This document shows, piece by piece, positions 1 through 64,000 of a stretch of 64,000 bases of DNA. This DNA comes from a bacterium (GTDB lineage Bacteria; Pseudomonadota; Alphaproteobacteria; Rs-D84; CACZYB01). The notes under the pieces were generated by a model that made no database searches, had not been told where the DNA came from, and saw only the letters and a list, made by a program, of their open reading frames with translations. Where the stretch lies: the NCBI GenBank assembly GCA_014803575.1, contig JAAVBO010000003.1:87165-151164 (forward strand). The letters are read 5' to 3'. The first letter of the stretch is position 1. Every line of letters starts with the position of its first letter. A program made the position numbers and the translations under genes.

Positions 1-46
1 TGATTTTATACATAGAGATAACAATAATTTTGATAAGGAATATAGA

Positions 47-1147
47 TTGTTATCTGAAAAAATAGATGAAAAAAATCCTTCTGTGAATATTCGTGCTATT
101 GATTGTCTTCGCGGTTGTACTGGGTATGGAGCTTCTTTTTATGATGTAGATTATCGTATATATTATGATAATATTGCTAATAGTGATGAATGTATTATTT
201 ATAGAAGGAATAATGCAAAAATAAAAGTTAGGACTGGAGCTTTTGATTATAAAAAATTCTTGCCTGAAAATTCTAATGTGAAAACGGATGATGACTTTCT
301 TCTTTTAGTAAATAAATATAAAGAATATAACGAGGATAAAGATAAGGAATTGAAATCTTGTTATAAAATATATGAAGATAATTCTTTGACTTCTACAGAA
401 AAAGATGAAAAATATACTCAATGTGAAACAGATAACGAAAATACAAATAATAAGTTTGAAGGATTGTTAAAATCGTATATTTTTGAAGGAGGATTAGAAA
501 AGGATAAAAATAAGATACAATCAGTAATTGCAGATTGTAAACAAGCAGTTGAACAAGCATCAAAATATAAGGAAAATTATAATAAATGCAGTGAAAATAT
601 TAAAGGTAAAGTTGATAATTATAAGAAATCTATAGGATATAATAACTTAAAAGATTTAAGTTTAGGTTCATCATATAAAGTTGTAGATTTTGCAAAAGAT
701 GGTGTTATGATTAAAAGAGAATTTAATGCTCAAGAAATGCAGCTTTTTTCTTTTGTTGCAGCTATAGCAGGCAAAACTCCTTCTTCTGAGCAGTCATATT
801 TTGTTTACACAAAAGATACAAACTATGCAAATGGGGATTATTTCCGTAATAGAGGTTTGTATTATATAGAAGATGGGGTGTATAAATATACTACTGTAAC
901 CGGAGCAACTAATTCACTTCAGGCTTTAAAACCAACAAAATATAAAATAATAGATGTTAAAGAGAAAATAGCAGAAATAGAAAATAGTTGTGGTAAAAGT
1001 GATTATAAATATATAGATTTCTTAAAAGATGAAACAATTATACAGTGTGATATAACTGATTCTAACTATTGTTATAAGGATGGAAATAAGAAAAAGTGTT
1101 TTGAGGAAAAAGATGGAATAATAATACCTGATGATATTATGAGATGA
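47..1147 (+). CDS. Hypothetical Lys/Asp/Cys-rich protein, probably 5'-truncated by the window edge
   Basis: 366-aa ORF with a TTG start at 47. The same frame stays open back to nt 2, so the gene probably begins outside the window. No recognisable domain. Confidence 0.4.
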   Translation: MLSEKIDEKNPSVNIRAIDCLRGCTGYGASFYDVDYRIYYDNIANSDECIIYRRNNAKIKVRTGAFDYKKFLPENSNVKTDDDFLLLVNKYKEYNEDKDKELKSCYKIYEDNSLTSTEKDEKYTQCETDNENTNNKFEGLLKSYIFEGGLEKDKNKIQSVIADCKQAVEQASKYKENYNKCSENIKGKVDNYKKSIGYNNLKDLSLGSSYKVVDFAKDGVMIKREFNAQEMQLFSFVAAIAGKTPSSEQSYFVYTKDTNYANGDYFRNRGLYYIEDGVYKYTTVTGATNSLQALKPTKYKIIDVKEKIAEIENSCGKSDYKYIDFLKDETIIQCDITDSNYCYKDGNKKKCFEEKDGIIIPDDIMR

Positions 1148-1176
1148 TGAATATTAAATTTTTCCATATTAATCTA

Positions 1177-1210
1177 AAATCTCCTCATCATTCGGTGGGG
1201 AGGTTTTTAT
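1177..1210 (+). terminator. Rho-independent terminator after the first gene
   Basis: Hairpin ctcctcatcattcggtggggagg followed by a T-run. Confidence 0.5.
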
Positions 1211-1282
1211 TTATGGGTAAAACACATTATCTATAATTTATTTGTTAATGATTTTATGGTAACAAATGATAATAAAAAGTTT

Positions 1283-1305
1283 GTGTCCACGAGGGCACGA
1301 GGTTT
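1283..1305. repeat. 23-nt motif gtgtccacgagggcacgaggttt, left copy
   Basis: Matches 3764-3786 (gtgtccacgatggcacgaggttt) at 22 of 23 positions. Both copies are followed by a T-rich tract. Confidence 0.6.
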
Positions 1306-1453
1306 GTGTTTTTCTCAATAAAACTTCAAAATTTTCTTCAAAAACACCTAAAAACAGGCATTTTTCTTGCACTTTCTTGTGTTTTTTCGCTTACAAACCC
1401 AAAACAACACGACATAATTATATATATAAAACAAAAAACGAAAGGGTTTAAAA

Positions 1454-1705
1454 ATGTTACAAAAATTTCAAAACTGGCTTATCGCTAACAACTACAAACT
1501 TAATACTGCAAAAGATTATCAAGGTCGTATAACTCGCCTTTGTAAATATGAAAATATCAGCCTTGAAAATCTTATTGCAAACATTACTTCAATCTTACCT
1601 CAATACGAATTCGGTGAAAAATATTCTTATGGTAGTCGCTCTCATACAAGTGTTAAACAAGCTCTTCGTCACTTCAACAAATTTTTGAATCAGGAGGTAA
1701 GATAA
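1454..1705 (+). CDS. Small protein resembling a phage-integrase N-terminal SAM-like (core-binding) domain; possibly an integrase remnant
   Basis: 83 aa. The pattern FQNWLIANNYKLNTAKDYQGRITRL...KQALRHFNKFL fits the Y...L / ALR.FF.FL pattern of integrase N-domains, recalled from memory. Confidence 0.3.
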   Translation: MLQKFQNWLIANNYKLNTAKDYQGRITRLCKYENISLENLIANITSILPQYEFGEKYSYGSRSHTSVKQALRHFNKFLNQEVR

Positions 1706-1761
1706 TATTTCAAATCAAAGTAAATGTTATGTTGAAAAAGATAGAGGCTGTGAGGGTGTAA

Positions 1762-2076
1762 ATGGATATAAAGACTTTGAATGACGATTTTAGAAAAAGC
1801 CTTTTAGGAGGAAAAGTGATGCTGACCAGAGGTATTTCCAGTAAAGGTCAAAAGGCGATAAACGAGATTTTATATAGGGTAAAAACTTTTGATAATTTTA
1901 CCACGGATAACGACCCATATAATGAACACGATTACGGAAGTTTTTTATACGACGGTCAAAAGATTATGTGGAAGATAGACTATTACGATAAGGATTTAAG
2001 GTACTTTTCTGAAGATCCAGAAGATGTATCAAAAACTATTAGAGTTATGACTATTATGTTGGTGGAGGAATATTGA
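1762..2076 (+). CDS. DUF3768-like protein (plasmid/mobile-element associated)
   Basis: 104 aa with the motifs EHDYG and KIDYYD. I recall DUF3768 as carrying HDFG and IDYYD motifs; this is from memory. Confidence 0.4.
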   Translation: MDIKTLNDDFRKSLLGGKVMLTRGISSKGQKAINEILYRVKTFDNFTTDNDPYNEHDYGSFLYDGQKIMWKIDYYDKDLRYFSEDPEDVSKTIRVMTIMLVEEY

Positions 2077-2148
2077 AAAAATGTCTTGAAATTTGATTAT
2101 TTATTTACTAAATATATTTTATGTGAATAAACAAGAAAGGAGAATAAA

Positions 2149-2808
2149 ATGGCTGATAAATATGTAATACAAATAGCTAAAGAAGATGGAGCTCAAACTT
2201 GTGAAAAAGACGAAAATGGAGAGAATAAGAAAACAAGTGATGGTCGTTGTATAGTGGCATCAACGGATACAGAAAATCAAATAAATTTTGTATGTGATAA
2301 TGATAATATAAATTTAGAAGGTATTGATAAAAAAATAAAAAATAAATTACAAAATAATGAAAGCTTTACAAAAAAAAGAGAAGAGTATAATCAAGCAAAC
2401 TATAGAATAATTTTAAAAGATGTTGGAACACATAAAGAAAATGAATTATTTTTATTTTCCGCTAAATCAAATTGTATAGATTGTGAATCATTGTTTAGTA
2501 CTATTAAAAGTTATACTGGTGAAAAAAAATCCATAAATGAAGAAATAGAAAATCTTATAACGGAAATAAAAAATTTAAATGACAGTAATTTAATTTGTTG
2601 GGATGAATTTTGTCATATTGAAGAATTTTATGAAGATGATAATAAAAATAAGATCTTAAAAAAAATGAATAGATTATATATTACACCTAAAAATTTTGAT
2701 AAAGAAAAAGATATATTATGTTTTATAAATATAAATGATGAGGCCAAAAATGGAGAAGAGATATTTGACCCATTTAATTATGAAGAAATTCATGAATGTG
2801 AAAATTAA
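2149..2808 (+). CDS. Hypothetical acidic Cys-containing protein
   Basis: 219-aa ORF preceded by a strong RBS (aaaggagaataaaATG). No recognisable domain. Confidence 0.45.
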   Translation: MADKYVIQIAKEDGAQTCEKDENGENKKTSDGRCIVASTDTENQINFVCDNDNINLEGIDKKIKNKLQNNESFTKKREEYNQANYRIILKDVGTHKENELFLFSAKSNCIDCESLFSTIKSYTGEKKSINEEIENLITEIKNLNDSNLICWDEFCHIEEFYEDDNKNKILKKMNRLYITPKNFDKEKDILCFININDEAKNGEEIFDPFNYEEIHECEN

Positions 2809-2920
2809 ATTAAGTAATTATTAACTTATCCATAACATCACATAAACAAGCCAGAATTAAGCAAAACTAGTTCTGGCTTATGATTTACTACTAACATAAA
2901 TATGCTTATTCCTGCTTGAT

Positions 2921-3487
2921 TTAATTAAATATCTGATAGTCAAAAATCATATTGTCTGTACTGACAAGGCTCATACTTTCACTTTCAGACACTTCAAACT
3001 CTTTACTAATATATTCCGATATCCCACCTACATAATAAATAGGGGATACAACTATATTGTCTGGATACAGGCCGTTTAGTTTTACTTCTTCCCCATCTGT
3101 TTTTATATATACTTCAGCCTTTATTTTAGGTTGGATTTTTATGAATGCTTTTATCACATCGTCTACTGCGAACTTATCACTTTTTATTCCCAAAGCTACA
3201 TGAGCATGATAGTTTGTGTATGATTTACCTAGCTCTTTGACTACTACTAAATTAAAGTGTTTTTTGTATAGCTTAAACCAATGTGAGCCAAGCAATTCTT
3301 GAAACAGTTTATTAAATGTATTATGCAAACGACTGATAAGTTGAGTATCTGTAGTAGGAGTATTCACATACCAACGAAGGCTAGCAAATACTCCTTTGCT
3401 GTTGATAGTATTGGTAAGCCAATCCTCTATACTATTGATATTTTTGGTTTGTAAGATATTATGTCTTATGTGTTTTATCTGAGTCAT
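2921..3487 (-). CDS. Putative HUH-type rolling-circle replication initiator (Rep-like)
   Basis: 188 aa with an HUH-like motif (HYHAHVAL) and a downstream Y..K motif (EYISKE), consistent with HUH endonuclease motifs II and III. Assignment is tentative. Confidence 0.3.
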   Translation of the reverse strand: MTQIKHIRHNILQTKNINSIEDWLTNTINSKGVFASLRWYVNTPTTDTQLISRLHNTFNKLFQELLGSHWFKLYKKHFNLVVVKELGKSYTNYHAHVALGIKSDKFAVDDVIKAFIKIQPKIKAEVYIKTDGEEVKLNGLYPDNIVVSPIYYVGGISEYISKEFEVSESESMSLVSTDNMIFDYQIFN

Positions 3488-3755
3488 TATTTATATTAGT
3501 AATATATTGATTAGTATTATGTTATTAGTATATATTATTTTATATTAAAAGTATAAAAGAAATTTACTATAAGTTTATTTATATAGTATTTCAAAAGTCC
3601 GATTAGGTATCTACACCACCTCTTCTTTGACCAAAAAGGGCCTATAATATATAGAATTGAAATTTTTTTGAATTTTTACGGACTTTTTTAATAAAAATCG
3701 TAAGTTGTTGATTTTACAGAAAAGAAATTTTTAATTTTTTTATAGCGGTGCAAAT

Positions 3756-3787
3756 AAAACCTCGTGTCCACGATGGCACGAGGTTTT
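3756..3787. terminator. Bidirectional hairpin containing the right copy of the 23-nt motif
   Basis: aaaacctcgtg-tccacgatgg-cacgaggtttt: an 11-bp stem flanked by A and T runs. The motif copy lies at 3764-3786. Confidence 0.55.
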
Positions 3788-3975
3788 ATTTTCTAATTCC
3801 ACTAAAAATCACAAAAATAAAAAACAAATATTGTATATAAAGGGCATTTTTATACTATTTTTAGTGAAATTTATATAAAATTTTATATAATCTTGAAAAA
3901 TAATAAAATATCGCAATATACAAAATAAACACAAATAATATAAAAATCCTTTACAGGATATAATAAATAATTATA

Positions 3976-4533
3976 ATGAGAGATGTTGTTAAAATTATTT
4001 CAAGCCAGTATATAATTATGAAAAAAATATTTTTACTATTTTTGATTATAATTTCCACTCAAGTTTTTTCAAAAAGAAAAACTGTGGATAGGATTTATAC
4101 AAAGGAAGAGGAAGAGATAATCAAAAATTATCTTGGAACATTTTATTTTAAAGGTCTTAAACCGACAAAACATTTGGTAATAGTGCCAAGTGATCAATAT
4201 GGTAAAATAGCAGTGTTTGATTATGTAACCCCAAAAAGACATTTATGTACTCTGGAATTTGATGATTTTGATTTATATGAAGGTATGAATGCCTCAACTT
4301 GTATGTTTTTGGATTGTCTTGAACAAGGTGTAGAGGAAACTAGACCTGCACTTACAATATATATCATATATTGTAAAACAGAAGATGGAATTAAAGAAAT
4401 ACTTTTTGAAGAAAAGGAATATTTTGCAAGATATAAAGAATGTATTCGAAATAACTGTGATATTGACAGTTTATATCATCGAATCCCTCCACACAATTAT
4501 TATTATTACAGATTAGAGGAAAAGGGGGAATAG
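3976..4533 (+). CDS. Hypothetical secreted protein
   Basis: Signal peptide MKKIFLLFLIIISTQVFS, so the likely true start is ~4018. No recognisable domain. Confidence 0.4.
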   Translation: MRDVVKIISSQYIIMKKIFLLFLIIISTQVFSKRKTVDRIYTKEEEEIIKNYLGTFYFKGLKPTKHLVIVPSDQYGKIAVFDYVTPKRHLCTLEFDDFDLYEGMNASTCMFLDCLEQGVEETRPALTIYIIYCKTEDGIKEILFEEKEYFARYKECIRNNCDIDSLYHRIPPHNYYYYRLEEKGE

Positions 4534-4545
4534 TCCCCTTTTTTA
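4521..4545. terminator. Bidirectional terminator between convergent genes
   Basis: gggg-aatagt-cccc hairpin followed by a T-run. Confidence 0.5.
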
Positions 4546-5502
4546 TTTTGCAGTTTTAAGCATATTAACCCGCCATTTATTTCTGTCTTTACCTATTTGA
4601 TCTGATGTGCATTCTTCTGCTGCTTTTTTCCAATCTCTTGCTCTTATTGCCTTAAAAAATTCGGGCCAACCATCGCTTCCTGTTTCTTTTTTATCTTTAT
4701 CATTCCCGTCGTGAAATCTTTTACCCATATTATATTCCATATCCAATAGAACTTTTTTTACATTATATGGATAAGAGAGAAAATCTTTAAATTTTGCTTT
4801 AACTTGATCTAAATCTTTATATAGATGGTCTTTTACTTTTTCATTTATTTCTTCCTCTCTTATTATTAAATAATCATCACGTTTATATTTCTCTGCTTTA
4901 TAATTATATGGTTTATTCTTTGGACCATTTTTTCCCAGCTTGTTACGTGTTGTTATTATTTTATCATATTCTTCCATCTTTCTTTCATCTGTTACCTCTA
5001 TTTCGGTTTTCGGATCAACTAAATTTAATTTTACCATATCTTCTTTTTTTGCTATCATATTTCCTGCACCTATTGTTACATTTCCCTTTGTATCTGCATA
5101 CCCAAATGTTTTAATGTCTTCAAGTTTTTTTATTTCTTCTTCCATTTCTGGTAATAAATGGGTATATAGTTTCTTTTCAATTTCTCTTTCCCATTCTTTT
5201 ACTTCCATTGATTCCCTACTAAACATAGGGTGTTTTGGTGGATGAAGTTCTCTTTCACCGTTTGGTTTTTCATATATTAAATCTCCCCATATAGTTTTAT
5301 CAGCATCTTTACCAGACCAAGGTCGTTGAGTTAAATAGTCAGGTGCAAGACCTGAAACATCCTTTACTATACATCGACAATTAGGATGTGGTTTTTCCGG
5401 TACATCTTCAATGTTTGTATATTCAGTTAAATGTAAAGCTTTGCATGTATCACAAGATTTTCCTCCGTTGTCCGCAATCCAGATATAATTTACTTTTTTC
5501 AT
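4543..5502 (-). CDS. Fusion of a MuF-like Cys-motif module to a GH24 (T4-type) lysozyme; no signal peptide
   Basis: N-terminus SCDTCKALHL...HPNCRC resembles the conserved C-terminal motif of phage Mu F / SPP1 gp7 proteins. C-terminal half is lysozyme-like: E-x7-YADTKGNVTIGAG ... RDWKKAAEE...NKWRVNML. Start moved to MKKVNYIW at 5502, which has an aaggaaa RBS. Confidence 0.55.
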   Translation of the reverse strand: MKKVNYIWIADNGGKSCDTCKALHLTEYTNIEDVPEKPHPNCRCIVKDVSGLAPDYLTQRPWSGKDADKTIWGDLIYEKPNGERELHPPKHPMFSRESMEVKEWEREIEKKLYTHLLPEMEEEIKKLEDIKTFGYADTKGNVTIGAGNMIAKKEDMVKLNLVDPKTEIEVTDERKMEEYDKIITTRNKLGKNGPKNKPYNYKAEKYKRDDYLIIREEEINEKVKDHLYKDLDQVKAKFKDFLSYPYNVKKVLLDMEYNMGKRFHDGNDKDKKETGSDGWPEFFKAIRARDWKKAAEECTSDQIGKDRNKWRVNMLKTAK

Positions 5503-5534
5503 TTTATTTCCTTTTAAGTTATTAAATAAAAAAA

Positions 5535-5558
5535 GGACTAGTGTAGATACACTAGTCC
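5535..5558. promoter_or_regulatory. Perfect 24-bp palindrome (candidate operator) in a divergent intergenic region
   Basis: GGACTAGTGTA-GA-TACACTAGTCC lies between the divergent genes 4543..5502(-) and 5861..7309(+). Confidence 0.4.
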
Positions 5559-5860
5559 CATTGGTTAAAAAACACCATACCATAATTTAAAGAAGGATTT
5601 ATTAAAAGATAAGGACCTTGTACTATATATTGAAAAATAAGGTCAAAAATAAGGACCGTTTTTTTCTATCGGTCTATAAATCCTATTATATATTAAAATA
5701 GGAAATAATACAAATAAAAAAATATGTTATCATCTATTTGATAATACAGAAATATTTTAATTTGATTGTCTTTTTTATATAAATTTTCCATTTACAACAA
5801 AAACAGCAAATAAAAAACGGTCGTTTAAATTGAACAATTAATGAAATAAAAGGAGATAAA

Positions 5861-7309
5861 ATGAATAGAAAAGATATTCTTAATAATTTAGACCATGCGT
5901 TGGGTGAGTATAAATCTGCACAGTTGTTTGTAGATAATGAAGATAATGCTCAATATATAGTAAATATTGTTAAAAAAATTGATGCTCTTTATTACGGATT
6001 ATTTGATGGAATTGTGGCACCGAGTTATGCTTATGTTTCTAAAGATAAGGTAATGAAAGATAGACATGCCTATGATGCTGATTATGAAAGAGCTAAAAAA
6101 TATGCTGATGTTTTTAGGGGATTTGTTAATGATGTTGAGGTTAAAAAAACTTTTTCTTTGATAGAATCTTTGAAAAAAGAATTACAAAATACAAAAGACG
6201 GTATAAAAGGTGGTATAAATGGTATAACGGAAGGTTTTATTGATGCTTTTGTGAAATTGAAATATGCTTTGGGAGATTTGTTTGTTGATGTAGTTGGTGA
6301 GGGTGTAGAAATTGTAATGAATATAATGGAGCTTGTTGATACATTAGAAAATAAAATCTCTGAGGTTTTATATAATGCCTATAAAATGCCTTTGCACGAA
6401 TCTAAACTACCAGAAATTGAGACAAATAGTCATAATTATTATTATTATCCAGTTGATTCTTCATTAAGAAAAATAAGAATTGATTTTAGGGATAAACTTA
6501 ACGATTTTTATGCTCATAAATTAAACCATGCAACAAAGCCTGCTGACTTTTATTATGGAATTAAGGGGTGTCATTTTCATTTTATTAAACAACATAAAAT
6601 GGATCACAATGAGTGGTTTCATGCTTTTCAGATGGAGAGGGATGGATATTACGTACCTGATACTAATGAGTTCTATAATGAAGAAAATTTTTATTCAAGA
6701 CTCATTGAAAAAATTTTTGCCCTTATACCATATAAAGAAGAGCATATGAAATCAAAATTACCATTGAAAATTATGGAAAATATTTTTGAATATGCAGAAA
6801 TCTTGAAAAAAAACAGATTTAAAACAAATTATGATGGAAAGCAAGACTATGAAGGTCAAAAAAAAGTATATATTTGTTTATTGGCAAGTATTGTTGGAAC
6901 TTTCTTAACGCCTGCTATACTAAGATCACCTAGAGCAAATATGGAGTTTAGGACATCTTTGAGTGTTGAAGAATTGACGGATAATTTTGAAAAAAATCTT
7001 TCAAACCTTAAACAAATTGCTTCAAAACTATCTGAAAAAGAGAAATTGACTCCGGTTGAAAAGGATATTTGCAGTAAGTTAAGTGTGTTGGATAACAACT
7101 TATTTACTTATGACTGGGCTACTGAGATAAATAAAGATTATGATAAGGCAAAATTTAAGGAAGCAAAAAGACTTGCAAAAAATAATGACAGGTATAAAGA
7201 TGCCGAGTATATTCTTGCAGTAAGGAAGTTGCAAGCAAAGTATTTGGGTATGGAATACGATGAAAAGCTTGCTGATGGAATTGCAAAAAGAAAGTTATTA
7301 GAAAAGTAG
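5861..7309 (+). CDS. Hypothetical protein
   Basis: 482-aa ORF with RBS ggagataaaATG. No signal peptide and no recognisable domain. Confidence 0.45.
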   Translation: MNRKDILNNLDHALGEYKSAQLFVDNEDNAQYIVNIVKKIDALYYGLFDGIVAPSYAYVSKDKVMKDRHAYDADYERAKKYADVFRGFVNDVEVKKTFSLIESLKKELQNTKDGIKGGINGITEGFIDAFVKLKYALGDLFVDVVGEGVEIVMNIMELVDTLENKISEVLYNAYKMPLHESKLPEIETNSHNYYYYPVDSSLRKIRIDFRDKLNDFYAHKLNHATKPADFYYGIKGCHFHFIKQHKMDHNEWFHAFQMERDGYYVPDTNEFYNEENFYSRLIEKIFALIPYKEEHMKSKLPLKIMENIFEYAEILKKNRFKTNYDGKQDYEGQKKVYICLLASIVGTFLTPAILRSPRANMEFRTSLSVEELTDNFEKNLSNLKQIASKLSEKEKLTPVEKDICSKLSVLDNNLFTYDWATEINKDYDKAKFKEAKRLAKNNDRYKDAEYILAVRKLQAKYLGMEYDEKLADGIAKRKLLEK

Positions 7310-7381
7310 TGATTGATTTTTGTTGGCGTAAGGGATTGCCAGTTTTTAGACAATCCTTTTTTTGTATGATAAGAAATGATA

Positions 7382-8452
7382 TTAGTCTTCAGATTGAGGA
7401 TTTTGTTTTGGTAAACATCCACAGCAACTATCAAATACTTTAATTTGTTCTAGGAATTTCAATATCCTTTTTAAATCTTTGGAAGATAGTATATCTTTCT
7501 TATTATTGCTTAAATTAGATGCTAAATATTCAATAAGATTTTTAATAGCTATATCTTTATTATTGTAATTTTTTATTTGTTCAATAAATCCATCAATTCT
7601 AGCAAAATATAAATTTATAGTTCTTCTGTTTTTTTGTTTATATGCTTCATTCAAAAGAATGAATACTGGAGAAATACAAAAAACAAAAAAAGGTAACTTA
7701 TAAAAAAAACAAATTTTTAAAATATTTTTTAAAGAATTAATATCTTTATTTATAAATTGTGTAATATTATCGACTTTTGAAAGATATTGTATCAAATTAT
7801 AATTCATATAAATGAAAAATCCAATACCAATAAGTATCCATAAAATAGATATAAAAAACAATATTCCAAAAGCAGAATATGTGTTAGGTTTTAAAAGTGA
7901 AAATCTCTGTTCATTATTTATTATATTAGATTTATTATAATTGTTAGTATAGTTTTTAGCTGTTTCTGAATACATAAGTTTGAGTTGATTATATTTTTCT
8001 TCTGATTTTCTTCTAAGTTCTTCAATATTATCTAAATTTGTCAATTTATTATTAACTATGTTTTCCAATCTGTCTAATAAATTTTTTTGATTAAATTCTT
8101 TTAAATCTATCAATATCTGTTTCAATTTATCACTTTCTGTAAAAATTTTATCATAATAATTCTGACTCATATGAGCTATCTTAAAATTTCTAGATAATTC
8201 AGAAATTTTTTTTAATATTTTATCAATATTTAATAAATACTTTCTCATTGACATATGATCTTTTTCTTTATAAAGTTCAAGTGCACTGTAAGTTTTTTTT
8301 ATTCTTTCAATTTCAGAAGAAGTTTCTATTAAAATATTTTCTAATTCTTTCAATCCTTTTTTATTATCTTTAGATATCTTCTTTTTTAAATAATCTCTAA
8401 TATTATGTAAAAGGTCTTTTAACATAGTCTGCATAGTTTCAAAGGTATTCAT
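7382..8452 (-). CDS. Hypothetical coiled-coil membrane protein
   Basis: 356 aa with two hydrophobic segments (AFGILFFISILWILIGIGFFIY, FFVFCISPVFILL). N-terminal half looks coiled-coil. C-terminus CCGCLPKQ. Confidence 0.4.
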   Translation of the reverse strand: MNTFETMQTMLKDLLHNIRDYLKKKISKDNKKGLKELENILIETSSEIERIKKTYSALELYKEKDHMSMRKYLLNIDKILKKISELSRNFKIAHMSQNYYDKIFTESDKLKQILIDLKEFNQKNLLDRLENIVNNKLTNLDNIEELRRKSEEKYNQLKLMYSETAKNYTNNYNKSNIINNEQRFSLLKPNTYSAFGILFFISILWILIGIGFFIYMNYNLIQYLSKVDNITQFINKDINSLKNILKICFFYKLPFFVFCISPVFILLNEAYKQKNRRTINLYFARIDGFIEQIKNYNNKDIAIKNLIEYLASNLSNNKKDILSSKDLKRILKFLEQIKVFDSCCGCLPKQNPQSED

Positions 8453-8597
8453 TTTTATATTCCTTTTTTATTCTTATTTCACATATAGAATATAATTCCA
8501 TATCGAAATAAAAAGTCAAAATCAGAATATTGAGTATTTTTATTTAAGTATTTATATTTACAGATGAAATTAAGGAATTTTAGCGGGCAAAAAAAAC

Positions 8598-8611
8598 GTT
8601 CGTTATTTTTG
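8598..8611. repeat. Left arm of a 14-bp perfect inverted repeat (gttcgttatttttg)
   Basis: The partner is at 8751-8764 (caaaaataacgaac). The arms bracket a 139-bp segment containing the poly-C tract and a promoter. Confidence 0.5.
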
Positions 8612-8698
8612 CACGGTGCGATTCGTAAAGTTTTTAGCTATATTTTAATGTAAAAAATATCCTTAAATAGAATTTTATTTAGTAAAATCAATCATTTA

Positions 8699-8707
8699 CC
8701 CCCCCCC
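8699..8707. repeat. Homopolymeric C9 tract (candidate slipped-strand phase-variation site)
   Basis: Nine consecutive C in a roughly 28% GC genome. It directly abuts a TTGACT -35 hexamer upstream of the glycosyltransferase operon. Confidence 0.6.
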
Positions 8708-8736
8708 TTGACTTTTATTCCAAATTGGTATATTTT
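8708..8736 (+). promoter_or_regulatory. Sigma70-like promoter (TTGACT-N17-TATTTT) facing the glycan operon
   Basis: TTGACT at 8708-8713, a 17-nt spacer, then TATTTT at 8731-8736. Hexamers were read by eye in AT-rich DNA. Confidence 0.35.
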
Positions 8737-8750
8737 TTTATTGTTCATTA

Positions 8751-8764
8751 CAAAAATAACGAAC
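8751..8764. repeat. Right arm of the 14-bp inverted repeat
   Basis: Reverse complement of 8598-8611. Confidence 0.5.
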
Positions 8765-9000
8765 ATTAAAATTGAACAGTATTACTAATATGGGGAATAT
8801 ATTATCTGCAACAACAAAACATTATCAATTATATATTCCTCTCTTTAAATTAAAAGGTAAAAAATGGCAACAGAAAAGAGTAATAACGAATTAAAAGAAT
8901 TTTACATAGAAAACAATGTGTCTGATGAGGAATTAGCTGACTATTTATATTCACTACAAGATAATAACAAAGTTGTATCAATAAGATTGGAGAATAAGTA

Positions 9001-9969
9001 ATGGTAAGTGTTAGTGTTATAATGCCCGTATATAATACTAAAGAAAAATACTTTCGAAAAGCTATAGAAAGTATCTTAAAACAAACATTTAAAGATTTTG
9101 AGTTAATTATTGTTGATGATTGTTCCGATAAATATATAGAGGAAATAGTTTCTTCTTATAATGATATTCGTATTAAATATTACAGATTAAATAAAAATTT
9201 AGGAGCGGCAAGTGCAAGAAATTTTGCAATACAAAAATCAAATGGTAAATATTTGGCATTTATGGATTCAGATGATATTTCTTTACCAAACAGATTGCTT
9301 ATACAATATAATTTTTTAGAACAAAATAAAGAAATCGGTTGTATTGGAACTTGTTATAAAATTAAAGGAAAAAATATCAAAATTTTCGGGAAAAATATTT
9401 TTAAGCATGATGAAATTGTAAAATATCTTCTTTTTAAATGTTGTGCATTTTGCCAATCAACAGTGATGCTTTGTAAAGATATATTAATTAACAATAATAT
9501 ACTTTACAGATCAGAATATGTTCCATCAGAAGATTATGCTCTTTGGTTAGATTTAATTGGAAAAACCAGATTTGAAATTCTTAAAAATACATTAGTTATA
9601 TATAGAAATCATAAAGAAAGTATTTCTCATAAAATGAAAAGTATTCAAATAGAAACATCTTTAAAAGCTCAAATTGAAGCAATAAGAAAAAATTGTAACA
9701 TAGAAATATCTATATTAAATGAAATTTTTTCTATATGTAAAATAAAGGATCTTGAAATAAAAGATATTAAAAAATTTGAACAAATAATACTAAATACAGA
9801 TATAACAAATGATTCATTAAAACAATTCCTTAGAAATAAAACAAGAAGAATTTTCTATCATACACATGGCTTTAAAAAACAATATTATCTTTGTCATTCT
9901 AAATTAAATAAACTTTTTAAATTTCCTTTGTATTGGAGGATATTTATTTTTATAACAAGGATGTTTTAA
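9001..9969 (+). CDS. Family 2 glycosyltransferase
   Basis: VSVIMPVYNTKEKYFRKAIESILKQTFKDFELIIVDDCSDK and a DSDD motif; classic GT2 N-terminus. Confidence 0.8.
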   Translation: MVSVSVIMPVYNTKEKYFRKAIESILKQTFKDFELIIVDDCSDKYIEEIVSSYNDIRIKYYRLNKNLGAASARNFAIQKSNGKYLAFMDSDDISLPNRLLIQYNFLEQNKEIGCIGTCYKIKGKNIKIFGKNIFKHDEIVKYLLFKCCAFCQSTVMLCKDILINNNILYRSEYVPSEDYALWLDLIGKTRFEILKNTLVIYRNHKESISHKMKSIQIETSLKAQIEAIRKNCNIEISILNEIFSICKIKDLEIKDIKKFEQIILNTDITNDSLKQFLRNKTRRIFYHTHGFKKQYYLCHSKLNKLFKFPLYWRIFIFITRMF

Positions 9970-10124
9970 ATGATTTTAAATTTAGATTACACAAAGGAAA
10001 AAATATCAAATTTAAAGGATAAAAACACAATTTTATCATTAGTTAAAATTTTTGCTCAAAATAAAAATATTAATGAGGAATATAAAAATTTTTTAAATGA
10101 AATAATAACTTACATGGAGACAAA

Positions 10125-11084
10125 ATGAAGACAATTATTGTAACAGGTGGAACAGGATTTTTAGGTTCTAATTTATGTATTCGATTAATAAATGAGGGTA
10201 ATAAAGTTATTTGTATTGATAATAATTATACCGGACGTTTAGAAAATATAAAAGAAATAGAAACTAATGCTAATTTTAGATTTATTAAACACGATATTTG
10301 TGAACCATTAGAAATTACTGAGCATATAGACCAAATTTATAATCTTGCTTGTCCAGCATCTCCGCCTGCTTATCAAGGAAAACATTCTATTGATACAACG
10401 AAAACTTGTGTGTTTGGTGCGATTAATATGCTTGAACTTGCAAAAAAGCATAATGCGACAATACTTCAAACTTCAACATCTGAAATTTATGGTGAGCCTC
10501 TTGTCCATCCACAAGTGGAAACATACAGAGGTAATGTTAATCCTATTGGTATTAGAGCTTGTTATGACGAAGGAAAACGTTGTGCAGAATCTTTATTCTT
10601 TGATTATCACAGACATGAAGGCGTTGATATAAAGTTGGTTCGCATTTTCAATACATATGGTCCTAAAATGGATCCAAATGATGGTCGTGTTATTTCAAAC
10701 TTTATATGTCAAGCATTATCAGGACAAGATATTACTATTTATGGTGATGGACATCAAACTAGATCCTTTTGTTATGTTGATGATTTGATTGAAGTAATAA
10801 TTCGTATGATGAATTCATCATTTGGATTTATTGGTCCTGTAAATATTGGAAATCCAAATGAATTTACAATAAAGGAATTGGCCGAAATGGTCGTTGATAA
10901 AATAGGAAATGGTTCAAAAATTATTTATAAAGATTTACCTTCTGATGATCCAACACAAAGAAGACCGGATATTACTTTGGTACAAACTAAACTTAATTGG
11001 ACACCGATAGTTCAATTAAATGAGGGATTAGATAAGACTATTAAATATTTTAAGACTCAAATAAATCTATTTAAGAAAGGTTAA
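10125..11084 (+). CDS. UDP-glucuronate decarboxylase (UDP-xylose synthase-type NAD-dependent epimerase/dehydratase)
   Basis: GTGFLGSNL Rossmann motif, a YDEGKR catalytic Y-x3-K, and overall UXS/ArnA-decarboxylase-like sequence. Confidence 0.8.
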
Positions 11085-11087
11085 AAA

Positions 11088-12386
11088 ATGAAAGTAGGAA
11101 TAATAGGTACAGGATATGTAGGACTTCCAACCGGTGTCGGTTTGGCAGAACTTGGAAACGAAGTAATTTGTATAGATAGAGAACAATCAAAAATTGATGC
11201 TTTAAAAGCTGGTAAAATTACACTTTATGAAGATGGTTTGGAAGAGCTTTTTCATAAGAATATGAAAGAAGGACGTATAAAGTTTACAACTTCTATGAAA
11301 GAAGGAATTGAGCAATCTGACTTGGTTATTATTGCAGTTGGAACACCTCCTCATCCCGTAACAAAGGAAGCTGATATGAAGTATATTCATGCTGCGGCTA
11401 CAGAACTTGCTGAACATCTTCAGGGATATACTGTAATTGCAACTAAATCTACTGTTCCTGTTGGTACAGGTGATGATATAGAAGCATTAATAAGAAAGAA
11501 AAATCCAAATGCAGATTTTGATGTTATCTCTTTACCGGAATTTTTACGTGAAGGATTTGCAGTTCATGACTTTTTTAATCCCGATAGGATTGTAGTTGGT
11601 GCAAATTCACAGAAGTCTTGTAATGTCATAAAAGAACTTTATAAACCATTTGAAGAAAAAACAAATATATTATTTGTAAAACGTCGTTCAAGTGAAGTTA
11701 TAAAATATGCTTCCAATGCATTTTTAGCAATAAAAATTCATTATATTAATGAAATGGCTAATTTTTGTGAAAAAACTGGTGCTGATATTTATGAAGTTGC
11801 TAAAGGTATGGGGTTGGATAGCAGAATTGGTCCAAAGTTTTTAAATCCTGGTCCTGGATATGGTGGTTCTTGTTTTCCAAAGGATACTATGGCTATGTCC
11901 TATATGGCACGACAAAATGATGTTGATATGACTTTAATTAATGCTGCTATTAATGGAAATACAAAACGTAAAAAAGAAATGGCGGATAGAGTCTTAAATG
12001 CAATTAAAGGTATTGAAAATCCGAAAATTGCTGTTTTAGGGTTGGCATTCAAAGATGGAACTGATGATTGTCGTGAAAGTCCGGCAATAGAAATCATAGA
12101 AAATCTATTGGAAAATAATGCTAATATTATAGCATATGATCCAAAGGCAATGGAAACAGCAAAACTTTTACTTGGTGATAAAATCAAGTATGCAAATGAT
12201 ATGTATGAATGTTTAAAAGATGCTGATGTCCTTGCAATTTTAACAGAATGGGAAGATTTTAAAAATTTAGATTTGAACAAAGTCGCAAAGCTTATGCGTA
12301 ATAAAAATATTGTTGATTGTAGGAATCTGATTGATGCTAAAAATGTACTAACTAATGGATTCAACTATAAAGGTATTGGTAGGTAA
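11088..12386 (+). CDS. ugd: UDP-glucose 6-dehydrogenase
   Basis: GTGYVGLPTG NAD-binding motif and a GGSCFPKD catalytic-Cys motif. 432 aa. Confidence 0.9.
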   Translation: MKVGIIGTGYVGLPTGVGLAELGNEVICIDREQSKIDALKAGKITLYEDGLEELFHKNMKEGRIKFTTSMKEGIEQSDLVIIAVGTPPHPVTKEADMKYIHAAATELAEHLQGYTVIATKSTVPVGTGDDIEALIRKKNPNADFDVISLPEFLREGFAVHDFFNPDRIVVGANSQKSCNVIKELYKPFEEKTNILFVKRRSSEVIKYASNAFLAIKIHYINEMANFCEKTGADIYEVAKGMGLDSRIGPKFLNPGPGYGGSCFPKDTMAMSYMARQNDVDMTLINAAINGNTKRKKEMADRVLNAIKGIENPKIAVLGLAFKDGTDDCRESPAIEIIENLLENNANIIAYDPKAMETAKLLLGDKIKYANDMYECLKDADVLAILTEWEDFKNLDLNKVAKLMRNKNIVDCRNLIDAKNVLTNGFNYKGIGR

Positions 12387-12389
12387 AAT

Positions 12390-14498
12390 ATGGTAAATAA
12401 AACAATAAAAAATAAATTAGAAGAAAAAACATCACCTAAAATTTCAATTATTGTTCCTGTGTATAATGTAGAAAAATATCTACAAAGATGTTTAGATTCT
12501 TTGGTTAATCAGACATTAAAGGATATTGAAATAATATGTATTAATGATGGCTCCAAAGATAATTCATATAAAATTCTGAAGGACTATGCTAAAAGAGATA
12601 AAAGAATAAAAGTATTTACACAAGATAATTCAGGACCGGCCAAAGCCAGAAATGTAGGTTTAAAAAACGCAACAGGTGAATTTATAATGTTTTGTGATTC
12701 TGATGATGAATATACTGAAGATATGTGTAAAGATATGCTATCTTGTATAAAAAAACAGAATGTTGATCTTGTTATGTGTAATACTACGTTATTAAACAGA
12801 GAAGAGAAGGAGATAACAAGCAAATATTATTTCCCTTTTTCTCCTGGGAAATATACTGTTGATGATAGAATTAAAATTGGAATTAATGTATATTTATGGA
12901 ATAAAATTTTTAAAAAATCAATAATAGATTCTTATAATATTAAATTTCCAGAAGGACATAAATCTGATGATAATCTTTTTATTTACGAATATGTAATGGT
13001 TTCTGATAATATATATATTTTAGATGAAAAATTATATTATCATTATGATATAGAGAATTCTATTATGGATTTATATAATAGTAAGAAAATAAAGTTATGT
13101 GATGTATTAGATAAATTAGATATATTGATTAATTTATATAATTTTCTTCAAAAATATAATATATTTGTTCAAAATAAAAAAAGTTTTTCTTATATATTTT
13201 ATACCGAGTTATTTTATGCTTGGATACATGTTCCAGAAGAATTTAAAAAAGAATTTTTGACTAGAAGTTCTGAAGTAGTGCAAAATATCAAAATAAATAA
13301 TTTTTTATATAATCCTAGTGACTTGTATAAATTAAAAGTTATTGAAGTTATAAACAATAACAATTATTTAGCAGCAGAAAAATTATTAGATTTTTTATTA
13401 AGTACTCAAAATAAAGCTAGAAATAAATATTTATTTGCAGAAACAGTAAAACCGATTTTTAAAGAATATTGTATACCTATAGTTTTTAATTGTGATAATA
13501 ATTTTGTAATGTATTTATCAATTGCATTACAATCTATAATTGATAATTCTTCTGTTGAACATAATTATGATATTTGTATTTTAAATGAAGATATTTCTGA
13601 AAGAAATCAAGAAAAATTACATAGAATTTTTTATAAGCATAAAAATTTTTCTTTAAGATTTTTTAATATGAAAAATATTTCTTTACAATATAATTTATCA
13701 AAATATAAAACTATTAATCATGTAAAAACAGCTGCATATTATCGTTTGTTTGTTCCTGAAATATTTAAATATTATAAAAAAGTAGTCTATTTGGACAGTG
13801 ATATTATTGTTAATTGTGATATTTATAAATTAATAGAGAAAAATATAGAAAATTATTCTTGTGCTGCAGTACGTGATTTTTATATTTCTAATATTAAAGA
13901 AGGTAATGAATTTGTATTTCCTGGTATTATTGAGTATAGTAAAAATATACTTAATATTTCTAATTTTAATAAATATTTTAATTCTGGTGTAATGATTTTT
14001 AATATAAATAAAATGAATAAATTTAATTATTTTGATAAATTTATAAAAATTGCAGAAATTAATAATAAATATTTTAATGATCAAAATGTATTAAATTCAG
14101 TATTACAAGATGATGTTTATTTATTAGATTCTAGTTATAATATGCAACTTAATTCTGGAGCAATTCTTTTCATTTATTGTAATTTAATTCCTTTAAATAA
14201 AATAAAAATTTTGCATTTTTGTAGCAAATACAAACCGTGGAATAAATCATCTCTTGATCAATATGATACCATTTGGTGGGAATATGCAAGAAAAACTCCA
14301 TTCTATGAGGAAATATTAATGAATTTAATGAATGCAAAAAGTACACAAAATGTGAAAACTCAGCGTCCTAACAACAATAACTATCCTCAATTTCAATATC
14401 ATCATAAGTTAGAAAGAATATTTTCTGTAAAAGGGTTATATACACCAAACAAAAAATATAAAGTTCTTACAATTTTTGGTATAAAAATAAAATTTTAG
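12390..14498 (+). CDS. Bifunctional glycosyltransferase: N-terminal GT2 domain plus C-terminal GT8 (LgtC/RfaJ-like) domain
   Basis: N-terminus ISIIVPVYNVEKYLQRCLDSL...CDSDD. C-terminus YYRLFVPEIF...VVYLDSDIIV...NSGVMIFN, typical of GT8. Confidence 0.7.
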   Translation: MVNKTIKNKLEEKTSPKISIIVPVYNVEKYLQRCLDSLVNQTLKDIEIICINDGSKDNSYKILKDYAKRDKRIKVFTQDNSGPAKARNVGLKNATGEFIMFCDSDDEYTEDMCKDMLSCIKKQNVDLVMCNTTLLNREEKEITSKYYFPFSPGKYTVDDRIKIGINVYLWNKIFKKSIIDSYNIKFPEGHKSDDNLFIYEYVMVSDNIYILDEKLYYHYDIENSIMDLYNSKKIKLCDVLDKLDILINLYNFLQKYNIFVQNKKSFSYIFYTELFYAWIHVPEEFKKEFLTRSSEVVQNIKINNFLYNPSDLYKLKVIEVINNNNYLAAEKLLDFLLSTQNKARNKYLFAETVKPIFKEYCIPIVFNCDNNFVMYLSIALQSIIDNSSVEHNYDICILNEDISERNQEKLHRIFYKHKNFSLRFFNMKNISLQYNLSKYKTINHVKTAAYYRLFVPEIFKYYKKVVYLDSDIIVNCDIYKLIEKNIENYSCAAVRDFYISNIKEGNEFVFPGIIEYSKNILNISNFNKYFNSGVMIFNINKMNKFNYFDKFIKIAEINNKYFNDQNVLNSVLQDDVYLLDSSYNMQLNSGAILFIYCNLIPLNKIKILHFCSKYKPWNKSSLDQYDTIWWEYARKTPFYEEILMNLMNAKSTQNVKTQRPNNNNYPQFQYHHKLERIFSVKGLYTPNKKYKVLTIFGIKIKF

Positions 14499-14807
14499 GA
14501 AAGATATTAGGTTTATAGAATATATTCTATCGGTAAGAAATGAAAATCAATATAAGATACTAAGAATATTAGGGTTTAAAATTAAATTTAAAAGAAAAAA
14601 TAAATAATTATCAATTACTTATATGCTGAAAATCAAAGATTATATTTCTTTCGGTAAGATATTATTTTGGATTTTTAATTCAATTATTTCTTGATAATTA
14701 TAGAATTATACTTAAACTAATATTTAGTAAACAAGAAAAATATAATTGAGAAGAAAATTTTTTACAGTTTATTTTAAAACTGCAAAACATTTTTTGAAAG
14801 GTAGATT

Positions 14808-15899
14808 ATGTCTATATCTTATGTATTACAAACTCAACATAAGACTTTTAATGCAAATTTTCATACAGGGAAAATAGTATATGGTGAAAATAAAGAATTT
14901 AACTGGATTTATGATTGTGGAAAGAGTAATTTGGTTCGGCAATATTTAAAGGAAGTTGATAAAGTTGATTTGATTTTTATCTCTCATTTTGATAGAGATC
15001 ATATTAATGGACTTCCTATACTTTTAGCTGATCCTAAGGCAGAAAATGCACAAATAGTTGTGCCATATTTGACAGATGAAGATATTGCTATTTTATTCAG
15101 TGGAAATTTTTATTCATCAATAAAACAAAAGGAACGACAAGATGCTTTTTATAAATTTATGAATGAATTGTTAGAAATACAATCTCAGGAAAAGTTTGAG
15201 AAAGAGTTTGTTTATGATTTATCAAAAGATGATGAGAAGAGTGATAAAAATGATAAAGAGTGTAACGGACAAAAAATCATTCCTATTGTTGGAAATAATT
15301 GTGGTTTTGCAATGGAAGTAAAGTTTCCAAATGATGAAATATGGGCTTTTAAAACTCATGTTTTTGAAGATAGTAAATTAAGAAAATCAATGCAGAATTT
15401 GTTAAAAGGTTCAACACTGAAAAAAGAATTAAGGGATAATTTTAATGAGTTTAAGGAAAAATTCAAAAAAGAGTATAAGAAAGAGATACAAAAAATAAAG
15501 AAAGAATTGGGAGGAGAATCAAGAAATGTTATGACAATGTCCATGATTTCAATGCCTGAAAAAATAATATATTGTCATATCGATTGTGCTCCTCTTGCTT
15601 GGTTGCATACAGGAGATGCGTATCTATCTGACATTAATATTTGGAAACAATTTTTAGCTTTTTTGATTCCTTACAGATGGAGGATAAATGTTTGTGTGTT
15701 GCCTCATCACGCTTCAGTAAAAAGTGAAAATAAAAAATTGTATAGAATGCTAGATGAAATGTGTAATTATATTGTTACTCCGTCCTCAAGAGTTTCATTT
15801 TCTTATCCTTCGGTTAGAAACCTGTTTTTTGTTAATTGGTTAAGTTTTGAAACTATTTATAAACCGGATTATTTTATATATTCTCATTTTATATTTTAG
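14808..15899 (+). CDS. MBL-fold metallo-hydrolase with a ComEC-like HxDxDH motif
   Basis: LIFISHFDRDHINGLPIL, compared with the ComEC beta-lactamase-domain motif HADQDH. Confidence 0.45.
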   Translation: MSISYVLQTQHKTFNANFHTGKIVYGENKEFNWIYDCGKSNLVRQYLKEVDKVDLIFISHFDRDHINGLPILLADPKAENAQIVVPYLTDEDIAILFSGNFYSSIKQKERQDAFYKFMNELLEIQSQEKFEKEFVYDLSKDDEKSDKNDKECNGQKIIPIVGNNCGFAMEVKFPNDEIWAFKTHVFEDSKLRKSMQNLLKGSTLKKELRDNFNEFKEKFKKEYKKEIQKIKKELGGESRNVMTMSMISMPEKIIYCHIDCAPLAWLHTGDAYLSDINIWKQFLAFLIPYRWRINVCVLPHHASVKSENKKLYRMLDEMCNYIVTPSSRVSFSYPSVRNLFFVNWLSFETIYKPDYFIYSHFIF

Positions 15900-16192
15900 A
15901 AATTGTTGATTAAATATATATCTTGATTCCGGTAATTTTTATTGTTATTATTATATTAATTATGGAAAAGGGATTAGGAATATGAAAAAAATAAATGAGC
16001 TTTTGAAAATAAAACCTTCAATAGAAGAGTTTGAAAATTGTGTGAAAATTGGTAAGAATTTTTGGAAAAATTCTATGAAGGAACAATGTAAGTTGGTTGA
16101 AAAACAAAAGGAAGAGCATAGAAAATTAAAACCATCTCCTGAATTGTATAAGATAGAATTTACGTTATAAAATTGATTTAAAAAAAGGTAAA

Positions 16193-16642
16193 CTAAATAC
16201 GATTTAATTTATGATTTTTAAGAAAATTTTTGTTTGATAACATTAAGTTTTCAGGAAGATTATTTATATCAAACCATTTCCATTCGGCACATTTATTTCG
16301 TTCCATAACTTTTGGTTCTCCCTTATATTTTTTACAAAAAAGATGTAGTGTTATGTAATGTTTTTCTGTTTCTTTGAAAAAGTCATTAGTAACGCCTTCC
16401 AGCCACACATCGTTTGCGTTAATTGTAAGGTTTGTTTCTTCTTTTGCTTCACGAATTGCAGCTTCTTCGTTTGTTTCACCGAATTCCATATGACCACCAG
16501 GTGGACACCATGTATTAAATCCGTGTGGACTTTTCCTTAATCCCAATAATACTTGATTATGTTCATTGAAAATATATAATCCGACACCAACGCGAATACT
16601 TTTTTCCATAATTTTTCCCTTCTTATTCCTTCCTTTCCCCAC
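16193..16642 (-). CDS. NUDIX hydrolase
   Basis: Nudix box GGHMEFGETNEEAAIREAKEETNL. The true start is probably MEKSIRV at ~16609. Confidence 0.75.
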   Translation of the reverse strand: MGKGRNKKGKIMEKSIRVGVGLYIFNEHNQVLLGLRKSPHGFNTWCPPGGHMEFGETNEEAAIREAKEETNLTINANDVWLEGVTNDFFKETEKHYITLHLFCKKYKGEPKVMERNKCAEWKWFDINNLPENLMLSNKNFLKNHKLNRI

Positions 16643-16908
16643 AAATACCGAATATGAGTTTTAGGTTATATCGTTTTTTGTGGGTGAGGTGTATGCCTGT
16701 TGAGCTTATTACTATGACAGTTTTTAGAATCCAAATTCTTACGTAGTAGGATTTGTGTTTAAGTTTTATTTTTTCCTTTGTTCGATATTCAGAACCGTCC
16801 GGATTTTCGATTTCTGTGCTTTTCCCGAAACCGTATTTGTTGTTGTCAAAGTCCAAACCGTATTCAATATATATCATAAATTTATGATACTATAAATTAT
16901 AGGTTGTA

Positions 16909-17172
16909 TCAAGAATTATTTTCCAATTCTTTGTCTACCTCGCTCATATAACGACTGAAAGTTTCCCAGTCCATATTAGTGACTTTTAGAACTTTGCAAA
17001 TACTTTCACTTGATGGCCAACGACATTTTCCGCTTGGGTAGAAACGCTTGCTTTTGTTAAATGCAGTTGCATCTAAGCCCGCTTTTTTTGCCAGTGCGGA
17101 AACTGATAATCCGTTTATGTATGCTATTTTATCAATTACTTTCCATATTTTGGAATGTTCTTTGTTCATCAT
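16909..17172 (-). CDS. Small HTH DNA-binding protein (Ner/Nlp-like)
   Basis: LSVSALAKKAGLDATAF...WPS resembles the Ner/Nlp family pattern. Confidence 0.3.
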   Translation of the reverse strand: MMNKEHSKIWKVIDKIAYINGLSVSALAKKAGLDATAFNKSKRFYPSGKCRWPSSESICKVLKVTNMDWETFSRYMSEVDKELENNS

Positions 17173-17389
17173 TTTTTCTCTCCTTGTGTTACAATTTAAA
17201 GTAAAGTAAATTCAATATTTACAATCATAGAGAGAAAAATTTCCAATGCAATTAGAACATATTCCTACATAATATTAATTGTAATTGTTTTCCGGTTGTT
17301 TTTGTTATCCATAAATTTCCTTGACAGGATAGGGATTTGAAATTATTATAATTTTAATTTAATTCTTTTTATTAATTAGGGGAAATCAG

Positions 17390-18367
17390 TTGAAAAAATT
17401 ATTTATAATTGTGACATTTTGTTTTATGCAAATGATGTTTTCTGATTTGTTATTTGCTTCGTCATTTCAGGATTTTTTTGTGGTGAAGGGTATTAGTGTT
17501 TCGCAAAGTGCCTCTTCTTCCAGTGAAGCAAAAAAGTTAGCGTTAAGCAGTGCAAGAGATGAGGCTTTTAATACTGTTTTAAAAAGATTGCTTGTGTCCA
17601 GTGATATTTCGAATGTTGTTGTGCCTGATAATTATAATATGGAAAAGTTTATACAGACAGTCAAACTTAATAATGAAAAGACTACTTCAACATCATATAG
17701 TGCGGTTGTTGATGTGCAAATAAATAAGAATTTGATGTCGGATTATCTTAAAAATCAGGGATTTAAAGTTTTGGAAGATCTTCCTCCGTCTACTTTTTTA
17801 ATGTTTTCCGATGGTTATGATTATGGATTTTCGGATGCTAACTATGGAAATGGAAATGTAGTTCCGTTTGCAGGTGTTGGATATTCGGATTTGTATAGTT
17901 ATGATGTGGATAGTGCAAGTATTGATGTATTTAAAAGTATGCTTTCAAAATATAATGCAAATAATGTTATAGTTGTTAAAGTGCAAAGTGCAGGTGATGT
18001 TTATAATGTTTCGTTTAAGGATAAGCTTTTGGGTATAAATAGCAGTTTTAAAACCAACTATGAACATTTTGTGACTGACTTAGTTCTTGCAATAAATGAT
18101 GCTTATAAAATGGCAACAGATGAAGGTGATTTTGGAAAGTCAATTTCTATGTTGGTGCCTATATTCGGGCTTTCTGATTGGATAGATATTGAAAAAATTA
18201 TTTCTAAAGTTTCATCTATAAAATCCTATGAAGTGCAGGCTTTAAAGTATAATAAAGCTCAGTTGAAATTGAAATATAATTATGATTTAGATTCGGTCAT
18301 AAATGCTTTGCGTAAAGCCGGATTGGATGTGCAAAATAAGAATACTTACTTGATTGTGAAACGATAA
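17390..18367 (+). CDS. Hypothetical exported protein
   Basis: N-terminal signal peptide. Its stop codon overlaps the hda start (ATAATG). Confidence 0.45.
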   Translation: MKKLFIIVTFCFMQMMFSDLLFASSFQDFFVVKGISVSQSASSSSEAKKLALSSARDEAFNTVLKRLLVSSDISNVVVPDNYNMEKFIQTVKLNNEKTTSTSYSAVVDVQINKNLMSDYLKNQGFKVLEDLPPSTFLMFSDGYDYGFSDANYGNGNVVPFAGVGYSDLYSYDVDSASIDVFKSMLSKYNANNVIVVKVQSAGDVYNVSFKDKLLGINSSFKTNYEHFVTDLVLAINDAYKMATDEGDFGKSISMLVPIFGLSDWIDIEKIISKVSSIKSYEVQALKYNKAQLKLKYNYDLDSVINALRKAGLDVQNKNTYLIVKR

Positions 18368-19041
18368 TGCAACAATTACCTTTGATGTTGGAACATAGAA
18401 GACTTTTGGGTCGTGAAGATTTTCTTGTATCGCCTTGTAATATAGAGGCGGTAGAATGGATTGATGTGTATCCGGAATGGTATGGCAATAATGGTATTGT
18501 CGTTTTGGGTGATAAATCTTCCGGTAAAACGCATCTTTCTTGGCTTTTCAGTGAGAAGAGTGAAGCGAAAGTTTACAATATGTCAGAAATTAAAGATGAA
18601 ATTTTTTCTGATGTGGTGCCTATTAATTCTGCATTGGTGATAGATGATATTGATTTTGGAATAGGTGATTGGGAGTTGGAAGAAAATTTGTTTCATATAA
18701 TAAACTATGCGATTGAATGTAATACAAAGTTATTTTTTACAACAACTGTGTCTTTGAACAATTTAGAATTTCAAGTAATGGATTTGAAAACCAGATTACT
18801 TAGCTTTCCAGTGGCAAAAATTTATGCACCTGATGATGATTTATTAAAGGCTTTGCTTGTGAAACAATTTATGGAGAGGGGAATTGTTGTTGAGGCGGAA
18901 GTTATTGAGTATATTGTAAAGCATATTGAACGTAATGCTTCGTCTGTGAAATATCTTGTGGAAAGGGCTGATTTATTATCGGTTAGTGAAAAAAAGAAGA
19001 TTACCATACCTTTTATTAAAAAAATAATTGATGAAATGTAA
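18367..19041 (+). CDS. hda: DnaA-homolog Hda (DnaA regulatory inactivator) family protein
   Basis: GDKSSGKTHL Walker A, LVIDDIDFG Walker B, and a size and architecture like DnaA domain III with no DNA-binding domain. Confidence 0.65.
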   Translation: MQQLPLMLEHRRLLGREDFLVSPCNIEAVEWIDVYPEWYGNNGIVVLGDKSSGKTHLSWLFSEKSEAKVYNMSEIKDEIFSDVVPINSALVIDDIDFGIGDWELEENLFHIINYAIECNTKLFFTTTVSLNNLEFQVMDLKTRLLSFPVAKIYAPDDDLLKALLVKQFMERGIVVEAEVIEYIVKHIERNASSVKYLVERADLLSVSEKKKITIPFIKKIIDEM

Positions 19042-19042
19042 G

Positions 19043-19669
19043 TTATATTATATCTATATTTATTTTATGTTTGGTTAATATTTGTTGTAATGTTTCTTTT
19101 GAAAGAGAACCGTGTCTTAACATTTCAATTTTGTTATTTGAAATTTTTATTATGGTAGATGGTGTGCCCGACAATACCTCATTTGTTTGAAGTATTGGGA
19201 TTTGAGGAAAGATTTTTTCGGCATTATCTGCTATTAGGCAAGGAGAATTTCCTGATTTATTACAGCTTGTTGAAATAAGGGGTGTGCTTATCTTTGTAAG
19301 AATTTGTTGAAGGGTTTTATTGTTTGGAATGCGGATACCTATTTCATTATTTTTGATTGTAAGAGGGGAAAGTTTTGTATTTTCTTTTGCTCTTACAATT
19401 ATGGTTAAATCACCAAATGTTTTTAGTAAAAGTTTTTCTGTTTTTGTGAGGTTTGCAAAGTTTTCAATACTTTTTATATTTGGAAAATTCAGGAGTAGGG
19501 TTTTTGTTTTTTTTCTTCCTTTTAATTTATAAATTTTTTCTATTGCGGTTGTGTTTGTTGCATTACAACCTATGCCGAAAACTGTATCGGTTGGGAATAT
19601 GATTACTTCGTTATTTAAAATTTTTTGTATGAAAAGTTTAATGTTTTTCTTATTATTTTCAAATATCAT
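19043..19669 (-). CDS. tsaC: L-threonylcarbamoyladenylate synthase (YrdC/Sua5 family, t6A)
   Basis: IIFPTDTVFGIGCNATN...KGRKKTKTLLL: YrdC fold motifs. 208 aa. Confidence 0.75.
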   Translation of the reverse strand: MIFENNKKNIKLFIQKILNNEVIIFPTDTVFGIGCNATNTTAIEKIYKLKGRKKTKTLLLNFPNIKSIENFANLTKTEKLLLKTFGDLTIIVRAKENTKLSPLTIKNNEIGIRIPNNKTLQQILTKISTPLISTSCNKSGNSPCLIADNAEKIFPQIPILQTNEVLSGTPSTIIKISNNKIEMLRHGSLSKETLQQILTKHKINIDII

Positions 19670-19743
19670 AAATACAGCCTTGATTAGTTTTAATTTTTCA
19701 GTTATTATATATTATATACAAATTAAAAATAAATACAAATGGT

Positions 19744-20811
19744 TTGACTATGAAGATTTTACATTTTATTGATAGTTCTTATTTTTATCTTCACAGAAAG
19801 ACTATTTCTGAGCTTATTTTATCGCTTAGCAAGAATGGAGTGGAGCAGGAGGTAATTACTTCTAATGGAACTCAATTAGGTTTGATTTCTCAGGTAGTAT
19901 CTGTTAGATATTGGAAGGTTGCTAATGGTAGAAGTGCGAATACTTTTATGAATAAGTTCAGAATGTGGCTTTGGGCTTCTCAGTTTTCTCCTGATATTGT
20001 TATTAAGTGGGGAAAACAGGCACGACAGTTGGCTCCGTCTGGTGATTTTGTGCAAATTTCTTTTTTGAATGAGAAGGCTAATTTGAACAGTTTTGATAAG
20101 TCTGATTACATTATGACTAATTTGGAAAGTGTTCTTGAATATGTGAAGCAAAATGGATTTAGTGGTGCAAAGGCGTTTTATGTGCCTAGTTTTGTTTATG
20201 AATATAAGGATGTGAAACCTTTGGATAGGAGAGATTTTTATATGCCGGAAAAGGCAAAGATAATTTATATTGCTGGTAATTTTTTAAAGGGGATTGGGTT
20301 TGAAAATATGTTTGAAGTTGTGTCCTCTATTCAGAATACTTACTTTTTTATTGTCGGAAGTGGGCGAGATGATGAGTATATTAAGGATTATGCGTCAAGA
20401 GTTAATATGAAGGCCAGATCTCGTTTTATTGAAGAGATTGAAAAGTCGTTTGTTGCATTGCAACTTGCCGATTTTGCGATTTTGACTTTTGATGATTTGG
20501 AACTTCAAAAGAACATTTTGGAGGCGTGGTTAAGTAAAAAATTGGTTCTGACTCTTAAAAATGATATTTCTTCCGAGTTTGTGAAGGATGGTGTGAATGG
20601 TTTTGTTGTGCCGAAGAATGATACTTATTTTTTACGAAAGAAGTTGAAGGAAGTGATGGAACTTTCGGAGGAAGACAAAAATCGTATTGTTAATAATGCT
20701 TATGAAAATGCGAAGGATTTTGTGGATTCAAAAATAATCCTTAATTATATTAAGGTATTTGAAGATCTTATATCCAAATATAATTCCAGAAAAAATCTGT
20801 TTAATAATTAG
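19744..20811 (+). CDS. Glycosyltransferase group 1 (GT4)-like protein, degenerate
   Basis: MKILHFIDSS N-terminus and the overall length and pattern of GT-B enzymes. Weak. Confidence 0.35.
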   Translation: MTMKILHFIDSSYFYLHRKTISELILSLSKNGVEQEVITSNGTQLGLISQVVSVRYWKVANGRSANTFMNKFRMWLWASQFSPDIVIKWGKQARQLAPSGDFVQISFLNEKANLNSFDKSDYIMTNLESVLEYVKQNGFSGAKAFYVPSFVYEYKDVKPLDRRDFYMPEKAKIIYIAGNFLKGIGFENMFEVVSSIQNTYFFIVGSGRDDEYIKDYASRVNMKARSRFIEEIEKSFVALQLADFAILTFDDLELQKNILEAWLSKKLVLTLKNDISSEFVKDGVNGFVVPKNDTYFLRKKLKEVMELSEEDKNRIVNNAYENAKDFVDSKIILNYIKVFEDLISKYNSRKNLFNN

Positions 20812-20961
20812 AATGTTTATATTTCATATAATTCTATATTATGATATTATAATATCGTTATATGGAAATGTATAAAAAACTCAAATTTTTTAGATGAAAT
20901 AAAGAATACATAAAATAATATTTTTATAAAAAAAAGGGAGTTTTGTTTCCCCTTTTTTAAC

Positions 20962-21591
20962 TTATTTAGAACCTTTGCCCTTCATATATTTAAATGCGAT
21001 TGCCATATATTGTTTTCCGGTCCAAATTGTAAGAATGCTTGCGATTAAAAGTAAGCAACAACCTGTAACGTAAACATTAAATAAGAACAAATCCCATCCG
21101 GAATTGTAAAATCTGTTTTTGAAATTTGCACCGAATATTAAAAAGCAGATTGCGAAAAGTTGGGTTGCCGTTTTCCATTTTGCAAGTTTTGATACCGGCA
21201 TTTTTATATGGAAATTGCCGAGATATTCGCGAAGTCCGGATACAAAAATTTCACGACTTATTATCACGGTTGCAAGTATTGTTTCAAATATTGATACGAA
21301 CTTTGTTTGTGTAAGGACTATCAATACTGCTGTTACAAGAAGTTTGTCTGCAATAGGGTCTAAGAATCGTCCTATTTCAGAGGTAGTTTTGGTTTTTCGT
21401 GAAATGTATCCGTCAAGGTAGTCGGTAATGCTTGCAATGACGAATAGGGCGCAAGCAATGTAATTTGAATAGATTATATTTCTGCTGTAAAGCATACAAA
21501 ATATTATCGGGATTATAAGGATTCTTATATAAGTTAAAATATTTGGTAAAGTCCATATAAGGTTTATTTTTTTATTTGATTTTTTTCTCAT
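20962..21591 (-). CDS. pgsA: CDP-diacylglycerol--glycerol-3-phosphate 3-phosphatidyltransferase
   Basis: CDP-alcohol phosphatidyltransferase motif DYLDGYISRK...GRFLDPIADK. Multi-TM. Confidence 0.85.
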   Translation of the reverse strand: MRKKSNKKINLIWTLPNILTYIRILIIPIIFCMLYSRNIIYSNYIACALFVIASITDYLDGYISRKTKTTSEIGRFLDPIADKLLVTAVLIVLTQTKFVSIFETILATVIISREIFVSGLREYLGNFHIKMPVSKLAKWKTATQLFAICFLIFGANFKNRFYNSGWDLFLFNVYVTGCCLLLIASILTIWTGKQYMAIAFKYMKGKGSK

Positions 21592-21660
21592 TTTATTTCC
21601 CTTTTTTCCTAATAAATTTATCTTAGCAAATAAAAAAATAGTTGCAATAGTATTTTTTTA

Positions 21661-23475
21661 CTAATGAAAAAATTTGTGGATTTTTTCGGCTAAGTTCTTG
21701 TTTATACCGTCAACTTTTATTAATTCTTCTATGTTGGCATTTATAATATTTTTAACACTTCCAAAATAATTAAGCAGAGCTTTTTTCTTTGATGCACCAA
21801 TGCCCTCTATGTCATCAAGGGCAGAGCGGAATGTTGATTTTGCTCTTTTTTCTCGGTGTGTTGTGATTGCGAATCTGTGTGCTTCGTCACGAATCCTTTG
21901 TAAGAAGAATAAAACAGGGTCGTTTTTTGCAAGGTTTATTGGTTCCTTGCCCATTTGGTAAAGAGTTTCTTCGCCTGCGTTTCTGTTTTCACCCTTTGCA
22001 ATACCGACAAGTGGGGTTGTAAGTTCTAATCGTCTTAGAACGTGATGAGCAACGTCAAGTTGACCTTTACCACCATCAACTATTATTAAATCGGGAAGGG
22101 TGTTTTCTGCCTTTGCCCTTGTATAACGGCGGGTAAGGACTTCCTCCATCATTTTATAATCGTCGCCCAAAATATCGCTTTTGATGTTATATTTACGATA
22201 ATTTTCCTTTTGGAATCCTTTAGGACCTACGACAATCATAGCACCTATTTTATTTGTGCCGAATGTGTGGGAGTTATCAAAAACATCAATTCGTTTTGGT
22301 GAGTTTGGGAGGTGGAAAAGTTTTTGCATATCGTCCATATATTTTTTCTGATTTATTTCTGTTATAAATTTATGTTCAAGGTGGGCGTTGGCATTGGATA
22401 CAATGTTATCAACGATTTTTTTCTTTTCTCCCTTTTGCGGAGTGTCAATTTCAACCTTTGCTCCCTTTATTTCCGAAAGGGTTTCTTCTAACTCCTCCTT
22501 TATATTAGTAAGAGGTATGTTTGTAAGGATTAGTTTTGGAATGTCACGTTCCAAATAAAATTGTTCTATGAATTCATATAAGATTTCCTCTTCTGTTGCA
22601 TTTTGAGTTTTTGTTGGAAAGTAGGAAAAGTTTCCGCAAATTATGGATTTACGAGAGAAGAAAACTTCTATTTCATAGACATTATCACGGTTGACAAGAC
22701 AGATTATATCCGTATCGCTGTCAAGACTTGAAAAAGTGCTTTTTTTTAGGATTTGGTTCAGATAGCTTATTTTGTCGCGGTAAATTATTGCAGTTTCGTA
22801 GTCTCGGTTTTGACTGGCAATTTGCATTTTTTCAGAAAATTCATTGATTATAGCCTTGTTTTCACCCTTTAAAAACGAGATGGCTTTGTCTACCTGTGCT
22901 CTGTATTGTTCAGGGAGAATTTTAAGACAGCAAGGAGCAGAGCATTTCTTTATTTGGTAAAGAAGACAAGGAGATTGTCGATTTTTGAATAAAGTATCAC
23001 GGCAAGTGCGAAGTCCGAACATTGATTGAATTATCTTTATTCCTTCGTTTACGGCAAGACTTGATGGAAAGGGACCGAAGAAATGAAAAGCACTGCTTTT
23101 GTCACCACGAAATTTTCCCAGTTTTGGAAATTCGTCCTTTGATATAGTTAGGTAAGGGTAGCTTTTATCGTCTTTCAGTAAAATATTATACTTTGGGTTG
23201 AGCTTTTTTATCAAATCTTGTTCTACTATTAATGCCTCGTTTTCAGTATTTGTTTGAATTATTTCCATTTTTCGGGTTTCGTGAATCATTTTCTTGATTC
23301 TTTCGGAAAGTCCGTCAAGGTCTGTGTAGTTTTTTATTCTTTTGTGTAAATTTTTTGCTTTTCCAACATAAAGCACCTTTCCGTTTTCATCAAACATACG
23401 ATAAACCCCAGGGGAATTTGGGGTATTTTTGTGAAAATCTCTTATTATTTCAAGACCTGTCGCTTTTTGTATCAT
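21661..23475 (-). CDS. uvrC: Excinuclease ABC subunit C
   Basis: GIY-YIG N-terminus (PGVYRMFDENGKVLYVGKAKNL), a UvrBC domain, and a C-terminal RNaseH-like plus HhH region. 604 aa. Confidence 0.95.
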   Translation of the reverse strand: MIQKATGLEIIRDFHKNTPNSPGVYRMFDENGKVLYVGKAKNLHKRIKNYTDLDGLSERIKKMIHETRKMEIIQTNTENEALIVEQDLIKKLNPKYNILLKDDKSYPYLTISKDEFPKLGKFRGDKSSAFHFFGPFPSSLAVNEGIKIIQSMFGLRTCRDTLFKNRQSPCLLYQIKKCSAPCCLKILPEQYRAQVDKAISFLKGENKAIINEFSEKMQIASQNRDYETAIIYRDKISYLNQILKKSTFSSLDSDTDIICLVNRDNVYEIEVFFSRKSIICGNFSYFPTKTQNATEEEILYEFIEQFYLERDIPKLILTNIPLTNIKEELEETLSEIKGAKVEIDTPQKGEKKKIVDNIVSNANAHLEHKFITEINQKKYMDDMQKLFHLPNSPKRIDVFDNSHTFGTNKIGAMIVVGPKGFQKENYRKYNIKSDILGDDYKMMEEVLTRRYTRAKAENTLPDLIIVDGGKGQLDVAHHVLRRLELTTPLVGIAKGENRNAGEETLYQMGKEPINLAKNDPVLFFLQRIRDEAHRFAITTHREKRAKSTFRSALDDIEGIGASKKKALLNYFGSVKNIINANIEELIKVDGINKNLAEKIHKFFH

Positions 23476-23589
23476 TTTTTTTCACTTTTTGCTTTTCTTT
23501 GTTTGTATTTTATGATATACTGCTTTTTAGTTATATGATAAACTACAAAAGTTTAGAGTAAAGAATTTTTTTTAAATAAGGAGAAGAGA

Positions 23590-24072
23590 ATGTTAATAAG
23601 AAAAAATGATTCCGGACGTTCCATAGTTGAAATGCTTGGTGTCTTGGCTATTATGGGTGTTATCACTGTTATGGGTATTTCCGGTTATTCCCAAGCAATT
23701 GGAAAAATCAACAGAAATAAAGTTGTTGAAGATGTAACAAGAATCGTTCAAGAGGTTAGGGGACTTTATGCCGGTAAAACTGATGTTTATACAAAGGTTC
23801 CTGCTGGATCGGAAACTGATGATTTGTTACTTTCCATTGGATTTAGAAGATCATCTGATAAGCATCCGTTTGGTGGTGTTTATTACATATCTCCTGCGAC
23901 TGAGGAAGATAGCGGTGCAAAAAGATATTTCAATGTTAATATTACAGGTTTGGATAAACAGGATTGTTTCTATCTATGTACATCTAATTGGGAAGGAACA
24001 CACGAAGATTGTGATACTACTAAGGCTTGTGGTTCAGATAGTGACAATACTTTGGCTTTATCATTTGAATAA
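23590..24072 (+). CDS. Type IV pilin / pseudopilin-like protein
   Basis: Class III leader with a processing site G|RSIVE (Glu at +5), followed by the hydrophobic helix MLGVLAIMGVITVMGISGY. Strong RBS aaggagaagagaATG. Confidence 0.65.
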   Translation: MLIRKNDSGRSIVEMLGVLAIMGVITVMGISGYSQAIGKINRNKVVEDVTRIVQEVRGLYAGKTDVYTKVPAGSETDDLLLSIGFRRSSDKHPFGGVYYISPATEEDSGAKRYFNVNITGLDKQDCFYLCTSNWEGTHEDCDTTKACGSDSDNTLALSFE

Positions 24073-24094
24073 TTTTATTTTTATAAAAATTTTA

Positions 24095-24122
24095 ACCCGT
24101 CCTTTTTCAGGACGGTTTTTTT
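24095..24122. terminator. Bidirectional terminator between the pilin and Slam-like genes
   Basis: ccgtcc-tttttca-ggacgg followed by a T-run. Confidence 0.6.
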
Positions 24123-24135
24123 ATAATTAAGAGCT

Positions 24136-25503
24136 TCAGAATCGTTGGTTAAGTGTCATTTCTATGGCACTTTTTTCATATTCGTGTTGCCATACGTTGG
24201 AATTTTTATCTGTGTAGGTATAAGTAATGGTTGGCGAGAATCCCCAAAAACTTAATTTTCTGTTTGATAGAGATAATGAGTATTTTCTTGTAATATCTTT
24301 TTCTTTTATTTCTTCAAACTTTAAGTTTTTTACAAACCATCTTTCCTTATCATAATTTGTGTATAATATGGAAGGTTCAACATACATTGTGAATCCGTAT
24401 GGAAGTTCTATGCCAAAACCTATTGCATAGCTGTTTCTTGTATTGGAATAAATTCGTTCCTTTGTATTTTCAATTTCATATCCTGTTCTGAAAATTAAAT
24501 ATTTTGAGGCATCGAACATATATGATAATCTGGCATTAATTCCGCGAGTATCTCCATCCAAAATTTCGCCATAATCATCATATCTTGTTGGCATATAAGA
24601 AAGAGTTAAACCTCCGGATAGACTTCTTGTAAAATCATAACCGGTATTTATTTTTAATCCGACTGCGTAGCTGTAAGGTTGGTGGGCAAGCCATCTTCTG
24701 TATGCGGAAGGTCCAGCAAAAATTTCTCCATTTTTCCAAACATATTTTGGACCGAAATTATAACTTAAATAAAGATCGTCATATTCTTTTTTATTGTATG
24801 TATTTGAATAAAGCATAGCTTCATTTCTTAATCGCCATTTATCATTAATTAAAAATTCATAACTTCCGCCGAGGGAAACATTAAAACCTATGGCTTTTTC
24901 TTTATCTGATAATTGATTACAAAGTACGCCCCACATAGTCATAATACATTGTTCGCCACCGGTTGCGTTGTTGATATTATCATCCGGTGCGGCGCCGATA
25001 TTAAACCAGATATTCCAATTTTTGTTTTGTCGTGCGACATAAATATATTTTGCGATTTCTTGTTTTACAGGTGGAGGAAGAGTTTCGTCTGTTGCTGCTA
25101 ATCTTAAATGATAATCAGCTCTGTACCATGATTTTTGTAGCATATAAAGTTGTGCGAGTTTGAATCTTATTGATGATATATTTGGTTGGTAATCAAGGAT
25201 GAATCTTAAAATTTCAATTGCATCATCTATACGATTTTCAAGGGTTGCGATTTCAGAGAGAAGATATAGACGTTCTATTTCCAATTCCTTTACATTGAAA
25301 GGAGATTTTAGAAGTAGTGTTTTTGCACTGTCATATTCTTTATTTTTAATAAATTCTTTTGCTAAATTTATTATTTGTATGGGATTTAATTTGATAATTT
25401 TTTCAGAAGTTTCTGTATCGGGAATAGGAGTAATTTCCTCTGCCTTAATATCAAAAGATATTAAGGAAAAAATTACTCCTATGACTATAATAAATAACTT
25501 CAT
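24136..25503 (-). CDS. Outer-membrane TPR plus beta-barrel protein resembling Slam (surface lipoprotein assembly modulator, DUF560)
   Basis: Signal peptide, then an N-terminal TPR-like region, then a C-terminal region of alternating aromatic beta-strand patterns ending in a terminal Phe (LNQRF). The NWNIWFNIGAAPDDNINNA segment matches the DUF560 barrel start as I recall it. Confidence 0.55.
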   Translation of the reverse strand: MKLFIIVIGVIFSLISFDIKAEEITPIPDTETSEKIIKLNPIQIINLAKEFIKNKEYDSAKTLLLKSPFNVKELEIERLYLLSEIATLENRIDDAIEILRFILDYQPNISSIRFKLAQLYMLQKSWYRADYHLRLAATDETLPPPVKQEIAKYIYVARQNKNWNIWFNIGAAPDDNINNATGGEQCIMTMWGVLCNQLSDKEKAIGFNVSLGGSYEFLINDKWRLRNEAMLYSNTYNKKEYDDLYLSYNFGPKYVWKNGEIFAGPSAYRRWLAHQPYSYAVGLKINTGYDFTRSLSGGLTLSYMPTRYDDYGEILDGDTRGINARLSYMFDASKYLIFRTGYEIENTKERIYSNTRNSYAIGFGIELPYGFTMYVEPSILYTNYDKERWFVKNLKFEEIKEKDITRKYSLSLSNRKLSFWGFSPTITYTYTDKNSNVWQHEYEKSAIEMTLNQRF

Positions 25504-25625
25504 TTAATTATAATTAACGTTTTTTTGATACATATAATTTATATCTGAAATTTATGTATGTCAATAAAGTCTCAACATTTATTTCTCAATAAAATTAATC
25601 AAAAAAACGTCTCCCTTTTTTTTTG
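25504..25625 (-). promoter_or_regulatory. Intergenic module, copy 1 (inverted relative to copies 2 and 3), with TTGACA-N17-TAAATT oriented toward the Slam gene
   Basis: On the minus strand the -35 is at 25564-25559 and the -10 at 25541-25536; the Slam start codon is at 25503. The reverse complement of this region aligns with 27064-27184. Arm sequences are degenerate (aacgttttttt / aaaaaaacgtc). Confidence 0.5.
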
Positions 25626-27035
25626 TTACTTACGTTTTGCACCGAATATGATATCCCAGTAAGTTGCACCTTTCCATGTTTCTTTACCAGAATTATCGTA
25701 ATCAGTCCATCCCCAACCGCCAGAATATCTTCCAACTGCTTCAGAAGGATCCTTATCAGCACCATAATATGCAGTTAATAAAGTCTCTGAATCCGGATAC
25801 ATAGGATATATTGTACCGTCTTCATCTTCATGTATAAAATGTTCTTTTGTATAATAGTCGAACTTTTTACCATCAGCTGTATATTCTGATGAAATATCAT
25901 CACCTTCTTTTGTTACAGTAACATCATACCAGTTATTAAATTTGAAATTTGCTACTTCTTTCATTGTTGCACCCGGTGTGACAGTAAGAGATACAGTTCC
26001 ATCTAAATCCATATAAGCAAGATCTTGTTCGTTGCTTGTAAGATTATAGCTTTCATCCATAATGTTACCCAAAGCACGACCTTCAAATGTGAAATTATCA
26101 GTTATATTTTCAATTTTTCTTTTTTCATTTCCGCCAAAGAAAAATACGGTTGCACTTTCTTTATTTTTGTAATCATTTACAAAATTATCCTTCATCATAC
26201 CGAATTGAGCATAGGATAGTTCCATACTGTCACCGCCAAGGGTAAGTTCGTATGTGTGATTTCCTTTTTTCTTTTCTCCTTTAAGAAGACCGGTATTATC
26301 TTTTCTAAGGTCGGATAATTCAAATTCTAAATCCTTTACATTTATGCCGTTTGCATCTATTTTTATACCTTTCGCATTACCATTTTCATCAACAGTAAAT
26401 TGTATAACACTGTCTTCTTGTTCTATATTAGATGGGAATTTGAAATCTTTTGAAAGATCATATTTTACTGCTGTGAATTTATCTTTATTTTCTGTTATTG
26501 CAGTTTTTATATCTTCGGCTTTTTCAATAATAGAATCTATAATATTGTCAGCTTTTGCGATTTCGTTTGCAATTTCTTTACCAACAAAAATAGTTAATCC
26601 CTGTGTAATAGCTGTTTTGAAAATGGTTTCATCTTCTAACTTTTCTGTAATAGTGTTTAAGATTTCTTTATCTACATTTATCCAATTTGCATAAATTTGA
26701 ATAAGATTATATTTTTTTTCTGTTTCGCTTAGTCCTGTTGCTTTTGCGGATTTAGAAGTTGCATTTCTTGCATTTGAATAATTAGATGCAGAGGCAGTTA
26801 AAGATTCATTTACAGATACAATTTTATCATAATTTGATGTATCAATAGGAGCCCCAAGCTCTTTTTCTGCCATAGCAACAATTTCTTTTTTATTATCTGA
26901 TTGAACAGAGAATGAAGAAACTGTTGTAGTAGGCAAAGTTGTATTTGGAACGGAGTTTCCGCCACCGTTACCACCACCGCAAGCGGTAAGTATGGTTGAT
27001 AGAGCGATTAAGCTTATTTTTAAATTATTTTTCAT
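25626..27035 (-). CDS. Putative surface lipoprotein, paralog 1 (TbpB-like C-terminal barrel; candidate Slam substrate)
   Basis: Lipobox LTAC, a GGGNGGGNSVPNTTLP linker, and a C-terminal FKFNNWYDV motif. The protein ends in IIFGAKRK, matching the TbpB C-terminus (...VVFGAKRQ) as I recall it. Confidence 0.55.
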   Translation of the reverse strand: MKNNLKISLIALSTILTACGGGNGGGNSVPNTTLPTTTVSSFSVQSDNKKEIVAMAEKELGAPIDTSNYDKIVSVNESLTASASNYSNARNATSKSAKATGLSETEKKYNLIQIYANWINVDKEILNTITEKLEDETIFKTAITQGLTIFVGKEIANEIAKADNIIDSIIEKAEDIKTAITENKDKFTAVKYDLSKDFKFPSNIEQEDSVIQFTVDENGNAKGIKIDANGINVKDLEFELSDLRKDNTGLLKGEKKKGNHTYELTLGGDSMELSYAQFGMMKDNFVNDYKNKESATVFFFGGNEKRKIENITDNFTFEGRALGNIMDESYNLTSNEQDLAYMDLDGTVSLTVTPGATMKEVANFKFNNWYDVTVTKEGDDISSEYTADGKKFDYYTKEHFIHEDEDGTIYPMYPDSETLLTAYYGADKDPSEAVGRYSGGWGWTDYDNSGKETWKGATYWDIIFGAKRK

Positions 27036-27063
27036 ATTAATTTCCTTTCAGTTTTTTATATTA

Positions 27064-27184
27064 GTCAAAAAAAAGGTACGTTTAAATTGACCGATTTTAT
27101 TAAAAAATAAACATTAGGATTTTATTGACATACACGAAATTAGGATATAAATTATATATGTCAAAAAAAAACGTACCTTTTTTT
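27064..27184 (+). promoter_or_regulatory. Intergenic module, copy 2: 16-bp inverted-repeat arms flanking a TTGACA-N17-TAAATT promoter that currently points antisense
   Basis: The arms are aaaaaaaaggtacgttt (27067-27083) and aaaaaaaaacgtaccttttttt (27163-27184). The -35 is at 27125-27130 and the -10 at 27148-27153, both on the plus strand. Confidence 0.5.
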
Positions 27185-27226
27185 ATCACTTTATTACTGA
27201 ATGAAACTACTCCTTATTTGTTAAAG

Positions 27227-28738
27227 TTATTTACGTTTTGCTCCGAAGACTGATTCAAACATATATTCTGTTCCTTCAATCTCATCGCGGAGATGTAATC
27301 TTCCAACAACTTCTTCTAATTCATTCATATCACCATAATACTCATCTTCAATGAAGTGATCTCTCTGATTGAAATCTATTTCTTTAAATTTATTAAAATC
27401 TCCATATATGTCATCTCCCGTTAATGTAATTTGACCATTGTTATAGTTGACATCATAGAAATTATCAAATTTAAGATTTAAATTTTTATTTAGGGAATCA
27501 TCTTTGAATGAAACGGTTAAATCAGCATTTCCATTAAGTATGAGTGCATTTTTACCTTCGATACTAGCGGTACCAATAGCTTTTCCTGTAAATGATATTT
27601 CATTATTATCGTTTAATACATACACAAGCTCATCTTTGGATGCGATAAGTTTTTCTTTGTATCCGCCAAAGAAAACATCAGAAGTTTCTGTATGAGGTAA
27701 TTCAACATTATTATCAGGATTATTGGATAGTGGACGGTTTGCCGATAATATTGTTTTATATAATGATCCAAAGTCAGAGTATGATAGTCCAACGGATTTT
27801 CCCCCAAGGATTATTTTATATTGATAATTGATATCAACTCCATCATCTTTTATATCACTAGAATCATATTCATTATCATCACTAATTTTATTTGCAAAAT
27901 CAATTAATCCTGTGTCTTTATCATAAACATAATATTTATAAGATTCCGTTTGATTTTTTTCTCCTATAATAAAGCCGTTTTTATCTTCTTTGAAATCATT
28001 AATATCAAAATCTATTGTTAAGTCTGTATCAAATTCATCTGATGGATTATTACGTTCATTATGTTCATAATGCATTCCTGTGACTTTATTATCCTTCACT
28101 GTATACTTAAATATGTTACGAGTTGTTGCATATTGATCATCTTTATTATCGGATAATTCTACAGTTGCAAGAGAAAATGTTTCTAATGTAGCTTGTTTTT
28201 TAATATCCTCGACATCTCCTGATATATCACCAATAGTTTCAAAAGTTGATTTTATGTTGTCATCTGTTAACTTTTCTACTATATCGTTTTTGTTTATAAG
28301 TTTTAGGGCATCAATAAATTTTTGTTTGTTTTCCCTTAAAACTTCTTCTGATTGGTCAGCCAAATTTTCAAGGACATCTTTCAATTCGTCGACATAACTT
28401 AATTTTACTTGGGCTATGCGATATTTTTTTTCGGCATCAGTCAAATTTTGGGATGAAACTTTTGCATTTGAAGTTGCACTTCTGTTTGGATTGTTTTTAT
28501 GAATTGCTTCGTATTTAGAAGCTACTTCTTCTGTGTATTCGGCGACATCTATTTTACCAAGATGTCCTTCAACATAATCAATAATATCTGATTTATTATC
28601 TACACTTGTTTTCATAGCGGTTATAGTTTCTGCACGTGGTAAAGTTGTATTTGGAACGGAGTTTCCACTTCCACCACCACCGCAAGCAGTAAGTAAAGTT
28701 GATAGAGCAATTAAGCTTATTTTTAAATTGTTTTTCAT
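27227..28738 (-). CDS. Putative surface lipoprotein, paralog 2
   Basis: The true start is MKNNLKISLIALSTLLTAC at 28738; the ORF-track start at 28837 runs through the upstream module. The protein ends in SVFGAKRK and has a KFDNFYDV motif. Confidence 0.55.
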   Translation of the reverse strand: MKNNLKISLIALSTLLTACGGGGSGNSVPNTTLPRAETITAMKTSVDNKSDIIDYVEGHLGKIDVAEYTEEVASKYEAIHKNNPNRSATSNAKVSSQNLTDAEKKYRIAQVKLSYVDELKDVLENLADQSEEVLRENKQKFIDALKLINKNDIVEKLTDDNIKSTFETIGDISGDVEDIKKQATLETFSLATVELSDNKDDQYATTRNIFKYTVKDNKVTGMHYEHNERNNPSDEFDTDLTIDFDINDFKEDKNGFIIGEKNQTESYKYYVYDKDTGLIDFANKISDDNEYDSSDIKDDGVDINYQYKIILGGKSVGLSYSDFGSLYKTILSANRPLSNNPDNNVELPHTETSDVFFGGYKEKLIASKDELVYVLNDNNEISFTGKAIGTASIEGKNALILNGNADLTVSFKDDSLNKNLNLKFDNFYDVNYNNGQITLTGDDIYGDFNKFKEIDFNQRDHFIEDEYYGDMNELEEVVGRLHLRDEIEGTEYMFESVFGAKRK

Positions 28739-28766
28739 TTTGTTTCCTTTCAGTTTTTTTATATTA

Positions 28767-28886
28767 GTCAAAAAAAAGGAACGTTTAAATTGACCTATTG
28801 TATTGAAAATAAATATTAGGATTTTATTGACATACACGAATTTAGAATGTAAATTATATATGTCAAAAAAAAACGTTCCTTTTTTT
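28767..28886 (+). promoter_or_regulatory. Intergenic module, copy 3: arms with a compensatory T-to-A change and the same antisense-pointing promoter
   Basis: The arms are aaaaaaaaggaacgttt and aaaaaaaaacgttccttttttt (ggaacg/cgttcc, versus ggtacg/cgtacc in copy 2). The -35 is at 28827-28832 and the -10 at 28850-28855. About 90% identical to copy 2 over ~170 bp. Confidence 0.5.
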
Positions 28887-28900
28887 ATTACTGAATGAAA

Positions 28901-30001
28901 CTAGTCTCTTTTCAATCCAAATGCGGCGTTGAAGTCAATGATGGAAATTCCAGGTCTGTTTTCATCTTTGAAATCATTACCTGTATATTCTTCACCATCT
29001 CTCATAGCTTCTATGATTTCCATACCGCCACCGGCTTCAACAACTGTGTTTGTTAAATCATCATAATAGTAGTTAAGTGTAAAATTATTTAGTCCGCCGA
29101 GAGCATTTTTTTCTTCGCCGTTTTTAAATTTGAAAAGGTCATCTTCTCCTGTGAATTTTTCAAATTTTACATTAACATCAGATTCACCAAATTTGTCAGT
29201 AACAACTACATCATACCAATTATCAAAATTCATTGTTAAAGTAGATGTTGGGTTTGCTCCATTGTCAAAATGAAGTGTTGCTTTACCGTCAAGATTTATA
29301 TTACCTTCTTTGGAACCTTGATTTGCAATGTTTTCTTCGGCACTTACTCCTCCAATTGCTCTACCGGTAAAGTCAATAGATGCGATGTCTTTTTCAATTT
29401 TATCCGGAGAAATTTCTCTTTCTTTATATCCGCCGAACACACCTAATTGATATTCATCTAAGTCATCACTTTCTTCTTTTGGTATATACTTACCGTTTTC
29501 ATCAGTACCATATTCAATAGATTTACCATTTAGGCGGAAGAAGTCAAAATAACTTAAACCAAGTTCTTTTCCCATTGATTCAAAGGTTAGTTCTTGATAC
29601 ATCTCATGATCTCCTTCTGGACCATCATAGATAAATTTATTTTCATTATTTCTTTTAAATACTGTTTCTCCGTTTTCATCAGAAAAAGATACAATTTTTC
29701 CATTATCATCTACGTTGAATTTAAAACTCGAATTTTCACCTTCATCAAATACAGTAAATTTTATGTCGCTGATATCAGCATATTGTTTAGCACGTGATGT
29801 TGATGTAGCGGATCTTACGCTTTCGGGTTTTTCCTTTGTAAGGTCAATACGACTTTTCAAAGATGTTATTTGTCTGTTGGATGCTTCGACAGTAGTAGGC
29901 AAAGTTGTGTTTGGAACGGAGTTTCCGCCACCATTACCACCACCGCAAGCGGTAAGTAAAGTTGATAGAGCAATTAAGCTTATTTTCAAATTATTTTTCA
30001 T
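28901..30001 (-). CDS. Putative surface lipoprotein, paralog 3
   Basis: The same MKNNLKISLIALSTLLTACGGGNGGGNSVPNTTLP N-terminus, a C-terminal MNFDNWYDV motif, and an ending AAFGLKRD. Confidence 0.5.
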   Translation of the reverse strand: MKNNLKISLIALSTLLTACGGGNGGGNSVPNTTLPTTVEASNRQITSLKSRIDLTKEKPESVRSATSTSRAKQYADISDIKFTVFDEGENSSFKFNVDDNGKIVSFSDENGETVFKRNNENKFIYDGPEGDHEMYQELTFESMGKELGLSYFDFFRLNGKSIEYGTDENGKYIPKEESDDLDEYQLGVFGGYKEREISPDKIEKDIASIDFTGRAIGGVSAEENIANQGSKEGNINLDGKATLHFDNGANPTSTLTMNFDNWYDVVVTDKFGESDVNVKFEKFTGEDDLFKFKNGEEKNALGGLNNFTLNYYYDDLTNTVVEAGGGMEIIEAMRDGEEYTGNDFKDENRPGISIIDFNAAFGLKRD

Positions 30002-30047
30002 AGTAATTTCCTTTCATTAGTTTATTATTATTTACTTTGTGTTAAAT

Positions 30048-31607
30048 TTATTGACGTTTCGCACCGAAGACATATTCTAAACTTGTGTTTATTTTACCTT
30101 CCTTATCTTTATATTCTATAATTCCACCACCAACTGCTTCTGTTGGAGAGTGTGCATTTTCACCATAAAGATTTACAAAACTTGATTGATTTGTTGAATT
30201 ATTAAGCATATCAATAATCATTTGATTTTCTAAACTTCCTATATTATCGTAAAATTTAGAATCTTCTATTTTGTTATATCTTATATCATATCCTCCACTT
30301 ATAAAATGTCCATCTGGGGCAATTGTAGTATTTGGTGAATATACTACTTCTTCTTCATATTTTGGAGTAATATTCATACTAATTCCGTTGTCCCAATTAA
30401 CATTTAAAGATGTTGTTGTGTTCATATTTGAAAAATGAACATTTAAAGATGTATCTCCTTGTAAAAATTTATCTATTCCAGATACATTTAAATTACCGTA
30501 TGCTTTACCTTTAAATGTTACATCTCCTAATTCATAAGATTTACTTATATCATAGAATGGAAATAATAAAGCACTTTGATTTTTTTCATTAAATCTGTTT
30601 TGATTTGTATTATATCCAAGTGTTGCCAGATAATGGTTTGACGATTTATTATTATCAACTTGGATATAAGTAAAATCAGCGTATGATAATCCTACGGATG
30701 TTCCTCCTAAAATAATTTTGTAATTATTTTTATCATCAGATGTTTTTATTATTTTATTCCCATCTTCATCTATTATATCATCTTTGTTAAAAGTTATGGT
30801 TTTATTTGTTATATCAGAGTTAAATGACAAACTATATATATCTCCATTACTGTCAGTATTATATTTTAAAGTAAAACTTTCATCATCTCTTAATGGAGTA
30901 AACTGTAATTGATCTATACTTATGTCTTTATAATTATTTTCAATAAAATCAAGTCGTTTTGTATAGTATGAGGGATCAAATGCGTAAATAGTTGCATTTT
31001 TATTTAAATTTATAGTATCTACTATCATTTCAACACTATTTGAATACTTTATGAAATTATTCATGTCATCTTCTGTTATTATTTTTCCATATTTAGTTTC
31101 ATATAAATATTTAGTAACCCTATTTTGAAAATCAACCATTCCAAGAAAAGCTTCACTATAAATTGTATTAAAATAAACATAATTATAAAGAAATTCGTTG
31201 ATAAAATTTTCATCATTTTTTGATATTTCTTCTAATTGTTCTAATCCATTATCTTCTAATGCTATTTCGACATGTTTTCTAATATAGTTTATATTATCTA
31301 TTAATTTTTTAGTTATTGTATCTATTATTTCATCTTCTGATAATGAATTGTACTTATCATCTTTAATTAAAATATCATAAGTATTTTTATCCAAGAGTTC
31401 ATCGTGAACATTTTGGAACCATGTAGAATTTTTTACAGTTTGAAAAGCATTAGAATTTGATTTTATTGAAATCTTTGCTGAATTTGTATCAGAAATTGTC
31501 GGTAAATTTGTATTTGGAATAGAACTTCCGTCACCACTTCCACCACCACCGCAAGCAGTAAGTAGGGTTGATAGAGCAATTAGGCTTATTTTAAAATTGA
31601 TTCTCAT
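30048..31607 (-). CDS. Putative surface lipoprotein, paralog 4 (first gene of the array)
   Basis: MRINFKISLIALSTLLTACGGGGSGDGSSIPNTNLP N-terminus and an ending YVFGAKRQ. It lies 46 bp upstream of paralog 3. Confidence 0.5.
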   Translation of the reverse strand: MRINFKISLIALSTLLTACGGGGSGDGSSIPNTNLPTISDTNSAKISIKSNSNAFQTVKNSTWFQNVHDELLDKNTYDILIKDDKYNSLSEDEIIDTITKKLIDNINYIRKHVEIALEDNGLEQLEEISKNDENFINEFLYNYVYFNTIYSEAFLGMVDFQNRVTKYLYETKYGKIITEDDMNNFIKYSNSVEMIVDTINLNKNATIYAFDPSYYTKRLDFIENNYKDISIDQLQFTPLRDDESFTLKYNTDSNGDIYSLSFNSDITNKTITFNKDDIIDEDGNKIIKTSDDKNNYKIILGGTSVGLSYADFTYIQVDNNKSSNHYLATLGYNTNQNRFNEKNQSALLFPFYDISKSYELGDVTFKGKAYGNLNVSGIDKFLQGDTSLNVHFSNMNTTTSLNVNWDNGISMNITPKYEEEVVYSPNTTIAPDGHFISGGYDIRYNKIEDSKFYDNIGSLENQMIIDMLNNSTNQSSFVNLYGENAHSPTEAVGGGIIEYKDKEGKINTSLEYVFGAKRQ

Positions 31608-31640
31608 TTTTTTTACCTTTCATTAGTTTTTATTTGTTCA

Positions 31641-31660
31641 AAAATAATGATCGTTATTTT
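31641..31660. repeat. Near-palindromic A-tract/CG-core element (aaaataatgatcgttatttt)
   Basis: 17 of 20 positions match 31817-31836 (aaaataacgatcgttttttt), which has a perfect AACGATCGTT core. Confidence 0.4.
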
Positions 31661-31816
31661 AGGTATATACTTTTTTTTAGAAAATTAATTTTATTTTTTA
31701 GAGAGTTTTAAAATTTAAACGACGAAATTATATTGAATAATCAAATAGATAAATAATCAGTAAAAATATTGCTTGAAAATATTCTTATCCAAATATAAAA
31801 TATTTTTGATTGTTCC

Positions 31817-31838
31817 AAAATAACGATCGTTTTTTTTT
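31817..31838. repeat. Palindromic A-tract / AACGATCGTT / T-tract element
   Basis: Partner of 31641-31660. Together they bracket ~155 bp upstream of lipoprotein paralog 4. Confidence 0.4.
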
Positions 31839-31856
31839 ACCGATATTTTTTTTATT

Positions 31857-33116
31857 TTATTGATATCTTAATGCTTCGATTGGGTCCAGTTTGGTTGCCT
31901 TTATTGCAGGGAAAAGTCCGGAGGATATGCCTACAATAATTGCGACAGAAAAACTTATGATTACGGTTATTAATGATATAGGTACATTTTTATCTAAGAC
32001 TGCGCCTGCGATTTGTGACAGGGCTATACCTATAATCATACCTATCATACTTCCTATGAAAGATATAAGTATGGATTCCGTTAAAAATTGTCCCATAATG
32101 GAGCTGTTTTTTGCACCTATTGCCTTTCTAATACCTATTTCCCTTGTTCGTTCGGTGACGGAAACAAGCATCATATTCATAATACCTATACTTCCAACGA
32201 TAAGAGAAATTGAGGCTATGGAGGCAAGAAGGATTGAAAGGTAAGTTCCGACGGAGCGCATAGTTTCTTGGATTTCGGTCATATTATCAATACGAAAATC
32301 ATTTTCAGCGGTTGGTTTTAATCGTCTTGATTCACGAAGAGCATTTTCAATTAGTTTTGTTGCGCGTTCCATATTATTTTCGTTATCTACCTGTGCCATT
32401 ATGTAGTTTACTCGGTTAGGAATGTTTGTTCCCTGAACACGGCGACGATAGGTTGTTATCGGCATAAGGACTATATCATCTTGGTCCATACCGCCCATAC
32501 CTTGACCTTTGGATTTAAGGATACCCTTTACAATGAATGGAACATTTTTTATTCGCATAGTTTTTCCAAGTGGATTTTCGTCGTGGAAAAGTTCATCTGC
32601 GATAGTTTTTCCTATTACTATGTAAGAAGATGCTGCCTTTACATCGCGGTCGGTGAACATAGCCCCTTTTTCAATTTCCCAGTTGCCGGTGTACAGGTAG
32701 TCTGGGGTAGTTGCGACTATGGAGCCGGCGTAGTTTTCATTTCCGTAGACTAGCTGTCCTGCACCATTTACCATAGGAGAGACAGCTGATATGTGCTTTA
32801 TGTTTTTTATAACGTCGGCGTCATTGGTTTTTATTATAGTCATACCGGAACCCTTTACACCGGAAGTTGCGACAAATTCCGGACGAATGATTAGTAGGTT
32901 ACTTCCCATTCCGGCAAGACTTTCATTTATCATATTTGACACGGTTTGACCTGCGGCAACCATTATAACTACGGCACAAACTCCTATAATAATACCTAGG
33001 GTTGTAAGAAATGAGCGGAGTTTGTTTGCCTTTATTGAAATCCATGATTCACGGAATACTGCCTCTGCCATATGTGTTTTTTTGTTATCGGTTGCTATTT
33101 TTGTGTTGCAAGTCAT
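31857..33116 (-). CDS. ABC transporter permease, MacB/FtsX-type (large periplasmic domain plus a C-terminal FtsX 4-TM bundle)
   Basis: One N-terminal TM, a ~220-aa periplasmic region, then three C-terminal TMs ending ...KATKLDPIEALRYQ. Typical MacB/LolCE topology. Confidence 0.8.
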   Translation of the reverse strand: MTCNTKIATDNKKTHMAEAVFRESWISIKANKLRSFLTTLGIIIGVCAVVIMVAAGQTVSNMINESLAGMGSNLLIIRPEFVATSGVKGSGMTIIKTNDADVIKNIKHISAVSPMVNGAGQLVYGNENYAGSIVATTPDYLYTGNWEIEKGAMFTDRDVKAASSYIVIGKTIADELFHDENPLGKTMRIKNVPFIVKGILKSKGQGMGGMDQDDIVLMPITTYRRRVQGTNIPNRVNYIMAQVDNENNMERATKLIENALRESRRLKPTAENDFRIDNMTEIQETMRSVGTYLSILLASIASISLIVGSIGIMNMMLVSVTERTREIGIRKAIGAKNSSIMGQFLTESILISFIGSMIGMIIGIALSQIAGAVLDKNVPISLITVIISFSVAIIVGISSGLFPAIKATKLDPIEALRYQ

Positions 33117-33826
33117 TATCTTTTCCCCTTAAATTCAGAAACTTTACCATCGTAGTGAAGAACGCCGTCAAGTATGTAGATAAGGCGGTCGGCATAATTT
33201 GCAATATCCGGTTCGTGGGTGACAAGGACAATGGTTTTTCCTTCTTTATTTAAAGAAGTAAACAAGTCCATTATTTCAATGGAAGTTTTTGTATCCAAAT
33301 TTCCGGTTGGTTCGTCGGCAAGAATTAAAGTAGGTTCGTTGATTAGTGCTCTTGCAATTGCAACACGTTGTTGCATACCACCGGATATTTGATTTGGAAA
33401 TCGGTCGGTAAATTTTCCAAGTCCTACATGTTCCAGCATATTTTTTGCCTTTTCATGTTGGCAAGTAAGGTTGTATCCCGAATAAATCAGTGGAATACAA
33501 ACGTTATCAAGCAGAGTTCTTTTCATAAGAAGATTGAACCCTTGAAATACAAAGCCGATTTTTTTATTTCTTATTTCAGCAAGTTGGTCATCGTTCATAG
33601 ATGATACAATTTGCTCATCAATTTCATATATACCTGATGTTGGTTTATCAAGACAGCCTAGTGTATTCATAAGTGTGGATTTACCACTTCCCGATGGACC
33701 CATAATAGCAACGAATTCACCTTCGTTGATTGTGAAATTGATATCCTTTAATACCGGATATGAATTACCTCCATCCATAAAGTAGGTTTTATATAGATTT
33801 TTTACTTCTATGACTTTTTTTGCCAT
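33116..33826 (-). CDS. ABC transporter ATP-binding protein (MacB/LolD-type)
   Basis: Walker A GPSGSGKST, signature ISGGMQQRVAIARAL, Walker B LILADEPTGNLD, and H-loop VTHE. The start is probably MAKKVIEV at 33826. Confidence 0.9.
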   Translation of the reverse strand: MAKKVIEVKNLYKTYFMDGGNSYPVLKDINFTINEGEFVAIMGPSGSGKSTLMNTLGCLDKPTSGIYEIDEQIVSSMNDDQLAEIRNKKIGFVFQGFNLLMKRTLLDNVCIPLIYSGYNLTCQHEKAKNMLEHVGLGKFTDRFPNQISGGMQQRVAIARALINEPTLILADEPTGNLDTKTSIEIMDLFTSLNKEGKTIVLVTHEPDIANYADRLIYILDGVLHYDGKVSEFKGKR

Positions 33827-33836
33827 ATTGGTTTTC

Positions 33837-35066
33837 CTATCTGCGTCTTCCGCCACCAGGTCCGCCAACTCTTATTGCAGGAGTTGCTTTGGAGCTTTTT
33901 GCGGTTCCATTGTAGTTAAACTCCGAAATTACAAAGTCATTTTCGTTTAGTTCGTCGGAAATTATTTCTGTTATGCTTCCGTTTGTGATACCTTTTTTTA
34001 TTTTGATTGCATTTAGTGTTTTTGATTCATCATCGTAGGTATAAACGAAACCTTCACCGGCACCTAATCTTGAATTTTCCGGATAGATAACTTTATCTCG
34101 CAAAACGTCTTCCGGTTTGAATTGAAGGGTTATGTTATCAAGGATTTTTACATCGTTTTTTTCTTGTGTATTAATTTCAACGAATGCAGTCATTCCAGGG
34201 AGAAGTTTGTTATCCTTGTTATCAATTTTTATTATAACTGTGTAGATAACGACATTTTGTTCTGTTGTTGGGTTAAGGCGGATTTGGTCAACGTAACCTT
34301 TGAATGTTTCAAGTGGGAATGCGTCGACAGTAAAATCAACAGATTGTCCTTTTTTGATTGTTCCTATGTCGGCCTCGGAAATGCTTGCTTCTATTTGCAT
34401 TTTCTTTAAATCTTCGGCAATTGTAAATAATGTTGGAGCGGAGAATGATGAGGCTATGGTTTGACCTTCCTCGACATCTCTTGAAATAATGACACCTGAT
34501 ACAGGAGAGGTTATTCTTGTATAATCCATATTTCGCTTACTTCTTTCCAAATCGGAAGTTGCAGAGGTGTAGTCGGCTTTGGCAGTAGTGAGTTCTGTTT
34601 CTGCCTGATCAAGTTCAACCTTTGCTATGTAGCCGGCATTGTAGAGTTGTTCAATTCTTTCCTTATTCAATTTTGCGAGTTCGTATTTTGCCTTTGCTTG
34701 AGTTTGTCTTGCTTGAGAAGCGTTTACATCTTCTACGAACAAAGATTTATCAACCTCAGCAAGTAATTGACCGATTTTTACATTGTCATTATAGTCTGCG
34801 TAGATTTTATCGATAATGCCAGATACTTGGGCACCGACACTTACAACATTGACTGGATTGACTATGCCTGTTGCACTTACCTTTGATTTTACATCACCTT
34901 TTGTAATTTTAGAAAATTCAAAATTGTTTGGTTTTAATTTTAATTCAGAGGGAGTTGAAAACAAAATTTTTTTACCAATTAACAATATTACGCATATTAA
35001 AATTATGTAAAAAATTCTTTTTTTCCAGTTGGCTTTTTTTCCAGCTGTGTTATTTGTTGTTTCCAC
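33837..35066 (-). CDS. Periplasmic adaptor (membrane fusion protein, HlyD/MacA family)
   Basis: An N-terminal TM, coiled-coil hairpin regions and a beta-barrel/lipoyl pattern typical of MFPs. Confidence 0.75.
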   Translation of the reverse strand: METTNNTAGKKANWKKRIFYIILICVILLIGKKILFSTPSELKLKPNNFEFSKITKGDVKSKVSATGIVNPVNVVSVGAQVSGIIDKIYADYNDNVKIGQLLAEVDKSLFVEDVNASQARQTQAKAKYELAKLNKERIEQLYNAGYIAKVELDQAETELTTAKADYTSATSDLERSKRNMDYTRITSPVSGVIISRDVEEGQTIASSFSAPTLFTIAEDLKKMQIEASISEADIGTIKKGQSVDFTVDAFPLETFKGYVDQIRLNPTTEQNVVIYTVIIKIDNKDNKLLPGMTAFVEINTQEKNDVKILDNITLQFKPEDVLRDKVIYPENSRLGAGEGFVYTYDDESKTLNAIKIKKGITNGSITEIISDELNENDFVISEFNYNGTAKSSKATPAIRVGGPGGGRRR

Positions 35067-35083
35067 TTTTATCCCTCCTTTTG

Positions 35084-36460
35084 TTATTGTAATGAACCTA
35101 AGTTTTTAAGGTTTAAATCACCTGCGGCTTTAAGTAGTGCAATTTTTGCAGTATATAAATCATATTGTGCAGAAATTGATTGTTTTCTTGCTGAAACAAG
35201 TTTTGATTGTGCTTCCATAAGGCTGATGATGTCGCCTTTACCTGCTTGGTATGAACCGAGAGCAACCTGTTCATTTTCGTTTGCACTTTCAAGCATTTTT
35301 GTTGCAAGTTCAACGCTCTTTATACTTGTTTTGTAATCGTTGTATGCGTTGACTATGTTTAATTCTATGTCTTGTTTTAATTGTTGTAGAGCTTCTTTTT
35401 CGGCAGCATATGAATATTTTGCATTTCTAAGAGAGTAAGTGTGTTCGAATCCCGTGAATATAGGAAGAGAAACTCTTACACCTATTGCATCGCTTTCTCT
35501 ATCTCTTTTTATGCCACCAAAGTCAATGTCTTCGTCATACCAGTTTTTGTTTGCGAAACCGGAAATTGTTGGAAAGTATGCTGCGCTTGCCTGTCTTACC
35601 TTTGCATAAGAGGCCTTTACATCAGCAATTTTTGCCATTAAATCAGGACGTTTTTCCATTGCAATGTCTATTATTTCATCAACAGATTTTGAGATGAGTT
35701 CGTTGGTTGTATTTGCATAAGAAGTAACAAGTTTTATATCCATACTTGGTGGAAGACCAAGAAGTTTTGCAAGGTTTGCCTTTGCAAGACGAACGGCTTG
35801 CTCCTGTTTAACGGTATCAAGTTGACGTTGAATGTAGGTTGTTTCTGTTTGAAGAGTATCTGCCTTTGATGACATACCTAGTTCAAATTTTTTGAATGCA
35901 AGTTCAAATGATTTTTTACTTGCTTCCTCATCGGCCTTAACTGCAGCGAGTTCTTCAATAGAAGAAAGAGCGTTATAGTATGCAGAAATTACGTTATATG
36001 CAACGGTTTGCAATGTATTGTTGTATTGGAAATTCATAGAGTTCATAGTTTGGAAAGTTTGTTCAACCTGTGCTTCACGATTTCCGAAATCATATAATAA
36101 CCAATTTAAAGATAGACCGGCACTTAAATCCTTACCGTTTGTTTCAACCGGTGGTATACCTGTGTAATCTTCATTATTACTGTCTTGATATGTTGCGGTT
36201 GCATCGATTTGAGGATAGTATGATGCGTATGAACGTTTGTATGCGGTTGAGCCGACCTTTGTATTTAACCATGCTTGTCTTGTTTCAGGGTTATTGCACA
36301 TTGAAAGTTCAATAACATCTGCAAGATTAAGTTCATCGGTTTCAACATTTTTTGAAATGTTGCAAGATTTACTTATTTCAAATGTTGATTTTTCCAATGT
36401 TTCGGCATTTGCTATTGTTGATATAAATAAAGTTGATAGTAATAATATAATTTTTTTCAT
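35084..36460 (-). CDS. TolC-family outer-membrane efflux protein
   Basis: Signal peptide and the two repeated halves of the TolC/OEP fold with long helical segments. 458 aa. Confidence 0.8.
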   Translation of the reverse strand: MKKIILLLSTLFISTIANAETLEKSTFEISKSCNISKNVETDELNLADVIELSMCNNPETRQAWLNTKVGSTAYKRSYASYYPQIDATATYQDSNNEDYTGIPPVETNGKDLSAGLSLNWLLYDFGNREAQVEQTFQTMNSMNFQYNNTLQTVAYNVISAYYNALSSIEELAAVKADEEASKKSFELAFKKFELGMSSKADTLQTETTYIQRQLDTVKQEQAVRLAKANLAKLLGLPPSMDIKLVTSYANTTNELISKSVDEIIDIAMEKRPDLMAKIADVKASYAKVRQASAAYFPTISGFANKNWYDEDIDFGGIKRDRESDAIGVRVSLPIFTGFEHTYSLRNAKYSYAAEKEALQQLKQDIELNIVNAYNDYKTSIKSVELATKMLESANENEQVALGSYQAGKGDIISLMEAQSKLVSARKQSISAQYDLYTAKIALLKAAGDLNLKNLGSLQ

Positions 36461-36581
36461 TGTAGTACTCCTTAAAATATTGTTTCAGTATATCAATAAA
36501 TATTAAGAGAGTCAATTTATTTATGATATATTTCTGCTGTCTAAACATATACAAATGTATAATTGTTTTTAAGAAGGTTAT

Positions 36582-36610
36582 AAAAAAAACTCCTCGTAAA
36601 GAGGAGTTTT
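36582..36610. terminator. Terminator downstream of the LysM gene, upstream of the TolC operon
   Basis: ctcctc-gtaaa-gaggag hairpin with flanking A and T runs. Confidence 0.55.
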
Positions 36611-36626
36611 CAGAGGTATTATATTA

Positions 36627-37841
36627 TTATTTTTTCTTTACTGATTTTTTCTTTTCAATGATTGCTTTTTCTTTTAGTTCAGTAAATTTTTCACTGTTCT
36701 TTTTTACCATTGTGAATACTTGACCAACATAGATTTTGTTTGGATCTTTGATTTGTGATTTGTTTGCTTCAAAGATAACAACATAGTTTGTTCCTTTGCC
36801 GTATTCTTTTAGGGCTAAGTTCCATAGGCAGTCGCCTTTTTTAACAACAACCATAGAATTTTCGCCGTCGATAAGAACAGGTGTGAATTTGTATTCAACG
36901 CGTTTTGCAACTTTGCCTTTTGAATTTAACATATCGGCACGAACTGTTTGTTTTTCATCGGATAGTTCGTAAGTTGTGTCAACAGACCAGTTTCCATTTT
37001 TATCCGATGTTGTTGTAGCGATAAGTTTGTTGTTCATATAAAGGTTGATTTTTGTATTCTTTTTAGCTTTACCTTCTGTGTAGAAGTTGCCTTTTTCATT
37101 ATAATCAATCTTTTCAATACGAAGAGCACCTATGTTTTGTCCCTTTGGAGCTTTTAAAACTTTGGAGTTTTTATTGTCGCCCATAAGGACAGCAACATCT
37201 TCGTTTGATTTTTTAGATACGTGAAGAACTGCGGATTGTTTGCTTTTAATTTTTTCACCGTTGTCATTTAAAACATAAAGTGAAAGTTTTCTGTTTCCGA
37301 CAGGAAGAGCTTTCTTTGGTATAAATACCCATTGTCCGTTTTCATCGGCAGTTTCTGTTCCGATTTCGTGATCGTTGTCAAGGATGTGGACTATGTCACC
37401 GGCTTTTGCTTGACCTGCGATAACGGCTTCACCTTTTTCCATGCGGACTATGTCAAATGAAGGATAGATGATTTCATTTTTCTTTTCTTCTGATTTAGAG
37501 AAAAGTTTTGACCACCAGCTTTGTTTTGTTTCTTTTTTGGTTACTTGTTTTTCAACCTTTGCAGGTTCAAGTGTTGCAACATTTGCTTTGTCTTTGTTGA
37601 AAATAGATATAACCCATATCATAATTGCAATTATTATAACAAAGATTACAAGTGCGACTATGAATTTTTTCTGTTTATCAGACATTTTTGTTTCTTTTAC
37701 TTTTTTATATTTTGCTTTTACTTTTTCCTTAAAAGAAGTTTTTTGTTTTTGAGACTTTGTTGCAACTTCTTTTTTTTCTTCTGTTTTTGGTGCAGAAGTT
37801 TGTGTGTCAGTTGTGTTTAAAATAGGTTCTTTTTTTTCCAT
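36627..37841 (-). CDS. LysM-domain membrane protein with Ig-like repeats
   Basis: Lys/Glu-rich N-terminus, one TM helix, the repeated motifs DENGQWVF / DKNGNWSV, and a C-terminal LysM (VVKKGDCLWNLALKEYG...IYVGQVF). Confidence 0.55.
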   Translation of the reverse strand: MEKKEPILNTTDTQTSAPKTEEKKEVATKSQKQKTSFKEKVKAKYKKVKETKMSDKQKKFIVALVIFVIIIAIMIWVISIFNKDKANVATLEPAKVEKQVTKKETKQSWWSKLFSKSEEKKNEIIYPSFDIVRMEKGEAVIAGQAKAGDIVHILDNDHEIGTETADENGQWVFIPKKALPVGNRKLSLYVLNDNGEKIKSKQSAVLHVSKKSNEDVAVLMGDNKNSKVLKAPKGQNIGALRIEKIDYNEKGNFYTEGKAKKNTKINLYMNNKLIATTTSDKNGNWSVDTTYELSDEKQTVRADMLNSKGKVAKRVEYKFTPVLIDGENSMVVVKKGDCLWNLALKEYGKGTNYVVIFEANKSQIKDPNKIYVGQVFTMVKKNSEKFTELKEKAIIEKKKSVKKK

Positions 37842-37947
37842 TTGTTAGACTCCTATACTTGTTTAAATTTGTCTTTGTTGTCAAAATTAAACCTTTTTTG
37901 CATAAATGTCAAGAATAATATGTATTTTGTCAAAGATGTTGTTTTTA

Positions 37948-38814
37948 CTATCTAAAAAGGACCGGTAATGCAAATAAAAGGGCAAGTATACCAAATAAAA
38001 ATTGTTCCTTTGGTGTTCGTTCTTTATAAATATAAGCGGATAGAATCATTATTATTGGGGTTGCAATCCTCATAAATAAAAAAGTTATGCTTACGGAAAG
38101 GAAGTGTTGCATAGAATAAAGAATTGCAAATTCACCCATTGTAAAAACTACACCTATTGCCATAAGGGCAGGTTGTTTTAGTTGTTTGAAACAATTGTAT
38201 TGTTTTTCCCTTAAAAGGAAGAATGTTGAAATTAAAAAACATACAGTGGAGCTTATCATACTGTATATATACCAGTTAAATCCACCAATTCCGATTTTAT
38301 CAGTAGTCATATTTATTATAATAAGAATTGTTAGTAATATGAATAGTTTTTTTACATATTTACTTAAATCACATGCTGGACCTTTTAAAAAGAAAATTAC
38401 ACCTAATATGCTTAATGCTATACAAGAAAATAGTTGTGGGTATGTTAAGCTTTCGGATAGAATAAAACTGTTTATGATTGCGCCGATACCCAAAGATATA
38501 AAGCCTGCAAAGAATGATGATGAATTGCTTTCCTTTGCAATTTCTGCGGTGTATTTTAGGGAAAGGTATAAAAGTATTCCCTTTATTATACAGGCAAGAA
38601 GAGGGACACATTTATTTGTATTTATTTCTTTTAATGGAAGTAATAAATCATACATAAATGGTATTGTCATAATTAAAAATATAACTATGTATGCTCCGTT
38701 TGCGAAAGTGATTTGTTTAGAGGAGAAATTTTTTGTTCCGATTTTTACTGTGAATGATCTTAATACTATAACTGTAGTAATTAATATTCCGGCAATGAAA
38801 GATGTTAATGTCAT
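37948..38814 (-). CDS. Integral membrane protein (possibly EamA/DMT-like)
   Basis: 288 aa with ~9-10 predicted TM segments. No diagnostic motif. Confidence 0.35.
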   Translation of the reverse strand: MTLTSFIAGILITTVIVLRSFTVKIGTKNFSSKQITFANGAYIVIFLIMTIPFMYDLLLPLKEINTNKCVPLLACIIKGILLYLSLKYTAEIAKESNSSSFFAGFISLGIGAIINSFILSESLTYPQLFSCIALSILGVIFFLKGPACDLSKYVKKLFILLTILIIINMTTDKIGIGGFNWYIYSMISSTVCFLISTFFLLREKQYNCFKQLKQPALMAIGVVFTMGEFAILYSMQHFLSVSITFLFMRIATPIIMILSAYIYKERTPKEQFLFGILALLFALPVLFR

Positions 38815-38953
38815 TTTTAATTCCTTTATTTTTTTATGATTATATTCTTATTGGTGATTTTTTTCAATATTTTTTATGATTTTTATTTTTGACTTGAAAA
38901 AATATTGTATTCTATTTATACTTTAAACACTTTAATATTATAGGAGTTAAAAT

Positions 38954-39520
38954 ATGAAACAACAAGCTAATCAAATAAGACCAGGTTGGGTTATTCTTAA
39001 CAATGGTAAACAATATACTGTTATCGGTATTCAAATTTTGCAACCTGGAAAGGGTGGCGCATTTATCCAAGTTGAAATGCGTGATGTTGAAACCGGACTT
39101 AAAACACAAGAAAGATGGAGAACTGTTGATTCAGTTGAAAAGCTTCTTGCGGAAGATAAAAACTATCAATTCCTTTACAAGGAAGGTGATGACCTTGTGT
39201 TTATGGAAGAAGAAACTTATGAACAAATCACTATCTCACCTGATTTATTGGGGGACAGACTTCCACTTCTTCAAGACGGTATGAAAGTGATTATTTCTTC
39301 TATTGAAGGAAAGCCTGTATCAATACAACTTCCAAAAACAGTTGTTGCGAAAATTTCTGAAACTGAACCTGTTGTAAAGGGACAAACCGCAACAAGTTCA
39401 TTTAAGCCTGCGATACTTGATAACGGTATTCGTGTTATGGTTCCACAGTTTTTAGATGCGGGTGATGATATAGTTATTTTGACTGATGATTTAACTTATA
39501 TCGAACGTGCGAAAAAATAA
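38954..39520 (+). CDS. efp: Elongation factor P
   Basis: 188 aa with an EF-P KOW-like N-terminal domain (GKGGAFIQVEMRDVETG) and two OB domains. Confidence 0.95.
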   Translation: MKQQANQIRPGWVILNNGKQYTVIGIQILQPGKGGAFIQVEMRDVETGLKTQERWRTVDSVEKLLAEDKNYQFLYKEGDDLVFMEEETYEQITISPDLLGDRLPLLQDGMKVIISSIEGKPVSIQLPKTVVAKISETEPVVKGQTATSSFKPAILDNGIRVMVPQFLDAGDDIVILTDDLTYIERAKK

Positions 39521-39523
39521 TTT

Positions 39524-39551
39524 CACAGCCTCTTTTAAGAGGCTTTTTTAT
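39524..39551 (+). terminator. Terminator after efp
   Basis: agcctctt-ttaa-gaggct followed by a T-run. Confidence 0.55.
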
Positions 39552-39561
39552 TGGAGGGAGT

Positions 39562-40152
39562 ATGATTGTTAAGCGATTTATCAAAGGTCCGCTTCAAAAT
39601 AACAATTATGTGATTATTGATGAAGAATCTCGTGAAGCGGTACTTATTGATTGCAGTGAGCCATCTGATGATATTATGGATTATATAAAGGAGCAGGGGG
39701 CAACATTGAAATATATACTTCTTACCCATACACACCCTGATCATATACAAGGGGTTAATTATTATAGAAAGAAGTATGGGGTTTCGGTTTTTCTTCATAA
39801 GGATGACTTTCCTCTATTGAGTCAGCTTGGTCAATATTTTGCAGGGGCGGAGTCCGTTTCGGTGGATAAATTGTTTGATGATGATGCAGAGTTTAGTATA
39901 GGTAATAAAAAGATAAAAGTTATACATACCGCTGGGCATACTGAGGGTAGTGTATGCTTTTTGATTGATAATATGCTTTTTTCAGGGGATACTTTGTTTT
40001 ACGGAACTTATGGTCGGACGGACTTGCCGTTTGGTGATGAAAGGAAGATGTTTGAAAGTTTGAAAAGACTTTTTAAACTTGATAATGATATTGTTGTTTA
40101 TCCGGGACATGGAAGAGATACCGGAATAGGGGCGGAGAAAGTTAGATATTAA
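39562..40152 (+). CDS. MBL-fold hydrolase (GloB/hydroxyacylglutathione hydrolase-like)
   Basis: THTHPDHIQG, the classical HxHxDH motif. 196 aa. Confidence 0.7.
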   Translation: MIVKRFIKGPLQNNNYVIIDEESREAVLIDCSEPSDDIMDYIKEQGATLKYILLTHTHPDHIQGVNYYRKKYGVSVFLHKDDFPLLSQLGQYFAGAESVSVDKLFDDDAEFSIGNKKIKVIHTAGHTEGSVCFLIDNMLFSGDTLFYGTYGRTDLPFGDERKMFESLKRLFKLDNDIVVYPGHGRDTGIGAEKVRY

Positions 40153-40222
40153 AATTTGAAATATCATCTAAACTTATTTAATTTTTTTACTCTGTAAACT
40201 TAACAAACAAAAGGAGTAAAAA

Positions 40223-40834
40223 ATGACAATATATACATATTTAAGGGTATCAACAGACAAGCAGGATTATTATAATCAGCGGGTTGGAATTATTGATTTT
40301 TGTAATAAAAACGGATGGAAGATTGATAAAGAAATTATTGATGACGGTGTTAGTGGTGTAAAGGAACCTATTAACAGAAAACTTGGTAAATTATTAAAAG
40401 AAATAAAATGTGGTGATATTTTGGTGGTGTCGGAAATTTCACGGTTGGGAAGAAAGCTTTTTATGCTTTTTCGCATACTTGAAAATCTGCTTAATAATGG
40501 GGTTAATGTTTATTCCGTGAAGGATGGATATTCTCTTGATAATTCTATACAAAGTAAGGTGTTGGCGTTTGCTTTTGGAATGGCGGCTGAAATAGAGCGT
40601 GATATGATTTCGCTTAGGACGAAGGAGGCTTTGGCTAAAAAAAGGAAAGATGGAGTTGTCCTCGGACGACCAAAAGGTAGAAAAAATAAAAGGTTGAAGC
40701 TTTGTGATAAGGTTGAGGATATAAGGTATTTGTTGGATTTACAGATTCCGAAAATAAGAATTGCAAAAAAATTGAAAGTTTCAAAAAATACTTTGAATAG
40801 GTTTATTAAATTATATGATATAAAAAAATGTTAA
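40223..40834 (+). CDS. Small serine recombinase (Hin/Gin invertase / resolvase family)
   Basis: YLRVSTDKQ catalytic-Ser motif, GDILVVSEISRLGR and GRPKG motifs, and a C-terminal HTH (IAKKLKVSKNTLNRFIK). 203 aa. Confidence 0.85.
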   Translation: MTIYTYLRVSTDKQDYYNQRVGIIDFCNKNGWKIDKEIIDDGVSGVKEPINRKLGKLLKEIKCGDILVVSEISRLGRKLFMLFRILENLLNNGVNVYSVKDGYSLDNSIQSKVLAFAFGMAAEIERDMISLRTKEALAKKRKDGVVLGRPKGRKNKRLKLCDKVEDIRYLLDLQIPKIRIAKKLKVSKNTLNRFIKLYDIKKC

Positions 40835-40846
40835 AATTATATAAAA

Positions 40847-40868
40847 AATCCCCCGTACGGAGGATTTT
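40847..40868. terminator. Hairpin trailer shared with tRNA-Lys(TTT); bidirectional terminator
   Basis: aatcccccgtacggaggatt is the reverse-complement copy of the aatcctccgtatgggggatt element at 43325-43344 and 48985-49004. Confidence 0.55.
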
Positions 40869-40875
40869 CAAACTT

Positions 40876-40951
40876 TGGTGGGTGATTGGGGATTCGAACC
40901 CCAGACCCACTGATTAAGAGTCAGTTGCTCTACCAACTGAGCTAATCACCC
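40876..40951 (-). tRNA. tRNA-Lys (anticodon CTT)
   Basis: 76-nt cloverleaf read by hand: GGGTGAT acceptor, anticodon loop CTCTTAA, T-loop GGTTCGAATCC, and an encoded CCA. Confidence 0.85.
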
Positions 40952-41069
40952 AAAAATATTTTTTAAGTATAAATGCTTTTATTCATAAATTCAAGTATTT
41001 TTTATAAATAAAAATTTTTATTTGAAAGGGAAGTAAACAAAATATATTTCTTTACTTCCCATATTACCC

Positions 41070-41654
41070 TTACTTTTCAGACATTACTTCCTTTACCCAA
41101 GAGGAAAGATTTTTACCAGTTCTTCCATAGGTTACATAGGAATTTTGTTCTACATCACATCCTTTGCAAAGAGAAGTCAAATCTGTGACTGTTTTATCTT
41201 TTCCGCCACCGCCATGAGTTATAAAAGGAATAACTTTTTTTCCTGTCAAATCATTTTCAGATACAAAAGTTCTTACCGGTGTTGATGCGGTTCCCCACCA
41301 TACAGGAGTTCCGATGAATACTATATCATAATCGGCTATATTTTCTACCTTGGATTTAAGCGGTGGAAGAGTTCCATTACTTAATTCCTCTTTTGCTTTC
41401 TTTGTCTGTTCGTCATAATCACTTGGATAGGGTGTTTTCAGTTCTATACTAAACAAATCGCCATTAGTTTCCTTTTGTATTTGTTGGGCAATTTCCTTTG
41501 TATTTCCGCTTAACGAATAATAAGCAATCAATATTTTTGATTTATCAATATTTTGTGCACTGACTTGGGTTGATAAAAGCATACTTGCTAAACCTATTAC
41601 AAATTTTTTATTCATATTTTTCTCCTTTGTTTTGTTGATATAAGAAATCCGCAA
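41070..41654 (-). CDS. Flavodoxin-family protein with an N-terminal signal peptide
   Basis: ILIAYYSLSGNTKEIA flavodoxin FMN-binding N-motif and IPFITHGGGG. The likely start is MNKKFVIGLASMLL. Confidence 0.6.
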   Translation of the reverse strand: MRISYINKTKEKNMNKKFVIGLASMLLSTQVSAQNIDKSKILIAYYSLSGNTKEIAQQIQKETNGDLFSIELKTPYPSDYDEQTKKAKEELSNGTLPPLKSKVENIADYDIVFIGTPVWWGTASTPVRTFVSENDLTGKKVIPFITHGGGGKDKTVTDLTSLCKGCDVEQNSYVTYGRTGKNLSSWVKEVMSEK

Positions 41655-41754
41655 ATTTATTTTACAAGTTAAAGTTAACTCTAAGTCAAGTGTTTTTTAT
41701 TTTCTATTGACTTAGAGCCAACTTTAAGGCAATATATTAATCACAAAAAAGGAG

Positions 41755-42192
41755 ATGAAAATGACTTATACAATAGGACAAGTTGCGAAAAAAACAGGAC
41801 TTACAACTCATACTTTACGCTTTTATGATAAAGAAGGGCTTTTGCCGAATGTTAAGAAAAATCTGTCCGGAATAAGATATTTTTCTGATAATGACTTAAA
41901 TTGGATTGTTATATTAGAATGTCTAAAATCAACCGGACTTTCATTAAAAGATATAAAACATTACATAGATTTATATAAACTAGGTAACAAATCGTTAAAT
42001 GAAAGATTAGAAATTTTTAAAATACAAAAAAAGCGTGTAAAAGAACAAATTTCATTACTTAAAGAAAATATGAAAAAAATAGATTTTAAGATTAAATATT
42101 ATGAAGAGGCAATTAAAAATGGTGAAGAAAATATTTACGAAAAAAATACTTATTTAGCAAAAGAAAGAAATAGAGTTTTAAAATTAAAATAG
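41755..42192 (+). CDS. MerR-family transcriptional regulator
   Basis: YTIGQVAKKTGLTTHTLRFYDKEGLL: a MerR HTH. Confidence 0.8.
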   Translation: MKMTYTIGQVAKKTGLTTHTLRFYDKEGLLPNVKKNLSGIRYFSDNDLNWIVILECLKSTGLSLKDIKHYIDLYKLGNKSLNERLEIFKIQKKRVKEQISLLKENMKKIDFKIKYYEEAIKNGEENIYEKNTYLAKERNRVLKLK

Positions 42193-42208
42193 TTTATCAG
42201 AGGTTATT

Positions 42209-43171
42209 ATGAAAAAAAATTTTTTCAAAATTAGCACGTCATTATTCATACTTTTTGCCATATGTTTTTTTATATATGTATTTTTTATACCTGTCAGTAA
42301 AGATGAAAAAACAATAATTGAAATAAATCAGGGGGACAGATTGTCTGTTGTTGCGGATAAACTTTACAATAAAAAAATCATAAACTCAAAATTTTTATTT
42401 AAGCTTTGGATGTATCTTACATGGAACCAAAACAAAATAAAAATCGGGGAATATGAAATTTTGCCATCATCCACACTTAATCAGATAAAATCTGTTGTTA
42501 CAAGCGGACGAATGTATAATAAATATATCACTATTCCGGAGGGATTAACCGTAAAACAAATATATGAAATTTTAGATAGTCGCGACGATTTGGTTGGCAA
42601 AATTACAGAGGTCACAGAGGAGGGATTTCTACTTCCGCAAACATATGCATACAATAAAAATATTTCCAAAAATGACTTAATTATTAAAATGAAAAAGGCA
42701 ATGGAGGAAACTATTGATAAAGAATGGGAAAAACGAGATGATGGACTTCCGCTTAAAAATAAAAAAGAAGCTATAATACTTGCTTCCATAGTGGAAAAAG
42801 AAACCGGTATTCCGGAGGAAAGAGGTTTGGTTGCATCCGTTTTCATAAATCGTCTTAACAATAATTGGCGTATTCAAAGTGATCCTACCGTAATTTATAC
42901 TCTTACAAATAAGTATGGAAATATGATGGGTCGAAAACTTTATAAAAAGGATTTAGAGGCGGATACTCCTTACAATACTTATAAAATAAAGGGGCTTCCG
43001 GTTGGTGCAATTGCCAATCCCGGACTTGAAAGTATAAAAGCAGTCCTTCATCCTGTAAAATCAGATTATTTTTATTTTGTTGCTGATGGAAGTGGCGGAC
43101 ATAAATTCGCAACTACCCTTGAAGAACACGAAAAAAACAGGGCAAAATGGAAAGAAATAAGAGATAAATAA
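42209..43171 (+). CDS. mltG: Endolytic murein transglycosylase MltG (YceG family)
   Basis: N-terminal TM, a YceG-like domain, and conserved IPEG...ASIVEKET...PTVIYT motifs. Confidence 0.8.
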   Translation: MKKNFFKISTSLFILFAICFFIYVFFIPVSKDEKTIIEINQGDRLSVVADKLYNKKIINSKFLFKLWMYLTWNQNKIKIGEYEILPSSTLNQIKSVVTSGRMYNKYITIPEGLTVKQIYEILDSRDDLVGKITEVTEEGFLLPQTYAYNKNISKNDLIIKMKKAMEETIDKEWEKRDDGLPLKNKKEAIILASIVEKETGIPEERGLVASVFINRLNNNWRIQSDPTVIYTLTNKYGNMMGRKLYKKDLEADTPYNTYKIKGLPVGAIANPGLESIKAVLHPVKSDYFYFVADGSGGHKFATTLEEHEKNRAKWKEIRDK

Positions 43172-43241
43172 TATTTTTATAAAAAATGCTTGACTATATA
43201 CTTTTTTGTAGTATTATTTATTGCTATAAAGCATTAGCTTT

Positions 43242-43317
43242 GGGTGTTTAGCTCAGCTGGTAGAGCAACTGACTTTTAATCAGTGGGTCACAGGTTCAAG
43301 TCCTGTAACACCCACCA
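43242..43317 (+). tRNA. tRNA-Lys (anticodon TTT)
   Basis: 76 nt: GGGTGTT acceptor, anticodon loop CTTTTAA, T-arm GGTTCAAGTCC, and an encoded CCA. Confidence 0.85.
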
Positions 43318-43352
43318 AAGTTTGAAAATCCTCCGTATGGGGGATTTTTTTT
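43309..43352 (+). repeat. Left 44-bp direct repeat (tRNA-Lys 3' end plus trailer hairpin); attL-like
   Basis: 43 of 44 positions match 48969-49012. Confidence 0.7.
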
Positions 43353-43384
43353 CTGAGAAAAATAAATATATAGGAGGAGTTAAA

Positions 43385-44100
43385 ATGGCAGATAATAAAA
43401 AATCGTTTTTGAAATATCTAAAACAAGAAAAATTACAAGGAAAAATCAGAAGTTATGAATTATATTTTAAAAGAAAACTTACTGAATTGGAACAAACTAT
43501 TTTTGGTATTACAGGAAAACAGCTTTTTGAAATTGATAATGTTGCCGATTTAGAAAAATTATTAGAAGAATTAAGTGAAGAAAAAAATGGCGTGATTATT
43601 CCTCTAAATATGGCCATGGTATTCCCAATGCCATAGTTGCTACACATTATAGAAATTTTTTAAAATCAAAAAAAATTATTAAAGATATTGAAGATGATAC
43701 AATCAAAATAAGTAAAAAAACTGAAAGAAAAGCCTTTATTAAATTAAGGTTAGGACAATCAACGCTTCGTAAAAAAATTCTTAAAAAAAGAAAAGAATGT
43801 GAAATTTGTAAAATTAAAAATAAAAAACTATTAATTATTAGTCATATAAAACCTTGGGCTAAATCTAACGATTTAGAAAAACTTAGTGAAGACAATATTT
43901 TATTATTATGTCCTATGCATGATGCATTATTTGATAAAGGTTTAATTTCTTTTGATGAAAATGGTAAAATCTTAATTTCATCTAAACTTGATAAGAATGA
44001 ATTGAAATTGATGAATATTGATAAAGGAAGTAATATAAAAATAAATTCAGAAGAGCAAATTGAATTTTTAAAATATCATAGAAAAAAATATTTTCCTTAA
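43385..44100 (+). pseudogene. HNH nuclease (HNH_2-like), frameshifted
   Basis: The N-terminal part (MADNKKSF...) ends in frame at 43636. The HNH core (CEICKIKNKKLLIISHIKPWAKS...LLCPMHDALFDKG) continues in another frame with no ATG until 43915. A shift of one base at ~43600-43625 explains this. Confidence 0.5.
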
Positions 44101-44255
44101 ATAACTTCAATATCTTTCAATATCTATAAATACCTCACTAAAACCTACCATTAATTTAAATTGTAAAGTAGGTTTCTGGGGGGCTTTCATACCATTTTCT
44201 TTTTTCAATGAATGGGCGTAGGTTGTGGAAAGATTAAGGATTTTGTATTTGTAAT

Positions 44256-44916
44256 TTACTTTGCACCCATACTTGAAAGCTCTGATTTCTCATCATTATT
44301 ATTGGCTTTCACAAAGCCGTAATCAAAGAAAATGCTTGGGCTGAAATCACGCAAAAGTATATTCTGACTTTTAAAAATATCGCTCATGCTAAACTTCAAA
44401 TCGTTCCTTATGTAAAAACCGCTGTCCCCCGGTAATACCATCATTGCTAAATCCACGAACGGAGGCCTCACTTCCAATATAAAATCCGTCGGAGGAGAAA
44501 AGTTCATCACGGCTGTATTGCCCGTCAAATGTAGTTGCCAAATTTACAAAACCGAAATTAAATTCCTTGTCAATATAGGCGTTTGTGATAGTGTTAAGAA
44601 GTTTGTTTATCTCATCTACGGTCAAGCATTTATTAAGAAAAGGTTTTGCAAGTTTGTTGATTTCGCCAGAGGAAAGTTTTGTATTCCCATCAAATTCAAT
44701 GCTGTTGATTTGAACGCAGTGTGATGATTTTTGAGGGGCAGTTTCCTCCTGTTGTTGAGGTTGTTGTGTTACGGGTTTTGTGATTGCTCGTTCAAGCTCC
44801 TGCCTTCTAAATCCCGCATCAATTAATTGTTGTTGTGAACGTTGAATTTGTTCAGGAGTTTGCGAAAACACTACCCTCGCACAGAATACAAAAATAACTA
44901 AAAATACCTTTTTCAT
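44256..44916 (-). pseudogene. Remnant of a TpsB (ShlB/FhaC-type) two-partner-secretion transporter, truncated and frameshifted
   Basis: Signal peptide plus a POTRA-like region (VQINSIEFDGNTKLSSGEINKLAKPFLNKCLTVDEINKL). Only ~260 aa span two frames. No TpsA gene is nearby. Confidence 0.45.
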
Positions 44917-45297
44917 AATGGGAAAATTATACTATTTGCGATTTTTAATGCAAGGGGAAAATTGAAAGTAAATCGGTATTTATATTTTGTTCTTGACTTT
45001 TTGGAGAAAATGTAGTATTTATATATAAATCGTGAATAATAAATGAAAATAAAGCTTCGTAATGTGTGTATTGAATTTTATTGATATTAAAACTTTTGTT
45101 AATATCTCAACTCCACTTGTAATAAATTGTTTACAAGAAATGAAAGGAGAAATTATGGGAATATTAATGAGAAGTGTAGAGTTGTACCTATTGCTGTGGA
45201 GTATATGATATTTACATATATTTTAATATCTTTTTCTTTATATACATAGAAGAGTCAATAGGAGATAATTTTATATTATCTGACTCCACACCATTTT

Positions 45298-45966
45298 TTA
45301 ATCAGGAAAGTTCTCAATAAAATCTTTAAGTTCTTCGAGTATAATAAAAGCATTTGTTGTTGGATTATTTAAGTCTATTTCTTTATTATCAATAATACAG
45401 TGTTCTTTCCTAATTTTTTTAGCGTTTTCAATTGCTATTGATATATTATTTTGCATTTTAGAAAAATCTAATTCTTTTTCATAATTTAGTAAATATTTTT
45501 TTAATTTACAAGGACAGTCATCTTTAGATATTTCAGTTGGACAATATACAAAATGTAATAATGCCCAAAATTCTATATTAGGAATACTATATATAAAATG
45601 TATACCATGTTCTTTTGCTTTCTTTATAGCGTTTTGTAATTTAGTTTTATGAGCATTAGTTGTTCTATCATCTTCATCAATTACAACAAAAACTTTATCA
45701 TGTTCATTTTTATCTTTAGTTTCTTCAATTGCTCTATCAGTTAATTTTTCACAATCTTGATCACTTCCTGGTCTTGGAATATCTATTTGTCCCAAAATAG
45801 TTCTTCGTTTATTTTCGTTATCAGGATAAATTTCTCTTACAAGAAAATTTTTTAAATCAGTTAAATATTTTGATTCTGTAACTTTCCCTTCAACAAAAAA
45901 ATCAACACGGGGTCTTTGAATTTTGAGTTTGTTAAAATATTGATCTCTTTTATTTTTTTTAGGCAT
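45298..45966 (-). CDS. RloB-like (TOPRIM-like) protein, partner of the AAA_21 ATPase (AbiLii-like)
   Basis: N-terminal motif RVDFFVEGKVTESKYL (an EGxxTE-type motif) and an IEFWALLHF motif, both recalled as typical of the RloB family. Confidence 0.6.
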   Translation of the reverse strand: MPKKNKRDQYFNKLKIQRPRVDFFVEGKVTESKYLTDLKNFLVREIYPDNENKRRTILGQIDIPRPGSDQDCEKLTDRAIEETKDKNEHDKVFVVIDEDDRTTNAHKTKLQNAIKKAKEHGIHFIYSIPNIEFWALLHFVYCPTEISKDDCPCKLKKYLLNYEKELDFSKMQNNISIAIENAKKIRKEHCIIDNKEIDLNNPTTNAFIILEELKDFIENFPD

Positions 45967-45968
45967 TA

Positions 45969-47330
45969 TTATTCATCCATTAATTTTTCTAATTCTCTAA
46001 TATCTCCTAGAAAGGGAATTGCTCCAAATCTACCTTTTAAATAACCGGATTCATAATCATAATTATTTCTTATATCTTTGAATGATGATAATGGATAAAC
46101 TGTTGATACTCCAGAAATATCTTTTTCTATAAACCAAATTTCATCCCGTCTTAATATATCACTTTTTAATAAATTAACATCATGGGTTGTACATATAAGT
46201 TGAGCTCCACCTTTGTTTATCTTTGGATTATTAAAAGCTTGAACCAATCTTTTAACAAGAATAGGATGTAGAGATCTTTCTATTTCATCACAAATAAATA
46301 TTCCACCATTTATAAAAGCAGGATAGAACATAATTATTTTACTTAAAAAAGCTAATGTACCGTCACTTTCTTGATTATTACTTAAAGGATATTCATTACC
46401 ATCTTTACCAATATGATAGTATTTTAACTGATAATCATATTTTGGAGGTTCAAAATTTTCTATTTGCACACTTTTAAATTTTGCAGTTATTTTTTTATTA
46501 AATATATCAAATAATTCCTTATTAAGAGATTGTGTTTCTTCATCAATTTTAATTTGTTCTATTTCAAATCTAGAAATACCTAAATCAATAGAATTAAGCC
46601 ATTGACTAATTTTATTAATTTCTCGCTTATTATTATATAATTCTACTAATCTATTATCAGGAATTTGAAATTCATTACAGAAGATAAAACATTTATTAAA
46701 AAACTTATGTATTCTTGTATAAGGAATTATATTTCTTTTTGTTAATAGTTCTAAGACTAAAACATCTTGTCTTTTAGATATAGTATCCTTAATATAATCT
46801 TTATCATAATTAGAGATATCACTGTCCTCATAAACTATATTTCCATTTTCTCTATTGTATAGTATTTTATTATTAGATGTTAAAGTTTCTGTTTTTATAA
46901 TTTGTTTGTTAAATATTAATTTATATATTATAATTTTCTTATCTAAGAAAAACTCAAATTCGAGAAGAGAATCTTTAGATTTACTTTCTTCATCAAGGAT
47001 GAAAGGAACATATGCAGATAATTTTGATAAATTTTTTTCTGAATTATTTAAAAATTGTTTCATTTTTAAAAATAATGATAATAATTTAGATTTACCAGAA
47101 GCATTTGCTCCATAAAAAATAGAAACAGGTAATACTTTATCTTCATCTTCTTTTGTTTCTATTAAATTCCAAAATTCTTTTTGTGAAGAGAAACGAGTTT
47201 CTTCAGAAAATAAAATATGATTTTCATCTTTGAAAGAAAAATGGTTAGAAAAAGATATTCTAATTATATTAGATCTTTCTTTTTTCATAGTATATCTCCG
47301 AATTTTAGTTAACTGATATTTATAATACAT
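45969..47330 (-). CDS. AAA_21-type ATPase (AbiLi / RloC-like abortive-infection ATPase)
   Basis: Walker A GANASGKSK, ICDEIERSLHP (Walker B / D-loop) and LICTTHDVNLL (H-loop). 453 aa. It lies 2 bp upstream of the RloB-like gene. Confidence 0.65.
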   Translation of the reverse strand: MYYKYQLTKIRRYTMKKERSNIIRISFSNHFSFKDENHILFSEETRFSSQKEFWNLIETKEDEDKVLPVSIFYGANASGKSKLLSLFLKMKQFLNNSEKNLSKLSAYVPFILDEESKSKDSLLEFEFFLDKKIIIYKLIFNKQIIKTETLTSNNKILYNRENGNIVYEDSDISNYDKDYIKDTISKRQDVLVLELLTKRNIIPYTRIHKFFNKCFIFCNEFQIPDNRLVELYNNKREINKISQWLNSIDLGISRFEIEQIKIDEETQSLNKELFDIFNKKITAKFKSVQIENFEPPKYDYQLKYYHIGKDGNEYPLSNNQESDGTLAFLSKIIMFYPAFINGGIFICDEIERSLHPILVKRLVQAFNNPKINKGGAQLICTTHDVNLLKSDILRRDEIWFIEKDISGVSTVYPLSSFKDIRNNYDYESGYLKGRFGAIPFLGDIRELEKLMDE

Positions 47331-47496
47331 ATATTTTTAACGAAATCAATAAAATTTGCATTTTTTTTGCAAACATTGTCATAAAAAATTCTTATATAAA
47401 AAATTTTATTTACATTTGTATATATTTGTATTGACAATGCAAATAAAATAAGATATACATAAAATTATGTATATAAAATTATATAAGGATACAAAA

Positions 47497-47673
47497 ATGA
47501 TTAACATAAATATAAGAATTGATGAGCAATTAAAAAAGGATACTGAGGTTATATTGGATAGTTTAGGATTGACTATATCTGATGCAGTAAGGATTTATTT
47601 TTCGCAGATTCGAAATACAAGGAGTATTCCTTTTATGTTGAAAAGTAATGAAGAGCCTCAAGATAAGGAGTAA
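47497..47673 (+). CDS. RelB/DinJ-family antitoxin (orphan)
   Basis: MININIRIDEQLKKDTEVILDSLGLTISDAVRIYFSQIRNTRSIPF aligns with the DinJ N-terminus. No intact toxin gene follows. Confidence 0.55.
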   Translation: MININIRIDEQLKKDTEVILDSLGLTISDAVRIYFSQIRNTRSIPFMLKSNEEPQDKE

Positions 47674-47950
47674 AATATGAAAAGACAAGAAAAATGTCCA
47701 AAGTGTAAATAAGTTCATGAAATAACAAATATATGGAAAGATTTATGTCCGCATTGTAAATTAAACATTTCTAAATTTGTATTGGTAGTCTTGTCTTTTT
47801 GGATATTTCTTATTCTAGGAGCTATTAAAAACAAATAAAACACCAGCTCCTGTATGGGCATTATGGAGTTTTATAATAAGTCTTATTATTATGATTTACG
47901 ACTTGAATTATATTTCAAAGATGAAGAAGAAATAATATATAAGGTATAAT

Positions 47951-48836
47951 ATGGAAAATTTACATAAATATCTGGAAAACAATAAAGTATTTCTTGCAAA
48001 GGTAATTCATTTTATTGATTATGCAGATACTGCACTTGATAAAAAATGTCTGGAAGATTTAAAAAATAGTAAATATAAAGGGCATTATGAAATAAATAAC
48101 TTTAAGAAAAGATGGAAAAGTTTATGGTTTTGTAGCTAAGGCTAAGCATAAATTATTAATAGAAAAATTTGGTGCAAATAAAAAAGATAGTCTTGTTAAA
48201 AATTGTCTAGTAATTTTTATCTCTGATGCAGCTCAAGTTGTTGGATATTATAAAGATGCAACAATATATAGAAATTCTCAATCAAATGAATTTTCTGATT
48301 ATTATTTTTTTGAGGCGGATGTAGAAAATACTTTCATTATATCTCCTTATAACAGATGGGATATAAAATTTTCGGATTTAAATTTTGGACAAGCTCAAAG
48401 AAAATATGTAGATGAGAAAAATAGAAAGGCAGTATCTGATATTTTAAAAAAATTAGAAAATAATGGTAAAGAAAATAATTTATATCAGGAAACATCAGAA
48501 TTAACAACTAAGGAAAAAAAGTTTTAGTTCCTCACCTAAAATGTGAAGGTAGAATATCTCAAAACATAGTTAATAAAATAAAAAAAGAAAAAGGATATAC
48601 TTGTGAAGTGTGTGGTTTTAATTTTTCTGTCCATTATAAACATTTTGAAATCTAATTTTATAGAATTGCATCATTTAAATATGTATAAAAATCTAAGAGA
48701 AAATGAAACTAGAAAATTAAATAAAAATGATTTTGCTGTATTATGTTCCAATTGTCATAGAATGATACATAAATTAAAATCAATTGAAGGAAATAAGAAG
48801 GATATAGAAAAATTAAAAAAACTTTATAAAAAATAA
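47951..48836 (+). pseudogene. Decayed HNH endonuclease gene (possibly a former type IV / McrA-like restriction enzyme) with multiple frameshifts
   Basis: The HNH core is split across frames: CEVCGFNF...HYKHFEI (stop), then ELHHL...NDFAVLCSNCHRMIH. The N-terminal ~190 aa are also split across at least two frames. Confidence 0.45.
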
Positions 48837-48968
48837 GAATTAAGAAATTTAATATATATCTTCTTTCCTATACCAGTCAGCACTAAACGAAAATTCTGAA
48901 AATGGAATAATGGGAGAAAAACAATAGGTTTGTGGATAATATAGAAAAGTTAGAGAATGGTTCACAAT

Positions 48969-49012
48969 CACCCACCAAAGTTTGAAAATCCTCCGAATGG
49001 GGGATTTTTTTT
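48969..49012 (+). repeat. Right 44-bp direct repeat (orphan tRNA-Lys 3' end plus trailer hairpin); attR-like
   Basis: A copy of 43309-43352 with one mismatch (a at 48996 versus t at 43336). No tRNA body lies upstream. Confidence 0.7.
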
Positions 49013-49192
49013 GAAAGACTATGTTTGAAATGTTTTAAAAATTAATGATTGTTCTAATTTTGTTCTTGACTTTTTTACAAAAATAGTGTATAGTATTTTC
49101 TGACTAATGGGATAAGTCTCTCTCCACTATTAGTTATTGATTTTTTAATTTTAATACTCACATCTCTGTGGGTATTTTTTCTATTTAAAGGA

Positions 49193-49384
49193 GTGATAAT
49201 GAAAAAAATATTTGAATTTTTATTAACTGCACTTAAAAAGTGTTTTGTGAAACCTGATGGTCAAATAGGACTTAAACGAATATTGGGAACTTTGTTGGTT
49301 TTAAGTTATATCGGTGTTTCCATATATACAAATTCGTTTGAAAATCCGGTTGCAATATTAACCTTATTATTTTCAGGAGTGTAA
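49193..49384 (+). CDS. Small membrane protein, holin-like
   Basis: 63 aa with two hydrophobic segments, lying immediately upstream of the spanin-like and endolysin genes. Confidence 0.3.
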   Translation: MIMKKIFEFLLTALKKCFVKPDGQIGLKRILGTLLVLSYIGVSIYTNSFENPVAILTLLFSGV

Positions 49385-49386
49385 AT

Positions 49387-49578
49387 ATGAAGAAAGTTTA
49401 TTGTATTATGGCTGGGATTTTGGGAACCCTGCTTGTTTATTTTAAAGGAGAAGAAAATGGCGTGTCGAAACAAAAAGCAAAGCAAACTAAAAAAATTCTT
49501 AAAAAAGTTAATGCGAAAACTAAAATTAAAACTCGTGTTAATAATGTTGGTGTTGACAAGTTGCACTACCGAGATTGA
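49387..49578 (+). CDS. i-spanin-like protein (N-terminal TM plus a Lys-rich periplasmic segment)
   Basis: MKKVYCIMAGILGTLLVYF TM helix followed by a charged segment. The putative lipoprotein gene overlaps its 3' end in the +1 frame. Confidence 0.25.
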   Translation: MKKVYCIMAGILGTLLVYFKGEENGVSKQKAKQTKKILKKVNAKTKIKTRVNNVGVDKLHYRD

Positions 49579-49687
49579 TAGTTTTTGTTCCATATATGAA
49601 CCTATACTTCCAAGCAGACAGGATACTTTGGAAACTTCGCGTCATCTTAATCTTTATTATGAAATTTATGTGAGTGAATGCAAATGA
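49511..49687 (+). CDS. o-spanin-like small lipoprotein overlapping the i-spanin-like gene
   Basis: MRKLKLKLVLIMLVLTSC has lipobox LTSC. The ORF overlaps the 49387 gene out of frame (Rz/Rz1-like arrangement), and its stop overlaps the endolysin start (ATGCAAATGA). Confidence 0.3.
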   Translation: MRKLKLKLVLIMLVLTSCTTEIDSFCSIYEPILPSRQDTLETSRHLNLYYEIYVSECK

Positions 49688-50094
49688 ATTCTTTGATAAA
49701 AAAGTATGAGGGATGTTTCCTTGTTGCCTATAAATGTCCGGCCGGTGTTTGGACTATTGGTTATGGAAATACAAATGTTGATGGAGTGCCTGTTTATGAA
49801 GGAATGAGTATTACACAGGATAGAGCGGAGGTACTTCTTTCTGAATGGATAGAAAATGAAGTTAAGCCATACATTTCCGACCTTAATTTAAAAGGAAAAC
49901 AGCTTGAAGCTATAATTTCCCTTGTTTATAATGTTGGAGGTCCGGCATTTAAAAAATCCAAACTTAGACAGGCAATACTTAACAAAGATTATGAGTCCGT
50001 GTGTCGCGAATGGGATTTTGGTTTTAAATCCAATCTTAAAGGTATATATAAAAGAAGGGTTGAAGAACTTTTTCTTTTCATAAGTGAAATATAA
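49678..50094 (+). CDS. Phage-type lysozyme (GH24 endolysin)
   Basis: YEGCFLVAYKCPAGVWTIGYGNT ... LVYNVGGPAFKKSKLRQAILNKDYESVCREW. A Cys occupies the position of the conserved second catalytic Asp (YKC versus YKD). Confidence 0.75.
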   Translation: MQMNSLIKKYEGCFLVAYKCPAGVWTIGYGNTNVDGVPVYEGMSITQDRAEVLLSEWIENEVKPYISDLNLKGKQLEAIISLVYNVGGPAFKKSKLRQAILNKDYESVCREWDFGFKSNLKGIYKRRVEELFLFISEI

Positions 50095-50095
50095 T

Positions 50096-50128
50096 CTCTC
50101 CCCATCATCATAGGTGGGGAGTTTTTTT
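50096..50128 (+). terminator. Terminator after the endolysin gene
   Basis: ctcccca-tcatcatagg-tggggag followed by a T7 run. Confidence 0.6.
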
Positions 50129-50150
50129 ATATTTAATATAGGAGGAAAAT

Positions 50151-50987
50151 ATGACAAAGATATTAAAAAGGATAGAAGATTTAATGCTATCCGATGCTTA
50201 TACAAACTTATCAAATCCTAAACATAAAGAAGTAACGGATGAGGTAAGCAAGTATTTCAAAGAGAATTTTAAAGATGGTCCAAATAGCAAAAAGAAATAT
50301 AAGTGGGTATGTGGTCCAAAAGATAATTGTGGATATTGTGCATTATTAAACGGGAAGATGTTGGATAATATGGAAGATTTTGAGGTATGTCCTCCAGTTC
50401 ATCCTAATTGTAAATGTGAGATTATAGAGGTATGGGTTGAGGAAGAGGATGATGAGGAAATAAAAATTAGTGATAAAGGTATAGAATTTTTGAAAGAACA
50501 AGAAGGCAGTATAACTTATCAAAAGAAAATAGGATCGTATAAAGATGGGATGTTTCGTGTATATAAAGATAATGCTGGATATGATACTATTGGATACGGA
50601 CATAAATTAAAAGAAAATGAAAAAAATAGAGGAGTTTTCAAGAATGGTATTACAGAAGAAGAAGCAGAAAAACTGTTACTTAAAGATTACCAAGTTGCTA
50701 TTGATGATTATAATAAATATATAAAAAGAAAAGACTATACTCAAAATCAAGTTGACGCAATTTTATCTTTCTTGTATAATGCAGGAGGTGGTGTCAATGT
50801 TGGAAAATCCAATACTGTATACTTATTAAAAAATAAATTAGATAAACATCCTGTCAGTAAGAAGATATTGGAAAAAGAATTTAAGGAATGGAATACATCA
50901 GATGGAGAATATAATGATGTTTTAAACAAAAGGAGAAATGCAGAATGGGAATTATTTACAAAGGGAAAATACAAAGTAAAAAAATAA
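50151..50987 (+). CDS. Fusion of a MuF-like Cys-motif module to a GH24 lysozyme (paralog of 4543..5502); no signal peptide
   Basis: CGYCALLNGKML...VCPPVHPNCKCEI, then FLKEQEG...VYKDNAGYDTIGYGHKL and ILSFLYNAGGG lysozyme motifs. Confidence 0.55.
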   Translation: MTKILKRIEDLMLSDAYTNLSNPKHKEVTDEVSKYFKENFKDGPNSKKKYKWVCGPKDNCGYCALLNGKMLDNMEDFEVCPPVHPNCKCEIIEVWVEEEDDEEIKISDKGIEFLKEQEGSITYQKKIGSYKDGMFRVYKDNAGYDTIGYGHKLKENEKNRGVFKNGITEEEAEKLLLKDYQVAIDDYNKYIKRKDYTQNQVDAILSFLYNAGGGVNVGKSNTVYLLKNKLDKHPVSKKILEKEFKEWNTSDGEYNDVLNKRRNAEWELFTKGKYKVKK

Positions 50988-51469
50988 TAATTTTTGTATT
51001 ACTACTTATAATTTCTTCTGTCTCAGTAAAAGCTGAAGACTGTAAAGAAGAGGATTATGATAGATTTTTTAATTTTATAGAAAAAAAAGTCTATTGCGAT
51101 TTGGAAGGTGATGGTAACGGTTGGGATAAATTATGTAATGATCAAATAAATTGTTATGGCTTAGGAGCGGGGGCAATAGATTGTATTGGAACAGAATTAA
51201 AAGCTTGTGATAAACTATTGAATGAAGAATATCAGAAAGCAATGGAACGAGCAAAAGAGTATGATGATTGTGAAAGAGATAAACCTTATGGTAAAAAATG
51301 CCATTGGGAACGTTTAAAACAAGCAGAACTTAGTTGGATAAAATTTAGAGATGAAGATTGTGAAGTTGATGTTAATTTTTACGCAAGTGTTAGTAGTCTT
51401 GATATTGTTGTTTGTCGTAGAGAAAAAACAAAAGAAAGAATAAAACAATTAAGACAGTTTTTTAAATAA
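50945..51469 (+). CDS. Periplasmic DUF1311 / LprI-like (lysozyme-inhibitor family) protein
   Basis: Signal peptide, then CDKLLNEEYQKAMERAK ... LKQAELSWIKFRDEDCE, matching the DUF1311 pattern L..aQraW..yRD..C as I recall it. The start overlaps the preceding gene by 43 nt. Confidence 0.5.
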   Translation: MGIIYKGKIQSKKIIIFVLLLIISSVSVKAEDCKEEDYDRFFNFIEKKVYCDLEGDGNGWDKLCNDQINCYGLGAGAIDCIGTELKACDKLLNEEYQKAMERAKEYDDCERDKPYGKKCHWERLKQAELSWIKFRDEDCEVDVNFYASVSSLDIVVCRREKTKERIKQLRQFFK

Positions 51470-51546
51470 AATTTTCATCAAATCAAATAGGCAATGACAG
51501 AAATAATTGGCGACAAGATAAACTATTATCAATTATAGAATAAAAA

Positions 51547-51566
51547 AAAGGGAGATTACTCTCCTT
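51547..51566. terminator. Bidirectional terminator (ggaga-ttac-tctcc)
   Basis: A hairpin flanked by an A8 run and T-rich sequence, between convergent genes. Confidence 0.5.
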
Positions 51567-52077
51567 TATATCTGTTTGCTGTAACATTAGTCACTTTACA
51601 AAAAGCAGAAAAGGTTTCATGTGTGTAGCAATCATTTTTTATATATTGTTTTTTACCGGGATAATAAATTGCCATTATTATATCATACATATATTTTTCA
51701 GGAGCATTATATAATTTTAGATAAGGTCTGGATGGAGGATATGATGATATATCCCTATTTGCAGAATAATCACATTCAAGGTAAATATATTCATCAGTTA
51801 TGTCATCTATATCACATGTAAAATGTTCAATATGGGAATAATCAAGAAATGTATCAATATTTATTATTTTTATTTTATCATCCATTTTAGTTATTGCTAA
51901 ACTCATTGATTCAGGATCATCTGAAGTATAAACTCCAAAAAAATCATCAATGGATAAAACTTTCTCCTCTTCCGCCCAAACAGGAACAGAAAGAAGCAAA
52001 AATAATATAGCAAAAATCTTTTTCATAAAAATCTCCTTATTATGAATAATGATACCAGAGCAGGGTATTAAATGCAA
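51556..52077 (-). CDS. Hypothetical secreted protein
   Basis: Signal peptide MKKIFAILFLLLSVPVWA; the true start is likely at ~52026. No recognisable domain. Confidence 0.4.
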   Translation of the reverse strand: MHLIPCSGIIIHNKEIFMKKIFAILFLLLSVPVWAEEEKVLSIDDFFGVYTSDDPESMSLAITKMDDKIKIINIDTFLDYSHIEHFTCDIDDITDEYIYLECDYSANRDISSYPPSRPYLKLYNAPEKYMYDIIMAIYYPGKKQYIKNDCYTHETFSAFCKVTNVTANRYKGE

Positions 52078-52135
52078 TGAAATAGTTGACTGGAGGATTG
52101 GACAGTTATATTATTTTTATGAAAGGTGAATTCAA

Positions 52136-52606
52136 ATGATAAAAGTTTTATTTGTATGTTTGGGAAATATTTGTCGTTCTCCCATGGCTCAGTTCGTGTT
52201 TCAACAAATGGTTGATAATGCTGGATTGTGTGATAAGTTTGAGATAGATTCTGCCGGAACTGAGGGTTATAATGAAATGGCTCACGAAGGTATTCATTAT
52301 GGAACTAGGGAAATACTTACCCAAATGAAAGTTCCTTTTTCTGAGCATTATTCAAGGCGGATAAGAAAGGAAGATTACAACAAATTTAATTATATTATCG
52401 CGATGGATGAAAGCAATGTGGAGGATATTCAAGCTCTTATCGGCAAAGATAAAGATGGAAAAATAAGTATGCTTTTGGATTATACAAAGACCCCTCGTAA
52501 AATAAAGGACCCGTGGTATACTGGCAACTTTGATGAAACTTATTGGGATGTTGTTGACGGTTGTCAATCTTTCCTTGAGTTTTTAAAGAAACAAGGGAAA
52601 GTGTAA
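52136..52606 (+). CDS. Low-molecular-weight protein-tyrosine phosphatase
   Basis: VLFVCLGNICRSPMAQ, the CX5R(S/T) P-loop motif. 156 aa. Confidence 0.85.
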   Translation: MIKVLFVCLGNICRSPMAQFVFQQMVDNAGLCDKFEIDSAGTEGYNEMAHEGIHYGTREILTQMKVPFSEHYSRRIRKEDYNKFNYIIAMDESNVEDIQALIGKDKDGKISMLLDYTKTPRKIKDPWYTGNFDETYWDVVDGCQSFLEFLKKQGKV

Positions 52607-52608
52607 AG

Positions 52609-52685
52609 TGGTGCGCCATAGAGGAGTCGAACCTCTAACCTTCTGATCCGTAGTCAGATACTCTATCCAATTGAGCTAATGGCGC
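52609..52685 (-). tRNA. tRNA-Arg (anticodon ACG)
   Basis: 77 nt: GCGCCAT acceptor, anticodon loop CTACGGA, T-arm GGTTCGACTCC, and an encoded CCA. Confidence 0.8.
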
Positions 52686-53223
52686 AAAGATGCAAATATT
52701 ATATTATATTTTTCTTTAAATGCAAGTAAATTTTAAGAAAACATACCGAAGGGGTTATCTTTGCCAATTATCCATTGCGGTTATCATTTCCTTGGACACT
52801 GATTTTATAATTTGATTATCAGAAAGGTCGCGTTTTTTAACACTTGCTTTTAATTCATTATCAACTTTTTCTTTACGTGAAAGTATTTCTTTTTCAATAG
52901 AGTTAAAGTCAAATTTATTTAAGTCAATAGTTCTTTTATATCCGAATGTCTTCATAATAACCTACCTTTTTTTATTATAATAAAACAATGAAGGAAGATT
53001 TTCAAGTTTAAATTAGTTGACTTTCTCATCAAATCATAAGACAATATAAAAAGGAGAAAGTTATGTTTAAAGTGATATATCTTTTTGTATTTATAGTTTT
53101 TATAAGTGCTACTGCCTTTGCTCTTCGTGAATACGAAAGGTGCGAAGACAAAATGTTTCAATGTCTTGGCGAATACACAATAACTATAAAGGATAATATC
53201 AAATACCTTTATAAAAAATTTAA

Positions 53224-53772
53224 TTAATCAATAAATTTTACATAAGTATTCATATCAACAATCTTATCCTCATATTTGCAATATATATGTCTTTTTAACA
53301 CAGCTTCTAGTTCATATCCTGATTTAAGTGCGACATTTTGCGATTTTGTATTTTTATGATGAGTCATAATTACGAATTTTTGAATGCCAAGTATTTTTGA
53401 AAGTTCTTTTTCCATAAGGGAGACTGCTTCCATCATATATCCGTGGCCTGTATATTTATCGGAAATCCAATAACCAAATTCAGCATATTTGTCTTCTGCT
53501 CTATAATTATGTAAATCAATAAATCCCATAAAATTATTATCTTTGTCATAAATTATATAACCGAAATGATTGTCCGAATTTTCAAATGATGATAAGTAGT
53601 TATAATATGATTCCGGTGAAAAATCAAAAATCCAATTAAGGTATCTTGAAATAGTATCATAGCTTTCCATAGCTACTTTATAGCCAGTATTTGCAAGTTC
53701 AAACGATGGTTTTGGTTTTTGAAGATATATTCTTTCTCCTTCAATTCTTTCTGGTGTAATGATTTTTTCCAT
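53224..53772 (-). CDS. GNAT-family N-acetyltransferase (RimJ/RimL-like)
   Basis: Size and motif pattern of the GNAT fold (…GYIIYDKDNNFMGFIDL… and a motif A region HGYMMEAV). Confidence 0.7.
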   Translation of the reverse strand: MEKIITPERIEGERIYLQKPKPSFELANTGYKVAMESYDTISRYLNWIFDFSPESYYNYLSSFENSDNHFGYIIYDKDNNFMGFIDLHNYRAEDKYAEFGYWISDKYTGHGYMMEAVSLMEKELSKILGIQKFVIMTHHKNTKSQNVALKSGYELEAVLKRHIYCKYEDKIVDMNTYVKFID

Positions 53773-53782
53773 AATAACCTCC

Positions 53783-56581
53783 TTAATGTGCGTCTTTCCA
53801 GTTTTGGGCGATACCGATTTCTACAACCAATGGAACAGACAGTTTTACAATATTTTCCATGGTATCTTTTATAAGTTTGGATGCATATTCGATTTTATCA
53901 TCTCGCACTTCAAAAACAAGTTCGTCGTGGACTTGAAGAAGCATACGAATGTCATCAGTTAAGTTTTGCTCCCTTAAAGTATTTTGAATTTTTATCATAG
54001 CCATTTTCAAAATATCCGCTGCAGTTCCTTGTATAGGGGCATTGATTGCAGCCCGTTCCGCATAGGCTTTAAGGCGAGGATTGTTGATATTTGCGATAAA
54101 AGATTTACGCCCCATCGCGGTTTTGATATAGCCGTTTTGATGTGCGAAATCCTTTGTTTCTTCCATATACTTTTGTATTTCAGGGAAGTTTTTGAAATAG
54201 TTATCAATGTATGCCTTTGCCTCGGTTTGCGAAATGTTTAGTTGGTTTGCAAGCCCGAATGAAGAAATACCGTAAATAATACCAAAGTTTATTGCTTTTG
54301 CCTTACGTCTTGTATCCGAATCAAGTTCTGTTTCCGGTATACCGAAAACTTGTGAAGCTGTGCGAGTATGAATATCCACATTATCAAGGAATGCTTGCTT
54401 TAAATTTTTAACATCGGCAAAATCTGCCATTACTCTAAGTTCAATTTGAGAGTAGTCGGCGGAAAGGAGTTTAAACCCGTTTGAGGCGATAAAAGTTTTC
54501 CTTATATCCTTTCCCAAATCGGTCCTTATCGGTATGTTTTGAAGGTTCGGATTGTTGGAAGAAAGACGTCCGGTAGATGTTCCGCATTCAAAATAGTTTG
54601 TATGAACTCGCCCATCGCGTGGCAAAATTTGTTTTGGAAGAGTATCTGTATAAGTTCCCTTTAATTTCGCAATCTCACGATACTTTAAAACTTTATCCGC
54701 GATTTCGTATCCTTGATATGAAAGTTGTTTTAAAACATCAATGTCAGTTGAATATCCGTCAGTGGATTTTTTCTTTGCTGGATATGGAAGTCCCATTGTA
54801 TCAAACAACATTTCGCCAAGTTGTTTTGGTGAAAGTATATTAAATGAAACTCCTGTTATTGCGAAAATTTCACCCTCCAAACCGGAAAGAATTTTTTCAA
54901 ACTCTATACTTAAATCGGAAAGTGTCTGACTGTCAATTTTAATTCCCCATTCTTCCATAGAAAACAGAATATAGACAAGTGGCAAATCCATATCGTAATA
55001 GATTTTTGAAAGTTCCTTATCTGCATCCAGTCTTTCCTTAAATATATTATAAAGGCGAAGTGTGATGTCTGCATCTTCCGCCGCATAGTCAAGTGCCTTT
55101 TCAAGTGGAGCTTCTGCAAATGTGATTTGAGCCTTCCCGCTTCCGCAAACATCGGCAAAATGTATTGTGGAATAGTTAAGGTGATTTAATGCCAAATCGT
55201 CCATATTATGAAGGTTTTTTGTGCTGTCTAAATCATAACTCATCACCATAGTATCTTCAACAGGATACACATCTATACCAAGCTGTTTGAAAATGTGCAT
55301 ATCGTATTTTATGTTGTGCCCTATTTTTACAACTTCCGGATTTTCAAGTAAAGGTTTAATGTAGCTTGTCAGCTCATTAACAGGGATTTGATTTTCTACA
55401 AGTGTATCTTGTCCGTCATTAAATAAATCGGTGCCGTCAAAAACTTTTTTAATGTGATGTATGGGAATGTAGCAGGCTTCTCCTTCATCTGTTGCAATGG
55501 ACATTCCTACGATAGAGGCGGAAAGGCTGTCAAGTCCCGTGGTTTCCGTATCAACTGCAAAGCGTTTTGCTTCCTCACATTTCTTTATCCACTTTTGAAG
55601 TGTTTCAATATCACGAACAAGTTCATAATGCTTTTCAACATTGTTGATTACTGGTTTGTTTATTATAGTCGGTTCATTAGTTGTATCAGTGGTCGGAACT
55701 GGAGTTTTTGAAACTTCCTCAATAAACTTATTTGCCTTTGAAATAAGGGATTTGAATTCCATTTCATTTATAAATGAAAGAAGTTTTTCCGCATCAACCG
55801 GTGTTTTTTTAAGTGTATCCAAAGGGGTTGCAAGTGGTACATCTTTTTTAAGTGTTGCAAGCTGTTTTGAAATTTTTGCAAGCTCTGTATTGGTTTCAAT
55901 GGTTTCACGGCGTTTGTCCTGTTTTATGTTTCTTGCATTTTCAAGAAGTGATTCAAGTGAACCATATTTGTTGATAAGTTCTGCCGCGGTCTTTGGTCCG
56001 ATACCCTTTACCCCGGGGATATTATCGGTTGAATCACCAATTAACGCCTGCACATCAACAACTTTGTTTGGTTCAACACCGAATTTATCAAGGACTGTTT
56101 GTTTATTAACTTCCTTTTGCTTTAATGGGTCGAATATAGAAACTTTGTCTGTTAAAAGTTGCATCAAGTCCTTATCTGATGAATAAATAACAGCAGTGTC
56201 GCCATTTTCCTCTATTTGATGAGCATAGGTTGCAATTAAATCATCCGCTTCAAATCCAAGTTGTTCGATTGATGGAAGATTGAATGCCTCCACCGCCTTT
56301 CGGATATAGGCGAATTGCGGGATAAGTTCCTCTGGCGTTTCACTCCTGTTTGCCTTATATTCCGGATAAATATCGTTTCTGAAATTTTTTCTGGCGGCAT
56401 CAAAAATCACAGCAACTATTTCATCCTTTCCATCCCTTTCAATAAGGAGTTTCAAAAGCATATTGCAAAAGCCATATACTGCACCAACCGGTAAATTATC
56501 GCTTCTTGAAATAGGTGGGAGAGCATAAAATGCACGAAAGATAAATCCTGAGCCATCAACCAAAATATATTTTTTATTCAT
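53783..56581 (-). CDS. polA: DNA polymerase I
   Basis: 932 aa with a 5'-3' exonuclease domain (ILVDGSGFIFRAFYA), a 3'-5' exonuclease domain, and polymerase motifs RRKAKAINFGIIYG and LLQVHDELVFE. Confidence 0.95.
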   Translation of the reverse strand: MNKKYILVDGSGFIFRAFYALPPISRSDNLPVGAVYGFCNMLLKLLIERDGKDEIVAVIFDAARKNFRNDIYPEYKANRSETPEELIPQFAYIRKAVEAFNLPSIEQLGFEADDLIATYAHQIEENGDTAVIYSSDKDLMQLLTDKVSIFDPLKQKEVNKQTVLDKFGVEPNKVVDVQALIGDSTDNIPGVKGIGPKTAAELINKYGSLESLLENARNIKQDKRRETIETNTELAKISKQLATLKKDVPLATPLDTLKKTPVDAEKLLSFINEMEFKSLISKANKFIEEVSKTPVPTTDTTNEPTIINKPVINNVEKHYELVRDIETLQKWIKKCEEAKRFAVDTETTGLDSLSASIVGMSIATDEGEACYIPIHHIKKVFDGTDLFNDGQDTLVENQIPVNELTSYIKPLLENPEVVKIGHNIKYDMHIFKQLGIDVYPVEDTMVMSYDLDSTKNLHNMDDLALNHLNYSTIHFADVCGSGKAQITFAEAPLEKALDYAAEDADITLRLYNIFKERLDADKELSKIYYDMDLPLVYILFSMEEWGIKIDSQTLSDLSIEFEKILSGLEGEIFAITGVSFNILSPKQLGEMLFDTMGLPYPAKKKSTDGYSTDIDVLKQLSYQGYEIADKVLKYREIAKLKGTYTDTLPKQILPRDGRVHTNYFECGTSTGRLSSNNPNLQNIPIRTDLGKDIRKTFIASNGFKLLSADYSQIELRVMADFADVKNLKQAFLDNVDIHTRTASQVFGIPETELDSDTRRKAKAINFGIIYGISSFGLANQLNISQTEAKAYIDNYFKNFPEIQKYMEETKDFAHQNGYIKTAMGRKSFIANINNPRLKAYAERAAINAPIQGTAADILKMAMIKIQNTLREQNLTDDIRMLLQVHDELVFEVRDDKIEYASKLIKDTMENIVKLSVPLVVEIGIAQNWKDAH

Positions 56582-56691
56582 ATCAAACCTTTTCCTTAAA
56601 ATTCCTTATATGAATGATTATATAGGTAAAATGTGAAAATACAATAAAATAAATGTTGCATTTTTTCCTTTGTCTTGGTAATTTTTTATAA

Positions 56692-57819
<1,128 letters not shown>

Positions 57820-57822
57820 TTG

Positions 57823-58554
57823 TTACCCTTTGAAATTTTCGTATTGTTGGAGTAGTTTTTGTGGTATTTTTACCTCGTAAATACCACTTTTTTCTAAATT
57901 TCTTAATTCAAAACCTGCATAGCTTATACGGATAAGTTTGTTTACTTCGTAGCCGAGTGAAGATAGAGTTTTTCTTATTTCTCTGTTTTTTCCTTCTATT
58001 AATTTTACGGTTAGCCAAGAATTTGATGATAATACTTTATCGACCTTTACATCAATTTTTTTATATTTTATGCCGTCGACTGTTATTCCGTTTTTAAGTT
58101 TCAGTATGTCATCTTTTGATGGTGTGCCGTGGACACGGACTTTGTAAATGCGTTCAAATTCGTTTTTTGGACTTTCCATAAATCGTTGAAATTCACCGTC
58201 ATTTGTAAGAAGAAGTAAGCCTTCGGAATTTAAATCTAATCTTCCGATTGAAAGAAGTTTGCCGTATTTATTTCCTATATCATCAAAGATAGTTTTGCGA
58301 CCGTTTTCGTCATTGTGGCTTGTGATAAGTCCGGCTGGTTTATGATAGATGTAAAGTTTTGTATCTTCGCGTTTTGAAAGAGGTTGACCGTTTACTGAAA
58401 TTATATCATCGTATGAAACATTAAGTGCAGGGGAATCTATAATATGTCCGTTTACAGATACCTCGCCATTAAAAATTTTTTGTTCTGCAACGCGTCTTGA
58501 ACAAAGACCGCTTTCAGATATGATTTTGGCTACTCTGTTTTTTTCTTTTCGCAT
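57823..58554 (-). CDS. rRNA pseudouridine synthase (RsuA/RluB family)
   Basis: S4 domain N-terminus (GLCSRRVAEQKIFNGEVSVNG) and the catalytic motif SIGRLDLNSEGLLLLTNDG. Confidence 0.85.
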   Translation of the reverse strand: MRKEKNRVAKIISESGLCSRRVAEQKIFNGEVSVNGHIIDSPALNVSYDDIISVNGQPLSKREDTKLYIYHKPAGLITSHNDENGRKTIFDDIGNKYGKLLSIGRLDLNSEGLLLLTNDGEFQRFMESPKNEFERIYKVRVHGTPSKDDILKLKNGITVDGIKYKKIDVKVDKVLSSNSWLTVKLIEGKNREIRKTLSSLGYEVNKLIRISYAGFELRNLEKSGIYEVKIPQKLLQQYENFKG

Positions 58555-59869
58555 TTTTTTCTATTGTCAAAAATTCTTTTAAAAAAATTCTATCATTGTT
58601 TTTATTTATTTTAAAGGATTTTTTTATTTCTTTTATATAATGTTTTTTAAGTTTGACAACTGATAGGGTCCAAAGTATGGCAAATATCAATCCAAATAAA
58701 GGTATATGGTAGTTTATAAATTCTGATTGCGGTAGGGTTTTTTGTATGATTAAAATTGAAATGCCTGCTAAAACTCCACCAAGTGGGTTTATAACTCCTT
58801 CTAAAAGTGTGCGGATTTTTGCCCTTACTTTTGATGAAATTATATTGAATGACATATTAATGGAGTTTGCTTGTATTGACATACCTATGAAGTCCTGTAA
58901 AAATTCGGTAAGTATTATTGCCCAAAATTGCGGATATATTATTATCAAACTTAGTCCTATTACCTGAGAAACAGGGAGATAAAATAGTCCGTTTATTATT
59001 CCTATTTTCTTTATTACGATAGGGGAAATTACAAATTGCATTGCGAGTGCGGAAAATTGTATAATCATAGTAAATAATCCTATGAATGAGGCGATTTTTT
59101 CGGGGTTGTCGTATCTTATTACCAAAAATTGTGAGTAATAAAAATAGGTTAGGGTGTTTACCAGCCAGAATGAAATGAAAACTATGCTTAAATATTTTAA
59201 AAATGAAGAGGCAAAGTAGTGTTTTGCACCGTCCTTAAAATTATTTATTAAAGTTTTAAGTTGTTTTTTGCCCACTTCGTCATCGTAATTATTTTTTATT
59301 AGGGAAATTAGGATATATGAAATTACAATTGTGATTATCCATATTGCGATTAGGTAAATGTTGGAAAAGTATTTTGGGATTATGTTGGCTATCATTCCTC
59401 CGCTTATGGAAGCTATGATGTTTGCACTACATAAAACAGGATATATTTTTGATGCCTTTGATGGTTCGACATTTTCATTTATCAATGCCCAAAGTTGTAT
59501 TGAAAATATTGATGGGATTGATACTATTATTATACTTAATATAAGAAGTGTTGAAAAAAGTGTGGTTTTATTAAACATATTATGATTTTCTATTACAAGT
59601 ATTTCTATTATCAAAAAAATAATAAATATTATTTGTGAAAATTTTATAATGGTTTGTTTTTTGAATATATCGGAAAAGAAAGCAGATATTATATTTATAA
59701 AGAAAGAGCCAAGGGCAGAAAATATAAAGTAATATGGAAGTGTGTTTGCATCGGATTTTGCAATTAAAAAAGAATATACCCCAGCCCAACCTGCGGTATA
59801 TCCCAATTGAAGCAATAACAAAATTGCAAAGAATATAATGTTTTTTGTATCTTTTATGAAACTATACAT
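58514..59869 (-). CDS. Multi-TM membrane transporter (MFS-like)
   Basis: About 12 hydrophobic segments. The likely start is MYSFIKD at 59869, overlapping the upstream gene's stop by 1 nt (TAATG). Confidence 0.4.
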   Translation of the reverse strand: MYSFIKDTKNIIFFAILLLLQLGYTAGWAGVYSFLIAKSDANTLPYYFIFSALGSFFINIISAFFSDIFKKQTIIKFSQIIFIIFLIIEILVIENHNMFNKTTLFSTLLILSIIIVSIPSIFSIQLWALINENVEPSKASKIYPVLCSANIIASISGGMIANIIPKYFSNIYLIAIWIITIVISYILISLIKNNYDDEVGKKQLKTLINNFKDGAKHYFASSFLKYLSIVFISFWLVNTLTYFYYSQFLVIRYDNPEKIASFIGLFTMIIQFSALAMQFVISPIVIKKIGIINGLFYLPVSQVIGLSLIIIYPQFWAIILTEFLQDFIGMSIQANSINMSFNIISSKVRAKIRTLLEGVINPLGGVLAGISILIIQKTLPQSEFINYHIPLFGLIFAILWTLSVVKLKKHYIKEIKKSFKINKNNDRIFLKEFLTIEKNAKRKKQSSQNHI

Positions 59870-62514
59870 TATTTTACCTGTATATATTTTGTTATTTTGT
59901 TCAGGGTGGCTTTTGTATCCATTGGTAATCTTTCCACAATAGGGAATTTGCCTTCCGGTGGAAGGTCGCCCCATTTACCGCCGGCAGACCAGACTATTGA
60001 TGCAACATTATAGTTTTCCCCAGGAACTAGTGTTTTTGGAACTACTATGTAAATATAGTTATTATCAACAAATTTTATTAATGATAAAGAGTTATCTATT
60101 CCCAAAGGTCTTTCCGGTGTGATATTATTGACTAAGTAGAAAGAATTTACATGTCGTTCGTAATTAATCATAGTGCTTATTGGTTTTTCGGAAAGTATTT
60201 GCGGAAGTTTCCAAACCGAAAGTTCGTTTATTCCGTTTGCATATTCGTTGTTATTAAAAAGAATTGAAAAGTCAATGCCTGAATTTTTATCCATAATATA
60301 ATTATCATTTTTAATTCTTATGTAGATAAGGTTTTCATCTTGACCTATACCCAATTCTTTTAATTGTTTGTTGGAAGATGACTTTGTTGTGGAAGTTATC
60401 TTCTTGTTTATGTATTTGGATATAGATTTTTCCGTTAATAGTTTAAATTTTATGTTTGATTGTTTTAAGTGCAGATGTGTTATATCTTTTTGTATAGGTA
60501 AAATTAAATCATCTTTTAATCTGTTAGTGTTTATTTTACCTGTATATAATAGATGATATAAGATATTTTCCGGAATGTCAAAACTCATTTCATCGTTTGT
60601 GATTTTGCTGTATCCGTTTATTGTTATTTGACCTTGGTTTTTAGGAATATAAAGTAGAGAATTTTCTTTGTAAATATTTATAACATTATTTTCATCAGAA
60701 ATATTTTCCACTGTATCAAATATATCTTTGCTGTAATTATATTTTATACTTCTTTCTTTGAAATTAGGAAGTTGATTAAATAATTTGCTGAATTTGGAAA
60801 AATCGTTATCTTTGAAATAAAATACGGTCGTTGCAAATGAAGGTAATTTTTCAAAGTTCAAAACTCCGTTTTCAATTTTTACTTTTATATCTTTATCGCT
60901 TGTAAATATTTGTTTTATATTATCATTTTCTATGTATTGTTTTAAATTTAGTTTGAAATATTTGTATTCATCGGAAAGATTGGATACAACTATTGCATAT
61001 TCGTTTCCATTATTTAATAAGTAAGTATATATTTTGTTATCAAAGAATGGTATTTGAGCCATTTCGCCCTTGAAAAATAATTGAGCATAATCATTTTTAA
61101 GTTTGATAAGTTTTTTGTAATAGGAAAGAACAGAATTTTTATCATTTTGTTGTTGTGCCACATTATGCAAATCGTAATCTTCTGATATTGGCATTAATGT
61201 TTTATCGGCAGAGGAAAAGCCACCATTTTTCTTGTTATTCCATGCCATGGTATGTGAAGGTGAATGTAACCAGAAGTCAGGTCTGTTTGCATTTAAAATT
61301 CCAGCAAGTCCTATTTCATCACCGAAATAGATTTTTGGCTGAACCGGAGTAAGTAAAAGTATTGATGCGATTAATTTTAATTCCGCAGGAGTTGGATTTA
61401 TAAATCGTGAAGAAATTCTTGCTCCGTCGTGGTCGCTGTTGTAAAAGACTCTGTCTTGTAATTTATTTACTTGATATTTTATAGGATTTATGAATGTAGA
61501 GGCAATGAAGTCACTTGTTAAATAGTCCTTTAAATATACTCTTTGGTATGGCCAAAATTCATCTGTCATAGTGTTTCCCAACATAACATCAAAACTTTGT
61601 CTGTCTTGTTCCTTATATGGTATATTATAAGGTATAGGAATACTTTCCGCAATAAGGGCTTTGTTGGGTCCGTATTTTTCCATCATATGAGCTTTCATTT
61701 TTCTCCAAAACTCAAAGTTTTGCGGTTGGTGGAATTGTAATTCTTCACCCGGTCCGTTTATGAATAAATGTTTTGTCGCGTCAACGCGAAAACCGTCAAC
61801 GCCAATGTCTAACCAAAAGTCCATAACACTTAGAATGTATTCTTGAACTTCCGGATTATAAAATTGTAAGAAAGGAGATTCTCCCCATAAAGAATAGTAA
61901 TATATTCCATTAGGTAGTTTATTCCATGCTTTTGATGTGAATTGTCCGGGGTAATCGTTAAAGTTCATCCATGGACCTTCAATAGGGGTTTCGTTTACTA
62001 TAATCCAATCTTTATATTTACTTGTATCAGGATTTGCAAGAATGTCCTTGAATATAAAGTTTTCAACGGAAATTACTGTGGTTACGAAATCTATTACTAT
62101 ATGAATATTGCGTTTGTGTGCTTCTTTTAACAGGCGTTTGAAATCGTCAAATGTTCCTAAATCTGGATTGATGGATTTCAAATCCTTTACTTCATATCCA
62201 TAGTTGGATCTAAGTCTGTTCGGATCAGAAAGAGAATCTGCAATTGGCATTAAATATATTGTGTTTACACCCAAATCTTTTATATAATCAAGTTTTTCTG
62301 TGATACCGTTAAAATCGCCTATACCGTCGCCGTCACTATCCTTGAATGCCTTTGGAAGGATATGATATATTACCATTTTATCATACCATTCGTAGTTATG
62401 TTCGTTATTATCTGTTGTATTTGTTATTTTGTGTGTAGGAATGAATGTCAGTAATGAAAGTGTGATTAAAATTAAAATAATTATTAGCCAGATGTATAGT
62501 TTTTTATTTTTCAT
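59869..62514 (-). CDS. GH13 alpha-amylase-family glycoside hydrolase with C-terminal extension domains
   Basis: DGDGIGDFNGI and GVDGFRVDATKH (catalytic Asp region), FGDEIG, and an N-terminal TM/signal sequence. The start is taken as MKNKKLYIW. Confidence 0.8.
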   Translation of the reverse strand: MKNKKLYIWLIIILILITLSLLTFIPTHKITNTTDNNEHNYEWYDKMVIYHILPKAFKDSDGDGIGDFNGITEKLDYIKDLGVNTIYLMPIADSLSDPNRLRSNYGYEVKDLKSINPDLGTFDDFKRLLKEAHKRNIHIVIDFVTTVISVENFIFKDILANPDTSKYKDWIIVNETPIEGPWMNFNDYPGQFTSKAWNKLPNGIYYYSLWGESPFLQFYNPEVQEYILSVMDFWLDIGVDGFRVDATKHLFINGPGEELQFHQPQNFEFWRKMKAHMMEKYGPNKALIAESIPIPYNIPYKEQDRQSFDVMLGNTMTDEFWPYQRVYLKDYLTSDFIASTFINPIKYQVNKLQDRVFYNSDHDGARISSRFINPTPAELKLIASILLLTPVQPKIYFGDEIGLAGILNANRPDFWLHSPSHTMAWNNKKNGGFSSADKTLMPISEDYDLHNVAQQQNDKNSVLSYYKKLIKLKNDYAQLFFKGEMAQIPFFDNKIYTYLLNNGNEYAIVVSNLSDEYKYFKLNLKQYIENDNIKQIFTSDKDIKVKIENGVLNFEKLPSFATTVFYFKDNDFSKFSKLFNQLPNFKERSIKYNYSKDIFDTVENISDENNVINIYKENSLLYIPKNQGQITINGYSKITNDEMSFDIPENILYHLLYTGKINTNRLKDDLILPIQKDITHLHLKQSNIKFKLLTEKSISKYINKKITSTTKSSSNKQLKELGIGQDENLIYIRIKNDNYIMDKNSGIDFSILFNNNEYANGINELSVWKLPQILSEKPISTMINYERHVNSFYLVNNITPERPLGIDNSLSLIKFVDNNYIYIVVPKTLVPGENYNVASIVWSAGGKWGDLPPEGKFPIVERLPMDTKATLNKITKYIQVK

Positions 62515-62572
62515 AATGTCCTCTCCTTTAATTTTTACTATAATAACTACTTTAAGAATATTTTCAATAAAA

Positions 62573-63607
62573 TTATGTTTTTTTGTTTGCAAATGCGCAA
62601 ATGTTAAAAAGTATTTGTGAAAGAATTATTTCTGCCGGAGAATTTGTTGTTTTGCACATAATTTCTGCTTCGTTAAGTTTGGAAATAATTTTTATGATTT
62701 TATCCGTATTCCAAAACTTTAATTGTCTTTCGTAACTGGGTTTAAGTTTGAAAAATATTGGTGGTTTTGAATTTTCAATTACGGTAGAAATGGTTTGACC
62801 CTTTTCAACTTCACCAGCCATAAAGTAAAGATTTTTGAAGTGATATAAAACTGTTCGTAAAAGTTGTATGGGGTAAATTCCTTCGTTTAAAAGTCGGTTT
62901 AAAACAGATGAAAGTTTTTTATTGTTGCCTTCTGCAACTGACATGGGAAGGTCTGACATATTAAGGACGGAGGAGTCCATAATGCAGTTTATTGCATCAT
63001 CCAAGGTGATAAAATCTTTGCCATATAAGTATAGGCAGAGTTTTTCAAGCTCCATCCTTGTGGTTGCTCTGTTTTCACCAAAATTTTCACGAAGATACAG
63101 TAAAACTTCATCGGGAATTTTTTTTATACCATTTTTTACCAAAGTTTGACGGATAAGGTTTGAAAGATTTTCACCGTCGTCAGTATAGCTTGGAAGTGAA
63201 GCAAGTTTTGGATTGGTTTCAAAAAGTATGCGAAGTTTTGAAGATGGAGGAAGTTCGTCTGCGGACATTATTATGAATGCTTCCAGTTTATCGGTGGATT
63301 TAAGTAAATCCTTTAATGTATCGGCAATATCGTTTGTAGCATCTTTTATTTTTATAACTTTGCGAGATGAAAGGAAGGAAATTGTTGTTGCTTCGTCAAC
63401 AAGTTTTGACGGGTCGTCTTTTATTTCTTCTGCTTTGAATTCAAAAACAGAAAATCCGTCCTCGCTGTCGGGTGCGATTGCGTCAGATGTGGTATTAAAA
63501 TTTTCCAATACTTGTCCTCTGTCCGGTCCGTAAAAAAGAATACCGGATAAATTGGAAAATTTATTTTTCAGTGCGGTGTTAAAATCGTTTTGTTTAAATT
63601 TTGCCAT
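62573..63607 (-). CDS. holA: DNA polymerase III delta subunit
   Basis: About 340 aa with LFYGPDRGQVLE N-terminus and the overall HolA pattern. It sits downstream of an lptE-like ORF, as in proteobacterial synteny. Confidence 0.7.
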   Translation of the reverse strand: MAKFKQNDFNTALKNKFSNLSGILFYGPDRGQVLENFNTTSDAIAPDSEDGFSVFEFKAEEIKDDPSKLVDEATTISFLSSRKVIKIKDATNDIADTLKDLLKSTDKLEAFIIMSADELPPSSKLRILFETNPKLASLPSYTDDGENLSNLIRQTLVKNGIKKIPDEVLLYLRENFGENRATTRMELEKLCLYLYGKDFITLDDAINCIMDSSVLNMSDLPMSVAEGNNKKLSSVLNRLLNEGIYPIQLLRTVLYHFKNLYFMAGEVEKGQTISTVIENSKPPIFFKLKPSYERQLKFWNTDKIIKIISKLNEAEIMCKTTNSPAEIILSQILFNICAFANKKT

Positions 63608-64000
63608 TTGCTTTTTCTGTAAAATAAATGATTATTGAAAAATAAATTTGTTCTGCAATGTCGTTTATTGCCAATTTTATTGCATTATTTTTTAACATTT
63701 CCGTTGAAAATTGATCTTTCAAAATGTTATATGAAATTTGCGAATTTGCATTTTTTGAAAGGACGGCATTATGGTTTTTATTTGTAAGTGTGTAAGTTGC
63801 ATTCATTGTAATTAAGTAAGATGATGCAATACCATCGTTTTTAATTGTATAATCTGTAATTTTTGGTTGAGAAAGAGTTATGTTTAGATAGTATTTTGGG
63901 TTTTCCGGTTTACCGTCCGGGGTAAGTTTGTTTAAAAGGGTATTTCTTAAATCAATTCCTCTTGCACCATCGAAATCTTTTACAGGAGCTATTGCAATTT
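63594..64000 (-). CDS. Probable LptE-like lipoprotein gene, 5' end beyond the window
   Basis: The minus-strand frame stays open from 63594 to the window edge with no stop. The position upstream of holA suggests lptE. Sequence similarity itself is weak. Confidence 0.3.
   Translation of the reverse strand, partial: IAIAPVKDFDGARGIDLRNTLLNKLTPDGKPENPKYYLNITLSQPKITDYTIKNDGIASSYLITMNATYTLTNKNHNAVLSKNANSQISYNILKDQFSTEMLKNNAIKLAINDIAEQIYFSIIIYFTEKANGKI

Follow-up and report, generated by a model that had tools for sequence, protein, structure and literature searches.

A MuF-core lysozyme fusion and an overlapping LprI-family gene as a candidate effector-immunity pair in an uncultured alphaproteobacterium

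Related toxin and inhibitor systems

MuF polymorphic toxins combine a MuF domain in their N-terminal part with a variable C-terminal toxic domain and are followed by small downstream immunity genes (Zhang et al. 2012, PMC3482391; Jamet et al. 2017, PMC5576092). Their architecture is polymorphic and recombining, also in Apk2 and Bxa (PMC11699363), and their loading into capsids is only predicted in the literature. Known payloads are nucleases, ADP-ribosyltransferases, peptidases and alarmone synthetases, and neither lysozyme nor peptidoglycan is mentioned anywhere in Jamet et al. (PMC5576092). As a delivery class these toxins have barely been tested, and the cytoplasm is where the few members studied so far (Apk2, Bxa) act. 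The locus described here, found in a stretch of 64 kb of DNA (the window), resembles them in layout and differs in several respects: its family keeps only a MuF core of about 97 aa, its genes lie outside any head-morphogenesis module or prophage at several chromosomal sites, its payloads are exclusively periplasm-acting peptidoglycan hydrolases, its candidate immunity proteins carry signal peptides, and its hosts are Alphaproteobacteria, whereas known MuF toxins occur mainly in Firmicutes. A family distinct in these ways offers a compact system for asking which part of MuF suffices to load a cargo and in which compartment that cargo ends up. The host of the window locus is an uncultured gut-type alphaproteobacterium, and 3.9 kb of the window are 100% identical to ENA ERZ27267564 contig k119_64096.

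A second likeness is to T6SS lysozyme-like effectors, in which a non-Sec muramidase is encoded beside a periplasmic DUF1311/LprI-like protein reported as its immunity protein (PMC12135965, PMC12981562); examples are a Pantoea agglomerans effector, according to the citing passage of PMC12135965, and Etse4/Etsi4 of EHEC (PMC12981562). WHIX effectors are similar in that their C-terminal domains, pesticin-like ones included, mostly target peptidoglycan. Unlike the T6SS pairs, the window effector has no T6SS tag and no T6SS genes (effectors, window and flanks), and its carrier is a phage head-protein domain. LprI of Mycobacterium tuberculosis, a secreted protein of the same domain family (DUF1311, PF07007; PDB 3gi7), inhibits host lysozyme according to the passages of PMC12135965 and PMC12981562 that cite it. 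In contrast, the window protein carries a signal peptide of the SPase I type in place of a lipoprotein signal, has an additional Cys-rich region at its N-terminus, and presumably acts on a bacterial GH24 enzyme and not on host lysozyme.

Pesticin is homologous to phage lysozyme and has its immunity protein in the periplasm (PMC3390615). With pesticin/Pim and the SOS colicin operons the window locus shares a phage-lysozyme-derived toxin, periplasmic immunity, a putatively SOS-controlled promoter and, in the same transcription unit, a lysis function. However, its effector has no recognisable receptor-binding or translocation domain, its lysis function is a full phage cassette and not a small lipoprotein, and it is chromosomal and multi-copy and not plasmid-borne. 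As in CDI (CdiA-CT/CdiI) and Rhs systems, toxic tip and immunity are replaced together at a fixed exchange junction and orphan immunity genes accumulate downstream, with an orphan C-terminal domain at sister locus L225; the window locus has another carrier and another secretion route, and its junction is an acidic linker after an ...IIEV strand and not a VENN or PxxxxDPxGL motif. In phage T4, the tail lysozyme gp5 of the baseplate hub is carried by the particle, and a dedicated periplasmic inhibitor encoded by the resident genome, Spackle, neutralises it. There is no sequence relationship between these proteins and ours, and the window enzyme is mounted on a head-protein domain, with its genes outside a phage.

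The effector, its partner and the exchangeable cassette

Both open reading frames were confirmed at the positions that an earlier note, made from the sequence, had given for them, and they overlap, as it had said; the overlap is 43 nt (Table 1). The effector consists of a MuF/SPP1-gp7-type core, an acidic linker and then a GH24 lysozyme domain. The Cys/His motif that the earlier note had quoted is present as C60-G-Y-C63 ... H84-P-N-C87-K-C89, with C60, C63, H84, C87 and C89 invariant in the family alignment; the likeness to MuF, which had been drawn from this putative zinc motif, extends beyond it over nearly the whole Pfam/TIGRFAM MuF core. Residues 4-92 align to positions 20-112 of the 112 of the Phage_Mu_F profile (PF04233) at a sub-threshold score (20.2 vs 29.6 bits), and residues 3-94 reach 21.8 bits with TIGR01641 phageSPP1_gp7, under its cut-off of 39.65. 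Two relatives, P0062 and P0063, exceed the PF04233 cut-off (38.8 and 35.8 bits), and the next tier of matches in a profile search with the N-module consists of true PF04233 proteins, all above cut-off. Homology of the N-module to MuF, as judged by these profile comparisons, is supported at the level of the family. Compared with the C-terminal part of the MuF domains in 80 viral contigs, the module shows 25-45% identity, and in a structure model pLDDT is 82-94 over most of its length. The architecture is not that of a full-length MuF protein: the module begins at residue 1, whereas in ordinary MuF matches it lies at about residues 150-260, and it lacks the 150-200 residues found ahead of the core in phage MuF proteins.

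The N-module profile finds a small, rare family with the module at residue 1, in which the identifiable payloads are GH24, pesticin-like or GH108 domains only, all of them peptidoglycan hydrolases. A tblastn search of 50,697 GenBank phage records found no full fusion at ≥80% query coverage. No relative was found when JGI metagenome contigs were scanned with the window-type N-module; a scan with the N-module of a sister subfamily gave 75 loci. The close loci among these are chromosomal and encode GH108 effectors accompanied by a secreted partner, and the 5-kb stretch inspected around each of these effectors contains no phage genes. A distant relative, P0016, comes straight after terminase and portal genes, with a convergent gene for a lipoprotein behind it; a T7-type portal is encoded in L096.

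The C-terminal domain has a T4/P22-lysozyme fold, with residues 136-265 matching Pfam Phage_lysozyme (PF00959; E 2.2e-21, 76.9 bits vs a cut-off of 22.3). Its Glu/Asp/Thr triad is intact, D140 being invariant and E118 and T146 nearly invariant in the family alignment, and is spaced E-x21-D-x5-T against the canonical E-x8-D-x5-T, an insertion also present in close relatives. The domain is a predicted muramidase with a complete catalytic triad. As had been proposed, the fusion has no export signal: its N-terminus is not hydrophobic, with a maximum 15-residue Kyte-Doolittle score of 0.16 over the first 25 start positions.

The overlapping gene encodes a protein that matches Pfam LprI (PF07007; E 9.6e-15, 55.3 vs 22 bits), and the family profile in turn matches PDB 3gi7, a DUF1311 structure (E 2e-4). 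It contains both DUF1311 motifs that had been pointed out, CDKLLNEEYQKAM and SWIKFRDEDCE. The signal peptide proposed for it is likewise predicted here (MGIIYKGKIQSKKIIIFVLLLIISSVSVKA, followed by ED; hydropathy 3.13), and a hydrophobic N-terminal segment with a cleavage-type site between VKA and ED marks it as a predicted exported protein, with residues 31-174 as its predicted mature form. A GH24 domain followed by an overlapping LprI-like gene was found at 5 distinct loci (6 instances, L093 and L094 being duplicates). Because the same arrangement recurs in five distinct loci, the adjacency is, on the sequence comparison, not a matter of chance, and every close LprI homologue found adjoins such a GH24 effector. 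The best-scoring promoter-like site of the promoter scan (11 of 12 consensus matches) lies within the effector gene, from which LprI might be expressed separately.

Table 1. Features of the effector locus and of the second effector in the window (positions in the window; a dot marks a feature of both strands).
Feature	Position	Strand	Remarks
Conserved promoter	49051..49094	+	GTTC-N7-GTTC over -35 TTGACT, 17-nt spacer, -10 TATAGT
5' leader, two hairpins	49100..49176	+	second hairpin (49153..49176) terminator-like
Holin-like small membrane protein	49199..49384	+	61 aa; hydrophobic segment; first cassette gene
Inner-membrane spanin-like protein	49387..49578	+	63 aa; N-terminal hydrophobic segment; PHROG 1026
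Outer-membrane spanin-like lipoprotein	49511..49687	+	lipobox LTSC; partly embedded out of frame in 49387..49578
Stand-alone GH24 endolysin	49684..50094	+	136 aa; E-x8-C-x5-T motif, no signal peptide
Intrinsic terminator-like hairpin and U-run, endolysin/effector interval	50098..50121	+	z-score -3.4
Effector gene	50151..50987	+	278-aa product, ORF confirmed
Effector N-module, MuF/SPP1-gp7-type core with Cys/His motif	50151..50441	+	residues 1-97, profile matches
Exchangeable cassette, lysozyme domain and LprI gene	50455..51495	+	swapped in L003
Effector GH24 muramidase domain	50472..50987	+	residues 108-278; predicted catalytic E118, D140, T146
Promoter-like site within effector gene, upstream of LprI	50752..50780	+	TTGACG, 17-nt spacer, TATAAT
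Periplasmic DUF1311/LprI-family protein	50945..51469	+	174 aa; candidate immunity for GH24
Bidirectional terminator-like hairpin	51548..51567	.	between convergent genes
Secreted lipocalin-like barrel protein (family 2, 'ConvA')	51556..52026	-	candidate pesticin-like immunity
Convergent secreted protein (family 3)	4018..4533	+	predicted signal peptide; candidate immunity for second effector
Second effector	4543..5502	-	truncated N-module (Cys/His part only) and pesticin-like muramidase domain
Leader hairpin and U-run upstream of second effector	5513..5562	-	homologous leader at other loci

In a near-identical strain (L003), 554 bp with a pesticin-like muramidase domain stand in place of a segment of 1,041 bp, and LprI is absent; the flanks of the exchange are 95.9% and 98.3% identical to the window. 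The left breakpoint falls in the inter-domain linker at codon 101-102, and homology to the GH24 cassette of another locus, L001, begins at the same base, 50454. The same mosaic appears in the proteins: identities in the N-module and in the C-terminal domain are 83% and 31% for P0005, and 47% and 76% for P0002. Partners were compared over 11 locus instances at four chromosomal sites, a small set of contigs from MAGs or metagenomes whose organisms are closely related, in which the same chromosomal site carries different cassettes in different strains. GH24 domains are followed by an LprI-like protein in 5 of 5 distinct loci, pesticin-like domains by lipocalin-like barrel proteins, and GH108 domains by two other secreted families; by Pfam class the exceptions are the divergent GH24 domains of P0006, P0013 and P0016, which have non-LprI partners. 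All candidate partners have predicted signal peptides and the effectors have none. The convergent secreted families were considered as possible LprI homologues and rejected, since hhalign aligns only their signal peptides. At least four unrelated candidate families of muramidase inhibitors (LprI-like, lipocalin-like and two others) are available together with their predicted cognate enzymes. Non-cognate "orphan" immunity genes lie further downstream of the cognate partner, and an orphan C-terminal domain lies downstream at L225. ConvA would be such an orphan immunity gene at a GH24 locus and a candidate against pesticin-like domains. The joint gain and loss of domain and partner as one cassette, the partners matched to domain type and the DUF1311 precedent all support the effector-immunity reading put forward in the earlier note, and the non-exported lysozyme fusion and the exported LprI protein probably form an effector-immunity pair.

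Expression signals, delivery and competing explanations

The conserved promoter scores 10 of 12 matches in the promoter scan, and the stretch GTTCTAATTTTGTTC contains a putative LexA box over its -35 hexamer. The exact pattern GTTCN7GTTCTTGAC precedes effector genes, or the lysis cassette, at L001, L003, L007, L011, L092 and L097, and at most loci the repeat overlaps the -35 hexamer. GTTC-N7-GTTC is the Caulobacter-type LexA box pattern (consensus in PMC9578287 Table 1), which suggests that LexA may bind here. In the window GTTC-N7-GTTC is only weakly enriched (3 found vs 0.88 expected, with 3 or more in 5 of 100 shuffles), so that a LexA box is argued from conservation across loci only, and this conservation could reflect shared promoter ancestry. 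A scan of viral contigs for GTTCN7GTTCTTGACT gave >120 scattered matches, which is chance-level for a 14-base pattern. The terminator-like second hairpin of the 5' leader is homologous to a hairpin and U-run that lie directly upstream of the effector genes at other loci. An Rfam search of the whole window found no known leader or riboswitch family, and three tRNAs only.

At the window locus a phage lysis cassette sits inside the effector leader, between promoter and effector; it starts with a small membrane protein, continues with two spanin-like genes, of which the one for the lipoprotein is partly embedded in the other, and ends with an endolysin. The endolysin matches Pfam Phage_lysozyme (E 1.4e-26) and PHROG 7, endolysin (E 1.5e-37). 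The lipoprotein reading frame (ORF 49433..49687) matches PHROG 1275, an Rz-like spanin (E 1.8e-8), and the inner-membrane protein weakly matches PHROG 1026, also Rz-like (E 0.0026). The small membrane protein gave no family match; its gene is conserved in L003-L005, and a role as holin is suggested by its position and hydrophobicity. After the endolysin gene comes the hairpin at 50098..50121, and the U-run and RBS behind it correspond to the 3' end of the leaders of other effector loci. Only one of the four chromosomal sites has the lysis cassette. A second cassette, considered at 16193..17172 on account of matching ORF lengths (138, 84 and 87 aa), was rejected, as these genes encode NUDIX, DUF3977 and HTH proteins.

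On balance we favour the reading that the locus is one member of a small polymorphic toxin family whose producers would here be made immune by LprI and whose effectors may be delivered by capsid. In this proposal the effector, having no export signal, would therefore be kept in the cytoplasm of the producer, away from the cell wall, and periplasmic LprI would bind and block the same muramidase arriving from a sibling cell, while the murein of cells with no matching inhibitor would be cut. New cassettes of C-terminal domain and immunity gene would recombine in at the linker and displace older immunity genes downstream, ConvA being an example of a gene pushed downstream in this way. The LexA-box-like promoter common to the loci would drive expression, putatively under SOS control, and the leader terminator would gate transcription; at the window locus the transcript would cross the holin-spanin-endolysin cassette before reaching the effector. 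By means of its MuF core the enzyme would then be loaded into capsids of a phage or GTA-like particle whose genes lie elsewhere in the genome; particles freed by the lysis cassette would eject it into the envelope of the recipient. Phage, GTA and T6SS structural genes were absent from the 64-kb window and from the 6-10 kb flanks of related chromosomal loci, and a portal/terminase neighbourhood was seen in the distant relative P0016 alone and not in the window or in the flanks of chromosomal relatives. With the N-terminal 150-200 MuF residues missing, capsid targeting may be lost. We tentatively regard the capsid route as the most likely means of delivery. More speculative, and on present indications somewhat doubtful, is the joint reading that chromosomal genes at several sites encode enzymes that ride in capsids with a minimal MuF core as tag, are timed by an antiterminator or late regulator, are released in particles by the lysis cassette, and mark kin by their inhibitors; here the leader terminator would be read through only with the particle's antiterminator or late regulator, so that synthesis would be timed to capsid assembly. 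If true, particles would be carriers of exchangeable murein-cutting weapons, with matching periplasmic inhibitors as the mark of kin. As an effector-immunity system the family would extend interbacterial or phage-host cell-wall warfare to poorly known low-GC Alphaproteobacteria from metagenomes.

The position of P0016 right after terminase and portal genes, with a convergent lipoprotein gene next, also fits an explanation that we consider unlikely, namely that the MuF-lysozyme is or formerly was a virion-internal entry enzyme and that LprI is a superinfection-exclusion inhibitor against phages with the same enzyme, the chromosomal copies being prophage remnants or domesticated exclusion modules. 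T4 gp5 and Spackle follow the same logic of entry enzyme and exclusion inhibitor. According to PMC5512222, lysozyme domains in proteins that phages deliver probably serve to open the wall at entry; the adjoining lysis cassette and a tRNA-Arg gene 1.1 kb downstream are also in favour of this explanation. However, exclusion needs the inhibitor only, yet intact catalytic effector genes are present at two sites in the window and a third effector occurs in the same sample, none of the three within a prophage. The effectors also have their own conserved promoter and leader, the displacement of cassettes with its orphan immunity genes is the pattern of a toxin locus, and the full fusion was found in 0 of the 50,697 GenBank phage records.

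The promoter and the lysis cassette bear on another alternative, which we rate as rather improbable: a lysis-released, DNA-damage-induced bacteriocin of the pesticin/colicin M type, in which the cassette would lyse part of the producers, the free protein would pass through the outer membrane of its targets, the N-module would be a receptor-binding and translocation domain and LprI would protect kin as Pim does. The LexA-box-like repeat over the -35 hexamer, the lysis cassette between promoter and effector and the pesticin-like domains within the same effector family all point this way, as does pesticin itself, lysozyme-derived and with periplasmic immunity (PMC3390615). Yet the N-module matches MuF-type profiles only (Pfam, NCBIfam and module profile searches), with homology to a phage head protein and no sign in these searches of a known receptor-binding or TonB-box domain. 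Moreover, the lysis cassette is confined to one of the four chromosomal sites, and it is non-discriminating, since particle release would equally need it.

It is quite improbable that the effector is exported by a T6SS or another contact-dependent secretion system whose genes lie elsewhere in the genome, with the N-module as recognition tag: the effectors contain no PAAR, VgrG, MIX, WHIX or Rhs domain (Pfam, NCBIfam), T6SS genes are absent from the window and the related flanks, and the tag is a phage head-protein domain. Least credible, and very improbable, is that the two genes are functionally unrelated, the fusion being a surplus endolysin left behind by a prophage that has decayed, and LprI a guard against host or environmental lysozyme; the inhibition of host lysozyme by M. 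tuberculosis LprI, as described in the citing passages, and the prophage-like lysis cassette next door would suit it, but the genes overlap and swap together as one cassette, LprI is missing where the domain is pesticin-like, and the close LprI homologues all adjoin this GH24 domain.

The second effector of the window

The window holds a second effector, for which the earlier note had found no partner of the LprI kind. This did not hold in the sense of a partnerless gene, as a convergent secreted gene (4018..4533) of a non-LprI family adjoins it. The motif E-x8-D-x5-T of the second effector, read directly in the sequence, is intact, and its C-terminus resembles that of P0005 (Pfam Pesticin). 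The adjoining family 3 protein is weakly similar to ConvA (E 0.006), and members of its family also lie downstream of effectors in L001 and L093. Upstream, the second effector has the leader hairpin and U-run found at other loci. In an alignment of this hairpin from nine loci, 95.9% of cells are paired and 5 of 11 pairs have changed on both sides, a covariation reached by 0 of 500 shuffles.

Domain content of the candidate effector and its LprI-like neighbour

Both open reading frames of the proposed pair were found where the earlier note had placed them. The Pfam Phage_lysozyme profile matched residues 136-265 of the 278-aa effector (E 2.2e-21), and Phage_Mu_F aligned with residues 4-92 over profile positions 20-112 of 112 with a score of 20.2 bits, which is below the cut-off of 29.6; TIGR01641 (SPP1 gp7 minor capsid protein) aligned with residues 3-94, again under its cut-off. 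The Cys/His motif reported previously was confirmed as C60-x2-C63 ... H84-P-N-C87-K-C89 and is invariant among the relatives. The N-terminus is hydrophilic and the protein therefore has no Sec signal, in agreement with the absence of an export signal noted earlier. The next gene, described as overlapping, shares 43 nt with the effector gene, and the DUF1311/LprI identity of its 174-aa product was upheld by Pfam (LprI/DUF1311, E 9.6e-15) together with a typical signal peptide; the family profile of this protein also matched the DUF1311 structure 3gi7. The lysozyme fusion and the LprI-like protein are probably an effector-immunity pair, a reading that we regard as well supported. The data fit an enzyme that has no access to the cell wall of its producer and an inhibitor that acts in the periplasm and is required only when enzyme arrives from outside, which implies transfer between cells. 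Within the effector coding sequence, 165 nt ahead of the LprI start codon, is the best sigma-70-like match of the region (TTGACG and TATAAT with a 17-nt spacer), from which the immunity gene could be expressed without the effector.

MuF polymorphic toxins are known through comparative genomics and two studied examples (PMC3482391, PMC5576092, PMC11699363); they reside in prophage head modules, mainly of Firmicutes, and carry cytoplasm-acting toxins, and Jamet et al. (PMC5576092) nowhere mention lysozyme or peptidoglycan. DUF1311 immunity against lysozyme-like effectors is already known for T6SS (PMC12135965, PMC12981562). The present family combines a MuF carrier with DUF1311-type immunity, is reduced and chromosomal, and has murein hydrolases as its only identifiable payload.

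Coordinates of the features in the window and in related locus records (L-numbers)
Feature	Coordinates	Strand	Remark
Effector gene	50151..50987		278 aa
LprI-like gene	50945..51469		174 aa
ConvA gene (family 2)	51556..52026	-
Second effector gene	4543..5502	-	pesticin-like domain
Secreted gene (family 3)	4018..4533	+	convergent to second effector
Shared regulatory element	49051..49176
Shared regulatory element	5513..5562	-
Shared regulatory element, other loci			upstream of effectors in L001, L006, L007, L010, L011, L092, L093, L097
Lysis cassette	49199..50121		directly upstream of effector gene
Small holin-like membrane protein	49199..49384		first in cassette
Rz/Rz1-like overlapping spanin pair	49387..49578 and 49511..49687		PHROG 1275, E 1.8e-8
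GH24 endolysin	49684..50094
Terminator	50098..50121		cassette end
Promoter-like site	50752..50780		inside effector gene
19-nt direct repeat	44981..44999 and 49054..49072
ShlB/TpsB fragment	44389..44916	-
SLAM-type region	24136..31607	-
Tripartite exporter region	31857..37841	-
Phage-like stretch with P0016	L096 1168..5429		GC 42%
MuF core-GH108-PG_binding_3 locus	L222 273..1660		same layout in L223-L231
Orphan C-terminal domain copy	L225 12052..12597
Likely third effector locus	L097 3683..6066
ConvA homologue and small genes	L099 1926..3765
ShlB gene and small-gene run	L003 617..8286

Exchange of payload and partner genes between strains

Contig L003, from a near-identical strain, is 95.9% identical to the window on the left, as far as base 50454, and 98.3% identical on the right, beginning at base 51496. 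Between these points L003 has, in place of the window's 1,041 bp with the lysozyme domain and the LprI gene, 554 bp coding for a pesticin-like muramidase domain, and no LprI gene. The left breakpoint falls at codon 101-102 of the effector, within the linker, and homology of the L001 GH24 cassette to the window starts at the same base. Protein identities to the window effector are mosaic as well: P0005 shares 83% in the N-module (the N-terminal carrier part) but only 31% in the C-terminal domain, and P0002 shares 47% and 76%, respectively.

Genes downstream of 11 effector locus instances were clustered into families. An overlapping, co-directional LprI-like gene lies immediately downstream of the window-type GH24 domain in all five distinct loci (the window locus, L001, L006, L092, and L093 with its duplicate L094), and close homologues of the window LprI all adjoin effectors of the same kind. 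After the pesticin-like domains of L003 and L007 comes a secreted protein of family 2 (ConvA), encoded convergently; the window ConvA gene is 98% identical to the one directly after the L003 effector, and its predicted structure (moderate confidence) is a lipocalin-like barrel. The second effector of the window had been thought to stand without a partner, which did not hold: downstream of its pesticin-like domain lies a convergent gene for a secreted protein of family 3, which is weakly related to family 2. GH108-type domains are followed by family 4 in L011 and by another family in L010, and the divergent GH24 domains of P0006, P0013 and P0016 have secreted partners other than LprI. The partner mapping follows domain subtype and not Pfam class. 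Families 2/3 and 4 showed no relatedness to LprI. Farther downstream in GH24 loci there are additional, orphan genes of families 2, 3 and 4, and four chromosomal sites hold different cassettes depending on the strain. Taken together, cassette swap, mosaic identities, partner co-variation, orphans and variable sites are the signature of a polymorphic toxin-immunity system evolving by cassette displacement, as seen among relatives that all belong to a narrow group and were recovered as MAGs or metagenome contigs.

The locus on L097, from an ENA sample shared with the window's contig, encodes an N-module 79% identical to that of the window joined to a divergent GH24 domain. Next come a 164-aa protein that has a signal peptide and belongs to a further family, and a MORN-like secreted protein encoded convergently; the locus is likely a third effector locus of the same organism. 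Contig L099 carries a ConvA homologue (78% identical) and two more small same-strand genes with no effector on the contig, and these may be an immunity-only array.

Carrier module, shared promoter and possible delivery

A search of the N-module profile against 1.84 billion representative proteins yielded 373 matches at E <= 0.001 and only 13 at E <= 1e-10. Top matches that begin with the module (residue 1) make up a small family, in which the C-terminal domains that could be identified are GH24, pesticin-like, or GH108 with or without PG_binding_3; the payloads of P0060 and of P0064 (a weak partial GH108 match, then a C-terminal DUF2924) are unclassified. Since the next tier consists of ordinary MuF proteins that pass PF04233 and carry the module at about residues 150-260, the N-module is a true MuF core that has lost the region normally preceding it. 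P0016, a longer relative (398 aa), has the N-terminal helix motif and the Cys/His motif in common, fused to GH24, and is encoded directly after a terminase fragment and T7-type portal genes, the classical MuF position, with a convergent lipoprotein resembling family 4 behind it; this phage-like stretch may represent an ancestral, phage-borne form of the chromosomal pairs. The full fusion was not found in GenBank phage records. In a sister subfamily from JGI metagenomes (L222 type), the MuF core is fused to GH108 and PG_binding_3, and the secreted partner, encoded in the same direction, is a diverged paralogue of the GH108 domain carried by the toxin (26% identity, E 9e-15); in L225 the C-terminal domain recurs downstream as an orphan copy (78% identical) that lacks the MuF core.

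The phage-type lysis cassette is complete, no prophage surrounds it, and it is kept in L003 at 96% identity. The 110 nt upstream of it are homologous to the region immediately upstream of the effector genes of the other loci; in the window the cassette sits within this shared leader, with the promoter on one side and the effector RBS on the other. In this element a GTTC-N7-GTTC repeat, which is the SOS-box pattern of Caulobacter (PMC9578287), overlaps the -35 hexamer TTGACT of a sigma-70-like promoter. A -10 box is also present, and an 11-bp hairpin with its U-run immediately precedes the RBS. Besides the window locus, nine related locus records, representing six further distinct loci, carry GTTCN7GTTCTTGAC exactly; the second effector of the window retained the -10 box and hairpin but not the repeat. 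In the hairpin, 95.9% of cells were paired and both sides had changed in 5 of 11 pairs, a covariation equalled by none of 500 shuffles. The element matched no Rfam family, and it suggests SOS control and/or antitermination.

We tentatively infer, with rather less than even confidence, that the effector is loaded into particles encoded elsewhere, because its only conserved part is homologous to a portal-associated head protein. The location of P0016 among phage genes is consistent with such loading, as are the promoter gated by a terminator and the lysis cassette. Alternatively, the effector could be a bacteriocin released by lysis, or could serve superinfection exclusion. Delivery by a secretion system is a further alternative. 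Neither T6SS nor phage structural genes were seen across the 64-kb window, the remainder of which is ordinary chromosome with defence and toxin islands.

Other features of the window

A 4.07-kb island, missing from L003, lies between the two copies of the direct repeat ATTTTGTTCTTGACTTTTT. It encodes an RloB-like protein, an AAA_21/AbiEii-like ATPase and a RelB antitoxin and also has small ORFs; the -35 region of the effector promoter falls within the repeat. Of a ShlB/TpsB two-partner-secretion transporter that measures 559 aa in L004 and L005, the window retains a 175-aa fragment only. In L003, the ShlB gene adjoins eleven small plus-strand genes, several with signal peptides, in a run that ends just before the ShlB 3' end and is preceded by an Imm32-like gene; this run resembles an orphan array of toxin-immunity genes. 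Four large proteins (469, 503, 366 and 519 aa) with no Pfam match are encoded upstream of a SLAM-type surface-lipoprotein assembly modifier (PF04575) and may be the surface lipoproteins on which it acts. A tripartite exporter (MacB-type permease, HlyD-type adaptor and TolC-like outer-membrane protein), the sole export machinery observed in the window, lies beside a LysM/Ig-like-domain protein, and nothing ties it to the effectors.
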